From contig MU008196.1 of NCBI GenBank assembly GCA_010909165.1, forward strand, positions 1 to 64,000: 64,000 nt of DNA. The letters run 5' to 3'. The notes under the pieces were generated by a model. That model made no database searches, was not told the DNA's origin, and was given only the letters and a program-made list of their open reading frames with translations. Each line of letters starts with the position of its first letter. Positions within the stretch are counted from its first letter, which is position 1. The translations under genes were made by a program, and so were the position numbers. Of this stretch, positions 1-64,000 are shown one piece after another. The stretch is from Anthoceros angustus. Lineage: Eukaryota; Plantae; Anthocerotophyta.

Positions 1-2020
1 GGACGAAATCGGGTGTGGACTGGTCCCCGGCGCCCGTGATAGGCTCCTCACGAAGGCGTGACCGCAATTGTGTTGTGTCGCTGTAGGTCGAGGATTGCGA
101 TTTTTCAAGCAAAGGCAAGTGGTGCACTGAAGAGGGAGAGTAGAGGCGCCTTGCTTGTTTAGAAGGCAGAAGTGTGTCACAGTAGTAGCGACGGCATCAC
201 AAGGCCTCAACTTTCACACAAGTCTCATGGGACGAAACCCAACGACGGGTTTGGCTGTGGGATAAGGTGGCCGCCATAGTGGAGTGACCCTGAGTGCCCG
301 GGTTTTCCCTACCTGGTGGGTGAGGTGCCTCCCTGGTAGGCACAAAGCGAGATGGTGGGGACTCCCCACCTTGGGTCACACCTCCCGTGGTAGTCCTCCT
401 CTCATAGACTACCATTCGGCCTTCCTCGGTTGCTCCTCTCCCTCTCTTGCTTTGGGGGAAAAGATTCCCCAACTGTTGCTTCCACATCTTCCATCCTTGC
501 TCTCGATGGCTGGAGGTCGACCTCGCTCCGATAATGCAAAAGGCAAGGCCTTTCCAAGCACTGGAGATGACCTCCAGGGATGCCAAGCATCTTCCAACTC
601 TTGCTTGTGAGAAGTCCCTGCTTTCCACAAATGCACCAAATAGGTGCTAAGAGGTGCAGGCCCTTCCTCATCCACCAGGCTTGAGGAGCTTCTCCGGTGG
701 ATGTACGCTTCATACATAATGGTTCCCCAACCGGCTTGGCTCATGGAAATCTTCCACAAAATTGGAGGAAGTTGGTGCTGAAATAAGACGTCCGGTAATT
801 TACCAACCCCAACACAATCTTCGAAGAGCCTCCACTTCAGCCTCCTTGATGCTCTTCGCCCAGCCATTCTTGGCGTGGCCTTTACTCCTCCATCCATCAT
901 GTCAAGGAATTCTATCATGAGAGGGCTGTCCTCTTCCTCCATTCGACCTTTCGAGGAGAGCAATTGAGCTCCTCCTCCGCCTTCCATACACTGTCGAATA
1001 CTTGACGTCCAGCAGCGGATCCCGAGCATTCCTCCCATTAGTGCGGGCAAGCCCGATTGATGGAGGTTGATGTAACACTCCTCAATCAATTCCTGTAGGC
1101 CCATTGGCCATACACCCATCCCAGTGGATGTTTTCCTCCTCCGCCCATTGCCGAAATCAACCAAATCCGGGTTGCTGCCCAAAGAAGCAAGTGAATTGAG
1201 GCATCTCGACCACCCCCTCCCGGTGGCGCAGCTCCGCCTTCTTCCTTTCCTCCGAGGAAGAGCCCAAGCGGCTCCTTCCTGCCTTTCCCAGCTCGAGGCA
1301 TGGTGGCGTTCTTCTCCTTGCTTACAAGGAAATTACTCTCCAATTTGAGAGCTTCAAAATTCCACACCTCAGCGCACCTCTTCCTTGTTGTGGCAACACG
1401 CTCCCCCTGCAGCACACGTTAGCCCTGGCTTGAATTTTCCAGCTGCTGCTAACCTCCTCTCCGTGGTCCTTCCTCCAGGGCAGAGCGCCGCCACCGATTT
1501 TTTCACAACGCCCTTCCTGCTTTCAATTCCACAGCCACAGCACCTCAAGTGCTCCGCTTGGCTCGCCCGCACTTCCTCTTCCGGTCTCGGGCGTGGAGAG
1601 CTCCTTTTCGCTTGCGGTATTCTTCCTTCCACGGCCTCGCTTACCGTTAGTCCGGTTCTTCCTCGATGGAGCGCCTCCGCCTCGCTCCTTGCTCGGCGAT
1701 GGAAGCTGTGATGGTAGCCTTCCTTCCTTGCGTCTTACGCCCAACTCCAGCTCGTTCTAGCTCTTGAAGTGGAGGCTAAAACCCGCACTTTGCCCCTTTG
1801 GATGTCTCACACCTGGGCACAACCCTAGATTGGGTTCATCATTCCAAAATCCTAATTCTATCTAAACTACCTATTTTCCTATCTCACGCTCAATTAATTA
1901 ATCTTGCTAATCATTTGATATATTTATTCCCTATCGCATGAGCATGGATATCCCCATTCTAAATTCCCTTTTTAGCCGAGATTCACCCATTGCGGGTAGT
2001 CGCACCATCATGTAGATGCC
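1..2020 (-). mobile_element. Gypsy family A 3' LTR (long, GC-rich, ORF-bearing), left end not defined
   Basis: Begins just after a purine tract (minus GGTAGGGTGAG, ~2020-2032) downstream of the integrase C-terminus. 1845-2010 recurs at 10050-10220 in the same context. Confidence 0.5.
409..1182 (-). pseudogene. LTR-embedded accessory ORF remnant (plant retroelement-associated domain)
   Basis: 257-aa ORF containing AGWGTIMYEAY...GPAPLSTYLVHLWKA, which aligns by eye with IDWGRMIFER...PSLISPFLIHVF in ORF 55259-55570. Confidence 0.5.
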
Positions 2021-2029
2021 TACTCACCC

Positions 2030-2753
2030 TACCGGAGTGTGTGTAGCTCACTTGCCAGTCTCACAGCCCTACCAACCTTTGACTTTTCCTTGTCGTTTAC
2101 CGTTCTTCTTTCTCAGGATATCCTCTCGCTTCCTAACAATATTTACAACTCCATTTCAAGATTCTGAAATTTTCCGCATGCTCCTCTTCAATCGCTTCTT
2201 AGCCAAAAAAATCAAACTTCGTTCTTTGGCTCTTTGAATGGTTGCCCAAACTTTCGTTCCACATACTCCCCACCTCACCGCTTGCGTCGCAAACAACTTT
2301 GGTCGAGGTACTTTTGACTTTCCACCCGCTCACTCTAGGGCAATACTTCCAGCATGAGTTGCACAGATCCATTTCGTACATCTGCGACTACCTCGTAAGG
2401 TCCCATCCATCTTAGCCTAAGCTTCCTGGAAAGTCTAGGTACCGACTATCATATAGAAGAACCAAATCCCGCCCACGATAGCCTCCTGCTTCCTCAACCT
2501 CCCATCATGCCTGCTTCCGGGTTCCACAGATGAGTTTCCTCTAAAGCATCCTCCTCGTTCCTCCTTCTATGAAGCATTCTAGTCTAGCTACGGCTACTTC
2601 TTCTGGTCATGCGTTCATCCTCCATGATCCTCGTAGGTACTTCAAATTCCACGCATCACAGTGCCATGCCATCGTTAGATAATAAGGGTCTTCTTGGTGG
2701 TTACCTTCTCCGTCTTGTAAGCCCACGTCTGCAACAGCATCCCAATCATCGTA
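2030..2753 (-). pseudogene. pol: Gypsy (Athila/Tat-like) integrase C-terminus and 3' UTR, interrupted at ~2753
   Basis: Minus-strand translation LLYDSRYLDFPG-L-LRWMGPYEVV (GPY/F module, ~2350-2460) and DDWDA at ~2735-2750. Confidence 0.8.
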
Positions 2754-3238
2754 AAGTCGCGGCCTCAGGCCTTGATTAGTTTTCGGGGTAGTGCGTGAAT
2801 TTTAGAGAGAATCGGCCTTTTGGCCATTATTTTACCAGATAGTAAAATTCATTACACTATAGTAGAAAACATGCCAAGTGGGGTGGATATGATCTACCAT
2901 CAAGGTGGAAAAGCGAGCACTAGAGTAGAAAACATGACGACCAAGTGAATACCGGGTCTAGAAGCTCATTCTAGAAATCCCACCAAAATCGCTAATCACA
3001 AAAACATTTTACATTAAATAATATTCATGCGGATCCGGGATATACAAAAACCAACAAAGAACCCTTTTCTTTGCGAGTTTCCTGTATATCCGTATGAAAT
3101 AATTCAACTAATGAAGAGTAAATACCATTATAGAGTGAACTCGCTTCAACAAAACCTACAAACAAAACCAAAATTAGCACCCAAACCGTAATTACGTGCT
3201 ACTAGTAAACACTAAAAATAAAAACATTGATACTCACC

Positions 3239-6200
3239 TTATTTTGGGAAATTCTTGTACAATTATACTGATTGAAAATGTAATTTTCACGACCACTTGG
3301 CTTGATTGGTACTTATACGCATTATCATAATTGGCAACCAATTGATGAAGGCGAGGACTTGGAAATTGACCTTCTTAGGTCACAACCTAAAACAACACAA
3401 CCATTAATTTTCAATCTAGTAGATTAATAAAAAGCATAAAGCTTACCGATCGGATTTTCGCGAGATAGCGATTGAAATATCTCGAGGCACATCCTTACGC
3501 TCTGTTGTCTTTCCACGTAATCTCCGAACCTCTTGCTCTTCTGCTGCTTGATTTCTCTTGATGCTTAATATGCTCTTGTCTCCTCTCCATTCTCACTCTG
3601 AATCTCAAGGGCTTTCTCTCTTTGCTTAGAGACTCGTAATTCAAGCCCTTTTCTCTGTCTCTCTATAAGTGCCTCCAAATCCTTTTGAAACTCCATTTCT
3701 GTTTCAATTTGTCATTCTCCAATTCCCGTTCTCGGAGATCTGCAAGCTGCTCAAAGCCACTTACATTTCCATTTGCGATCCAGTGCAATATATCAGAGGT
3801 GCTACCACCACATTCTGGTTAACGGATGACGATCACACTCACTGCACAATGCCCTCCAAGAGGGCCACGCATCAACTTCCCTCGTGTATCAATGTTGAAA
3901 TGAGGACGATGGCACTTACACTAGTCGAAGGATCACAATGCCAAGAACACAATCGAAACTCCAAAATGAATGAAAACAACAAACAAGCGACAAAGAATCA
4001 ACCTTGTCAACATATGGAATTTAGTAGAACACCCATCGTTGGTGCTAGTATCCATCTGGATGCCTTGTAGCTTTCAAGGTGCGCCGGTAAAAAAAAACCG
4101 GTATGATTAAAAAACTAACATGGCGGGACTACAACAAAGCAACTTCACAATACCAACGAACTTCAAGATGGACCACATGGTGCGGAAAAACTCGATTCGG
4201 TCCCAACATTGTTCGAGTCCTTTCATGATGAATAACGAGGTGGCCACGGGAGGAAAGACCCAAATCGAAACAAGTCGGGACACGAGTTTGACACAAGTCC
4301 CTACATACTTGATACAAATCTCAAACACTTACATTACTAACGTGTTGCACAAGGGGCCGATCTTGGTGACTCGAAAATACTATTTCAGGAGTTACATTCA
4401 ACACTGTTGACGGAAGAACACCCCTTAAATCATCCTGCATCCGATTGAGTTCTTCATTTAAAAGCTCCTGATAAGATCGTCGTTCACCGGGAACAAGAAC
4501 TCTTGCAGCAGCTGCCTGTTTTGCTTGACCAGAACGGTCATATCTGCAAAACATATGAGAACGTTAGGAACGAGCATACAAAGACTCAAATGTCACAAGC
4601 TTTCACAACATATTACCTTGAAAATCCAGCATCCGTTTATGGCGGTCACTTCTCCCGGAGGGCACAGGCCATCGTCAAGCGTGTAATCATCGTTACAGCT
4701 CTTATTGGTGTAGTAGCCAACAAGCCCAGTTGACCATGGTCTTCATAAATCTTGTGACATTCCTTTTGAAACACGAAGTTTTGCATACCAAGCCGAACAA
4801 AAACAAGCGTTAGTAAATAGAAACCACAAAACTCAAGCCCAATAAACCAAAAACTTACATTGATCTTGGGTTATCAATGGTTGAATTGAAGAAAACAATT
4901 GACAAATTCTTGTCATGTGCGAGACCACTTGGGAGAGTGATCAATATGACTTTAAAGGTTTCGATGGCGTCCTTTAGATCTTGACCTTTTGCGGAAATGC
5001 TCACTCGGTAGTTCTTCATATCCACTTTGTAATTTTTGAATCGTTCTTCATACACAAAATGAAGCGAGCTCATCTGATACATCAAAACATCAAACAAACA
5101 GTAAAACAAAAAGACTACACCTACTGAACAAAAGGTCCGCCTGAATCTGATGCAAATGAGAAGTCCCTAATGAGCAGGTTATGTAACTCTTCACCACCTC
5201 GAACCCCAAACCTGGTCATGCAAAAATATGCACACCTGCAAACAATATAAGCATAAGGGCTCCAGGTTTAAGAGACCATAAATGAACAATCAAAGTGCAC
5301 CCCCAAAACCAACAATATTACCTTTTCCCAAATGAGCATTGATGATCTACGTGTGAAAGAATCGGTCGCTCATCATCGAAATCAACTTCACCTCTTTTCG
5401 ACATGACACAATCCCAAGGTCCTTGCGATTTTCATGGGCAACCACTGCACAGGACCCATGGAAAATTCCATGAAACAAGTTGATCAGAACATCGAACCAA
5501 GCGGCTTTGGTTCAGATGCACTGTTAAAATCCGGTTAAACCCACGAAGAAAGACATCACTGCACAAGTGAAGATCGTCGGTCATGTGAAAGGAAAGTCGA
5601 ACTATCAAAATCAACAAGTAAGAAAACATCACTACTTACGTTTACGGAGAAAATCTGTTGTCCTTGATTCGAACTTGATGGAAAAAGGTATCGAATAAGA
5701 TTTAGATCCTTGTAAGGAATATCCTCAACAGATCCCATCCCCACACTCACTTTCATAAAGGCCGAGGCGACTTGACACGGTTATTACGCGTTTGACCTAT
5801 CCTCCCCACCACTCAAAGCATCATTCACAGCTCCCTCGGGGTGGGGTCAAATCGCTCTCAAAATTTCTTCATCATCAATTTCCTCCATACCCATGGCAAA
5901 GTCATCTTGGGACCGGCACTTTAGCCTCTCAAACATATCGAGCACTTCTTGATCGGGGATGACTCGGTCGGGAACCACAGGCATGGAAAAGCGCGCCTGT
6001 AAGCATCTGTTCACAGCACACAAATCTCTAGACTCTAGAGAGGCTTTGGCATCACAACCATGGGATCGTCGGTTATCAAGAAATCATTCTCCCCAGCTGG
6101 ACCCCTCTCGACAATGGGACATAGTTAGTAATCTCGCAGAGGACCTTCAACCACAGTCGGTGTCACCCTTCTCCTCTTTACACAAACTCACCGCATCGAG

Positions 6201-6424
6201 CATCCTTCTTGGATGAGAAGTGCCTTGGCGGTTTAGGAATGCCTTTTTGGAACTAAATATGTTCCTTCACCAAGACACCATCAACTTTACCATCATCCTG
6301 CGTGGATGAGTTGCGATGTGGAAACGGTGACTTGACACGTTGTCTAGTGTACGCTTATGACTTGACCGGGGACCCTTGCTTCTTTCCCGGTCCAAGGCCC
6401 GGTGGGTTTCCTTTTAGGTGCCAT
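3239..6424 (-). pseudogene. Multi-exon Crypton/DUF3504-type tyrosine recombinase, copy 1 (frameshifted as assembled)
   Basis: ATG 6424 (MAPKRKP). GT-AG introns at 5639-5559, 5321-5236 and 4616-4544, among others. Exons give EDIPYKDLNL-RYLF-QVRIKD, CAYFCMTRFGVRGGEELHNLLIRDFSF (Arg codon 5199-5201), VYEERFKNY, WYAKLRVSK, GLVGYYTNKS, (TG)H and R|YDRS (Tyr codon 4540-4542). TAA at 3239-3241. Confidence 0.85.
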
Positions 6425-7569
6425 CGCAAGCCAGACATTAGAGTGGACAAGGAACACAACATCCTAAAGAACAAACAAAACCACAACAAAAACACACTTA
6501 CGTGGTGTTGAACTTCAAATACGAACTTCTGTGAAGGGTCTAACAGATGATTATAAAACAATTTAAGGCGAAGGGGGTGTGGGGATAGCACAGAACATTC
6601 ATTGAATCTACACATTGTCAAATTAGATCCCTCCACTTTATGTTAGTGAGCAAACTCCTTTCCCAAAAGTACCCACATACTGCCTGTAATTAGACCCTTT
6701 TGCCGAATAATATCAAAAACAAACAAAAATGTTAGGCGGTGCACAACATGAAAGCATACTAGGAGATTCAATGGACCGTCAGGCGAAGGTTATCACGATT
6801 CACGCAGACGGACCAGTCGAGCGTTGGAGCCAACCCTTCACACGATAGCAGCAATGCCTACACACACAATTTGATGGATTAGATAACTTAAAAGTGGTAG
6901 CAAAGCAAACTTGACAAGACGAAGGCATATGCACAACATATCAAAAACCGATCATCAGGTCTAAACGTAAAGTTGACATACCAGATCAAGGGTTACACCA
7001 TGGACAAATTTCCTCCCGACAAAGCTTGTCTGCACCAAAACAAAACAAATAAGAACAAGAATGCACGCTTTGCAGGCTTAAAACAGACAAACGATACAGA
7101 AGCATTACGGGCTGTGATGCAAAGGATGATAAATGTAAAATACAAGACAAATGAAAACTGCTGTAACAGTTCAGACACCCTGTTTACCAACACTGTCTTC
7201 CGACTAGAAAATCTTGAAATTACTTCCTGCGTCAAACGAACAAAAGACAATGAAAAACTAATACAAGCTACTGAAGAGAATCTAACTGACAGCATTTTTC
7301 AAAAGCAGCATCTTCATAAAGACAGAGTACTAAACAAAGTTCATTGGCGTACCAAACAAAATCCCGAAATATGTCCGCCACATAGACCGAAACATGACTG
7401 CATCAAAAACAGCGAGAAGGTAAGAACACACGAGGAAAGCAAACCACATCCGGGAAAAATACACTTTGACCTTAGTCACAAACACATATTAAGACGTGAA
7501 AACAAAAACACAAAGAATTACGATGGCGAAGCAAATCAAGTCGGACTAAGTGAGAGAAAAAATAGGCGT

Positions 7570-8330
7570 GACAAAACAAAACCAAGCCATGGAACCAGAC
7601 GGCATCAAGCGAGAGACAAAAAGTCACTTCAAACAAAACGAACAAGTTATAGCAGCGTTTACAGAAGGTGAAAACAAGCAGTGAAGGTGAAAGAATCGCA
7701 CATGAAACAGACCTAAACAAAACTTAGCTTGGAAGTAACAACAGAAGCCCGAACCTCTCAGACAAAGACAGATACTGCTGGTCGATTTCAAAAAAAACGA
7801 ACAGACACAATCGACGATGGCGTCAACAGCAAACAAGTCAACAAGAGAGTACAGCAAACGAAATCAGCAAGAACCAAGCTTATACAGAAAGTTAAAGTTT
7901 AAAACGACACACATAACAGAACGTCACAGCAACAAAAACAAGAACACACAGAGGTCATCGAGACACAGACAAGAAAACAAGCAGAGATGCAAACTGATAC
8001 CAAGCCATGACCACACGACAACAAGCGAACAGATAAAAGGTCACTTCCAACAATCAAACAGAAACGACCGTTAAGAGAAGGTCAAAAAAGAACGCAAGAA
8101 TCACTCATGGAATAGACATGACAACCTTCAACTAGATGCAACAATAGAATGAAGGCTCAAAAACGCAGACAGATACTGCTTGTCGTTTTCACAAAAACGA
8201 AGCAGACTCCATCGACGCTAGCATCAACAGCAAACAAAATAAACAAAGACAACCTACAGCAACCAGAAATCAGCTAGCAACGGAGCTATCGGCGAACGTA
8301 AACCAAATACCATCATAGCAAAGTAGTCAT
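7570..8330. repeat. Degenerate ~410 bp tandem repeat in the A/C-rich leader
   Basis: ACAGATACTGCT-GTCG...ATCGACG...CAACAGCAAACAA at ~7768 and ~8169. CCAAGCCATG...GTCACTTC at ~7581 and ~7999. Confidence 0.6.
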
Positions 8331-8659
8331 TCCCTATGATTTAGGAATCGCGCACAGCAAAAAACAACATCGGAAGCAGACGAGATCAGAAAAAAGCCGC
8401 GATACAAAAAGCCACCGGTAAACAGGAGGTAGAAAAACACTTAAACCGAACAGACAGAACAAAAACCGCACCGACCATACACCGGAGCGCCAGAACACCA
8501 CCGGCGTAGCAAAACAACACCAAAACCGCACAAAACAACAAAAGAAAGAAACAATAGACGAGAAACAACAGAAAATAACGTAAGCGCAAATGGACAGCGA
8601 CTTCAAAGAAGACAGAGGGCCTTAACCTTTAAACGACAGAAACCTCAGCCTCCGGTGCC

Positions 8660-8950
8660 AATCAACCTTGGCCTTCGGACTAAGCAACAAGCTTAACCTG
8701 ACGGGCAAGGACACCGTGACCTTCGGACCAGGCAAACCCTTGGCCTTCGAAAGAACCAACAGACCAGCAACACCTTGGCCTTCGAAACAATCTATACAGA
8801 GACCTTGGCCTTTGAACGAAGGCTGGAAAGGCCTTAGCCTTTCGAAAGGACCTGAAAAACGCATTGGCCTGAAAACTTAAACCAAAGCCTAGAAGCCTAG
8901 AACACCTTGGCCTTCAAAGAAGGCTACAAAGCCTAAGCCTTGGACCGAGC
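8660..8950. repeat. Cluster of ~9 CCTTGGCCTTCG-like motifs at ~30 bp spacing
   Basis: Copies near 8666, 8718, 8738, 8773, 8804, 8831, 8863, 8904 and 8938. Confidence 0.75.
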
Positions 8951-9167
8951 CAAATCACTTTGGCTGCGAAACTAGAACTAGACAACTCATGGACTTGAGC
9001 AAGCACGGAAGCATGCACAAGGCATAGGCCATGGCCCTCACAACACCGGACACGGGCCTTGAAGCAGAGGAGGAAGACCTTTGAGACTAAAGGCGAACAA
9101 GCCGAGGCCCGGACGGGCCACCTCGGCCTCACAGGAATGCAAAAGACCTCCCGCTTTGGAGAAGCCA

Positions 9168-9189
9168 TTTATATATAGGCAAACCCTAA
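9168..9189 (-). promoter_or_regulatory. Candidate TATA box plus telobox for recombinase copy 1
   Basis: Minus-strand CCTATATATAAA (9168-9179) next to AAACCCTAA (9181-9189). The same arrangement occurs at 17276-17299 in copy 2. Confidence 0.5.
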
Positions 9190-9467
9190 ACACTCTCCCT
9201 CGGCGCGCGTTCTCTCTCTACCAAAGCTGATTTGAATTAAAACCTAAGATTAGGGGATTCCAAACCCTCGTACGTGGGTTCGCCATTCACGCCAGCCTGT
9301 TCAACCAAACCTAGGTTCTTGATTCCAAACCTAGCCTAACCGCACCAAACCTAATCTCCGAACCCCGATGCGTGAATAACTGAACCTACTGTTCAACCAC
9401 GGTGCCACGCACGACCTCGAACCATCTAGAAGTTTCGTTTCGGTATAGCGGCAACATGGCGCTTCTT

Positions 9468-10225
9468 TCGATGGGCAGGCGCGCACAATCATGTCGTTGT
9501 AGTATGGAGTCCGTTCCCAAGAGAATGATAGCTCCGTTTGCAGCGATTCTCACCTTTCTTGGTCCACTTCACCGCACTCAATCTTCGTTTACCACTATTT
9601 ATAACGTTCACGAGCACGCGGACGCCTGCGGGATGTGGCGCGGCGGAAATAAGTCGCTAGGGTTTGGGTGGGACCCACCTCGGTGTCAAGCAACTACCCT
9701 AGTGAGAGCCACCGCCGTGGAATAAGATTTGCGGTCGTGGAATAAGAGCCGTGGTAGTTAGACAAGTCGGGGTAGTAGTGGTGAGTAGATAGGTAAGAGG
9801 AGTAGCAGTAAGTCTTGACTTAGGTGAAGGTCAAGAGATAGAAGTTAGGCCTCTTGGCACAAACCATTCCCTTGGGAGCGAATCCTAAGCCTACAACGAC
9901 ATTGAGGGCGAATGTGGACCTCACTGTCCCCGGACACAACCACACTCCACACCAGCCCAAATTTAGCTCTTGCAAGCCGCGCAAACCGCACTTTAGCCCT
10001 CCTTGGATACCGCCACCGAGGCAGGCAACCCTAATGGATCATTCCAAAATCCTAATCCTATCTAAATGCCTATTTTCCTATGCCCGCATCCCTAATTAAT
10101 CGCCTAATTACTCTATACATTTATTCCCACAGGGCATATATAGTGGATATCCTATTCTAATTTCCTGAGATCGCTACAAGTGGTAGTCTGCTACCCCGTG
10201 GTAGTCCGCTCGCCACCATCGTGTG
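9468..10225. mobile_element. Nested Gypsy LTR fragments: family C LTR end (~9468-9700), family B-like LTR end (~9700-9950), family A LTR start (~9950-10225)
   Basis: GCGCGCACAATC..GTCGTTGTAGT matches 53970-54005 and the reverse complement of 32345-32375. ACCATTCCCTTGGG..GTGGACCTC matches 34711-34769. 10050-10220 matches 1845-2010. Confidence 0.6.
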
Positions 10226-10229
10226 GCAG

Positions 10230-11177
10230 CCTCACGGCAGGCCACCACCTCGGGCCTTCCCCGCCCAGCCTTAGGGTCATTTTGACCCGCTTTACCCCTG
10301 GGATATCCTCTCACCTATCAATATCCTACAACCTGGCTCCAAGCAAATTCTCAACATGTCCCTCTTCAATCGTTTTCATAAAAAATTAAATTAGCTCATC
10401 CTCTCTGGCTCTTTTGGACGTTGCCCAAACTTTCAGTCCATTCTCCTCTCACCGCTTAAGGCCCTGCAAACAACATGTATCTCGGGTTGAAGGTACTTTA
10501 ACCTTCCACCCATTCACCGTGGTCGGGCGAGTATCTAATACTCGAGTTGCAGGATCCATTCTCGACACCGCCACCACCGTAAGGTCCCATCCATCTCACC
10601 TAAGCTTCTGGAAGTCCAGTACCGACTATCAGAGAAGAACTAAATCGGCTGATAGCCTCCCCTCGCCTTACCTTCCATCGTGGCCTTTTCCGAGTTCTTG
10701 AATGGCCGAGTCTCCTCTAAGCATCTTCCAAGGCTCTTCCCCGCCTATGAAGATTCTAACCTAGCTATCGCTATCCCCACAACATCGCGTCTCCTCCATG
10801 ATCCCGTAGGTAGGTACTAAATTCCACAGCATCACATGGACATGCCATACGATAATAAGGGTCTTCGGTCATTTTAAGGTCCCGAAGCCCATGGTGTCAG
10901 ATGCAATTTAGCATCCCAATCATACATGCTCATGATTACCTTGGTGAGGATTGTGCATAGCAACGTGCCTTCTCCCACAATCCGTGCCTTGGGGTTGTGT
11001 CGTCATGGCGGATATTGAAGTAGGTGGTTAGGACTCAACGAGAGTTGAGGAAATCGCCCCCGTCACGACCAACTCTAAAGGACACCCATACCGTTATGAT
11101 GTTCTCGAACTTCGCCATCGCGGCGCGGCCGTCCTTCTTGTTGCTTCTCAACCCACCATTGGTGCTAACAATCCGTA
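10230..11177 (-). pseudogene. pol: Second Gypsy family A integrase fragment (core end plus GPY/F), interrupted at 11177
   Basis: 10936-11177 is colinear with integrase 25339-25610. 10230-10920 is colinear with 2030-2750. Confidence 0.8.
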
Positions 11178-11666
11178 AAGTCGCGCCTGCGTCTGGGCCT
11201 CGACGCTGGTTTTTTCGCAGCAGTGAATTTTTAGAGAGAATCGCCTTTGGCCATTATTTTACACAAGATAGTAAAATTCATTACAATATAGTAGAAAACA
11301 TGCCAAGTGGGGTGAATATGATCTACCATCAAGGTGGAAAACAGAGCACTAGAGTAGAAAACATGACGACCAAGTGAATACCAAAGGCCTAGTAGAAGCT
11401 CATTCTAGAATCCCACCAAAATCGCTAATCAAAAACATTTGTTAAATAATATTCATGCGATCCGTGGATATACAAAACCAACAAAGAACCCTTTTCTTTG
11501 CGAGTTTCCTGATATCCGTAATTGCATGAAAAATTCAACTAATGAAGAGTAAATGATAGAGTGAACTCGCTTCAACAAGAAACCTACAAACAAAACCAAA
11601 ATTAGCACCCAAACCGTAATTACGCTGCTACTAGTAAACACTAAAATAAAAACATTGATACTCACC

Positions 11667-14600
11667 TTATTTTGGGAAATTTACTGTACAATTATACAGA
11701 TTGAAATGTAATTTCACGACCACTTGGCTTGATTGGTACTTGTACAAGATTATCATAATTGGCAACCAATTGATGAAGCGAGGACTTGAAATTGACCATC
11801 TTCCGCAAGGTCACAACCTAAAACAACACAACCATTAATTTTCAATCTAGTAAACTGATTAATAAAAGCATAAAGCTTACCGATCCCGACGGATTTTCGC
11901 AGATAGCAAATATCTCGAGGCACATCCTTCCTCTGTTGTCTTTCCCACGTAATCTCCGAACCTCTTGCTGCTCTTTTCCGCTGCCGCTTTCTTGATGCTT
12001 AATATGCTCTTGTCTCCTCTCGCATTTCTCCGCCTCGAATCTCAAGGGCTTTCTTTGCTTAGAGACTCGTAATTCAACCGCCTCTGCCTCTCTATAAGTG
12101 CCTCCAAATCCTTTTGTCACTGAAACTCCATTTCGCTTCAATTTGTCATTCTCCAATTCCGTTGGAGATCTGGCAAGTCAAAGCCACTTACATTTCCATT
12201 TGCAACACAGGCAATATCCAGGTGCTACCACAGCCACATTTTGTCCCCGGGTTAACTGATGATCGATCACACTCACTCGCACAATGCCCTCCAACAGAGG
12301 GCCATCGCATCCACTTCCCTGTATCAATGTTGAAATGAGGGATGAACTTACACTAGTCGAAGGATTCACCGCCAAGAAGAACACAATCGAAACTCCAAAA
12401 TGAATGAAAACAACAAAAACAACAAAGAATCAACCTTGTCAACATATGGAATTTTAGTAGAACGTTGGTCCGCTAGTCCATCCGGATGCTGCCAACTTTT
12501 CAAGGTGCCTTAAAAACAAGAACCAAGATGATTAAAAAACTAACATGGCACTACAACAAAGCAACTTCACAATACCAACTGAACTTCAAGACCACATGGT
12601 GCGAAAAACTTAGTTCCCAACATTGTTCGTGGGTCCGCTTTCATGATGAATAACAGAGTGGCCAGAGGGGACAAAAACAAGTCGACATGATTTTGACACA
12701 AGTCCCTACATACTTGATACAAATCTCAAACACTTACATTACTAACGTGTTGCACTTGACCGATCTTGTCGACTAAAATACTATTTCGGAGTTACATTCA
12801 ACATTGACGGAAGAACACCCTTAAATCATCCCCGCATCCGATTGAGTTCTTCATTTAAAAGCTCGATAAGATCGCTCACCGTGAACAAGAACTCTTCTGC
12901 TTTGCTTGACCGAACTCCATATCGAAAACATATGAGAACGTTAGAACGCATACAAGACTCAAATGTCACAAGCTTTCACAACATATTACCTTGAAAATAA
13001 AGATCCGTTTTATGGCGGTCCACACTTCTCCCAAAGATCGAGGGCACCGAGCCATCGTCAAACGCGTGTAATCATCGTTACACGGCAGCTCTTATTGGTG
13101 TAGTAGCCAACAAGCCCACCGCTCACCATGGTCTTCATAAATCTTGACAACATTCCTTTTGAAACACGAAGTTTTGCATACCAAGCGAAAAAACAACAAG
13201 CTTAGTAAATAAAACCACAAAACTCAAGCCCAATAAACCAAAAACTTACATTGGATCTTGGGTTATCAATGGTTGAATTGAAGAGAAACCCCGAATTGAC
13301 AAATTCTTGTCATGTGCACCACTTGGGAGAGTGATCAAATGACTTTAAAGGTTTCGACGTCCTTTCAGAGATCTTGACCTTTGACTAAAATGCTCACTCG
13401 GTAGTTCTTCATATCCACTTTGTAATTTTTGAATGCCGCTTCATACCGCAAATGAAGACGAGCTCAATACTGACATCAAAACATCAAACAAACAAGAAAC
13501 AAAAGACTACACCATTGAACAAAAGGTCCTTTGAATCGATGCAAATGAGAAGTCCCTAATGAGGTTATGTAACTCTTCACCACCTCGAACCCCAAACTGG
13601 TCATGCAAAAATATGCACACCGCAAACAATAAGCATAAGGGCTCGTGTTTAAGAGACCATAAATGAACAATCAAAGTGCACCCCAAAACCAACAATATTA
13701 CCTTTTGAGCCCAAATGAGCATTGATGATCTCGTGTGAAAGAATCCGCTCATCATCAAATCAACTTCACCTCTTTTCGACATGACACAATCCCAAGGTCC
13801 TTGCTGATTTTCATGGACGCAACCAACTCACCCATGGAAAATTCCATGAAACATGTTGATCACGGAACATCGAACCAAGCCGGCTTTGGTTGTGATGCAC
13901 TTCCTTGTTAAACCTTAAACCCACGAAAGAAAGACATCACCGCAAGTGAAGATCAAGAATCGTCATGTGAAAGGAAAGTCGAACTATCAAAATCAACAAG
14001 TAAGAAAACATCACTACTTACGCTTCGGAGAAAATCTCTGTTGTCCTTGATTCGAACTTGATGGAAAAAGGGTATCGAATAAGATTTAGATCCTTGTAAG
14101 GAATATCCTCATTAGCAGTATCCCATCCCCTGACCCCACTCACTTTCATAAAGGCCCTGAGACGACTTCGACACCAGTTATTCCGCCGCTTTGACCTATC
14201 CTCCCACCACTCAAAGCATCATTCACAGCTCCCTCGACGACGGTCAAATCCTCGCCTCCGAAAATTTCTTCATCATCAATTTCCTCCATGGTCATCTCAT
14301 CTGGACCAAAGACACTTTAGCCTCTCAAACATATCGAGCACTTCTTGATCGTGATGACCTGTGGTCGTGAACCACAACAGTATGGAAATCGCCCACCAGA
14401 AAGCATCTGCTCAACCACAGACACAAATCTCTAGACTCTAGACAGGCTTTGGCGGTCACAACCATGGGGATCGTTATCAAGAAATCATTCTCCCCACAAC
14501 CGGACCCCTCTCTATAATCGGGACATAGTTAGTAATCTCGCAAGAGGACCTTCAACCAATGCCACAGTCGAGTGTCCACCCTTCTTCTCTGCACAAACTC

Positions 14601-14849
14601 ACCGCACGCCGAGCATCCTTCTTGGATGAGAAGTGCCTTGGCGGTTTAGGAATGCCTTTTTGGAACTAAATATGTTCCTTCACTGTGCACCAAGACACCA
14701 TCAACTTTACCATCATCCCGCAGGATGAGTTGCGGTGGAGGACCCGACTTGACACGCTGTCTAGTGTACGGCTTAGCCATGACTTCGGCCAGGGACCCTT
14801 GCTTCTTTCCCGGTCCAGCAGGCCCAGTGGGTTTCCTTTTGGGTGCCAT
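11667..14849 (-). pseudogene. Multi-exon Crypton/DUF3504-type tyrosine recombinase, copy 2 (frameshifted as assembled)
   Basis: ATG 14849 directly after an acceptor (TTTTCTTTGCAG|ATG). FGVRGGEELHNL (Arg 13585-13587), WYAKLRVSKGMLSRFMKTMVSGGLVGYYTNKSCRVTMITR (~13165-13045), coiled-coil exon ~12150-11880, C-terminal FNLYNCTVNFPK*, TAA at 11667-11669. Confidence 0.85.
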
Positions 14850-17275
14850 CTGCAAAGAAAAGCACCAGTGTGATCAAAACACAAAAAACATTTGAACAAG
14901 TTAATGAACTTGCAAACCAATATGAAAAGACTTACATGGAGGTGAATGCTTTCAAATGAGAACCTGCTGAAGGGTCTAAAAGTTGATTATACCACAATCG
15001 AAAAGAAGGAGGGTGTGGAGATATTGCGAGACATCCTTTGATCTATACATTGTTAGATTTTGCGATCCCTCCATTTTAAGTTAGAGAGAAACTTCCATTT
15101 TAACAAACCCCACATACTTCAAACACTCTTTTCCAACAATATTGATAGATGTTAGCCCGACACAACAGCCTTGATCACCGACATCAAGAAACACAGAATT
15201 TCACACTGTGCAAATAGTTATCCCGAGACACGATGACAAATTAGAATGTTGGAAGAGACCACACGATGACAAATTTCCTACAATGAAACGAGTTAGTGAG
15301 GTTAGATATTAATGTCTCAAGAATAAACGACAAAAGGAAAGGTAAACATCTCTTACTAAAATCAATTCACTAAGAATTTTCCGGCGGGTCCGCAACAAAG
15401 GCCAAAAGAGTTAACAACAAACCAAGATCGAAACAAACATAGCAACAAGAAAGAACCACGATTGGACCCGCAACACCAACCATGACCAAGAGATACAAAC
15501 CACGAAACCCGACATAATGCAACAAACAAGAACAAAAAGTCGACATAAAACACGAAACTAAACATACATCAAATTAGATAAACGAAAGTGACTAACAAAC
15601 GTCACGGACATCAGCACAAAGACAATTACGCGAATAAAAGACGACAAAAGTGATCTACCTTCCAAATGCGGATAAACAAGAAGCACACACATCAAGAAGA
15701 AACGATAACAAGACAAAACCAAACAAAATAAGCGAACAGAACAACAACCGAGACAAATACCTTTAAAATGTTTTGCCCAAAGGCGATGCATGAACAAGCT
15801 CTTCCGCATGAAAATAAGAGCATAAGTACAAGTAATGTAACACAACCAAAGTTAAGACGCAACACTTTGAGAGACAAGCACAAAAAGCTGCGAGATTACA
15901 AATCAAGTAACGCAACGCTGATGCCGTATCAGAGATAAGAACAATGTTTATACTTCACAAAGAAGAACAAATAAGACAATACAGCAAAGATACATCATAA
16001 ACAAGCACGTGAGAAAACGAGATAAACACCAACAAATGACTTATTGAACAAGACATAGTATATATAGAAACAGCAGATGATGAAAACACAAGACACAAGA
16101 ACAAGACATTACACGATCAAGACACGAAAGCCTTGAACGTATAACGACGCACAACGACAAGCGATAAACACATTAACATGTAAGACACACAAAGACAAGC
16201 AGAAGGAGCAACATATTCACAAAGCAAAACAAAGACTCACACAAGACAACGAAGGATGATGAGGTACAAAGCAACAACCAAAAAGAGCAAAATGAGAACA
16301 CGAGCAAAGAAAGACACCAAAAAGCACACAAAACGTCATGACATAAACAAAGAAGGCAAGTGAGAACAAACGATGAACACTTATAGTCAAACGCATGACA
16401 TAAGACACGCCTTAAAACAACGACAACGAAACCCTGTCGAACAAAAACAACAATAAAAGAAAACAAAAGAAGACCTTGGCAACGAAAGCATAAAGCAACA
16501 TAAAAGAACGCGAACAACGCCGAAGCAATGACATGAAGAACAAAAACAGAATCAACGACATGATGCAAACACAACAAGACGCGAAAGAAACGCTAAGACA
16601 TCTAAAACAAGCTACACAACTAGAACGCGAGCAGGCACAAAAGTGAGAAACCAACCGCGACAAAAGCACAAGAAACAACAAAAACAAACAACGAAAAAAA
16701 ACACAGAGAAAGAAGGGAAGAGGAAACACAGAGGGAATGACGCCAAGGTCACAAGCCCAAAACCCTTGGCCTCGACAAAAACAACAATGAAAGAAACCAA
16801 TAACAAAGAAGACCTTGAGAAAGCATAAAGCGTAAACATAAAAGGAAACCACTAAGGAACAACGAAACCAGAGCTCCTCGGCCGAAAGCACATCAAAATA
16901 CCTTGAAACGGACTGACCAACTACAGAGACCGCAAGCTAACAAGACGAAAATCACCACATGATGCAAACACCACAAGACGGGCGAAAAGAAACGCTAAGG
17001 CACCAAAAAGGGAGCTAGGAGCGGGGACCTTAGAAGCGCCTTGACGCAAGGCACCTTGGCCTGGGACCGCAACAAGTGAGAAACCAACTTGGCCCTCGGA
17101 CAAAAGCGATCAATGAAACTTGAAATGAAACAACCTTGGAAATCGGACAAACGGTGCGAGGGACATAGAGAAAAGAGGGAGTAGAGAAGGGAGACGCAGA
17201 GAGAGCGAGAGAAACACCTGGAAGGTCCCAAGCCCCAAAAGCACCAGCAAAAGACCAAAAAGGTCCGTGAACCCG

Positions 17276-17556
17276 CTTATATAGGCCCCAAAACCCTAAC
17301 CCTTCTCTCCGTCCCGCCACTCTCTCTCTAACCAAATTTGAAAATACCAAACCTACTCTACCGAGCCGGACAAACCAACCTAGGTCGCCATTCGTCGCCG
17401 CCTCCTCAACCAACCTAGTCACCTTGTTCCAAACCTAGCCATGCAACACCTAACCTAATTTCCGAACCTCTTCGAGGTGGCGAAACGAACTCCAATGAAC
17501 ACCGCCACGCACACGGCTCTTCAAGCATCCGAACCCTAATTCAAGTCTATTTAAGG
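17276..17556. promoter_or_regulatory. Candidate bidirectional promoter (duplicated at ~21546-21826)
   Basis: Minus-strand CCTATATAAG (17276-17285) with telobox (17291-17299) and plus-strand CTATTTAAGG (17547-17556). T-rich leaders run outward on opposite strands. Confidence 0.45.
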
Positions 17557-19034
17557 AGCACTACTACTTTCATCGCCCACCACGCCTGCTAGGGTCGCCC
17601 CTTCTACGCCCCGCTAGCACGCCGCCAGTGTGTCACTCGCCCCACAGCCTCGCTAGTTCTCTTACGCTAGTTCCATCCTCCGCCAGCCGGTTCCGCTCCT
17701 ACCACGCCCTACCGCCCACCACGCCGACAGGCTGCCTCCTTCTCCACGCCCCTTGCTCACCTCGCAGAAGGTGCCTTCACCTATGAACGCCCTCGCCCAC
17801 CACGCCAACAGCCGCTCTTTTCTCAGTAGTGAATAGCGAGTCTGCCTTCCGCTCAGAGCCCGAACGCCTCGGATCAACACTCCGACTGCTTGGCTTCCTC
17901 CGCCTTTGGTTCCAGCGACGTATAAGCAATACCTCATCATCGCCTCGAGGTGAAGAGCACGTGAAGACGCATTGGCAACAAAGGTGAATTACCGCCCGGT
18001 TTTGTTTTGCCTTTGAAATTGTTTGTCGTGCTTTGTGCCTATGCTCATGCTTTGATCTACCGAGGGATACCACACAACGCCAAGGTTCCAACAGCGTAAG
18101 AGTTGGACTCGCAAGAACGAGTGCACATTTTCCCGCCGACGGCTTCGTTTCACTCACCGTCCCGCTTAAGCTCGCGCCAAGGAGACAAAAGAGGTCTCTT
18201 GGTCCTCCGGTACGACGACAAACACTCTTACGTCGGTCGCGCCTTTTTATTCTTTTGCCGCTAACACCCGGCTGCCTCGCGCACTTGCCTCCGCCTTTGC
18301 TTGTGAATAGCTTATCGCTAGTTTGCTTGCAAAAGCCTTTCTTACCTTGAATGTCGCAGAAAACCGAGACTCCTCTACGCCTTCGAGTCCAACACGCAAG
18401 AAGACATCGAACGGTAACAAGCCTCTGTAGCGAACTTATCTTTCGCTTTCGCTTTCAAAGTCGCTACATCGACCAAGAAACGCTAGCAAGTCGATAGTTC
18501 TCTCGACCGCTTGACGCTTTCTCGCTTAACTGCCTCTTTATTCTCGCTTAATCTCGGTTAATCATCCGGACGTAACCTGCTCAAGAGTGACTCAAGACGC
18601 CACGCGCAGCCACTGCATGCAAGAGCTACTAACGCCGTCTCAACCTATAGAGGTCATGCTCGATGCCTTTTCCTTAGGCATACAATTGTCTTAAACCTCG
18701 TGTTCAAAATGTAGCTAGAGTCGATTGGTCATTCAGCAATGTTTGAGTCAACATCGCTCGTGACAACAACTTGTCGAGTCAACTTTGCGGGTATTTATAG
18801 GCATGCCAACATGCGCAAGCGTGGCATGCATCGCGCAGCATTTCTTGATATTGGATCACCCGACGAAGTTCAAAAGTCCGTAATCATATTTTATTTCTAA
18901 CCGTGTTTTTCCTAACTATTCGAAGTCGAAATTGCATGTCCGTATCTTAACGGAGACGCATGCCAGCTTGAGCGTAAGTCATATCCGTTTTGTGTTGCCG
19001 TAGTATATTTTATCAGCTGAAAGTACGCGGCATG

Positions 19035-19124
19035 ACACTGCCTAGTGTACGGCTTAGCCATGACTTCGGCCAGGACCCTTGCTTCTTTCCGGTCCAGGCC
19101 CATGGGTTTCCTTTTGGGTGCCAT
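19035..19124 (-). pseudogene. 5' stub of the recombinase gene created by the tandem duplication
   Basis: MAPKRKP start at 19124, truncated at the duplication junction ~19034. Confidence 0.8.
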
Positions 19125-22100
19125 CTCGCAAAGAAAAGCACGTGTGATCAAAACACAAAAACATTTGAACAAGTTAATGAACTTGCAAACCAATATGAAA
19201 AGACTTACATGGAGGTGAATGCTTTCAAATGAGAACTCTGAAGGGTCTAAAAGTTGATTATACCACAATCGAAAAGAAGGAGGGTGTGGAGATATTGCGA
19301 GACATCCTTTGATCTATACATTGTTAGATTTTGCGATCCCTCCATTTTAAGTTAGAGAGAAACTTCCATTTTAACAAACCCCACATACTTCAAACACTCT
19401 TTTCCAACAATATTGATAGATGTTAGCCCGACACAACAGCCTTGATCACCGACATCAAGAAACACAGAATTTCACACTGTGCAAATAGTTATCCCGAGAC
19501 ACGATGACAAATTAGAATGTTGGAAGAGACCACACGATGACAAATTTCCTACAATGAAACGAGTTAGTGAGGTTAGATATTAATGTCTCAAGAATAAACG
19601 ACAAAGGAAAGGGTAAACATCTCTTACTAAAATCAATTCACTAAGAATTTTCCGGCGGGTCCGCAACAAAGGCCAAAAGAGTTAACAACAAACCAAGATC
19701 GAAACAAACATAGCAACAAGAAAGAACCACGATTGGACCCGCAACACCAACCATGACCAAGAGATACAAACCACGAAACCCGACATAATGCAACAAACAA
19801 GAACAAAAAGTCGACATAAAACACGAAACTAAACATACATCAAATTAGATAAACGAAAGTGACTAACAAACGTCACGGACATCAGCACAAAGACAATTAC
19901 GCGAATAAAAGACGACAAAAGTGATCTACCTTCCAAATGCGGATAAACAAGAAGCACACACATCAAGAAGAAACGATAACAAGACAAAACCAAACAAAAT
20001 AAGCGAACAGAACAACAACCGAGACAAATACCTTTAAAATGTTTTGCCCAAAGGCGATGCATGAACAAGCTCTTCCGCATGAAAAATAAGAGCATAAGTA
20101 CAAGTAATGTAACACAACCAAAGTTAAGACGCAACACTTTGAGAGACAAGCACAAAAAGCTGCGAGATTACAAATCAAGTAACGCAACGCTGATGCCGTA
20201 TCAGAGATAAGAACAATGTTTATACTTCACAAAGAAGAACAAATAAGACAATACAGCAAAGATACATCATAAACAAGCACGTGAGAAAACGAGATAAACA
20301 CCAACAAATGACTTATTGAACAAGACATAGTATATATAGAAACAGCAGATGATGAAAACACAAGACACAAGAACAAGACATTACACGATCAAGACACGAA
20401 AGCCTTGAACGTATAACGACGCACAACGACAAGCGATAAACACATTAACATGTAAGACACACAAAGACAAGCAGAAGGAGCAACATATTCACAAAGCAAA
20501 ACAAAGACTCACACAAGACAACGAAGGATGATGAGGTACAAAGCAACAACCAAAAAGAGCAAAATGAGAACACGAGCAAAGAAAGACACCAAAAAGCACA
20601 CAAAACGTCATGACATAAACAAAGAAGGCAAGTGAGAACAAACGATGAACACTTATAGTCAAACGCATGACATAAGACACGCCTTAAAACAACGACAACG
20701 AAACCCTGTCGAACAAAACAACAATAAAAGAAAACAAAAGAAGACCTTGGCAACGAAAGCATAAAGCAACATAAAAGAACGCGAACAACGCCGAAGCAAT
20801 GACATGAAGAACAAAAACAGAATCAACGACATGATGCAAACACAACAAGACGCGAAAGAAACGCTAAGACATCTAAAACAAGCTACACAACTAGAACGCG
20901 AGCAGGCACAAAAGTGAGAAACCAACCGCGACAAAAGCACAAGAAACAAACAAAACAAACAACGAAAAAAAACACAGAGAAAGAAGGGAAGAGGAAACAC
21001 AGAGGGAATGACGCCAAGGTCACAAGCCCAAAACCCTTGGCCTCGACAAAACAACAATGAAAGAAACCAATAACAAAGAAGACCTTGAGAAAGCATAAAG
21101 CGTAAACATAAAAGGAAACCACTAAGGAACAACGAAACCAGAGCTCCTCGGCCGAAAGCACATCAAAATACCTTGAAACGGACTGACCAACTACAGAGAC
21201 CGCAAGCTAACAAGACGAAAATCACCACATGATGCAAACACCACAAGACGGGCGAAAAGAAACGCTAAGGCACCAAAAAGGGAGCTAGGAGCGGGGACCT
21301 TAGAAGCGCCTTGACGCAAGGCACCTTGGCCTGGGACCGCAACAAGTGAGAAACCAACTTGGCCCTCGGACAAAAGCGATCAATGAAACTTGAAATGAAA
21401 CAACCTTGGAAATCGGACAAACGGTGCGAGGGACATAGAGAAAAGAGGGAGTAGAGAAGGGAGACGCAGAGAGAGCGAGAGAAACACCTGGAAGGTCCCA
21501 AGCCCCAAAAGCACCAGCAAAAGACCAAAAAGGTCCGTGAACCCGCTTATATAGGCCCCAAAACCCTAACCCTTCTCTCCGTCCCGCCACTCTCTCTCTA
21601 ACCAAATTTGAAAATACCAAACCTACTCTACCGAGCCGGACAAACCAACCTAGGTCGCCATTCGTCGCCGCCTCCTCAACCAACCTAGTCACCTTGTTCC
21701 AAACCTAGCCATGCAACACCTAACCTAATTTCCGAACCTCTTCGAGGTGGCGAAACGAACTCCAATGAACACCGCCACGCACACGGCTCTTCAAGCATCC
21801 GAACCCTAATTCAAGTCTATTTAAGGAGCACTACTACTTTCATCGCCCACCACGCCTGCTAGGGTCGCCCCTTCTACGCCCCGCTAGCACGCCGCCAGTG
21901 TGTCACTCGCCCCACAGCCTCGCTAGTTCTCTTACGCTAGTTCCATCCTCCGCCAGCCGGTTCCGCTCCTACCACGCCCTACCGCCCACCACGCCGACAG
22001 GCTGCCTCCTTCTCCACGCCCCTTGCTCACCTCGCAGAAGGTGCCTTCACCTATGAACGCCCTCGCCCACCACGCCAACAGCCGCTCTTTTCTCAGTAGT

Positions 22101-23407
22101 GAATAGCGAGTCTGCCTTCCGCTCAGAGCCCGAACGCCTCGGATCAACACTCCGACTGCTTGGCTTCCTCCGCCTTTGGTTCCAGCGACGTATAAGCAAT
22201 ACCTCATCATCGCCTCGAGGTGAAGAGCACGTGAAGACGCATTGGCAACAAAGGTGAATTACCGCCCGGTTTTGTTTTGCCTTTGAAATTGTTTGTCGTG
22301 CTTTGTGCCTATGCTCATGCTTTGATCTACCGAGGGATACCACACAACGCCAAGGTTCCAACAGCGTAAGAGTTGGACTCGCAAGAACGAGTGCACATTT
22401 TCCCGCCGACGGCTTCGTTTCACTCACCGTCCCGCTTAAGCTCGCGCCAAGGAGACAAAAGAGGTCTCTTGGTCCTCCGGTACGACGACAAACACTCTTA
22501 CGTCGGTCGCGCCTTTTTATTCTTTTGCCGCTAACACCCGGCTGCCTCGCGCACTTGCCTCCGCCTTTGCTTGTGAATAGCTTATCGCTAGTTTGCTTGC
22601 AAAAGCCTTTCTTACCTTGAATGTCGCAGAAAACCGAGACTCCTCTACGCCTTCGAGTCCAACACGCAAGAAGACATCGAACGGTAACAAGCCTCTGTAG
22701 CGAACTTATCTTTCGCTTTCGCTTTCAAAGTCGCTACATCGACCAAGAAACGCTAGCAAGTCGATAGTTCTCTCGACCGCTTGACGCTTTCTCGCTTAAC
22801 TGCCTCTTTATTCTCGCTTAATCTCGGTTAATCATCCGGACGTAACCTGCTCAAGAGTGACTCAAGACGCCACGCGCAGCCACTGCATGCAAGAGCTACT
22901 AACGCCGTCTCAACCTATAGAGGTCATGCTCGATGCCTTTTCCTTAGGCATACAATTGTCTTAAACCTCGTGTTCAAAATGTAGCTAGAGTCGATTGGTC
23001 ATTCAGCAATGTTTGAGTCAACATCGCTCGTGACAACAACTTGTCGAGTCAACTTTGCGGGTATTTATAGGCATGCCAACATGCGCAAGCGTGGCATGCA
23101 TCGCGCAGCATTTCTTGATATTGGATCACCCGACGAAGTTCAAAAGTCCGTAATCATATTTTATTTCTAACCGTGTTTTTCCTAACTATTCGAAGTCGAA
23201 ATTGCATGTCCGTATCTTAACGGAGACGCATGCCAGCTTGAGCGTAAGTCATATCCGTTTTGTGTTGCCGTAGTATATTTTATCAGCTGAAAGTACGCGG
23301 CATGCACAACATGCCGCACTGTGCAACAAAGAACTTACGAAGAGTCGCAAGCACGTGCATTTTAAAAGTTCAAGTTATTCATTGGCCCGACTTGCTTTTA
23401 TTGCGTA

Positions 23408-25150
23408 ATGGCATCCGAGAATGAGAGCAACGATGAAATGGTCGACATCCAAGAAGGTAATGATCATTTCGCCACTACCAAATCCATTTTGGTTGACTCA
23501 TGGCTAAAATGATTTTCCGTAAAGTGACGACAATAGTAAAGACCCAACAAACCTTAACCGGGCGATCAAACAACAATGTTCCCACCCATGGGGATCCGGG
23601 ATATGATGACAGAAGTTCAAATCCTCTCATTGAGATACGAAAGATAGTTGAGAAAGGTAATACATTTCAATTAATCAATTGAATCTCCGTGAACATTTCT
23701 AACTCGATATCTTTGAGAGACCGAGCACACTATGTTCACATCAATGGACAAAAGGACTTGCAGTGCCCGCCAATTGGAAAAAATTAAAAGGTAAAGACTT
23801 GGTTCGCAACTTTCAGACATAACGATATCCGCAACTCACTTTAGTTGTATATGGTTACAGGATATTAAGAAGAATCTCCAACAACAATTAGAGTTGGAAA
23901 CAATGACTGGTCCGGAGGTTTAATGGACAACGATCTCAATTCACGATTTTGGAGGTAAACAACTAACACTTGTATTATATGTATTTGTTTACAGTAATAA
24001 ATACTAATTATTTGTTTACAAAAGTCAAGTGCAGCAAAGGAAATTAAGGAGAAAATTGAAGCAATGGATGATAAAATCAACAACACGCCCATCTTTCATC
24101 GTAATTGCTATTGTATGTTTGTAATTAATAATTAGTATATTTGTAAGTAGTATATAACTTAACATCTTTTTTCAAAGGACAAAAGAGGAAAAAGACGAGT
24201 CAGAAGATAATGCACCAACGTATGGACCATCGAAAGAATTTGCCGATTTTGGAAAATGGATGGATAACTTTCAGTATCCACAAGTCTTCCAAGATTTTAA
24301 AAATAGATATGTTCCCATTTGGGAACATAGCCTCAAAGATCCAGCGCAGCCGATCTGCAATGAAGATGGGTCGACAGCAACCCTAGAGCAGTACATGGAG
24401 ATCCAGAAAAGTAAGTGTTATCGGTTTATATTGTTCTTAGTATAGTTTACTGAATCAGTTTATGTAGTACTAATGAAATTTGTGTTTTGGTAATGTAGAA
24501 ATATCAGCCATTGAAAATAAGGAGCTAAAACCACGACTTGTTGACTCGATGGAAGATCCGAAACTACAAAAACATTCAAAAGGTTAGTTCAGAATAATTT
24601 ATTATGTAAACAAGGAAAATTGATATTCGTATTTTCAAATATGTAAATTCTAACGTTGATACCTCTTGCGTAACGCCCAATCACATTTCCGTAGTGTGGG
24701 AAATCTTCACAGCCATTGCCTCACATTAGTGAGAAAGGTATTTACCGAGCAAGATCTTCTTCGACTTGAAATGGAGGTAAAATATTAACTCCTTTTTGTT
24801 TTGTTTGTAGTTATCAAGAATCAAAAGGAGTTGTTTGCACTATTTGAGGTTAGTATATCATATTTACAGTGGTGAAATTATATATGTAATATTTGACATT
24901 TACCATTGCCGTAAATATTCCCGCTTGACGAAATTTTAAAATGATTAACTTTCTATCCGGACCGTATAATGAACAAAGAAAGAAGTATTATTCAAGACAA
25001 AGCATCCAAATCGCTGTGTACACCCCTTCAACGCCAGAAGAAAGTTAGAAAGAGAAATGCCAAAACCTGAAAAGACAAACGAAAGCGTAGTGAAAGTGAA
25101 AACTCGCGGTAAAACTCAAGTGCGAAGGTGAAAACTCGAAGAGAGAGAAA
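23408..25150 (+). pseudogene. Intron-rich gene of unknown function (ORF2 of the candidate element)
   Basis: ATG 23408 MASENESNDEMVDIQE|gtaatg. Short exons are separated by AT-rich ~70-110 bp GT-AG introns, e.g. GQKEEKDESEDNAPTYGPSKEFADFGKWMDNFQYPQVFQDFKNRYVPIWEHSLKDP...MEIQK|gtaagt and HCLTLVRKVFTEQDLLRLEME|gtaaaa. The 3' end is uncertain. Confidence 0.6.
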
Positions 25151-25326
25151 AAGACTTCTAGCTTGGGTGCACAAGGCAACAATTTAAGATAGCAGACCTC
25201 GCCTCCGGTTAAGTCGAGGCAGGCGTCTGCCCCGCCTACCGCCCCTTACGCTGGGAACGCGTCGACGGCCTAGAACGGTCTCGCCTAACGGCCTCGACGT
25301 TCTCGTGACGCCCTCCAGCGTCCTAA

Positions 25327-27236
25327 TATCACGATAGCTACCTTGGTGAGGATTGTGCACAAAGAACCCATTTGTCTTCTCACAATCCATTCGCTTTGGG
25401 GTTGTAGGGGTCGTCTTTCGATGCCGAATGTTGAAATAGGTGGTTAGGGACTCAATGACAGAGTTGAGGAAATGTGTCCCCCGGTCACTAACCAACTCCA
25501 AAGGACACCCGTACCTGGTTATGATATTCTCGAATAAAAATTTTGCTACTGCAGGTGCGTCGTCCTTCCTCGTTGCTTCAGCCTCCACCATCTTCGTGCA
25601 ATAATCCGTAGCCACCAAAATGTACTGCTTCCTCGTCCATTGCGTTGGTGGTTTGATTGGTCCTACGAAATCGATTCCCCACTTCTCGAACGGTGCTAAC
25701 GGTAAGATGTAGGTAAGAGGCCATTGTGTCGACAACGTAGGCCGCCCAACCCTCTGACACGCATCACACCTCCGAGTGAACTCCCACACATCCTTTTGCA
25801 TCGTAGCCCACCAGAACCCTGCATTCAAAATCTTCTTAACGGTCACCTGTACCGAATAGTGTCCACCTGCCTCCTCTGCATGTAGCGCCTCCGTGACGAG
25901 TGCAGCCTCCTCAGCTTCGAGACACCGTCGGATCTTCTCGTCCGGCCCAAGCTTGTACAGGATGCCTTCCCTTAGGCAATAGGGTGCGGCTTTATGGAGA
26001 AAAACAGCCCGCCCTTCTCTGGACAAACCATCCGGCATGATTCCATGCTCCAGGAACTTGCGCACTTCACCGTCCAACAAATATCTTGGGCATGAACGCC
26101 CCTCACGTTCTAATCTCCTCCTTCCAGGTCGACTACGTCGCCTCCTGCTAGGTCGCCCGTTAGTAGCCCCAGATGGAGTTGATCTATCCACAAATCTATT
26201 TTCTCCCTGCTTACCCATGCTGCAAGTCTCTTCCTGCAGCCCGTTTGCATGCTCTTCCTCTATTAACGGACTGATTTCGTCCATTCCTGCTGGTCTAGCC
26301 TCGTTTCTAGGTCCAGCTCGTGTTCCCATGGCGACCTCCTCGCCTTGTTGCACCTCCAGGGTCGAATTTTGATTAATTGCCCACAGATCTGCCAACTCTC
26401 CCTTCTGCAATTTCTGCTCAAACTTTTCATGGATCGCATCTCCTTCTTCGCCCCTTGGTGTGTTCACCTCCCTAGGGCCTTCTCCTCCTCGCGGCCCTAT
26501 GGCGCCTGGCTTCTGACCTCGCCAAGTGTGGCTCTTCTCGTCGCTCAAAAACAGTGTTCTCATGTCCGTTTTTGCTTCTTCCTTTTGCCAACGCGTGGCC
26601 TCCATTTGCAGCCCTCCTGACTGCTCACCCTTGAGGAGAATTCCAGCCTCCTCCTCGCGCCCATGCTGGCGCCCTCTTATCCTCTCTCGGATTTCCAGAT
26701 TGTCCTGCTGCAACTTTTCCTGCACAACGTTCCCTTTTTGCTCATTTGGCCTCTCTGCTAGCGACAAGACTTGCTGATCAATTCTTAGGCCGTCTATAAC
26801 ATGCTTACGTCCTCCCCCTTCGACCCGGGCCGTGGCAACCAACTCGTCAGAAATCCTATCCGTGGCTTCAAGTCGCTTCCGCCAGACGAGAAATGAAATC
26901 AGCATTCCGATGCTGCTTTCCTGGCCTAGTTTCTACGTCGTAGTCAAATTCTTGCAGCAGTAGTACCCATCTGGCAATCCTTCCTGACAAATCTGGCTTG
27001 TTGACAAGATACTTCAACGCAAAATGATCTACATGAAACGTCACCTTGCAAGGCGATAGTGTCTAAACTTTTACTGAGTAAATGATACCAAGACCCTCCC
27101 GCTCCGTGGTTGAGTAGTTCTTTCAAAGATCCGTGAGCGTCTACCCGCATAGAAAATCGGATGATCCCGTTTCTTCTCGTCCTTCTGACTCAAGATGGTC
27201 CCAATAGCATAAGCGGACACATCTAACACCATAAAC
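25327..27236 (-). pseudogene. pol: Gypsy (Athila/Tat-like) RNase H, long linker and integrase (HHCC zinc finger plus DDE core)
   Basis: LDVSAYAIGTILSQ..NYSTTEREGLGIIY..YLVNKPDLSGRIARWVLLLQEFDY..NADFISRL (27236-26880). GGHY..ILNAGFWWATMQKDV..CDACQR, PFEKWGIDFVGPIKP, YILVATDY and LELVSDRGTHF in ORF 25184-26905. Confidence 0.95.
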
Positions 27237-28061
27237 CTTCAAGAGGGGGAATTTACATGATGGGGGTTTTCTTGAAAATATGCGCCAAAGGGGGTTACAT
27301 GGGTCTCAAAGCATTTAATAGCATGTTTTGGTGAAAGAACCACAAAAAACAGGTGTCCCATACACGTTGTCCCCTTTTACAATATGGGTACACGCCGTGG
27401 AAGGGTGCTCAAATCCTTTACCCATATGATGAAGGCAAATTAAGACCCACCGTCGACTAATGCCGGGAAAGGATGCTGAACCTAGATTTGGGTCCGCTAG
27501 AAGAAAGTACGGTTGGCATGCAAAACCCATAGTCTCGCAAATTGCTTTTGATGTCAAGGGTTTGGCAAAGGGTAGAGGTCATGCGATCAAAAACCGACCG
27601 TATGCTTGGCGGCCTTGTTGAGCAGGGAGGCCGGGTCGGCCGCGCCTGCCTTGTCTATGGAGGTCACACCGATTCTGCCTTCTCCGCAGCATCACAAATT
27701 GAAGAACAAACACCACCTACGGATCGAAGATGGTTGGGATGATCGCAACAACGCCCTATCTATCATCCTCGACAAATTTGTCCAGCTATGGACAACACGC
27801 CACTATAATCTTGGGGCAAAGATAACCGCCCAAACACATACTTAATTTATTGGTGTTGCAAACCACATATACGGATACGGTATTGTATTGCATTGAGGTG
27901 GTAATGGACCAAAAGCCAAACATGATTCACGCTACCGGCTTACCCTAACAAAGGCTCGGACAAGGAGTAGGAATTTAGACCGGTGAAGCTAGAACCCTAT
28001 ATTTATCTCAGATGCGGGAACCATTGCCTCCTCTCCCAATTCCTTCTCCATGGAAGCACGT

Positions 28062-29572
28062 TTACTCATCTCCGGAGGTCACTCCCTCATCGCCGGACCC
28101 TCGCCCCGCACCATGGTCATCACTATCCTCGTGGGTACTTTGGATGTCAATAAACCCACGCAATTCATTCAACTTATCCTTTATCGCTTTCTTGTCAACA
28201 ACATATAAATGTTTTCGAGCATTCAAAGACGAATCCATAATAAAGGATTACCGCTTGCTCACAAAGACTTGAATATTTTTGGTATACAAGGATTTGCTTC
28301 CTTTCTTCCCTACCTTGAAGCCATGTTCGGTACCGCTTCCCGGAATTATATATTCCTCAACATATCTTCCCTCATATGCATCCGTATGCTCGGTCATATA
28401 CCAATGAACGAGGAAGTGAGGTTTGGCGACTCCAACTTCACATCTATGACCTTTCCAATCCAAAATGGTCCGTTGTGTGTCGTTGAACACGGACTGCTAT
28501 GAACATTCCTTTATTGATCTCCAATATCGCCATTCAAACGTGTCATATCTTCTTGTTGCTTGCCCAAATTTCTATATGCCCCAAATACATATCGCGTTGT
28601 GGAAGTTCGAATGAGCTGCCCAAAGAAGCGACGGCATGCATAAGGGCACCACTGCCACCACTCGAAAACCACTTCCATGGTCGCGTAACCAACCCGATAT
28701 GGTTGTCCACAGCAATTTCTTCCGGTCAACCCAACTCCTCCCACCATGTGTACTCTTCCGTAACGTAAGGCCGAGTCTGATAACCTCGCTCAAGCAACGC
28801 TGCTGCTGAGAGACAAGCGGCCTTTTTATCTCTAGCCCTAGCATAACTAAAGGAGCCGCAGCTTATGACCTCTGTGGCACAAACTTCAAAACTCCAAGCC
28901 TCCTTCGTTTCCCACAAATATGAGTATCGCTTACTCGACATAACACTGACCGCGCTTTCTCCTCGCGTGTTATCTTGAATTGATGCCGGAACGATGATTA
29001 TTCAATTTACTCACACCGAATACGCCCCGCCGCCCATCCCCGCCTTATTGGCCATACATACTCAAGTCGGAACTTGGGCCAAGATCTTCACCTCCCTTGG
29101 AGTGTACGCCTCGATAATAGTTGCCAATGCGCAGAGTGCGCTTCCTTGTGTTTCAAGCTTTTAGAGAAGCATGAAAACATCCGATCAATTTGATCATGGG
29201 TGTGCCCAACTAGCGGAAGCCCACCTTCACTTTCTCAAATGTTCCCATGTCTACCAACATGTTGAGATACGCAAAGAGTAGTTGGTTCTTGTTCTCCCAA
29301 GTGTTGTCCAGTACAACACTTTAGGCAGACCCCATCATAATTGTGGATAACATCTTGAATGATGTTTATAGTCAAATTACGGCGTCATTGCGGAGGTTGG
29401 CATAATGCAAATATGCCCTTGCTTTGTGAGTGTAATTGTGAATCATGCACCCCACAACGTGCACTGAAATACGACATTCTTCATCCAAATTCTCACTACT
29501 ACATTTGAGGATCCAAAACAACGCTCCAAAATAACGGTTGGAAAAGTCGTTGTTTCTTAGGTTCGGAGCCAT
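28062..29572 (-). pseudogene. Sola-like (DUF7869-type) DNA transposase remnant, N-terminus missing
   Basis: HVVGCMIH..KARAYLHYANLRND..TINIIQDVIH..LDNT-ENKNQLLFAYLNMLVDMGTFEKVKVGF-LVGHTHDQIDRMFSCFSKKL (~29470-29160). Acidic C-terminus KHLYVVDKKAIKDKLNELRGFID..GVTSGDE* (stop 28062-28064). Confidence 0.7.
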
Positions 29573-29760
29573 ACCTCGTTTGGTGTGGATTTAGGTACCA
29601 GCTAGGTCCGGTAATTCTTAACGGGTAATTTGAATTCTTAATGAGTAATTTTACTTTAACAAATAATTTTAATTCTCAATGATTAATTTTATATTTAATA
29701 AATATAGTATATAATTAATCTGATATTTAGTAAACAGTGGAGTACACTTAACGCGGCTTC

Positions 29761-30195
29761 ATTCGGACCCAACGGGTCCCGTCCCGTTATAACTTGTCGA
29801 ACTTAGCAGCCGTCCGAATCCAACGGGCCCCGTCCCCACCTAATGTGCACATCCCATCTCGTTAAGAGCTGAGAAGCCCATCCCGTCCCATTCGATCCTA
29901 AGGAGCCTTTCCCGTCCCAACGGCTCCGTCCGATCCTAACGGTTCCGTTCAGCCCTAACGGTAACAGCTCCGTCAAGTTCGGTCCTAAGGAGCCTGTCCT
30001 GTCCCAACGGCTCCGTCCGATCCTAACCGTTCCGTTCAGCCCTGACGGCTCCGTCCGATCCTAACGGTTCCATTCAGCCCTAGCGGGAACAGCTCCGTCC
30101 GATCCTAACGGTTCCGTTCATCCCTGACGGCTCCGTACGATCCTAACGGTTCCGTTTAGCCCTAGCGGAACAGTTCAAGTCGCATCCCGTCCGGA
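29761..30195. repeat. Tandem array of ~19 bp units (CGGCTCCGTCCGATCCTAA alternating with CGGTTCCGTTCAGCCCTAA/G)
   Basis: Directly visible. The core at 29905-30180 has a ~38 bp higher-order period. Confidence 0.85.
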
Positions 30196-30313
30196 ACAGC
30201 GACACACATCGTTCCTTCAATTGCGGGACTCATTTGTGCTCATCTCCTTGTTGGTGTTCCTCTTCTTTGATAGGTGAAGAAGAGGACCTCGAATGACAAC
30301 ACTTACAGGAGAT

Positions 30314-30314
30314 N
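30314..30314. other. Single N: probable scaffold or contig join
   Basis: Sequence reads GATNC, and the family B LTR homology stops here. Confidence 0.7.
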
Positions 30315-31775
30315 CTCTAGCAGCGATTCATCCTCGCACTGAGGGAGCAACTTGCCATTTCCCTTTATTTTCCCTCCTTACCCGCTGCTCGCTGCCTTCG
30401 ACTGTGACCGGTGTAGCGTGGGTTCCTCCTCCGCTGCCGTCCTCCTTTTCACGACCCCCGCTCGACTGCCGCCTTCGCTTCTTACCCTTGGAAACTTCCC
30501 CACCCTCTTCCGAACCTTCCGTGGAGGCGACTCAACTGGAATCCTTGCCCGAATCCTCCTTAAATTCCTCCTTCTACCTTGAGTTCCCCGACCGGCCCAA
30601 CCATGTATGGACATGCCCAACTCCGTTAAACACCCTAAATGCGCAAATACATGAATCGAAAAAGGCGAAATCAAGGAGGGCCGAGGGAAGGAGAGTAACG
30701 CCTTCTCCTCACTGTGCTCTTTCAAAATCATCCTTCCCCAATCAATTTGTGTACCCTTGACCACCTCGTGAAGAAAACCAAGAAGTGATCCGCCATATGA
30801 TCCATTCCCGGCTCAGAGGAAACACAAAATCCATTTGGCTAATCCCACCACCAACACGAGTTGAGTCGAGTCACCCATTGTTCACTCTCACTTCCCAGTT
30901 TCAGCCGTCTTTCACGGGGTCAATCACCAAGCTCCCATCTTCCGATGCTTCTCCATACGCCTCAAAGAGGGCCAAATCCCGCCTCAAGGGCCTCTTCCTC
31001 GCCCTCTTGCTCCCTTAATTGCCGGGCGACTCTTGCACCAATGCAGGTCGTCAGAACACCATTTCTTCTCCATGAACTGTGCCCACCCCCCGCACCAGCG
31101 CCTCTCCATCCATGTTGGGCCACCGGCAGGGATTTCGCAGCACTGGGCGCCATCTCCTTCTCTCGTTGTTTCCCAAAACAAAACCTCGACTCCCCGCAGA
31201 CTCGTCAAAAAAAATCAAGCCGCCTGGCCTCCTTCCACGCCCGCGAACTTGCCGGCCTGATTTCTCCTCCGCCCTGCCCCCTGCCGCGCTTCCTCCCGCA
31301 GACATGAGATGTAGATTTGGCTCAGTTGTACGCGCCTTCTTGCCGCAGCCCGCCTCCGACGCCTCCCGAAAGTCGCGACTGCGCCGGGTGTGCCCTTCTC
31401 GCCCGCCCGATCGACTGTAGTCCCGCCCGCCACTAGGGTTGTAAATTCCCTCGTCTCAGACGCCCTGCTTTCTGCCACCGTGGTGGAACTAGCCACCACC
31501 CCACTTGACTACTCAACTGTGGCATATTGTGAGCATCCCTAGCATATATAGACACCTTTTATTCTAAAAATTCCCAATACCCAAGGACTCTATTTCCCCA
31601 CCCTCCGGGTCAAACCTAAGGGTCGAAAATTATTATTATCTCCAAGGGCCAAGGACCATTCCTATAAAAGACCCGACTCGACGATTCTCAAAGCACTGCT
31701 ATTCTAACACATCCAAAACAAAAAAATCGCTCATCCCGACACTTGGGAGCGGGTTAGTGCACATGGTCTTCTATG
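30315..31775 (-). mobile_element. Gypsy family B long LTR, 5' part (ORF-bearing), truncated by the gap
   Basis: Reverse complement of 54313-55830. Includes MVKGTQIDWGRMIL..SLISPFSIHVF (ORF 30378-30764). Confidence 0.85.
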
Positions 31776-32382
31776 TGGTGCCTAGTAAAGCATCTTTCTT
31801 TTGGGGTGGACACCGCTTTTGTTGTAGACCCTTGTGCGCCTTGGCTAACGTGAGCCCCGAATTCACCGAAAGTGCAATGCGCTCCGGAGAGATCGTCAAG
31901 GTCCCGTGACGGACCCCAACGTGGTGGTGGTGCAGAAGGCGACAAGGGACCCTTGCCGTCTGCATAGTCTCGATGTCTGGATGACCGGAACGCTGCGTGA
32001 GCTGGGGAACTCCGGGAAGGCATGCAAAGCCTGGGCGGAGAGGCCCGGTGGAACGATGGAGGAGGTCTGGACCATGCGGCCCACCCACCTTTTTTCCAAG
32101 GCAATGAACGTAGTGAGAGTGGTGAGGAGATCGGACTAGACGAACGAGTGACGGACCAGAGTGTTACGGACGCGAACGAGTCCTTAAACGTTTAGCCACG
32201 CCGGTCCTGTTCGGTGAATGTTACGAGTCGTTAGCTGTGAATCGGTGGATGCGCATGCTTGAGCTCAAACGGCCACGACAAGAAGCGGTGAAACAATTAA
32301 AACGCTACAACGGAGGCCCTCGCTATTCCCTTTGAAAGGACTCTTACTACAACGACATCGGATTGTGCGCGCCTGGGTCACA
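31776..32382 (+). mobile_element. Gypsy family C LTR, 3' part ending ...GGGTCACA
   Basis: Reverse-complement homology to 53965-54312 plus 59240-59475. Confidence 0.65.
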
Positions 32383-32798
32383 CAACAAAAGTCGTGGCCA
32401 CACTCCTCCCACTCCGCCACCGGGCGCTCAATTCGCAGACCGCGTGGCCTTGGGAATGAGGGGTGTAGTGCACGAGGCTCACCGGGTGGCGAACGCACTG
32501 CCCTTGAGCGAGGGGTTCACAAGGTACTACCCGCCATATGCCCCACTGCCAGGTAATCCCCGACAGCTCAAAATCTCCATTACCTTGCCTGTGGGTGGGC
32601 AAGTGCTGGAGTAGTGCCTGGTTGCTGGGGCCCTAATGCACACCTCAAGAATTCCCGGGATGCTCCCATGCTTGCAGACGGCGGTGCATGGACGGACCCG
32701 CCTGTAGGATACACTCGCCTTGGGATGTCCCTGAGGGTGCTTCCTCGCACCTGGCAAGCCCCTCCCATTGCTCCTCGAACTCTTCCTCGTAGTCGTAC

Positions 32799-35700
32799 TG
32801 TGGAAGACCACATGTACACTAACCCTCCCCAAGACTGTTGGTTTGAATGTTTTTTTTGTTTTCTTATGTTTTGTGATGAAGTGCTTAGGAAATGTCCGAG
32901 GCCTTTTATACTAAAAGTGGTCCTTGGCCCATGACAATATTACTTTTACAAATAATTAGTCCTTGACCTTGAACTGTGTATGTAGAGTCCTTAGACCTTG
33001 GGATTTTTAGGAATAAAAAGTTGTCTGTAAGGTGGGGATCCTTCTCACCACACCCCGCCACGACCCTCCTTAGAATTAGACAATGGTAAGACGGGTTGGA
33101 AAGGAAAACAAATGGTCGGCTCCACAAAGTATTCGTGACACCCGCGATCTCAGTCCCTCGCGGAATTTCCTCTCTCGGCATGCATTGAGCACCGCCACTA
33201 GTCACCCCAACATGAGCTTGGTCACTCAGCCTCTGACCATCCGGATCTCCCCCGCCTCTTGTGACAGAGGACAACACACCGAATCACCCCGATCGGATGT
33301 CTCCAACCAACCACGTGCACAAATTCGACACACGGAGCTCACACCCGAAATTGTCTAACGAGAGACGCCAAGGGGTCTCTTGTACATTTGCAGCCGAGGG
33401 CCATAGCTCACTTTCCCAAAGGTTCAAAGATGGCTAACCTACCTCTAGTGTATAAAGATGGCTAACCTACCACGAGCGCCGCCACCAATTCTGCAGTATC
33501 TATGTTCAAGCTTCCTAGACCTTATCCTCTAATCCAAGTGAAAGCCTCACCTATGATGCCGGCCTCTAAAATCACCGCCTGCGGGCCGCCTAGCCCCGCA
33601 GCCTCCATGGGTGTTCCCCGCCTCCTACCACACCCGATCCCAAGATCCTCCTCATTATCTCCACCTCACCCCCGGCCATCCGAGGTCCCTTCACCTCCTA
33701 GGAGGTGCCGCCTGCTCATCGCCTCGCGACGCGCCGCCTCATCACTGGATGCCAAATGGCTCCATCCATCACGCCTAGCCTCCAATTTGCTCATTTCTCG
33801 AGCACAACCTCGTGAAGGGTATGCCCGCATCTGGGACAACCCTAGGTCGGCCTCTGAACTGAGGGAGTTGCATCCTCCTATAGCCCCGACGGGCTTCCCC
33901 ACCTCGGTCCTTCTTCCGCGACGGTGGCCGGCTTCCACCACCGTGGTGGTCAAGCCCTCACGGTGGGGTCGGCTCCACCACTGCGGGTCGCTTCACCACC
34001 GCAGCTACCACGGCCTTCTTCACCGCCTGCCTCTCGACCTCGCCCCAGCCTTATCTCTCTCGCTTATACCTCCGCTAGCTTTTGAACTTCTCCATAGGTG
34101 CCGCCTCCACTTGTTCCCCGGCCCCCGCTGACCCAAGAGAGGTCCTGTGGGTCTCGAGAGAGGAGAACTGGGAACATCTTGTGCGCGGTGGTGTAAGGAG
34201 GTCCGTGTGGCGAGAAAGGGGAGCGAGAGGGAGTTCATGTGTGGTAGAGTGGGAGGTCTCTGGAAAAAGGGAAAGGAGAGAAGTGTGGCTACTGAGGGAG
34301 TATGCGGCACGTTTTGAGGAAACGGGAATGTTAGAAAGGGGAGAAGTGAGCAAATGAGATTTGCAGTGAGTCGACGCAAGTGAGGCCTGTGGTGTTCATG
34401 GTCATGGTGCCTAACCTCGAACGCCTCGAAAGGCCATTCCCTGAGTGAATTATAGGTGCGACCTGTGTGCCGTGAAATCATAACCCTAGAGACCACGAGG
34501 GACCTGGTGACCAAAACAATCACAGCACACGCTCTGCTGCCGTGGGGCCTCCACCACAGGTTGAATCAGCTAATTACTGGCTGAATCCCCACGGCAAACA
34601 ATCTGGACCCCAGCCTTCCACTGGTGGGTCTGTATGGTATGGGTTCTCGGTAGGGTAAGGATTGGTTAGGGTAGAGCTAGACCCATAGTTTTAGAATATC
34701 TTGACACAAAACCATTCCCTTGGGATCGAATCCTAGGACTATAACGACATAGAGGGTAAATGTGGCCTCATGCCTTCGGATGCAAAACCCATTCCACATT
34801 TTGGCTTCACGGGGAAGGGCGTAGCCTTGAATGCCCATGCCGATAGGAAAACGAACCATAGTCCTAGGATTATATGTCTTTGACATATTTAGTTTGGTAG
34901 ATGGATGCCACGAGTTGGAGTCGGAGGATTCTCAGAGTCGAAGGAAGCCCCAAGCAAAGCTATTGCGCAAAGGGAAAGATTGAAAAGGGTTGGATCGGGA
35001 GTTGAGGAGGATCCAATTGGAGGACGCTTGGCCGGAAGGAGGGGAGTAAGGAATCGACGAGGGCGAGGTCCGATCCTGTTGGAGCAAGATCCCCAATCTA
35101 CGGTTTTGGACGAGGTACCACGCCAAGAGGACCTTGACCAATCTTGTCCTCTAGGCGGTGTGCATTTGCAGATTCAACCAATCAACTCGCAGACACGCAA
35201 TCAACTGACATCGAACAGCCGAATCTTAGGTTACATGTACCACTGCAGTCGATGGCGGCCACCACCAAGCAACCTTACCTTGTATGGAGAGGGGAAGGCA
35301 TGAGGACCCCCATGAATTTGTTGAGCGCTTTGAGCAGCTGACATTTGCAAACCAGAAGCGGGTGATGCACAACAGGCTTCAACTGCTCTATGGAGTTCTT
35401 CTGGGAGGTCCAAAGAAAGTGGTATAGGCGAGTACCTCAAGTCAGCCACACCAACCACCTTTGAAGAATTAAAAGAATGCCTCTGTGAGAGGTTTAGGGG
35501 ATTGACTAAGGGCTACGTGTTGTCCAAGCTTGAGAGGTTACAAAGAGAGAGGAAGGAAACCTTGCAAGCGTATGTTGAGAGGTTTCATAGCCACGGATCG
35601 GTGGTCCTCATTCGGAGTTGCTGTGCAATACGGTTTCGCATGGGTTCTAAGATGGGAAGATTAAGCAGCGGAGAAGAATTTGGGCAAACCTATCAAAGGC

Positions 35701-38700
35701 GCAAATTAACTACGAGGAATCTAACTCGCAGGAGATGAAGAAGGCCGAGGAAGGAAGAGAAGTCCAAACTAAAGAAAGGACATGAGAAGTTCTCAGAGAG
35801 GAGAAAGATTCCATAGGATTCCTTGAGGAAAACATAGTGAGAAAGAGTCATCAGATGAGGAGCGTGCCAGAAGGGAAAAGAAGAAATCAAGGGGTGAGGT
35901 GGAAGGAAAGAAGGGTCGTATGCGGGAGAACAAAGAGCTGGCAAGGGCGAAAACAAGAGGCGTTGTATGCGAAAAAAAATGCGGAGCAAGCAAGGAAGGA
36001 GGCTGAGGTGGCAGCCAAGAAAGTGGACACATCAGGAGAAACGGATGGAGAAGATAGATTCCCTTTCGCGCACATCTCATGGTCTGAGGAGGAACATGAT
36101 TATCGGAGAGATATCCCACACACGACATTAACTGTGGGTTGTTATGGTGTAATCGCCGACGTGACCTAGGATTTTGATGGAAGAAGGAGGGGAGCGGGCG
36201 CAGGAACAACCGGATGAGGAAAATGGAATGGGCATCACGCCGCTCACCCTAAGATCCGCTTAGAGAATGGGGCATGCGAGAAGAGCCGCTAGAGCCGTGA
36301 GGAAGGTTTGGGGTCGTTCCGCACCGTGAGAGCGGAAGGGTACAGCGGATGAAGTCAAAGGATGTTGAGGTACTCCCGTGAAAAGTGCTCAAATTCTCCA
36401 AAGCAATGAGTTGTGGCTTGAGGGGGGCATGAAACAGCTGAGTTCATGTCTTCACTTTGCCTCAAACCGATGAAGGGTATAACCAAGGAGTGGGGAGAGC
36501 ATAAGATCGACCGAATCGAGCAATGGAAGGATTCCATGGTAGTTCGATCGATAAGAGACAACCGGAGATTCCTCGATTGGCGAAGGTTGATAAAGTCACC
36601 AAGAGGATCATTTTCCGCTGCCCTTCATACAATATCCTAGATCCGTCGGCAGTGTGATGGCTTATTCCTTCTTAGATGGGTACTGGATATAACAAGTGCA
36701 TCTCGTGTGAGTGGCCACCACAGCCTTTTACAACGGAGAGGTGGAACGAGACCGGAGGATGACTTTCCCGATGAGACCGCGGGCCAGTAAGTGAGGGCGC
36801 AGAGGCCAACCCAATTCAAGAGGGGAAGGGAGACGAGATGGCCTCGAATGAGAAGGGGAGAAAGAGCTTCACAACCGACGATCTGGAAATTTGTGAGTAT
36901 CCGGCACCGCCAAATTCTCAAAACCTCTCTAAGGTACAAGAATCATCTCGTCATTACATGACGCTGTAGAAGACACAAGACCAAGTTATATCGAATGGGA
37001 CCGGACGGTAAAAACGTTATGACAAATAGTGTGGATGGGTCCGCTCATGGTCCCGGAGGTTTTCCACAATGGTTCCATCCACCGCAGATTGAATGGTCGC
37101 TTTGCCAACCGTAGTTGGTTGGCGAGTTGAAAAGTATTATCAAGTTGGCGAGGACGCCAACAAATGAGAAGGGGAGTATGTGGAAGACCACATGTACACT
37201 AACCTCCCTCGACTTGGTTTGAATGTTTTTTTGTTTTTCTTATGTTTTGTGTGATGGAGTGCTTAGGAAATGTCCGAGGCAAGGCCTTTTATACTAAAAT
37301 GGTCCTTGGCCCATGACAATATTACTTTACAAATAATTAGTCCTTGGGCCTCGAACTGAATATCAAAGTTAGAAGGTCCTTGACCTTGGGATTTTAGGAA
37401 TAAAATTGTCTATAAGGTGGGGATCCTTCATTCAAGAACATGTGAACAAGTGGAGACGCCTGCACCTCCGGAGAAGTTCAAGAAGCTAGCGGAGAGGTAT
37501 AAGCGGAGAGAGGTGAGGCTAGGGCCAGGTCAAGAGAGAGAGCCAAGAAGGGCGAGTGCACAGTCAAATACCACTGGGGAGCCACCAGCGAAGCACACCA
37601 CGGTGGAGCCACACCGCATGAAGCACCACCACGGTGGTGGAGCCGCCACCGTCATGAAGAAGGACCCAAGGTGGGGAAGCCACCGTCAGAGCGCCAGAGG
37701 AGGGGATGCAACCCCTCAGATTCTGTGAAGCAACCAGGATTGTCCAGGAGCCGCATACCTTCACAAAGTTGTGCTCGAGGAAATGAGCAAGGCGGAGGCT
37801 AGAGCATGGATGGAGGAACGCACTTGGCTGTCCAAATGATGAGGAGCGAGGAAACGCGCAGGGGCGTGACGGCGCCTCCTAGGAGGAGTGAAGGGACCCT
37901 GATAGCGGGAGTGAGGTGGAGATATTAAGGAGGATCTTCGGATCAGGCGTGGTAGGAGAGAGGGGAACACCCATGGGCCGTAGGGTAGGCGCCACATGAG
38001 GCGGGCGCTACTGATTTTAGAGGGGAGCGCATCATAGGTCGTGAGGCTTTCACTTGGATTAGAGGATAAGGTGCTAGGAAGCTTGTGAACCCAGTAGATA
38101 CCCGAATTGGTAGGCTGTGGTAGGTTAGCCATCTTTAGACACCGGAGGTAGGTTAGCCATCTTAGACACCGGGAAAGTGAGCTATGGGCCGGGCGATGTA
38201 TAAGAGACCCTTGTCTCTCTAGACAATTTCTGTGTGAGCTCCGTGTGTCGAATTTGTGCGCGTGGTTGGTTGGAGACATCCAATCGATGATGGCCGATTG
38301 CAGGTCCTCCACAAGAGGGCCGGGAGATCCCCGGATGGTCGAGCCGAGTGACCAAGCTCCGCCGGGTGACTAGTGGTGAAGGGTGCTCAATGCATAGAGA
38401 GGGAAATTCCCAGGGACCGGGTGAGATCGCTGCAAAGGAATCGCCTGTGGAGCCGACTCAGTTGTTTTTTTCCTTTCCCAACCCTGCCTAACCAGATTGT
38501 CTAATTCTAAGGAGGGGTCCAGGTGGCCTGTGGGGGGGTCTCGTGGTGGCCTGGAGGGGTCCCATGTGGCCCAAGAGAGGTCCGTGGTGGCATGAGAGAG
38601 GAGGATCCGTGGAACATCTGTGCGTGGTGGTAAGGAGGTCCGGGTGGCCCGAGAAAGGGAGCGAGGGTATTCATGTGTGGTAGAGTGGGAGGTTCTGGAA

Positions 38701-39219
38701 AAAAGGGAAAGGAGAGAGTGTGCCAGTGAGGGGAGTATGCGGACTTTGAGAGAAACGGGAATGTTAGAAAGGGGAGGCGGAGCTATGAGATCGGTGGGCG
38801 ACGCCGGAGTGAGGCCTCGTGGTGTTCATGGTCATGGTGCCTAACTCGAACGCGAGCGCTCTGTGGAGTGAATTAGAGTAGGTGACTTAGGGTGTGTGCT
38901 GCGAAATCATAACCTTAGAGACCACGCCAGTGGAGGGTGACCACAGATAGTCACGACACGCTAAGGCTGGCGCCATGTGGTTGAATGAAATCACCACGGG
39001 TGGCGAACCCCCACCTCATGGGTGACCAGCCTTCCACTCTGTGGCCTGGTATTGATTATGGGTTCGTGGGTAGGACTCGTAGGAGGACTAAGACCCATAG
39101 TTTTAGAATATCATCTTGACACAAAACCATTCCCTTGGGATCGAATCCTAGGACTATAACGACATAGAGGTAAATGTGGCCTCCTTTGCTAGCCTTCTGG
39201 ATGCAAAACCCATTCCACA
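32799..39219 (+). mobile_element. Non-autonomous Gypsy family B element: LTR 32799-34798, gag-only internal region, LTR 37179-39219
   Basis: Both LTRs run TGTGGAA...TTCCACA. PBS-like TGGCTTCACGGGGAAGGG at 34802-34819 and PPT GAGAAGGGGAGTA at 37166-37178. No RT or integrase motif seen. Confidence 0.85.
35280..35800 (+). pseudogene. gag: Retrotransposon gag capsid-domain remnant
   Basis: HEDPHEFVERFEQL..PKKWYR..PTTFEELKECLCERFRGLTKGYVLSKLERLQRERKETLQAYVERFH across frameshifts. Confidence 0.75.
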
Positions 39220-41399
39220 CGCATTTCCTTGGTTCACTTAACCGAAGGCGCTTAGCCTTGAATGCGCATGCCATGTCGATGGCACCATCACCATAAATGG
39301 GTCCGGACCGGTGGTGGCTACCTTCCGCCGTCAGCGATCCTTTCACCTCGTTGATCGTTAACTTTCCACCTCTTCATTACCCGCTCTGTGCCAAAGTTCT
39401 CCTCAAACCCGCTTACTTCTTTTACATATGGGTTGATCTGTGAGCTCTCACACAAGCGTGCATCACGAATTTCTTTTTTTCTTTGGCCCTTCGCTTTACC
39501 ACGGGCTTAACAAGATAATATTTGAAGCGGCCGAATATACATCAAGCGCTTTTGACGTGAATATACGCTGAACTGGTTTTTGATGGGCATTGAAATGCCA
39601 TATTTAAGCATACCGCAAGAAGGCACACAATTAGGGTGTCGAGAGAAGTTTATATCTTCGCCCAGTGGTAGACAAAAGGTTTCCTTCTATAGGGGCGACC
39701 ATTGTTTTCGGAAATGATGCCCATGTTGTTAATCCATGCGATTCGTTAAACAACGAAATGAACATGGACGATCATCTCTCGTAGTAGCATCAAGGGAATG
39801 CATACGGCTATTTCTATATTCGCTATACATCCCATCCAGATACCGGCCGACGCCTTTGTGCACAATGAGGGTATGAAGACCCTAAACATACCATAAGTGA
39901 CATTGGCACCGCATGCGGGCGCCCAAGTCATGCCCAATGGTTACGTGCCTTGGCCGGGATGCGCCAAGATTCATGGTCTTTGGCAATGAATGCTGGACAA
40001 GACACCTCCTTCTTCTAAGAAACTACGAACGTAATGGCTTCTCCGACCGCTCAACGCCTGGATGACACCTAAGCAAGTGGCTAAGAAACCACCAAGCGTG
40101 ATGGCTTCTCCGAGGCTAAAAAACAAGGAGCATGGAGGAGCATAGGGCATGAAGAAGAAGAAGAAAGATGAGGGTGAGGGCCGGCATGCCGCCTTCATTC
40201 AACATATATACTTTATGTTTTGGGAATATTCAACATGGGAAAGTTAATGAAGTGGTAAGACTAGGGATTATAATGGAGAGGTCTTGGGTCTGTTGTTTGT
40301 TTTAGGCGATGCCGCCTTTAAAAATAAAATTTTCCTAAATGGAGAGGTCTTGGGTTCAAGAGAGCCCTTTAAAGATAAATTTTTCCTAGTGTGTAGGGAA
40401 TATGGATTGAAATGAGAGAGATTATAATATGACGTTACTAGTTCAAGTCATGCTTTTTATTTTGGCCAGCATAGTTTATGCTGTCTATTTTGGCCAGATA
40501 GTTTGTGTAAAAGTGATAGATAATTGCTCGGTTTCAAATCTCCTTATTCTAGTAATTCCTAATCTTGGACTCAAAATCATGGAAATTATTTTCAAATTTC
40601 AACGGTTTCTAAGCACTGCTTGAAATTACCCATGCCCTAATATTCATGATTGCAAATTGCACCGAATCGAACGGTGAAGAGAGACATGACACGCCAAGTT
40701 TCTTCCCTCTTCTCGAGCTCACCGCAGCCATGACTATCTTTCTACGGAGGTCATAGCAATTGAACACGATTTTGTGTGTAGACACCATCTTTGTGAGCGA
40801 CCAAGTGCATCGTCATCGGAAGTGTCAAAGGTAGTGTGTTCTTTCTCATTCTCTTGCGCGAGCAAGCGACACATGGCCTAATGAATGTAAGTCATAATGT
40901 GCATGGGTGCACGATGTGGTTGTAAGCCCTAGTGTTAATGCGGACGCATGCACATCGGGCGCCACAGTAAAACTTATCTAAGGACGCCGGCATGCCGCCC
41001 CTATGGAGGAGCATAAGAGCATAGGGTGCTAGCATATTGGTGCCTTCATTAGTATAACCCTAACCCTAGGGTTAGAGTTTAGGGTCTAGACTTGTTTTGT
41101 TTCAGAAGGCGGGTTAGGCACTGTGGGTCGAGGGTTACATCTTGTTATGTTGAAGTTTGTGTTAGGTAGCATGATGCCGCCTCCGATCGAATCCTTTCAT
41201 GAGTAACGCCAGTGGCCGATTTTGATCCGTCCATGACACCCTATTGTAAACATGTCGGAGGGGCTCAAGATGGGCAGTAAGTCGGCGCCAACCACCATAC
41301 CTGATGTGTATTGCTCTTACAAATGGATTGAAATTGTAATCCAAGGAATACCACCTACCCCAAATAATCAAAAATGCTTAAATATGCAATAGTTACCGC

Positions 41400-42812
41400 T
41401 AAGATTTGCGCAAGAGGGTTTTTGATTTCAAGCGGTCTCAGATATTCACCGCTTCAAATATTATGGTGTTGCTTCTTCTTCTTATTTTTGTGGCGGGTTT
41501 CCTTCTCCTCCGTAGAGACTTCGGACTCTTCCTCGGAGATCTCCTCCTCTTCCTCCGAAGTAACCTCAGTCTCTTCACCCTCCTCCTCCGAGGGCTCTTC
41601 CTCTTCAGACTCCGAACTCCGTCTCTTCTTTTTCTTCTTCCCTCCTTGAGTCATCCTCGTCCTTCGTTGGTGCATCGATTCTTCGTAGTTCTTTGCTGCC
41701 CGGACCGCCTTACTCACATCCTTCTTGGCGAGCAACAGCACATGCTTAGCCATTGGCTTAGGTAGGCTGGGCCCATGTAACCACCGCATCGCCTCGCATG
41801 GTGGTGTGTGGGTGCTTGGCCCCGTGAGGGCGTAGGAACCGCTCAAGATGTATGATCCCAACTTCTCCGCTTTTTCCTCGCCTGTATTCTCGAGCTTGGA
41901 TGATTTAGCTCTTCCCGGTCGGGTTTATCTCCCCACGTGAATCTCTTCAAGAAGGCATCCTTCAGCGCTTCAAAGGTCGCAGGGGGCTCTCGGCCGGTAA
42001 GACTTTCTCCGGTACCACCGAGCCGGGCCGCCTGGCTGACCTTTGAAACAGCTTGAATGAGCTGCGACGTCCAAGCCTTCCTCTCCGTAGTTCGGGCTTG
42101 AGAGACGAACTCTTACCTAAGGTTTCCGTGATCCCTCTCCTTCTTTCCCCAAAGAGGGAGTATAAGCTTGCTTGTCGACGTTGCCAAGCCGCCATCGCCA
42201 CGCCAACAAATGTGTTGTTGAGGATTCACCGCGTCCCCTTACCATCAATACCGGGACTTGTACTACATCCTCCTCACGGTCCGATAAATCTGTTATGTTT
42301 TCCCCGCCTACCGAACCCTCACGTTGAGCTTGCCGCCTCGCCCCAGCCCGAGCTTTGCCTACCTGCTCACATGACGTCCGGCTCACTCACAATGATCTGC
42401 CTAACCACCTCACGCCCCCACGATTCACCTTACCTTCACACTATGCTACGGAATCCATTCATTCCTCTGCAACGGGCGCCTGAATCGTGGGCGCAACTTT
42501 CACCGACTACCAGCCCAGCCGCCAAGACAATCCCGTGGTTTGTCGTTGTAGCAAGGGGTCCGCTCCCAAGAGAACATGATAGGCTCCATTTGGCGCTGCT
42601 TTCAACCGATTCTCACCCTAATGTTGCGACATCATTTGACTCAAGTGTACCTGCCTTTCACGACTAACTACTCTTAATGTTCCACCGAACAGTCTGTGGC
42701 CAAACGCTTAAGGACCTGCTCTCACGTCTGCATTCCTATTAGTCCGTTCCTCGTCCGTCTAATCCGCTCTCCTCACCGCTCTCAATACACTCATTGTTCT
42801 TGGGGAAAGATT
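41400..42812 (-). mobile_element. gag: Gypsy family C fragment: LTR end (~42500-42812), PBS-like site (~42487-42497) and gag remnant (~42200-41400)
   Basis: Minus strand GPARWYRR..PATFEALKDAFLKRF followed by a K/E-rich tract. 42520-42810 is homologous to 53980-54240. Confidence 0.65.
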
Positions 42813-42826
42813 TCAAATTTAGGAGA

Positions 42827-43041
42827 TGCAGATCAATTACAAAGAAAGTAATTACATTGTATTATATCTGAAAGAACACACACACGCCTAAACATGAAAC
42901 ATCTTAAATGACGAATGAACAGACATGCCTTTTCATAACGACGTAACCCTAATGAAACGCTACTTGTGGTATGGGCTTAAACTAATATAATTGCTAAACC
43001 CTAATCATGATTCCAACACATATCTTCCTTTACTCCCACTT
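42827..43041 (-). mobile_element. Copia-type 3' LTR (~190-205 bp) with PPT
   Basis: Minus AAGTGGGAG (43033-43041) followed by an AT-rich unit TGTTGGAATC...CTGCA (43018-42827). Confidence 0.5.
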
Positions 43042-43807
43042 GTTGGTCATGATTCCTTGCATGTTCAGTCTTCTGGGTCTACTGCAGGCTGCCCGTGGAC
43101 TGATGTTTAGCTGGGTATCTTAAATCTTCAAGCACCATAGCCACCTGCTCTCGTCCTCAGTTACGCTTCACCTTGAACGTAAAGGAACAAGAGATGCTTC
43201 TACCGCATAAGCCCTCTGGGCAGTGAAGAAGGCGTAGATGAGGTGCTGCGGTTTATATACCGTTGTTCTTCATTTCTCACCACTCCTCCCGAGGCCAATC
43301 GAACTTAAGAATTGCACACCTCCTTACCGCCATGGCTTCTTCAGATTCTGAGTCTGACACAGCTCCCAAGCGCCGCCTCCAGCAGCGCGATGCCCTAGGA
43401 AGGTTCGCTACTGCAAGAGTGCGTAGGGATAACTACTAACACTGATCTGGAGCCGCAGCAATGCACAGTACCTAAAGAACACCCAAAGAAGCAAGAGAGA
43501 AGAGCTTCTGGAGGCCGAAAGGAACCACCAAAGAGGTCCTTGAGCAGCGCAAGATCGCCGCCGCCCTCAATACCAATCACGACATGGGTGGCCCTTCAGC
43601 TCCCCGAGCACCAAAGACCAACGCAAAGGCTACTGTGAGGGATCTGAACCTGGATTTTGCTTATTACGACGATGAGTCTAGCTGGGCTGCAGTGCCCGTG
43701 AAGTTCTTTAGCTTCCAGCGACAAGAACGAGAAGACCAGTGATTGTGAGCTCGGCACCGCTAAGCATCCCCCGTTTCTCCAATCGTATAAAAGTCCTCGG
43801 CCGGGCT

Positions 43808-44003
43808 TGTTGGAATAACTTAGGGTTATTTATATAACCACTCCTTAGGGTTAAATAGCTAGGGTTACCGAAAGGTCACTTAGAGAACAAGACATATGTA
43901 TATAAGATATTCTCTTTGACCGCAATTATTATGATGTTTTATTTCCATGTTTTCCTAGTCTGTTGTCCTAGCGATTCTAAGCAAATTGACATGGTATCAG
44001 AGC
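43808..44003 (+). promoter_or_regulatory. Copia 5' LTR (43808-43991) plus tRNA-iMet primer-binding site (43992-44003)
   Basis: TGTTGG...TTGACA followed immediately by TGGTATCAGAGC. Confidence 0.85.
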
Positions 44004-46599
44004 ACCAGGCTTTGATATTTGATCCTAATCTAATCTGCTTTGTTTTTCAAAATCTGATGTGGTAGATGCATGTAGTGCAAGGGTTGATTGGGCACAAAAC
44101 CCAGTAACCATTTCCCATGGCCCCTGGTTCATGTGACCGACAGTCCTTCACCACCTACATGACCACATTAGCTATAGATCAGAAATAAAAAGCAGATCGT
44201 ATGAAAAAGACTTCGCTGCACCGCACTAACGTCAGGTAGCATGCGCATGTATGCTAATTTTAATTACAAAATGCTCAGAAGTTTGTGCAAACGGAAGTAG
44301 GAGCTATAACAACTTTATCACAGAGAGGTTCATCAGTAGAAAAGTGGATTGCTCTCGGCTGGCCGCGGGCTTGCTCTCCAGGTTCCTCTATCGATACGAT
44401 TTCCCATGCCCCGCATCCGCACTCGCTACCAAGAAACGGCCGTGAAATAGACTCCAGTAGCCAAGCATACCTTCTACACCCAAACAAAGTCAGATTCCAT
44501 CAGTTCGGTAACAACAATCAGGCTAGTTGGCTGCATCCACTGTTCGTGAAGACTCATGGATGCCTGAATGGCCTCACCGTCATCTCACGGAAATGCGGAT
44601 TCCGCTTTGTAACCCCAATTAATCGATCACCAAGACCGCAGTTGGTGCTATTCCAATACACTATCAGAATCAGGCTTGGTAAGCAGCCAAATCCTTCGAC
44701 ATCCACAAGAAATCAAGGCACAGATTTACCACTCCTAGCAAAGAGACCGAAGGGCGCCTTGTTTTTGAAGAAGAATCTCCAAGGATTCGGCCTTGCCTGC
44801 AGAACATCATTTTCCTCGATGTTGGCACACGATTTCTACCTCATCCCCTGCCTCAACGCACCTCTGCTACGCAAAGTTAAGAGTGGGAGATGTGAAGGGT
44901 CGCCAGCTCACTATCACGGGCGGGCACAGAATTTGGAAGACGCCACTGCATGTGGATTGGTGTGACTCCAAGATCTTTGTGTGCCTCTTCAACCGCCCTT
45001 CCGTGAGAAGATGTGTAACCTTCCAAGAGTTGCCAAGACCTTGAAGTCCATCAGCCTTTACCTTTCTCACGCCTACTAATCCCGGAAAGCATCCACCATG
45101 GCCTTAAACCCGTGAGATTTTACCACCTGACTTTACAGGTAAATCACCGGGCTGCTTATTAGGTGCCATTGGTGCGGCGCTCAAGGCCGTCATCTTTCAA
45201 GTGGCTCGCGCTAACAGCCCATCGCCTCCAATTGCCCCTCCACCATCCGAGACATCCGGGCCAAGCATCGGCATCAACCACACAAGCCGCTTACATCTAC
45301 GCATGCCACAACATAGAGCCATGGTACCTCACTTCAGCATCTCGGCATGCAAGGAACCGGAACTATGGCATCATACCTTCCTCGCCACATCAGCAGGTTT
45401 TTACAACGATCGCAGCTTTGAGTTGGCTTCGAATCTCTCTACCTATACTAGGAGCGACCCATAATCCACCGCCAAGGGAGGAGTCACGTGAACTTTTCCC
45501 TCGATTCTATGATGTGACTTTATGGACAAGCCCGGCCTTTTCAACATTTATATCTCAGAAGGGGTGAATATCCGAACCCCTTCCGTGAAATGAAAACCCT
45601 CTTAACACATTACACATCCAAATATGCATTTTATCTCTTTTAAAGAAAGGTCCACCATGTTCCAACGAGGTATTGAGAAAACCGATTCGCACAACATAGA
45701 CATCAAAATCAGAGGGCGCGGCGCCGGCGCCTTTTCATTGTTTCTTTGGAACAAGGAAAACTGAAGACATCAATTGCCTCAATGCAACGGGTCCATAAGT
45801 GATTGCGAACTAAGAGAAGCAGCAGATGCACATGACATGAGAACACTAAGCCTACTCCCTAGGGCTAACTTGGGACTCAGACGGGCTAGAGCAAACTCAA
45901 TCCATCAATAGCTGATTAATGCGCCCACTTCCTCTTCTCTCTCCCCAAGGCCCTTGTGTCTTCGCTTAGTCGTGTGTCCGCCGTGGGTCGGAAGGCTGCC
46001 AAACACTATCCAAGGATTGCTGTCCCTCCAAAAGGGCTCAGCTTTGGTCTTCAAGCATTTTAAGGAAACCACTTGCGCCAGGTGGAGTCCTTCGCCGATA
46101 CACACCTCCTTTGCCTGCACTGCGCAAGTCCTCTGGGCCTCTAATGTCAATTCTTCAAGATCCGGCAAAACCTCATACCCATGGATCCGTTGTGGAATAT
46201 ATCCCGCACATCTCAAGTCACCTCAATAGAGGGCATGCTAGCGCCTTAAATGGCCGTGCCATGCGCCCATAAAATCAACAAGACTAGTTTTTCACACCTC
46301 TACAAGACTCGAACCCATGACCTATCATGTACATATTTCCAAACCACTTGAGTAACTATCCTAGGTTGAAACATTAGAAGCACTAATTATTTATTTTATA
46401 AATGGCAGCCCATGAGGAGAACATGCATGGGAGGGCGCCCGCGCCCATGTACAAGGCTTGTTAGGCGAGGGGCCGCGCCCATGTACAAGGCTTGGGAAGG
46501 GCACGGCCATTTCTTTATGGATGTGTATATTGAAACTCCTCTCATGCCATGGTTGCACACATTTTCAAAAACACCTATGGACCTATTTTCATTCATTCA

Positions 46600-46917
46600 T
46601 TCGTCTGTACTATGATGCCTTGTTCTCGAAGAATATATGGGCATGTTCGGTGCACCAAATGAAGCATAGCATTACTTTGAGGATCGTGAAATAGATCGTG
46701 TAAGTAGAGGTTTTTGTTCACCAAACGGTCATCCTCTATTATGAGTTCAACTTGGTGAAACATTTGTATGCTGTGGATAAGAAGGCAATCAAGAATAACT
46801 TAATTGAATTGCGAGGCTTTATTCAACCCGGTGAGTCAAAGTGCCACCGAGGATAGTGAAGATGATGGTCATGATGCCGTGCCCGAAGATGATGGCGTGG
46901 AGTCTGGCGAAGAGTAG
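46600..46917 (+). pseudogene. C-terminal fragment of a second Sola-like transposase
   Basis: LVKHLYAVDKKAIKNNLIELRGFIQ..DGVESGEE* closely matches ARKHLYVVDKKAIKDKLNELRGFID..EGVTSGDE* at 28062-28220. Confidence 0.65.
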
Positions 46918-47713
46918 GAAACCCTCTGAATGTTAGGTCATCTTCAACGGGCAATTGGTGAGGTTATGCGTGAAGCTCAATTCCTATAGTTTGGAGTGCA
47001 CATTTCCAAGCGCATCACATATTTCTGAAAAGAGTCTAGGCCCATGATAGGAATTTGGTTGTGGCTGTTCTCTGTGTGCCGTTGTAGACTTCCCATGCTT
47101 AATAACTTCCAATGTTCAAGCCTTTTTCCATTACATGCGGAAGGACATGTGGGAGTGTGGTGGTAGTTGCGCTCGGCATTGCGGCATACTAACAGGCAAC
47201 ACACGATGAGCCCTGCGCATGTTTTTCTGCGATATGTTGGCGGGAACCCGGTTGCCCACACTTTTCTTCATTCATCGATTGCGATCGTGGGGTGAACCAT
47301 GTGATTATATTTGCGGGCACAATTGAGGGTGTCGAACCCACCCACCCACCCAAAGTCTTTTGTACACACATCCGCTATGGGCTGCTACTCTCGCCTTTCA
47401 AGGCATCATCGCAATGCCGGGAAAAGGGCCGGCCGCGCCCTCCTCGAACATGCTTTGCTCCCGGCCATCGTGGGTTCGCCTCTCATCCAATTTTGATCAC
47501 CGTGCTTTTACGAATCTTTAGGGTTGTTGTGCGAGAAAGACCCATGATGTGACAATGGCCCTTGTCATGGGTCTTAAATGCACCCCAAATAGGGTTACCT
47601 CTTGCACCATAACCCTTCAGGCATGAAATGGACCTTGTATCCGGTTCATAGGAATTTCCACCCTTCTTTTGCCTTACATTCATTCATACCTCAAAACCAC
47701 CAGTTCAAGACCC

Positions 47714-50700
47714 ATGTCAAACCCCCTTCAGAAGATAAATTTCAGAAAACCCCCTTCGTGAATATTCACCCCCTTCAAAAGATATCGTGTTCCTCCTCTT
47801 CCCGCTGCAACTGCAGGCCCTCAGCAACCCTTGCCTCCACTTCCTGGAGCAGGATACGGTACTCCATACCCTCCAACCTATCAGCCTTCTTATACTGTGG
47901 AGTTCAAAGAACGTGACAGGTTCAACGGGAACAAGTACCCCGTGTGGAGCGTCCGCATGCAGGCAGCCCTTGATGCCAGACACTTATGGAGCGTCGTGAG
48001 CGGCCAGTTTCAACAACCTGCCATATATCACTGCTCCTCAAGTGGACAAGGATAGGTGGGATAATGCTAACAATGTGGCACGAGCTTTGATCATCAGTGG
48101 CCTTGATGAGGTCCTTGTACTAGATGTTGCCTTCCTCTCCAAAGCTGAAGACATCTGGAACCAACTTTCACAAACCTACAATGTCAAAAACATTCTAACA
48201 CTTGTAGCTGTTAGGGGCGAGTTGTTTACCCTTCGTATGAAAGACACTGAGAAAGTTGTTGTCTTCATAGCCAAGTTTAGACATCTGCGTTCCCAACTTG
48301 CCTCTCTAGGTTCTCCCATGATGTGACTTAGATGCACGATGGCTCGACTTTTGACTGCTTTGCCTCAAGCTACCGACCTTCGTTTCCAGTTATGGAGCAT
48401 CATTACGTGATGCGAAAAGCTCCTTGGGACAACTTGTCCGGTTAGCTTCACTGATGTCGTTGGAGCTTTATTCCAAGAGGAACAGTCACATAGCAGTTCA
48501 CATTTCAACCATGGGCGCACTAAAACGGATAAAGTTCTGTTTACCTCTAAACCCCGATTTCCCAACAAGAACAGGAATACATCTGCTGCTGGCCCCTCCA
48601 AGGACACGAAACCAGGACAGACCAAAAGAGTTGGCTCTTGTAACTGGTGCGGTTCCCCCGGCCACTGGGAGAGGGAATGTCGTAAAAAGAAATCTGGAGA
48701 GCCTAAGAAGGCCGAGAAGGCCCACAAAGGGGCTGAGGCACATACGGTCTCCAAGGACAAACCTCCATCAGGCAAGCAGCCAAACGTGATGGTGACAACC
48801 TGCCTCTCAACATCCTCCAAGCATGATGCTCTAACGGAGCAACAACTCATCTGCCACAAAGTTTTCTCGGAACTTTGTTCCCATACATACATCCGAGAAG
48901 CGCGGATGAACTCACCGTGAGAGCCTTAAGATATTCAGGTTCTGTTTGAAACCGGATGGTCGATACACAATGTCTGTTCCTAACATGGCTAAACATTTGC
49001 TATCTGTTAGTCAGCTCATGCGTATAAATCGTTTTGATCTCACCTTTCATTCCTCTGGCTGTCTTATCTCCAAGCGGGCCCAAGTCTTGGCAGGCAGTCA
49101 CATTGAGCATGATCTCTCGGATGTATAGATCTACCATGCGTGCCTACTGCAAGTACTCATGTTGCTGTTCAATCTCAGGCTAAGTTAGCACAACTCTGGC
49201 ATGCTCGCTTAGGTCATGCAAATCAGGACAAGCTAGTTAAAATGTCTAACCTTGAATGCTATAGGGAACCCCTGCCCAAATGCTTTAAAGAACTCCCTTC
49301 TTGTGATTCCTGTATAGTTGCAAAGCAGAAGGAGTTGCCTTTTCCCTCTAACCTTGCATTCAGGACATCCAATGTCTTGGACCTCGTCCACACCGACATC
49401 TCAGGGAAGATACACGTACCCTCACTTGGTGGTTCTCTCTACTATTTGACCATCACTGATGACTACAGCCGCTACTCTTGGACTTATCCGATGAAGAGGA
49501 AATCTGATACATTCCAGTTTTTCAAAGAATGGTTAGTCATGGTGCAACGATAGACAGGTTGCTACCTTACGCCTCATCCGACAATGGTATTGGTCGTTAA
49601 CTCTCCTTCAATGACTACTTGGTCTCAAGGAATCACTCGTGGTGAGCCTTCACTCACGAGCGGGTTGCGGCGAGTCGGACCGAAACTCGGCATGACAAGG
49701 AGCATGTTAGCTTGGTGCAGCCTTATAAAAGCCTATTAGGCGAGGCATTGTTTGTGCAACCTACATCCTTAACAGGCTTCTCACCAAATCAGTTCAGGGA
49801 CGCACACCTTATGAGGTCATCTGGAAGCGGAAACCTAGCCTGTTACATTTCAGGGTGTTTGGTTCCCCTGCATATGCCTTTATTCATGCAGAGCAACGTA
49901 GGAAGCTTGATGACAGAGCTCGACCTCTCATATTCGTTGGCTATGGTGAAGAGACTAAGGCTTATAAACTCTATGATCCACCTACCAAATTTGCCCGAAG
50001 TGTGACTTTCAAGGAATTACTCCATCCTGCCCCCCAGACAAATGCTGTGGATGCTGAGTTTATTAGCTCCTCTTCCCCTTCCCAAGAGATCACAGACTTT
50101 GATGAGTCTCCTTACAGTACCCACAAGATCGCTTACGCCTTCCTCTCTGTTTGGCCCCATCCAAGCGGCGGTTCGAGGAGGAATTAACCCAAGATCTCGG
50201 TTTTACCACCATTTCCGGTGACCATAATCGTATCAACCATCTCCACAACAGTTCCAACCTCAGCAGTCACAGCAGTCCATGCTAGTGCCCCACGACAATC
50301 ACAACTGTTCCACTTATGCCTCTACGCTGCACTCGCTGTTCCACACGATGATGACTCACAGCACATGCTTGCTATGATCGTGAATCCCGGATATGGATTG
50401 ATTCAGACATTGACATTGCCGACACGAGGCGGTGATCATCTTTGAAGTGGACACTTCTTACCAAGAGCAGGAAGAGACACCTGGCCCTGTTGAGGATGTG
50501 ACCCACCGAACACATTGTTGCAAAGAAGATACCCTACTAGATCACATCCTACTCGTGATCAATGGCGAAACCATGAAATTTGAAGATTTAGGCTTCTGTC
50601 GACAGTGTGTGAAGCCTTCTCCACTAGTACAGCTCACCCTGCTGAACCCCGTACTTATAAGGAAGCAATATCTGGACCTGACAAGGATCACTGGATCCCA

Positions 50701-51865
50701 TCCATTCAGGACGAGTATAATTCACTCATGAAGAACGAGACCTGGGAGTTATGTCCTTTGAATGAAGTGAGTTGCAAATGGGTGTTTAAGCACAAGCTCA
50801 ACGCCCAAGGTGAAAGTGCCAGATATAAAAGTCGCCTTGTAGCCCGAGGATTTTCTCAAGTAGCTGGGTCGATTTCAACGAAACCTTTAGTCCTGTAGTA
50901 AAGACCCAATCTATTAGGATGATGCTTGCTCTAGCACCTGCCAAGGACTGGGATCTTGAGCAAATGGATGTCTCAACGGCGTTTCTATATAGAGACCTTG
51001 AGGAGGACATTTACATGGACCAACCTGAGGGTTTCGTCAACCTTGAGCACCCCGACTGGCTGGGTTTGCAAGCTGAAGAAGACTCTGTATGGCTTGAAGC
51101 AAAGTGCACGAGAATGGTACAAGTGCATTGACAAGTACCTGAAATCCATAGGCTTCATTCAGAACCCTGCTGATGCCAATGTGTACACATATACTGATGG
51201 AGAACACATGGTGATATTAGCACTCTATGTTGATGATGCGATCCTCGCGTCAAATAGCAGGAAGCTGTTGGATTGGGTTAAATGCATGCTTCACAAGCAA
51301 TATGATATGAAAGATATCGGAGCTCTTACCTTTGTGCTTGGTGTCCGGTTCCGTGATAGACCTAACAGACGATCCTTCAAACAAGTATATCAATGAAACA
51401 CTTCGCGTTTTAATACGAAGATGCAAAGCCCGTTAGTACACCTGGCATTGTTGGTGTCAAACTCAGCTCTCTTCAGTGTCCTCAGGATGATACTGATCGA
51501 GAGGAAATGAGTGTGATTCCTTACCGACATGCAGTTGGATGTCTTAACTACATCAGCTGCTGGACACGACCAGATATCCAGCATTCTGTCAGCGCAGTAT
51601 CTCAGTATTTGGAAAACCTTGGCCAGGATCATTGGACTGCTGTTAAGTGAATCCTACGCTATCTTAAAGGCACCTCCACACTTGGGCTATGCTTTAGAGG
51701 AACGGATGATGGGATCAGACTGGTAAGTTATGCAGATGCCTTGTCGGGCAATCGATCCGGAACGGTAGAGCATCTCGCCTCATTCATCTGAGCTGCAGTG
51801 AATTGGAGTTCTAAGAAACAGTCTCATTCCCTCTCATCTCTGTTGAGTATAAGGCTTTGGTGATT
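47714..51865 (+). pseudogene. gag-pol: Ty1/Copia gag-pol (gag, CCHC, protease region, GAG-pre-integrase, integrase, RT, partial RNase H), frameshifted and cut at ~51870
   Basis: FNGNKYPVWSVRMQAAL, CNWCGSPGHWEREC, LWHARLGH..CDSCIVAKQ, LDLVHTDI..TITDDYSRY, EPRTYKEA, CKWVFKHK..YKSRLVARGF, QMDVSTAFL, LYGLKQSAREW, LYVDD, WSSKKQ. Confidence 0.95.
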
Positions 51866-52289
51866 ACGCTAAGGCGGGGCTCGGCCAAGAGTTGGCGGCC
51901 CAGCTCGGCAGGGCAGCCGGGCATACAAGAGGCGGAAGACGGCGCCCTACATCGCGCACACCAGGGGCGCGCCTGTGCCTACCTCACGCCAGAGTGGCAA
52001 GAAGCGGAGGAGGCAAGACGAAGGGCGGAAGTGACGCTGCCAGGCGCCCAGGGAGGCCACCGGCAGCGGCCCCACCCGTGAGCTCCTGCCCCTCCCCAAC
52101 CGGGAGAGGCAAAGGGCCCGGCTCAGGACCCCTTCACCACCTCCGAGCCCCTGTGGAGAAAAAGGCAGAGAAGGGAGTTAGCGGCCAAGAGGTGGCCAAG
52201 GAGGTGAGGCTCGGGACCATCACCAGGACCTAAGGGTCATTAGGTCCGAGAGCCCGACTGGACTCGCTCGGGACTGCTGATGTAATCGA

Positions 52290-53960
52290 TCCTTGACGGA
52301 CGGGGATGCCCACGAGGCCAGGACTTCCGGCATCTCCCGGTGCCGTGGAAGAAGCGGCGAAGTTCTAGCTTCTGAGTCATGGACGGTATGCTTTGGGGTC
52401 TCTACGGTAGAGAAGACCCAAGAAGTGGAGGCCACCCGGTGGAGGATGGTAGAGCTTCAAGGGCAGGTAGAGGCGGCCCAGAGGCTAAGAAGAGGCGGAG
52501 TCCTCGCCCAAACCGAGGAGGAAAACGCCGAGGCGGAGCGGAGGTCCTGACGGGTTCAAAGAAGATCGACCAAGACCTTCACCGTATGAATACAAGCGCA
52601 GGAGGCCCAAGCACGGCTGAAGACCTGCAAATGGAGGCGTGGCGCAGAAGGAGGCGGAGGAGGGTCGAGGCGCGGAGAACGCCAGCGACCGCCGAGACGG
52701 GTTAGACCAACACCAAGCCGCCGAGGCTCAGTGAAGGCGGCGAGGCGGAAGCCGCGCGAAGGTCGACTGGGATCATTACCGACGTGATCGAACCGTGGAG
52801 GGAGACGGCGGGGTAGCCAGCGCAACTCAAGGCCGACAGTGGCAATGAGCGCACGACAAGCCGCGAAGAAGAAATGGAGGCCAGACCCCGAAATAGGGGA
52901 CCTCGTGGTGCAATGCAGGAAGCGAGGAGGCAGGCAGAGCCGGAAGGCGAAGGACACTCGGAGCCGAACTCCAAGACGCTTGAGCAACACGACTTCAACG
53001 GGAGAATCCTGCTGACTTCAGTGAGACTGAGCAGAGAGATAGAGCGCCTACCGCTGAAGACGGAGAATAGGCCATCCGGAGTTGACGCCGCTGGTCAAGA
53101 AGGAGAAGGAAGCCGTGAGTCAAGAAGCCCGCCTGGAGAAGGAAGTGGCGGACTGCAAGGATGAACGAGGATGAGGACGCCTGGAGGAGGAGCAGAGGTC
53201 GCTGTCCGATTGCGGGAGGCGAGGGGGGGAGCTCGCCCATGGCCGAACGGGTGGAGCTACAACGACGAAGAGGAGAGGAGCCGAGCAGCAAAGGCTGCAG
53301 GAGGTGTTTGGAGGCCGCCTTGGCGGCATCAAGGGAGTCCGCCCGGCCAAGGGCTTGGCAAGCCCGGCACGGAGACTGGGCCAGCGGACAACACGCCCAC
53401 CGCCGAGCACCTGGAGGAGGGAGTACCGGTGCTCCGGGCCCATGTGGAGGAGGCAATTAAGTCGATTCCGACTTTGCCTACTACCACGCAGGCTCCTCAA
53501 GACTCTAGAGGTCTTGCGCCACCCCAGGGCGGCGACTCGATGGGTGGAAGGAGGAGCGAGGAGGAAGGTCCTGTGGACAAAGACCCCACGGGACCTTAGG
53601 AGCCTGCTTGACGATGACAGCCAGTAGCGGCAAGGGGAGGGTGGAGGAGCAGGACGCAGTGGAAGGTCACACGGGAGGTAAGCACCTGCACCGCTGGAAG
53701 GAAGGGAGGAGGGCCCGGGAGGCCGTGAAGGGGCACATCCAGAAACCGGGAACCACGGAGGCCGGTGAGCCCGTGATAAGCCCATGAGGCGAACCTGTCA
53801 TGAGTCCGGACTTGTCCCGACTCAGAACGGAATGACCCCGAGGTCCGCCTCAAGAAAGTCCGACCCGAGGTCCGCACTCTGACGGTGACGACCCTCGTGT
53901 CCGCCAGGGGTCGCCTGTAAGACCGGACCCCAGGCGCAGTCCGACCCTCCCTGGGCGCCT
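52290..53960 (+). repeat. GC-rich retroelement-derived segment D (Glu/Arg-rich ORF remnants); inverted copy at ~59950-61590
   Basis: ORF 52874-53164 (MEARPRNRGP..KTENR) matches minus ORF 60732-61061 (RPAPRNRGPP..LKTEENR). Homology is colinear in reverse complement. Confidence 0.8.
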
Positions 53961-54312
53961 TTGTTGTGATACGGACGCGCCACAATCGCAAGGTCGTTGT
54001 AGTAAGGAGGTCCATTCCAAGAGAATGGCCCTGGGCCACGCTTCAATCAAGCCACCTCATGAGTACCCGCTTTTTACTCAACACATTCATCGTTTTACGG
54101 CTAACTACCCAGAACGCTCACCGGACCAGTCTGACGTGGCCAAACGTTTAAGGAACTGCTGTCCGTATTATTCAAGTTTGTCTCCCCTTCCGGGTCCGTT
54201 CCTCTCACCATTCACACTTCACTCATTATCCTTGGAGAAAATCGCGGGTGGCTGCGCGGTCCGGACCTCCTCCGTCGCTCTGCCAGGTCTCTCCGTCCGG
54301 GCTCTACACGCC

Positions 54313-57300
54313 TGTGGAAGACCACATGTGCACTAACCCCGCTCCCAAGTGTCAGGATGAACGATTTTTTTTGTTTTGGATGTGTTAGAATAGCAAAGTG
54401 CTTTGAGAATCATCTGAGTCAGGTCTTTTATACGGGAATGGTCCTTGGCCCTTGGAGATAATAATAATTTTTCGACCCTCAGGTTTGACCCAGGGTGGGT
54501 AGAAATAGAGTCCTTGGGTATTGGGAATTTTAGAATAAAAGGTGTCTATATATGCTAGGGATGCTCACAATATGCCACAGTTGAGTAGTCAAGTGGGGTG
54601 GTGGCTAGTTCCACCACGGTGGCCGAAAGCAGGACGTCACTGGGGGAATTTACAACCCTAGTGGCGGAGCGGGACTACATCGGTCGGGCGCGGGAGAAGG
54701 GCACACCCGGCCGCGAGGTCGCGACTTTCCGGAGAGGCGTCGGAGGCGGAGCTGCAAGAAGAGCGCGCGCAGCCTTGAGCCAAATCTCATCTCATGCGGG
54801 AGGAAGGGCGGCGGGGCAGGCGGCGAGGAGAGAAATCGGCCCGGCAAGTTCGCGAGGCGTGGAAGGAGCGCAGGCGGGCTTCGATTTTTTTCTCTTGACC
54901 GTAATCTGCGGGGTAGTCGAGGTTTTGTTTTGGGAAACAACGAGAGAAGGAGATGGCGCCCTGTGCGGCCGAAATCCCTGCGGTGGCCCAACATGGACCA
55001 TCGGAAAGTGAGAGCTGGTCGGGGAGCTGGGCAAGTTCATGGAGAAGAAATGGTGCTACGCTGCATTGGTGCAAGAGTGCGCCCGCAATTAAGGACCAAG
55101 TCGCAAGAGGGTGGAGGAAAAGGCCGCAGCGGGATTTGGCCTCTTTCGAGGCGTGTATGGGCGAAGCATCAAGATGGGAGCTTGGTGATTGACCCCAGTG
55201 AGAAGACCTTGAGGCTGCGGCCGCTCATGAAGCACAGGGAAGTGAGAGTGAACAATGGGTGGGTGACTCGCCAACTCGTGTTCCAGTGGTGGGGATTGGC
55301 CAAATGGATTTTGTGTTTCCCTCTGAGCCGGTGGATCATATGGCGGATCACTTCTTGGTTTTTCTTCACGAGGTGGTCAAGGGTACACAAATTGATTGGG
55401 GTAGGATGATTTTCGAAAGAGCCTGTGAGGAGAAGGCGAATTTACTCTCTCCTTCCCCTCGGCCCTCCTTGATTTCGCCTTTTCTGATTCATGTATTTGC
55501 GCATTCCGGGTGTTTAACGGAGTTGGGCATGTCCATCATGGTTGGAAGCCGGTCAGGGAACTCAAGGTAGAAGAGGAGGAATTTAAGGAGGATTCGGGCA
55601 AGGATTCCAGCAGTTGGGAATGCGCCTCCCTGGAAGGTTCGGAAGAGGGTGGGAAGTTTCCAAGGGTAAGAAGCGAAGGGCGGCAGTCGAGCAGGGTCGG
55701 CGAAAAGGGGAGGAGCCCGAGGAGGAACCCACACACACCTGTGGTCACCCGAAGGCAGCGGCGAGCAGGTAAAGGAGAAAATAAAGGGAAATGGCAAGTT
55801 GCTCCCCTCTGCAGATGAATCGCGCCGCTAGAGAATGAGCGGGGAAGAGGCAAGCGGACCAACCCCTAGGAGAGGAGGGGTTAACCCGGTGACCAAGACC
55901 GCAGCTCGGACATTTTGGCGACATTTCACCGAACCGTCCCGAGGTGGGGATAGGGACACCTCAGCGTAGAATTGTTGTGGAGGCGGATGGGCAAAGGGAC
56001 AGCCCAATTTGGGGATTTGCGGGGTTTGACTTGGCCATGGCGCAGCGGATCTCCTCGATCAAGCGACCATGGCTCTCACTGGTGAGTGTGCAAGGCCAGG
56101 AGAAGTTGCTCAAGGAGAAGTTGGAAAGCGGAAGGCGAGAGCAAGAGGAGGCCGGAGTCTGAGCGGCCTTATGCAAGGCACAGGAGCAGTTAAGGGACAT
56201 GTCCACTCGGCAGAGGCCTTAGTAAATCAGTCAAGGCGCATGCTACAATTGAAGAGCTTCAAGATGAGGTCTCGCGAGTCCAGAGGCGGTGGGCGATGGC
56301 GCCTTGGAGAAATTCAAGAAGGGGAGAGGTACAAGCGGAAAGAGACGAAGCTAGGGCCGAGTCAGAGAGAGGTGGCCAAACCAAGAAAGGCCGAGCAACG
56401 ACCACCGCGAGGAAAAGGCCGCAGAATCTGGATTGGCCTCTTCGAGCAAGGGCGAGAAGCATCAAGATGGGAGCTTGGTGATTGACCCCAAATAAAGAAG
56501 ACCTTGAGAGCGCCGCGCCATGAAGCCCGGGAAGTGAGAGTGAACAATGGGTGGGTGACTCGCCAACTCGTGTTCACAAGTGGTGGGGATTGGCCAAATG
56601 GATTTTGTGTAACCTAAGTCGGATCATATGGCGGATCACTTCTTGGTTTTTCTTCACGAGGTGGTCAAGGGTACACAAATTGATTGGGGAGGATGATTAA
56701 AGAGCCTGTGAGGAGAAGGCGACTTATTTCTCCTTCCCTCGGCCCTCCTTGATTTCGCCTTTTCCGATTCATGTATTTGCGCATTCCGTGTGTTTAACTG
56801 AGTTGAAGTCGGGTCCCGCATGGTTGGAAGCCGTGAACTCAAGGTAGAAGAGGAGGAATTGAAGGAGGATTCGGGCAAGGATTCCAGTGGGAGTGCGCCT
56901 CGAAGGTTCTAAGAGGGTGGGGAAGTTTCCAAGGGTAAGAAGAAGGGCGCACGAACGGGTCATGAAAAGGAGGACACCAAGCAGAGGAGGAACCCACACA
57001 CACCTGTGGTCACTGTGTCAAGACTAGCAGAACGCTGTAAAGGAGGAGAAAATAAAGGGAAATGGCAAGTTGCTCCTCCTGTGTGTGGGGATGAATGCCG
57101 CTAGGGGAGAATGAAGCGGGGAAGAGGCAAGGCATCAACCCCTAGGAGAGGAGGGGTTAACTTCAGCCGAGACCGCAACGAGCTCCGGACATTTTTGGCG
57201 ACATTTCACCGAACCGTCCCGAGGTGGGGATAGGACACCCTCGAGAATTGTTGTGGAGGCGGATGGGCAAAGGGACAGCCCAATTTGGGGATTTGGTGGT

Positions 57301-59239
57301 TTGACTGCCATGACGCAGTGATCTCCTCGATCAAGCCCATGGCTCTCACCGGCCGAGTGCAAGGCCAACAGGAGAAGTTGCTCAAGGAGAAGTTGGAAGC
57401 CTGAAGGCGAGAGCAAGGCGGCCGAGGAGCGCAGACGGAGTGCGGGCGCCTTATGCAAGGCACAGGAGCGCTTAAGGGACATGTCCACTGCAGAAGCTTT
57501 AGTAAATCAGTCAAGGGGCGATGCTACAATTGAAGAGCTTCAAGATGAGGTCTCGCGAGTCCAGAGGTGTGGAAGCGATGGCGCCTTGGAGAAATTCAAG
57601 AAGTCATGAGAGGTACAAGCGGAAAGAGACGCTTAGGGCCGAGTCAAGAGAGAGGTGGCCAAACCAAGAAAGGCCGAGCACCCACCGCAGAGCCAAGCAA
57701 CCACCGTGGGAAGTAACCACCACGGTGGCTAAACCACCGTCGTGGAGCGTGGGCGAGGTGGGGAAGTCACCGGGAGTGTCGCAGATGGAGGACAGATCTC
57801 TGGAGAATCAGCAGCCGGCCCAGATTGTCCACGGAGGAGAGGGTAAGGACCTCTATCGGAAGGCGTATTGTGCTACGGCGTCCGGATGAGGATGCTCATG
57901 TCCCCTGCTGCATGGTGAGCGGTGCTCACTCTAAGCGTGTATGTGGTTGTTGGGACAGAGGGGCGTAAACCACCGGGTCAGACATCTTGACCGCCACAGG
58001 CGTTTACGATGGTTCCTTCGAGTAGGAGCGGGCGCCTATCCTCCGCAAGTGGTCTTTGGAAGAGATGAGCGAGGCGCAGCGAGCATGGAGGGAGGAGCAC
58101 AGGTATGGTTGTCCAAATGAGGAGGAGCGGGACAATGGACATAGAGGTCACAGTAGCAACGTCGCGGAAGGCGCGAGGGAAACTCAGGCGGTGAGTGAGG
58201 TGGAGGTTGTGGGGAAAATCGCCGGATCGTGGCGAGGCCAAGAGCGAGAGGGGTCCCCATGGGCCGTGGGGGCGAGGCAGCAATGTGCGAGGCAGCGCTG
58301 ATTTTAGGGAGTCGCGATAGCCTAGGACCGGGTTTCCTTTTGAGAGGATAGGGAGTTCCATCGGTAGGTTTGCTTAGATTGGTAAGGCGCTCGTGGTAGG
58401 AGCTACAATTTTAGACACTAAAGAGAAGTGAGTTGGACCACAGATGTATAAGAGACCCTTTGGGTGTCTCTCAAAGACGATTTCGTGTGAACTTCCGTGT
58501 ATCGAACCTTCGTGGGGTTGATTGGAGGCGTCAGTCGACATCAAGCGGGTTGGCGCCTTCTCGTCACAAGAAGGCCGGAAGATCTCGGATGGTCGAGCGG
58601 AGTGGCCAAGCTCCACGCCTGGGTAACGGAAGCCGCCAAAAAGAGGTAGGAATTGCCGCGAAGGCCGAGGCGGAATGCCGGAAGGCGAATCGCCCAAGCA
58701 CCGACCGGGTTTTCTTCCGATCCTCTTTCCAACTGCGCCACGGTGTGTTCATTCCATGAGAGAGGGGTCTGTGGCCCAAGGAGGGGTCTGTGGCCCGTGG
58801 GGGCGAGGGAGAGTTCATTGGAAGGGAGGTTCGAAGGGTAGATGAGTCTTGTGGGAGGGATTGTGAGAGTGTGTGAGGGAAAATCGAAATGCGTGAGGTG
58901 GAAGCGTGTGGTGGAATCGCGAAATTCCAGTAAAGTGAGGTGTATATAGGTGTCCGTATGCCCATAGCCCCCAGGTCCGTGAGAAGCCGGTGTGAATAGA
59001 CTCGCGAAGGCGGCGTGGTGGGACCCGCCACGGTGGGTGAACGCCACGGTGGCCGAGTCTACCACGGTGGTGGGTTTGGGCGGGCTGGAGAAGGTGGGGT
59101 AGTGAGCGGGTAGGTCTAGAATCCATAGATTTAGCACACCTTGACACAACACCATTCCCTTGGGATCGAATCCTAGGACTATAACGACATAGAGGGTAAA
59201 TGTGGCCTCTTTAGTCTTGGATGCAAAACCCATTCCACA
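54313..59239 (+). mobile_element. 4927 bp family B solo LTR with 5 bp TSD
   Basis: TGTGGAA...TTCCACA termini, ACGCC at 54308-54312 and 59240-59244, and TATA-like CTATATAT at ~54546. Confidence 0.9.
55130..57680 (+). repeat. Diverged ~1.29 kb tandem duplication inside the solo LTR
   Basis: GAAGCATCAAGATGGGAGCTTGGTGATTGACCCC at ~55163 and ~56456. AGAGGTGGCCAAACCAAGAAAGGCCGAGCA at ~56368 and ~57652. Confidence 0.85.
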
Positions 59240-59949
59240 ACGCCCGGTTCCTCTGGCTCACGCGTTCTGATCCGTCCGGGTCAGCTCAAGATGAGCAAGG
59301 GTCCTGGTCCGCCTTCCTGCACACACCACCACACGTTGGGTCGTCACGGGACCTTGATCGATCTCCGGGCGCCGGGCACGCTCGATGACTCGGGACTCAC
59401 GCTAGCATCGGCGGCCAAGAGCCTCGCAGAAGACGCGCGGCATCAACACCAAGAGAAAGACATTTTACTAGAGCAGCAAATTCTTCATACGCCTGCTGGG
59501 CTGCCTTTTATTACACTTTCATTCGAGCCGATGGCCGCCTCAAGGCGCCTAATCGGGCCGCCTTACTATTTCTTATTCCACCCATTCACGCCTGCCGGTG
59601 GTGGGTCCGGGTTGCCCCCATTCCCTTTTGGCGCCGCGGCCCAAGCCCTAGCTCATAATCGCGGGCGCACCCAATCGATGATCCGCGAGGCGGGCCCTAC
59701 CTCTCCCGAGACTCGCTGCCACCACCACCGGGCTACCCGACATCGGGCCACCACTAAATCCTCCTCCCCTCCTTCTATTCACTGTGGCCTCTCCTGGCCC
59801 CAAGAGATGGTTCTCACGGGCCTGGTGGATTGGTGGCCCCTCCCGCCTCCCCGAGTCAACTCGTGGGTCCGGGCCTCGACTCGAGTTCGGACCTCAGGTC
59901 CGGCCTTCCGTGGTCCCAACCTCGGGATCCGTCTTTTCCTCGAGTCCCA

Positions 59950-61590
59950 CTCCTAACCGATCCCTCCTGGGTCCCCATCTTGGGCCTGCCTCGAGTCCGG
60001 ACCTCGGTCCTGTCTCTCACAGAGTCCGGACCTCCGAGTCCGTGATTTCGTGGAGGCCGGACCTCGGGGTCCGCCTTTCTTCATGAGTCCTGACAAAGTC
60101 CAGACTCACGAGCACCCGGCTCGCCAGACTTCTCAATGGTTCACCCACCGAGTCCTCCCCTGCTCGCTGCCAGTTCGAGCCCACGGCCTCTGTGGCCCTC
60201 CTCCCCTCCTTCTTGGTGAGGTGAGGCTTACCTCCCAGCGCAGGCCTTCCCTCACGCCTTGCTCCTCCACCGCCCCTCGCCGCTGCCGCCAAAATCGCCT
60301 CCTAAGGTCCCCATGCTATCTCCGGGCCCTCCTCCCCTCGCCTCCTTCCGACCCATCTGAAACGGCCCACCGCTGCGGGTGGCGCGACACCCATAGGCCT
60401 TGAGAAGCTTCGCGTGTAGTAGGCAAAGTCGAATCGACTTGTTGAATTGCCTCCTCCACATGGGCTCCGAGCACCCTGCTTCTCCTCCGAGGTGCTCCAG
60501 AACAAGCGTGTTGTCTCACGTCCGCCCGCTCGCCGCCAGCTTGCAACAGAGCCGGGCATTTCTTGATGCCGCCAAGGCGGCCTCAAACACCTCCGCGGCC
60601 TTTCTTTGCTGCTCGTCTCCTCCTCCCTTTGCGTTGCGGCTCCACCCAATTCTTTGCGCCATGGTGAGCTCCCCCTCGCCTCCAATCGGACAGCGACCTC
60701 TGCTCCTCCTCCAGCGCTCTCGTCCCTCCGTTCATCCTTGCAGGAGTCCGCCACTTCCTTCTCCAGGCGGGCGGTATCTCCGACTCCTCCTCGCCTCCTC
60801 CGGCTCCTTCTTGACTGGCGGCGTCCAACTCCTTGGATCGCGCCTATTCTCCTCCGTCTTCAGCGGTGGGCGCTCTATCTCTTTCGAAGTCTTGGATTCT
60901 CTCGTTGAGAATCCCGTGTTGCTCCAGCGTCTTGGAGTTGCTCGGTGTCCTTGCGCCTTCCAACTCTGGCCGCTCCTCCGCTTCCCTACGTGCACCGGAG
61001 GTCCCCTATTTCTCGGTGCTGGCCTCCATCTCTTCCTGGCTCGCACTTTACTCAGCGCCACTGTTCGGCCTTGTTAGCAGCCACCGCCGTCTCTCTCACG
61101 GTTCCGATCACGTCGGTAGTGATCCCGATCGACCTTGCCGCCTCCTCCGCCTCCGCGCGCCTTCACACGAGCCTCGCCGGCTTGGTGTTGGTCTAGCCAG
61201 CCGCCTCGGCGGTCGCATGGCGTTCTCCGCCCCTCGACCTCCTCCGCCTCCTCCTCCTCCGCCTCGTTTGCGAGGTCTTGGCCGTGCTTGGGCCTCCTGC
61301 GCCGCTTGGCTATTCACAATTTGAAGGATCTTAGTCGGTCTTCTTTGGACTGTCGACTCTTCGCTCCGCCTCCAGGCGTTTCCCTCCTCGATTCGAGCGA
61401 GGGATTCCGCCTCCTCCTCGCCTCCTCCTCCACCTGCTCTGGGAGGGCACCATGCGCCTTCTTGTGGCCTCCACCTCCACAGGTCTTCTCGGTAGTCAAG
61501 AAGACCCCAAAGCATACTCCATGATTTGTGGCTAAACCCCTTGGCTTCTCCACACGGCCGGCTGGGAGATGCCGAAGTCCGCTGTGGCGG
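59950..61590 (-). repeat. Inverted copy of GC-rich segment D
   Basis: Reverse-complement homology to 52290-53960. Confidence 0.8.
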
Positions 61591-62154
61591 GCATCTCCCG
61601 GTCCGTTAAGGGGTGTGGTCATGACATGGAGTGGTACGTCTGTAGGTGGTCATGCCCTGATATGTTCATGCTTAATACGCATAGTGTGGTACGGCATGCA
61701 TGCGTGTATGACATGTATGATGCATGTATGGCGTGTATGATGTATGTGTGGTGTGTGAGGACAACGGACGAAGACATGAAATTAGGTAGTCACGGCATCA
61801 TTGCCCAATCACCGACAGCGGCGGTATGGTAGCGATTCGAATTGGGCATCATGGCACCCGATCACGGGCGCGGGATTGACAAGAAGGGCAGCGTCGTGGG
61901 TAGATAAAGGGGCATAGGCGTGGGAAGGCGGATTGCGATGTCTGCTCGATTGAGCGGCCATACGGATCCCAAGGGGTTCTTTCGTGGGCGAGCTTTGGCA
62001 AAGGGGGAGTGAGGGGTTTTTGTTGGGAATAGGAGAAGAACTCATTTTCACATCAGCAATCCACTTTTCGTAGCTTAGCCGGGTATGTGCTACAAAGAAC
62101 GCAAGTGATGACCGTACGGAACGCAAAGGACCGTGACACACTCGAGATAAGTCA

Positions 62155-63517
62155 ATGGTGGAAATTGCTGAGAATGCTATAGGTTATTCTGTGCTATTCT
62201 ATGCGGGTCGATCCATCCTTCACCTGGCCGCCTTGGCGGAACTAGAACCGGTGACTGCGGGCGTAGACGTGGACGAAGTGATTGACAAGGCCCTGCTAGC
62301 GGATTGGACTGAAGGAGGCACTAACACCGACTTTGATGGAATGCCATACATAGTCTCTCGCAGGGGACGAGAGTGAGAGGGTGATGGTGTTCTTGCGCCT
62401 CGCTGGACAAACTACACACCTATCCAAGAAGCTCGCAGTCCCACCGCCCAAAGATCCCCGCCCATGATTAGGAGGACGGTTCGAGTGGAGTCAAAGTCCC
62501 ATCCGCCCATCGCATTTGAAGAAAGTTGTGGCGGAGCAAGAATGGAGTACGAGGCGCCTAGCAAGAACGATGTGTTCACCGGCGGCATGGTAGCATGTCA
62601 CTTGCCGACTTTGAAGAGAAGTTCAGTGGGCAATCGATGAGATGGTGCTCAAATACAAATCTGAGTTCACACCCGAGATGGCATTAAGGAAAATGAGCAC
62701 CTTCCTAGCATGAGAAGCGCTAATCTATGTGGACCCAAGGATCAAATCTTGCAGGATGCACGGACTTTGGCGAGGGCAAGAAGGGCTAAGAAGACGTCAA
62801 AGGGAAGTGAAGAGGAAGAAGCGTCAAGCTCCATGCAAGGTGATGCAATCACGTATTTAGTGGATGAAATGTTTGCCAAGTTTGGGAGATGTTTAGGTAT
62901 CCTCCATAGAAAGATCCAAGAACTATCAAAGTTCGTCATCAAGCCCAATGAACCTCTCGGTCCACTTCTGAGGCTAAGGCAGCTGGTGAAGGACACACGA
63001 GTGAAGGCATGCGAAGCCGCCCAAATATACATAGTTGCGCTTGGGCGGGCAAGGAGAGTGATTGCCAACTTCCTTCACATGATGCAGTGCTGATTATGAG
63101 TTAGCGGGCCTACGAGATGGCTGAAAGGGTCATGAAAGGTGATGTTGTGACCAGCGTCTTGGGAAGAACATGGCACAGTGAGGACACATCAACCTCGAAC
63201 ACGCACCGGTTCCAAGGAAGAAACGTGCCTCGGGAATAGGCAAAGCGCTATGCGAGAGTTCCCCCCACTAAGGAGGTCATCAACAGTGCAGCCACTACCA
63301 AGGCAACGGTGAAGTGCCTACGGTGCAGGGGGCCGCACAAAGCCTACGAGTGCGAATATCGACTCGGTGGAGCCAAGGAAAAGGAGGTGTGCAGAGCCTG
63401 TGCCAAGACAGGGCACACGGAGGCAGCATGTTGGCAGGCCCATCCCGAGTTTAAACCTAGAGCGTTGGGAGAGCGGGTCGTCAAGAAAGCTAAGTCGACG
63501 GTGGGTTATACCCGGAA
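62155..63517 (+). pseudogene. gag: Retrotransposon gag remnant with two zinc knuckles
   Basis: CLRCRGPHKAYEC and CRACAKTGHTEAAC in ORF 63309-63533, with helical gag-like ORF 62710-63093 upstream. Confidence 0.65.
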
Positions 63518-63710
63518 TGAAACTTTTATTTAGCGGAAGCTAGTTGTATTGCAAGAAGGAATAAAAGCAATTAATTAAAGTTGAATACAAAATTGTCTTA
63601 AGTACTTCATGTGAGCAGGTGTGACTATTCACCACTAACCAATATATTAAAATAACTAAATAATAACTGGTAGGTTAATAAGAACCTTTCACATTTTAAC
63701 ACTCCCACTT
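63518..63710 (-). mobile_element. Copia-type 3' LTR (184 bp, 63518-63701) with PPT, inserted in the gag remnant
   Basis: Minus AAGTGGGAG (63702-63710) directly followed by TGTTAAAA...TTTCA. Confidence 0.65.
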
Positions 63711-64000
63711 AACCTAAGCAGGTAGTTATTTATCCACCATTCCAGGTAAAAATAGGTAACTCCACGTAAATATGGATAATGCCAGGTAAATACGGGTAGA
63801 TACAAGTAAAAAACCGTTATGTACCCATCACCATGCATGGATGATGGGGGTTGTTGGGCATTAAAGCCCATACCCCTCCCGCTCCCCGTGAAAGCCGTAA
63901 GGCAAGGCGCCGACCTCAAAAGCACGCGGCCATGGAAGCGGACAAGCGTGAACACGGGCCGTCATTTCGAGCGGAGGGCATCGCCAGTAACAATGGAGGG

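Follow-up and report, generated by a model that had tools for sequence, protein, structure and literature searches.

Probable remains of a Crypton-type DNA transposon with a many-intron recombinase-like gene in liverwort-like land-plant DNA

Introduction

The question raised by this locus is whether two decayed copies of an intron-rich gene, lying on the minus strand of a DNA stretch of 64,000 nucleotides (hereafter the window), are the remains of a Crypton in a land plant. Of the classes of eukaryotic DNA transposons, Cryptons are understood least, and only recently were they first seen to be active, in a green alga (PMC9977147). An earlier note on this DNA had proposed an uncharacterised plant lineage of Cryptons, and this stands insofar as the family is CryptonA-like and no paper on land-plant Cryptons was found in the literature (Repbase and Dfam lie outside the comparison); its novelty is narrowed by the Cryptons of green algae, which are already known and active (PMC9977147). 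With a probability of roughly 0.7, we consider the two copies, E1 and E2, to be decayed 3′ modules of a high-copy DNA transposon of a liverwort-like land plant, carrying a many-intron gene for a Crypton-type tyrosine recombinase that is closest to CryptonA/DUF3504.

Two homologous units and their junctions

The minus strand of the window contains two homologous units of ~3.93 kb each, E1 (2750..6681) and E2 (11174..15118), both representing a conserved unit made up of the recombinase-like gene and the 3′ end of the element. Their boundaries were set from E1/E2 alignments, together with the terminal 11-mer of each copy, and in self-BLAST E1 is 84% identical to positions 11223-15118 of E2 over 3.9 kb. 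The second copy claimed in the earlier note is therefore real, with a homologous span of 11174-15118 and the same structure as copy 1, including all six GTAAGT donors. Frameshifts and stops run throughout both units; E1 and E2 are pseudogenes without function, and neither is able to make protein now.

Both copies end in GCGACTT-TACG, where each abuts a different site in a Gypsy integrase gene, and their common terminus GCGACTTTACG is found at just these two places in the 64 kb. The 3′ terminus of E1 (2750..2760, minus strand) meets Gypsy-C at the (Y)DDWDA codons, and that of E2 (11174..11184, minus strand) meets Gypsy-A at the (A)TD codons. Gypsy-A (9960..11177, minus strand) is a 5′-truncated fragment from the integrase to the 3′ end, which begins at the E2 junction and continues uninterrupted through site 1, the position at which Gypsy-C (1737..2753, minus strand; the C-terminal part of an integrase) resumes directly after E1. 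A third Gypsy integrase with H2C2 and rve domains, Gypsy-B (25339..26905, minus strand), loses its similarity to liverwort Gypsy pol at ~25343-25339, and a continuation past 25339 was rejected, since no similarity to Gypsy-A, Gypsy-C or liverwort pol was found beyond this point. The Gypsy flanks are only 66-74% alike, compared to 84% for the E copies, which makes the E copies younger than the split of their Gypsy hosts. A plain segmental duplication of E together with its flank was likewise rejected, because E is much better conserved than its flanks, which moreover join it at different integrase positions.

At the E2 site, homologous Gypsy-B has TACG as the target's own sequence too. A tetranucleotide common to element end and target points to the kind of junction that would be expected for Crypton-type integration; CryptonF-1_cRei, for example, ends in CACCG and targets CAYCG (PMC9977147). 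No inverted repeats were found and no target-site duplication is evident, and terminal direct repeats between the putative 5′ and 3′ ends were not significant, the observed score being reached in 22/500 and 97/500 shuffles.

The 5′ end is seen at one junction only, where its position is uncertain within 25317-25339. Upstream of E2, the segment U2 (15119..25323, minus strand) extends to the break in Gypsy-B and probably forms the 5′ portion of an element of ~9.9 kb, a membership that we infer. It carries a recent 4.27-kb tandem duplication (14739-19021 / 19022-23304). The segment upstream of E1, U1 (6682..9827, minus strand), is weakly collinear with U2 (9139-9364 with 17247-17468 at 66%; 8434-8696 with 16661-16835 at 61-63%). 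It is doubtful that the ~3.93-kb core is the entire element, given the weak homology between the two 5′ flanks, neither of which is Gypsy. From this one junction and the weak collinear similarity we infer an element of ~10 kb and its 5′ end. Open reading frames of U1, U2 and E have no Pfam domain, no RT/RNase H was found in the unit, and the rve domains are those of the Gypsy flanks.

Host context and copy number

The earlier claim of a plant-like host context is borne out by the flanking Gypsy integrases, which are closest to liverwort elements: they are 64-66% identical to proteins of Riccia sorocarpa, with further matches in Calypogeia and Marchantia. Moreover, 639 contigs from a DNA run of the same organism map to 2700-6700, with a summed depth in the hundreds over 2834-6317. 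E is thus a high-copy family in that DNA run, which counts against contamination.

Structure of the gene

On its minus strand each copy has six GTAAGT and 10-11 GTRAGT donors, and its plus strand is free of both; outside the copies, the remaining 56 kb of the window add just three GTAAGT on the minus strand. This one-sided enrichment lends good support to an intron-rich minus-strand gene that is present twice. The stretches between the exons are T-rich and full of stops, and the donor consensus is conserved in E1 and E2. The canonical GT-AG introns reported earlier fit these conserved, one-strand donors, but the AG expected at the acceptor of the WY exon is missing from E1 and E2 alike, and RNA support for the splice junctions was not found; the sole RNA run listed gave one contig, <90% alike, at 3746-3859.

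The exons are broken and span 20-70 residues each. A putative start codon (6422..6424, minus strand) would open a basic N-terminus (MAPKRKP...) and has its E2 counterpart near 14850. The box I exon of E1 (..FGVRGGEELHNLLIRDFSFAS..) lies at 5124..5234 on the minus strand, where an extra base at 5211 shifts the first seven codons. This base is missing in E2 and in both contigs of the DNA run (X1) that differ there, and for this reason the older reading is VCIFLHDQFGVRGG, CAYFCMT being a frame specific to copy 1. An exon with the candidate Lys motif (YEERFKNYK..., 4861..5070, minus strand) ends at the donor GTAAGT 4858, and no database relative of it was found. In E2, the exon part from WY to box II (WYAKLRVSKGMLSRFMKTMV..YYTNKSCRVTMITR) occupies 13064..13183 on the minus strand and continues in another frame at 13003..13059 (DDGSVPSIFGRSVDRHKTD), where comparison with CryptonA locates a second-His motif. 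The corresponding E1 region (4492..4650, minus strand) reads SDRHK / DAGFS, followed by an intron (GTAATA...TTGCAG) and the YDRSGQAKQAAAARVLV exon, which contains the candidate nucleophile Tyr. More exon-like blocks and donors (GTAAGT 4332, 3919 and 3764; GTGAGT 3237) fill 3100..4335 on the minus strand, apparently the C-terminal part of the gene, in which a profile search recognised no domain.

Most of the peptides that had been quoted for the gene are present on the minus strand, either within 3239-6424 or in copy 2, with the exception of the S of YEERF(S)KNY and of TGH. Removal of GT-AG introns alone does not yield the peptides as listed; the list mixes E1 and E2 in a mosaic, and several frameshift corrections are needed. 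In both copies FGVRGGEELHNL is present, as are EDIPYKDLNL and RYLF, though HQVRIKD, quoted as their continuation, lies in a different frame. MKISKDLGIV..RKEVKLI was found in copy 2 only (13758-13859), and WYAKLRVSKGMLSRFMKTM and YTNKSCRVTMITR are contiguous only there (13064-13183), whereas YEERFKNY, lacking the S, is at 4861-5070 and RYDRS..KQAAAARVL at 4492-4542. No TGH motif exists; its place is taken by DRHK (4636-4650; 13003-13059), and the supposed HxxR reads KxxR (NKSCR) in both copies.

Resemblance to CryptonA recombinases

Query segments of CryptonA recombinases were taken from Additional file 4 of PMC3212892. Searched window-wide by tblastn, the C-terminal segment of CryA1_SP has its best match in the WY/box II exon of E2 (E 0.02; 24.3 bits vs 20.1 +/- 1.4 bits for shuffled queries), and the box I segment of CryA2_SK has the box I exons of E1 and E2 as its top two of 285 matches, the one in E1 being the best. 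The box I exon matches lie ~440 nt upstream of the WY/box II match on the same strand. The box I segment of CryA1_SP missed the locus in the tblastn of the window. SVDRHKTD stands in register after box II, with as good a score in only 9/127,948 8-mers of the window, and an 82-residue read-through from WY to Tyr aligns ungapped over 66 columns, scoring 66 vs 22.9 +/- 4.3 in 5000 shuffles. A frameshift- and intron-tolerant alignment of protein to DNA did no better than shuffled queries, and therefore the uncorrected p-value of the 66-column alignment overstates the case.

Catalytic candidates are found at CryptonA spacing for Arg I (GVRGGEE), Arg II (NKSCR), the second His (DRHK) and Tyr (SRYDR), and the catalytic Lys has a candidate only (FKNYK). 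The order R..K..HxxR..H/W..Y that had been reported is accordingly in place for both Arg, the second His and Tyr, but the pattern is not intact, since Lys replaces the box II His in E1 and E2 alike. In a similar manner, the proposed DUF3504/Crypton pattern survives as a block-by-block resemblance to the published CryptonA alignment, without a profile match and with Lys for the box II His. Taken together, the reading of the gene resembles the CryptonA recombinases in matching order and at matching spacing, including His rather than Trp before Tyr, with statistics that are moderate and post hoc.

The profile and database searches were blank. Neither any exon nor the 82-residue read-through (searched with X at the breaks) had a match in Pfam, NCBIfam, PHROGs, PDB or Atlas, while a genuine CryptonA segment used as control (CryA1_SP, 71 residues) matched PF00589 at 4.5e-6 as well as phage integrase families. 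The HMMER comparison with DUF3504 and Phage_integrase that had been suggested as a check thus came out negative, with no PF00589 match for the exons or the read-through and no PF12012 match for the box I and Lys-region exons, which were searched singly. An exhaustive HMMER search of the longest exon piece against 1.8 billion representatives gave no relative, a bacterial Ig-repeat protein being the only and spurious hit, and no relative came from word-indexed protein searches (exon a; 82-residue read-through) or from two metagenome scans.

Proposed scenario and alternative explanations

A plausible scenario is that the recombinase would join a short sequence at the element end (TACG) to the same sequence in the target, without target-site duplication, and that both copies were in this way inserted into Ty3/Gypsy integrase genes. 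The full element of ~10 kb would consist of a fast-diverging upstream part and the 3′ module. The present order (Gypsy-B, U2, E2, Gypsy-A from site 2 onward, U1, E1 and Gypsy-C) may have come about when insertions nested in one another were followed by unequal recombination of the two elements.

It is conceivable that the repeat and its intron-rich gene are real and that the gene is no tyrosine recombinase at all, the motif chain having arisen by chance through free choice of frames and joins. This would explain why every profile search was blank while the CryptonA control scored, why the single tblastn matches are weak (E 0.02 and 0.14, next to a noise match at E 0.03), why flexible frameshift/intron alignment did not rise above shuffles, and why the box II His is missing. 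We nevertheless consider it unlikely, in that segments of two published Cryptons independently match neighbouring exons best, in the right order and on the right strand, the His motif is in register and the spacing from WY to Tyr is gap-free, giving a rough, post hoc joint estimate of 1e-5 or lower.

Still less probable is a gene that is recombinase-like and sits outside a Crypton DNA transposon, either in a DIRS/Ngaro-type retroelement or in an expanded, domesticated DUF3504-like host family. In its favour count the uncertain 5′ end of the element and the box II Lys, which recalls domesticated inactive DUF3504 proteins (PMC3212892). Against a retroelement, however, no RT/RNase H was found in the unit, the Gypsy pieces being flanks with a DDE integrase of their own, many introns are retained, and a second His (DRHK) stands where DIRS and Cryptons F, S and I carry Trp; hundreds of contigs, decayed copies and insertions into Gypsy genes speak for a transposon and not for a host gene. 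Were the stretch a contaminant or a misassembly of fungal or algal origin, Glomeromycota would come to mind, whose DUF3504-type CryptonA elements, the Glomhoppers, are abundant in bryophyte-associated fungi (PMC13465315), yet the two copies are physically continuous with Gypsy integrases nearest to liverwort elements, and a separate DNA run of the same organism also shows the family in high copy number, leaving this origin highly improbable. The decayed Crypton-type transposon thus remains our preferred reading. A bolder version of it, which we put forward as a rather doubtful speculation, would make these elements an abundant lineage of their own in liverwort-like land plants, of large (~10 kb) CryptonA type, with TACG microhomology integration and a box II Lys, perhaps still active elsewhere in the genome, 202 contigs being at least 99% alike, and perhaps linked to Glomhoppers by horizontal transfer.

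If the Crypton-type reading is true, a high-copy CryptonA-like family in a bryophyte-type genome widens the known range of Cryptons and would offer many insertion junctions for the study of target choice, two of which already point to TACG here. Such a family would also raise the question of exchange with symbiotic fungi.

Comparison with known systems

DIRS and Ngaro retrotransposons have a tyrosine recombinase and no target-site duplications, as E probably does; they are set apart by RT/RNase H, characteristic terminal repeats, an intronless structure and Trp before Tyr, none of which was seen in E. The closest likeness is to CryptonA and animal Crypton-derived recombinases (CryA1_SP, CryA2_SK, CryA1_OL and ATF7IP-YR; Kojima and Jurka, 2011, PMC3212892), with which E shares the block order of F-G-x-R-G-x-x-E in box I, a KN motif, WY...K..L...MK, box II, S-V-x-x-H-K and Tyr. 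Box II is in common as Y-T-N-x-S-x-R-x-T-x-I..L, Tyr lies nine residues past S-V-x-x-H-K, His rather than Trp precedes Tyr, the gene contains introns and the alignment from WY to Tyr is gapless. Unlike CryptonA, E has Lys for the box II His and Arg for the Gly before the second His, does not score with PF00589 or PF12012, lives in a land-plant host, is dead in both copies and probably belongs to a much larger unit (~10 kb).

Glomhoppers, the DUF3504-encoding CryptonA elements of Glomeromycota (PMC13465315), are likened to E by description, for their CryptonA-type recombinase and for their many truncated or intron-bearing copies in repeat-rich compartments of hosts that are in contact with bryophytes; again by description, they differ in matching PF12012 and retaining the catalytic residues. 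CryptonF-1_cRei of Chlamydomonas reinhardtii (PMC9977147) resembles E in an end motif equal to its target, no evident target-site duplication and a host of the green lineage. It belongs to a different Crypton group, whose recombinases carry Trp at the position of the second His and for whose fungal and oomycete members a GCR1_C domain has been described. The activity of CryptonF-1_cRei was observed directly, whereas E is known from fossil junctions only; such dead copies still show where and how Crypton-type elements entered DNA.

Organization of the E Units and Their Gene

The minus strand contains a pair of homologous units, E1 (2750-6681) and E2 (11174-15118), each of about 3.93 kb. An alignment of 4102 columns gives them 84% identity, and they differ mainly by small insertions and deletions. 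Their high similarity starts at AGTATGTGGG (6681 and 15118, respectively) and ends at GCGACTTTACG (2750 and 11174), a terminal 11-mer found at just these two places in the 64 kb; with one mismatch allowed, there are three matches compared to 0.5 expected. All frames are broken in both copies, the longest stop-free stretches being 103-111 codons. A very recent 4.27-kb tandem duplication (14739-19021 and 19022-23304, 99.3% identical) repeats the opening ~380 bp of E2, with its MAPKRKP start, and 3.9 kb of T-rich upstream sequence; on the plus strand at 23408-25150, the stop-free pieces seen are all short (45-95 codons).

As far as the sequence alone can show, the gene contains introns. Each copy carries 6 GTAAGT and 10-11 GTRAGT sites on the minus strand in homologous places and none on the plus strand, while the remaining 56 kb of the window has only three minus-strand GTAAGT. 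T-rich, stop-filled stretches lie between the coding blocks, one of them with a CTAAC branch-point-like site, and the DAGFS/YDRS exon junction is canonical (GTAATA...TTGCAG) with the frame kept. The acceptor of the WY exon is without AG in E1 and E2. The sole listed RNA run gave a single contig, less than 90% alike, at 3746-3859, leaving the splice junctions without RNA support. Most of the peptides quoted in the earlier note are present, but they form a mosaic of both copies: only E2 has WYAKLRVSKGMLSRFMKTM...YTNKSCRVTMITR as one contiguous run (13064-13183), MKISKDLGIV is likewise found only in E2, and CAYFCMT is specific to E1. Removal of GT-AG introns alone does not yield them, frameshift repair being also required. 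The base at 5211 is absent from E2 and from both DNA-run contigs differing there, and therefore the older reading is VCIFLHDQFGVRGGEEL, not CAYFCMT.

Copy Number, Host, and Other Repeats

A DNA run of the source organism yields 639 Logan contigs on 2700-6700 at a likeness of at least 80% (202 of them at least 99%), and the summed depth is in the hundreds across 2834-6317 and low at both ends, indicating that the E family is highly repeated. Three diverged Ty3/Gypsy integrase pieces, Gypsy-B, Gypsy-A, and Gypsy-C, flank the units on the minus strand (25184-26905, 9960-11177, and 1737-2753; 66-74% alike). The Gypsy integrase ORF adjoining E2 (25184-26905) is 64-66% identical to Riccia sorocarpa proteins, with further matches in Calypogeia fissa, Riccia fluitans, and Marchantia polymorpha, which points to a liverwort-like plant genome and speaks against contamination. 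This intact-looking ORF of 573 codons has the Gypsy pol proteins of these liverwort genera as its closest relatives.

A short repeat of ~100-130 bp, possibly a SINE-like element, occurs at 9828-9958, 34699-34798, 39114-39183, and 59112-59245, one copy adjoining the 3′ end of Gypsy-A; it holds the tRNA T-arm-like TAGGATTCGATCCC, and ARAGORN found no tRNA in the window. The GC-rich right half has repeat pairs (30312-31771 and 54317-55836; 52291-53881 and 60020-61611; 55114-56403 and 56409-57686; 33064-34841 and 37444-39272), inverted at 85% and 73% and tandem at 84%, and none of 10 long ORFs tested at 30-61 kb has a Pfam domain.

Junctions and Proposed Nested Structure

Liverwort pol proteins were mapped onto the window to place the junctions. 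The Gypsy-B match ends at ~25343-25339, after ..TILTKV, and that of Gypsy-C picks up immediately after E1, at the (Y)DDWDA codons (site 1). Gypsy-A, the third copy, passes site 1 without interruption and starts exactly at the end of E2, at the ..(A)TD.. codons (site 2), ~250 bp upstream of site 1. From this mapping of the three pieces, the 3′ junctions of E1 and E2 both read GCGACTT-TACG-flank. The TACG could equally be target sequence, judging from the Gypsy copies: Gypsy-B has GCT ACG GAT at site 2, and at site 1 Gypsy-C has TAC GAT GAT TGG, in frame, and Gypsy-A TAT GAT.

Given that the Gypsy copies are 66-74% alike compared to 84% for E1 and E2, the E copies entered already diverged Gypsy copies independently. 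Their 5′ flanks are non-Gypsy and weakly collinear with each other (61-66%). The simplest model we infer is nested: an element of ~9.9 kb (25323 to 11174, minus the 4.27-kb duplication) would have entered a Gypsy at site 1, Gypsy-A would then have inserted into this element, a second element would have entered Gypsy-A at site 2, and unequal recombination between both elements would have led to loss of the intervening DNA. The window contributes two junctions and a nested structure.

Probable Recombinase Identity

The earlier note assigned the gene to the Crypton-type tyrosine recombinases, and profile searches did not bear this out. Single exons had no match in Pfam, NCBIfam, PDB, or Atlas; the longest exon piece had no relative among 1.84 billion representatives, a bacterial Ig-repeat protein being the sole match; and neither the word-indexed nor the metagenome searches returned a relative. 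For the C-terminal catalytic half, a read-through of 82 residues was assembled from 13064-13183, 13009-13059, 4619-4633, and 4492-4542, each break being marked by X. It matched nothing in Pfam or PHROGs, whereas a 71-residue CryptonA control segment matched phage integrase families as well as PF00589 (4.5e-6).

The likeness comes from direct comparison, for which the read-through and published segments of 47-71 residues were entered, the latter being short segments of a Crypton alignment (PMC3212892, Additional file 4) searched by tblastn against the whole window. The CryA1_SP C-terminal segment matches best to the E2 WY/box II exon, with 24.3 bits and an E of 0.02, compared to 20.1 +/- 1.4 bits (maximum 25.4) for shuffled queries. 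For the CryA2_SK box I segment, the best two of 285 matches fall on the box I exons of the two copies, ~440 nt upstream of the WY/box II match on the same strand; with the CryA1_SP box I segment, the locus was not recovered. SVDRHKTD in E2 lies 4 bases past the WY/box II match, in a different frame and in register with SVSGHKAE, and 9 of 127,948 8-mers in the window score as high. From WY to Tyr, the read-through aligns to CryA1_SP over 66 columns with no gap, scoring 66 against 22.9 +/- 4.3 in 5000 shuffles, a figure that is uncorrected. When frameshifts and introns were allowed freely, the alignment did not do better than shuffles, so free joining by itself can produce such scores, and reliance is therefore placed on co-location, estimated post hoc and approximately as 0.02 x ~1e-3 x ~0.05, or 1e-5 or lower. 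Among the catalytic blocks, Arg I lies in GVRGGEE and the candidate Lys in FKNYK; box II has Lys-x-x-Arg in place of the expected His-x-x-Arg, and the second His lies in DRHK, where TGH had been claimed, with Tyr 9 residues further on.

Comparison with Known Cryptons

Cryptons have been described from fungi, animals, stramenopiles, Chlamydomonas, and Glomeromycota. On the claim of an uncharacterized plant lineage, our searches, confined to published papers, turned up no description from land plants. By analogy with Cryptons, under Goodwin's model as given in PMC3212892, a short element-end sequence would be joined by the recombinase to an identical one in the target, and no target-site duplication would arise. 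Such joining has been seen in action for CryptonF-1_cRei, in which the end CACCG meets the target CAYCG (PMC9977147), and the TACG overlaps are consistent with Crypton-type joining. In the published alignment, the residue before Tyr is Trp in CryptonF, S, I, and DIRS but His in CryptonA, a state that the E units share.

Follow-up and report, generated by a model that had tools for sequence, protein, structure and literature searches.

The window, by which we mean the whole 64,000-nt stretch of Anthoceros angustus DNA that was analysed, carries on its minus strand the integrase of a Ty3/Gypsy LTR retrotransposon (Gypsy A), which is interrupted by two copies of a further element, E1 and E2, with a fragment of a second Gypsy element (Gypsy B) lying between them (Table 1). 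The host element is identified by a 582-aa minus-strand frame (25187-26932) in which Pfam recognises the zinc-binding H2C2 domain (PF17921) and the rve core (PF00665), followed by a ...TNG...LTK...DWD...LWAYRT region; the frame has 215 relatives at E <= 1e-10, the best of which are liverwort Gypsy polyproteins (Riccia sorocarpa, Calypogeia and Marchantia) with ~55-73% identity. The point at which E1 meets Gypsy A is referred to below as the first site, and the point at which E2 meets Gypsy B as the second.

Table 1. Positions and strands of the features at the interrupted Gypsy integrase
Feature	Position	Strand	Remarks
Gypsy A integrase, C-terminal part	1780..2753	-	YDDWDAV... continuing from 25327; many frameshifts
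E1 (element copy 1), left two thirds	2754..9366	+	starts AAGTCGCGG; truncated at ~9366
E1 recombinase-like gene remnant, many small exons	3240..6450 (outer limits provisional)	-	stop-to-stop pieces
E1 motifs	FGVRGGEELHNL 5175-5210; FKNYKVDMKNYRV 5002-5040; GYYTNKSC 4695-4718	-	motif coordinates
Putative 3' LTR of Gypsy B, 585 bp	9367..9951	-	TG...CA on minus strand
Gypsy B internal fragment, integrase from second site (in rve core) to its end	9952..11177	-	first site empty
E2 (element copy 2)	11178..25326	+	14,149 bp assembled; ~9.87 kb without internal tandem duplication
E2 ends	11178 and 25326	+	start AAGTCGCGCC..., finish ...CCAGCGTCCTAA
Left subterminal direct repeats, GTAGAAAACATG(N0-4)CCAAGTG	11289..11376	+	two copies ~63 nt apart
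E2 recombinase-like gene remnant	11667..14849	-	three-frame reading, GT/AG-like exon borders; 3' limit by analogy with E1
E2 gene start, ATG	14849-14847	-	MAPKRKP...
E2 motifs	FGVRGGEELHNL 13561-13596; GYYTNKSCRVT 13076-13108; GEVWTAIK 13008-13031; RYGVRSSKAEEF 12889-12924	-	motif coordinates
Tandem duplication in E2	14750..23308	+	units 14750-19032 and 19033-23308; 4.28 kb, 99.5% identical
A-rich, strand-asymmetric spacer between two divergent genes	15100..19030	+	A 36%, T 18%
Candidate ORF2, small exons, GT/AG-like borders	23408..24860	+	MASENESNDEMVDIQE...; three-frame reading; largest exon 24179-24412; interrupted by stops
Gypsy A RNase H and integrase N-terminal/core part	25327..27226	-	Pfam rve, Integrase_H2C2; tblastn of relatives

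The preliminary description had the Gypsy integrase halting at 2753 and resuming at 25327, and the bases at the two junctions (...catcgta|aagtcgc at 2753/2754 and ...gcgtcctaa|tatcacg at 25326/25327) are exactly as written there. When the minus strand is joined from 25327 to 2753 it reads ...SLCTILTKV AIVI|YD DWDAV in a single frame, with the junction falling between codons ATA and TAC; tblastn of relatives also matches the joined flanks and places the C-terminal continuation below 2753 at 2468-2356. Among the relatives in which the motif can be located, 91 of 92 have exactly six residues between K-x and (D/N)W(D/N/E), and since the join has this same spacing the rejoined integrase is of normal length for its family. 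The in-frame join with its six-residue gap before DW, as originally proposed, is therefore upheld, as is the absence of a target duplication: in this register the footprint of the insertion rejoins the integrase exactly, with no base gained or lost, and the overlap at the exact join is 1 bp (A). The in-frame argument is a local one that covers ~20 uninterrupted codons, because near the junction both Gypsy copies are heavily frameshifted, the 93 nt upstream containing 3 or more shifts and the 450 nt downstream 5 or more. What did not hold is the interval: it was removal of 11178-25326 that was said to restore the gene, and the interval that does so is 2754-25326 (22.6 kb). The flank to the left of 11178 is Gypsy B at a different site, so excising 11178-25326 fails to restore the gene and would instead join Gypsy B (second site) to Gypsy A (first site), leaving a ~284-nt repeat.

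The comparison with empty integrase copies that had been suggested can be made within the locus itself, as each Gypsy element is empty where the other is filled. Gypsy B (9983-11177) matches Gypsy A in two parts (1780-2753 and 25339-25610) at 70-75% identity (~74%), the first of which is colinear with 9983-10866 at 70-75%. The first site is empty in Gypsy B at 10924|10925, across which it reads LCTILTKV IMSMY DWDAKL, and the second is empty in Gypsy A at 25610|25611 (ataatccgta|gccacc), inside the codons of LVA|TDY. E1 and E2 are 84% identical over 2795-6681 and 11223-15118, weaker colinear matches extend to 9280-9364 and 17385-17468, and similarity ends at ~9366 (E2 coordinate ~17470). This colinearity, together with the reciprocal empty sites, bears out the order first described, namely the left part of copy 1, a Gypsy fragment and copy 2. 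The 585 bp that follow E1 look like the 3' LTR of Gypsy B, judging from TG...CA on the minus strand and from a ~100-nt LTR-start motif at 9852-9951, ending ...CCACA, that is common to 34699-34798, 39095-39222 and 59108-59243. The right third of the element is present in one copy only within the window and its right end occurs once, and no copies beyond E1 and E2 were found in the 64 kb. Both copies read as dead.

The left junctions of E1 and E2, the latter reading ...atccgta|aagtcgc at 11177/11178, are both CGTA|AAGTCGCG and identical onward, although one lies at 2754 and the other at 11178, which are different positions of the integrase; for positions paired at random, a match over 4 nt is expected with a probability of 0.0046. 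These junction sequences support the ends given in the preliminary description, AAGTCGC... and ...GCGTCCTAA, which are accurate to within one base if the host gained or lost no base. An inverted-repeat search found no terminal inverted repeats at these ends, self-BLAST found no LTRs or long terminal direct repeats and gave only an internal tandem duplication, and no tandem arrays were found in E2. The two ends do carry an imperfect direct repeat, TAA (or TC[G/C]TAA), and in the alternative register that this allows one extra host base is left behind.

That register belongs to an explanation we regard as unlikely, in which a crossover repeat of 3-6 bp (TAA or TC[G/C]TAA), common to element and target as in classical Cryptons, fixed the ends; on that view the real empty site would be ...CATCGTAATATCACG..., a 1-nt indel close by would have brought the join into frame, and only the positions of the ends would differ. 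The left junctions can be read as TCGTAA|A and CCGTAA|A and the right as TCCTAA|T, frameshifts are dense around the junction, and Cryptons with 4-6 bp terminal direct repeats have been published (PMC3212892, PMC13465315). However, the crossover-repeat register puts DWD out of frame with LTKV, whereas the register originally proposed arrives at the six-residue spacing of the relatives without any additional event; furthermore the empty second site in Gypsy A is TAG and not TAA, and a rough estimate comes out about fivefold against the crossover repeat.

The interval 11178-25326 measures 14.1 kb because of the 4.28-kb tandem duplication, which the preliminary description did not mention; without it ~9.87 kb remain. 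The two units differ by 7 mismatches and 23 gap columns, which lie for the most part within 14755-14966, and the duplicated stretch spans exon 1 of the recombinase-like gene (second copy at 19104-19124) and the entire A-rich spacer, which is nearly unalignable between E1 and E2 and whose pieces had no match in Pfam. The recombinase-like gene and ORF2 had been described as head-to-head; they do face away from each other, but ~4.2 kb of the A-rich spacer lies in between. Homology searches with the ORF2 exon pieces gave no relatives and no families.

On the minus strand the motifs of the other gene run in the order RGGEEL, FKNYK ~33 residues on, KSCR ~125 on and then W ~20 or G-x-RS ~28 on. Tyrosine recombinases such as Cre and XerD have the layout R...K...HxxR...H/W...Y, and from motifs in the right order and spacing we infer that the gene of the element probably encodes a tyrosine recombinase. 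Where His and the nucleophile Tyr would be expected, E1 and E2 alike have K and F, so the motif alignment may be wrong. Exon pieces from these decayed, intron-split copies had no match in Pfam, PHROGs, PDB, Atlas, a word search or a scan of metagenomes; phmmer, run in full against 1.84 billion representatives, returned one spurious Ig-repeat protein and nothing else.

Most probably, then, we are dealing with a DNA transposon of the Crypton type. Published Cryptons are without terminal inverted repeats and share with the target no more than short direct repeats or microhomology (PMC3212892, PMC13465315), and the present element shares with the described groups (CryptonA/F/S/I; Goodwin 2003; Kojima & Jurka 2011, PMC3212892) the lack of terminal inverted repeats, LTRs and a classical target duplication, a very short identity between end and target, and a single recombinase-like gene, sometimes plus a second gene. 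As with Cryptons, the insertion is precise and, on paper, reversible. Unlike them, the element has a recombinase-like gene with many introns, an A-rich spacer of 4 kb and a candidate second gene, its host is a land plant, and its likeness to a recombinase is drawn from motifs; a literature search found no paper on Cryptons in land plants. The element is ~9.9 kb, and our impression is that most described Cryptons are smaller.

Several of the same features recall rolling-circle transposons. Helitrons have a 5' TC and a 3' CTRR after a GC-rich hairpin, insert between A and T, and encode Rep (HUH) and a helicase; a further group, the Replitrons, is known from liverworts. Replitrons abound in non-seed plants and have short direct terminal repeats, mostly without target duplication (PMC10288648). 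It is improbable, in our judgement, that the element is a non-autonomous HUH transposon of either kind (Helitron-like or Replitron) whose intron-rich "genes" are captured or unrelated sequence, even though it ends 3' in CTAA, which fits the CTRR rule, directly after a 5-bp stem (GACGC/GCGTC), lies between A and T at the first site, has short terminal repeats, is without target duplication and was inserted in one orientation as both E1 and E2. Its 5' end is AAGTCGC at both left junctions and not TC, and an origin of the AAG in the host is excluded, since the empty second site lacks it and at the first it would add a seventh residue. Moreover the hairpin is weak, being short and not significant (z = -1.6), the second site in its empty relative, Gypsy A, is A|G and not A|T, no stop-free piece of the element matched a Rep (HUH) or helicase gene in Pfam, and the motifs of the gene fit a tyrosine recombinase.

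On balance, we think it probable that the block 2754-25326 represents nested Crypton-type insertions, two copies from one element family of ~9.9 kb, at one point of the Gypsy A integrase. Such an element would be excised as a circle and recombine in that form with short CGTA-like targets, so that the host would gain and lose nothing. E1 would have entered Gypsy A directly after 5'-CGTA at the first site, Gypsy B would have landed within E1 at element coordinate ~6.3 kb, and E2 would then have entered the Gypsy B integrase, in the same orientation as E1, directly after another 5'-CGTA at the second site; it seems more likely that E2 entered after Gypsy B had landed than that Gypsy B arrived with E2 inside. 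E2 and E1 could next have recombined by homology in their right parts, with deletion of the 5' half of Gypsy B and the middle of E1, to give the full-length hybrid 11178-25326 with its right end abutting Gypsy A. The left end of E2 and the end at 25326 could most simply have come onto one molecule if two copies in the same orientation had lost what lay between their right parts, and E2 as it now stands is probably an E2/E1 hybrid. The fusion would be the same unequal homologous recombination between same-orientation copies that produces solo LTRs, except that the repeats here are two 10-kb DNA elements ~10% apart and that half a Gypsy was also deleted. The tandem duplication of a 4.28-kb piece of the hybrid would have come later, or may be a mis-assembly.

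E1 and E2 differ by 150 runs of indels over 3.9 kb, and their transition/transversion ratio is ~1.1; since assembly or decay is thus very indel-rich the reading-frame arguments above are weakened. An artefact of part of the assembly, in which the 4.28-kb duplication, the indels or the joining of E1, Gypsy B and E2 came from collapsed or mis-joined noisy long reads, would account for this rate of about one indel per 26 bp and that same ratio, for duplicate units whose differences are mostly indels of 1-3 bp that fall together in 220 bp, and for frameshifts that cluster near repeat borders when the adjoining 700 nt of integrase are clean. We nevertheless consider it quite improbable, as there are sharp and biologically sensible junctions at 2753/4, 11177/8 and 25326/7, the empty sites are reciprocal and the LTR border coincides with the end of E1; Gypsy A and B differ by ~25-30% and E1 and E2 by ~10%, so these are different copies and not reads of one. 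DIRS and Ngaro elements, the retrotransposons with a tyrosine recombinase, have a reverse transcriptase and RNase H and inverted or split direct terminal repeats, and were rejected as there are no terminal repeats and no match to a reverse transcriptase in the stop-free pieces of the element (Pfam).

The ends and targets of Cryptons are generally hard to fix. In the window the excision footprint is exact to the base and lies within a conserved protein motif, the second insertion, an independent one, has the same four bases as its target, and there are reciprocal empty sites for both. The footprint and the two sites together would provide attL and attR in concrete sequence, and they predict a circle junction of ...GCGTCCTAA|AAGTCGC...; the value of this is limited in that both copies are dead and the identity of the recombinase rests on motifs and their spacing.

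A comparable description in the literature is that of Glomhopper, the DUF3504-encoding CryptonA elements of Glomeromycota, which likewise have intron-containing recombinase genes in high-copy elements, with decayed and intact copies that are hard to tell apart (PMC13465315). Glomhopper is a fungal family, unlike the element here, and the likeness is one of description; as pure speculation, horizontal transfer could be imagined, given that Glomeromycota live in bryophyte thalli. A wider proposal, which we put forward as doubtful, is of a land-plant Crypton-type lineage, perhaps derived from the Glomeromycota symbionts of its hosts, that integrates sequence-specifically after 5'-CGTA in one orientation and prefers retrotransposon pol genes, a preference which if true would amount to a "safe-haven" strategy. 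The recombinase of such a lineage might bind at GTAGAAAACATG...CCAAGTG. The subterminal pair of these repeats in E2 is also present in E1 at 2862-2947, in a block that is ~95% identical between the two copies, and GTAGAAAACATG(N0-4)CCAAGTG has 4 matches in the window against 0.4 expected, all four at the left ends of E1 and E2.

The window is repeat-rich eukaryotic DNA, and the sole long open frame of its first 30 kb (25187-26932, minus strand) carries an integrase zinc-binding domain (PF17921) and an rve core (PF00665) in Pfam. A word search found 215 relatives of the integrase part at E <= 1e-10, the best of which are liverwort Gypsy polyproteins from Riccia sorocarpa, Calypogeia fissa, Marchantia polymorpha and Riccia fluitans (~55-73% identity), which marks the DNA as plant, most likely liverwort-like, rather than human. 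Relatives likewise match the sequence that continues below 2753. The bases at all three borders read on re-inspection exactly as in the preliminary description, and its in-frame rejoining of this split integrase (Gypsy A) holds: when 25327 is connected to 2753 the minus strand reads SLCTILTKV-AIVI/YD-DWDAV in one frame, with the junction (slash) falling between codons. The six-residue spacing from K-x to (D/N)W(D/N/E) that it had called usual is found in 91 of the 92 relatives with a locatable motif, therefore the rejoined Gypsy A has the normal family length, with no codons lost or gained. Frameshifts are dense at the rejoin: no fewer than three fall within 93 nt upstream and no fewer than five within 450 nt downstream. 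In Gypsy A they cluster around the insertion point, in ~100 nt upstream (25327-25420) and 450 nt downstream (2300-2753), and the integrase keeps to a single clean frame over the ~700 nt before them (25420-26100). Past ~27226 Gypsy A is truncated or again interrupted, as the reverse transcriptase and protease parts of its relatives are unmatched upstream of RNase H/integrase (27226-34000), and more nested repeats are present at 30312-31771 / 54317-55836 and 33064-33950 / 37625-38516.

What has to be removed in order to restore the integrase is larger than first proposed. Removal of 11178-25326 alone would fuse a second Gypsy to Gypsy A with a repeat of ~284 nt left behind, and the excision that restores Gypsy A is 2754-25326 (22,573 bp). 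Self-comparison identifies 9983-11177 as a fragment of a second Gypsy integrase (Gypsy B) that overlaps both sides of p1, the site filled in Gypsy A by the first copy of the element (E1). In Gypsy B p1 is empty at 10924/10925, where LCTILTKV-IMSMY-DWDAKL is uninterrupted, minus one codon of its own; Gypsy B is instead interrupted further upstream at p2, the site filled by the second copy (E2). Gypsy A in turn is empty at p2 (25610/25611, ataatccgta/gccacc, within the LVA/TDY codons of the rve core). These reciprocal empty sites mean that there were two independent insertions, and it is highly probable that a mobile element with neither terminal inverted repeats nor a target duplication inserted here precisely and in nested fashion.

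Features of the nested block (slashes mark insertion points)
Feature	Coordinates	Sequence, identity or order	Source
E1 left junction	2753/2754	...gcatcccaatcatcgta/aagtcgcggcc	
E2 left junction	11177/11178	...aacaatccgta/aagtcgcgcc	
E2 right junction	25326/25327	...ccagcgtcctaa/tatcacgatagctacc	
E1 / E2 left parts	2795-6681 vs 11223-15118	84%	self-comparison
Gypsy A / B match	1780-2693 vs 9983-10866	70-75%	self-comparison
Gypsy B / A match	10937-11177 vs 25339-25610	74%	self-comparison
Tandem duplication in E2	units 14750-19032 and 19033-23308	99.5% (14750-19037 vs 19033-23308)	self-comparison
Recombinase-like exon motifs, in order	(-)	FGVRGGEELHNL; FKNYKVDMKNYRV; GYYTNKSCRVT; GEVWTAIK; RYGVRSSKAEEF	
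Plus-strand order		Gypsy A 3' part; E1 (left 6.6 kb); putative 3' LTR of Gypsy B with its integrase tail to p2; E2; Gypsy A 5' part	

E1 is colinear with E2, weakly across the A-rich part, as far as 9364 in E1 and 17468 in E2, with no similarity beyond. The adjoining 585 bp (9367-9951) run from TG to CA when read on the minus strand, and a motif with which three other repeats of the window terminate (34798, 39222, 59243) is matched by their first 100 nt; from these features we infer that this stretch is the 3' LTR of Gypsy B. The ~100-nt conserved motif (…CTTGACACAAAACCATTCCCTTGGGATCGAATCCTAGGACTATAACGACATAGAGGG…CCACA) closes four different repeats (9852-9951, 34699-34798, 39095-39222 and 59108-59243) and probably represents, in minus-strand orientation, the LTR 5' end of related Gypsy families; its GGGATCGAATCC portion resembles a tRNA T-arm.

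The simplest history of the block would have E1 inserting into Gypsy A at p1, Gypsy B inserting into E1, E2 inserting into Gypsy B at p2 and finally the right parts of E2 and E1, which share an orientation, undergoing homologous recombination, with loss of the 5' half of Gypsy B and the rest of the middle of E1. This is the nesting scenario of the preliminary description in all but one respect: there E2 was carried in by Gypsy B, whereas its entry after Gypsy B had landed seems more likely as a Gypsy with 10 kb inside its integrase would be a poor substrate for retrotransposition. The interval 11178-25326 would then be an E2/E1 hybrid, with its right third present once in the window.

That interval measures 14,149 bp, and the ~10 kb originally given for the element is approached (~9.87 kb) when its internal tandem duplication of 4.28 kb is subtracted. 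The duplication contains recombinase exon 1 and the entire spacer described below, and its units differ by seven substitutions and 23 gap columns, mostly inside 220 bp. It either arose very recently or was created by the assembly. Assembly artefacts may account both for this duplication and for a large share of the indels between the copies: E1 and E2 (2754-6700 vs 11178-15140) differ by 150 indel runs in 3.9 kb, mostly of 1-3 bp and about one per 26 bp, and by 389 substitutions (transition/transversion ratio ~1.1). Identity is 96-97% in the blocks at 3132-3512 and 5254-5450 and 84-87% elsewhere, and the pattern of indels and blocks points to noisy repeat assembly, gene conversion between neighbouring copies, or both. 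Mis-assembly does not, however, explain the reciprocal empty sites. Segmental duplication as the source of the two left halves is rejected on the different integrase positions of the Gypsy flanks and the empty p1 of Gypsy B.

Inverted-repeat search and self-comparison revealed neither terminal inverted repeats nor long terminal direct repeats at the ends of the element, and its description as lacking a target duplication stands, the rejoin being exact without an added or missing codon. E1 and E2 are the same from CGTAAAGTCGCG onward and their flanks left of CGTA are unrelated. The CGTA itself belongs to the host, given the empty sites CCGTA/G (Gypsy A at p2) and CATA/C (Gypsy B at p1, with a CpG-to-CpA change); the chance of four shared bases at two random positions of this integrase is 0.0046, which makes it likely that the element favours a CGTA target. 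As the bases at 2753 and 25326 are both a, the position of the ends is certain to one base, provided that the host neither gained nor lost a base. In an alternative register the left junctions TCGTAA and CCGTAA and the right junction TCCTAA form an imperfect 6-bp direct repeat, and short direct repeats of this kind have been described for Cryptons (PMC3212892; PMC13465315); in this TAA register, however, the empty site retains one extra A and DWD is out of frame. The register without a repeat is much the more probable, although short of proven because of the dense frameshifts around the junction.

The left subterminal 250 nt are ~95% identical between E1 and E2 and contain two direct repeats, GTAGAAAACATG(N0-4)CCAAGTG, which are absent elsewhere in the window and are candidate protein-binding sites. 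As a DNA pattern in metagenomes this subterminal repeat gave seven loci, each of them a 21-33-nt match due to chance, and there were no look-alike stretches among the other genomes compared. A hypothetical circle would have the predicted junction ...GCGTCCTAA/AAGTCGCG...; joining 25304-25326 to 11178-11193 yields GCGTC-CTAAAA-GTCGC, an imperfect 5-bp inverted repeat with a 6-bp A-rich spacer, which has the general shape of a tyrosine recombinase core site and may be a chance resemblance.

Tyrosine recombinases such as Cre and XerD share the layout R...K...HxxR...H/W...Y. Both E1 and E2 contain on the minus strand the remnant of an intron-rich gene, starting in E2 at 14849 (MAPKRKP...), and its exon motifs follow the order and approximate spacing of this layout; homology searches conducted exon by exon were blank throughout. 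In both copies the expected His and Tyr positions are K and F, and stops and frameshifts occur throughout. The exon pieces had no matches in Pfam, PHROGs, PDB sequences or the ESM Atlas, nor had 4324-4563(-) in a word search, and a metagenome scan with 4858-5061(-) gave 306 pattern matches of which none was confirmed. The single phmmer match, from a full scan with 4858-5166(-) (E = 5e-6), was spurious, being to a 2523-aa Ig-repeat protein (He_PIG by Pfam). Such negatives carry little weight in either direction, since at 30-70 residues an exon offers too little sequence to reach distant recombinases in libraries of this size. A tblastx search with the recombinase and ORF2 regions gave no matches in the remainder of the window.

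On balance, it would seem that the element is a Crypton-type transposon driven by a tyrosine recombinase. As in Cryptons, terminal inverted repeats and a target duplication are absent and the ends share minimal identity with the target, whilst the element differs from them in its size, intron-rich gene, spacer, second gene and host. No paper on land-plant Cryptons turned up in a literature search; Kojima and Jurka have Chlamydomonas alone under 'Plants' in the abbreviation list of a figure legend (PMC3212892). A Helitron or Replitron deserves mention, as the 3' end CTAA, the A/T site at p1, a 5-bp stem just before the 3' end and the missing target duplication would all suit one; against this the 5' end is other than TC, the hairpin is non-significant, no Rep gene was found and p2 is A/G in the empty relative. 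A terminal-inverted-repeat transposon duplicating TA is rejected, there being no inverted repeats and a frame that would shift by one, and DIRS/Ngaro elements are excluded with reverse transcriptase and terminal repeats both missing.

The second candidate gene, ORF2 (~23408-24860, plus strand), consists of small exons, the largest being 24179-24412, with a broken open frame, and is plausible as a small-exon gene. Relatives of ORF2 were found neither by Pfam or Atlas nor by a word search that reaches only proteins of similar length and is thus uninformative on full-length relatives. ORF2 and the recombinase gene do point away from each other, as in the proposed head-to-head pair, but between them lies a 4.2-kb spacer that is A-rich, strand-asymmetric and fast-diverging. 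Tandem Repeats Finder detected no arrays, and Rfam and tRNA scans of 1-30000 returned no matches. At 15100-19030 (6700-9360 in E1) the spacer is without a tandem array and has a strongly strand-asymmetric composition of A 36%, T 18%, C 27% and G 19%; it is nearly unalignable between E1 and E2, copies that are otherwise ~90% alike, and on the minus strand its T-rich complement produces open frames that are long but spurious.
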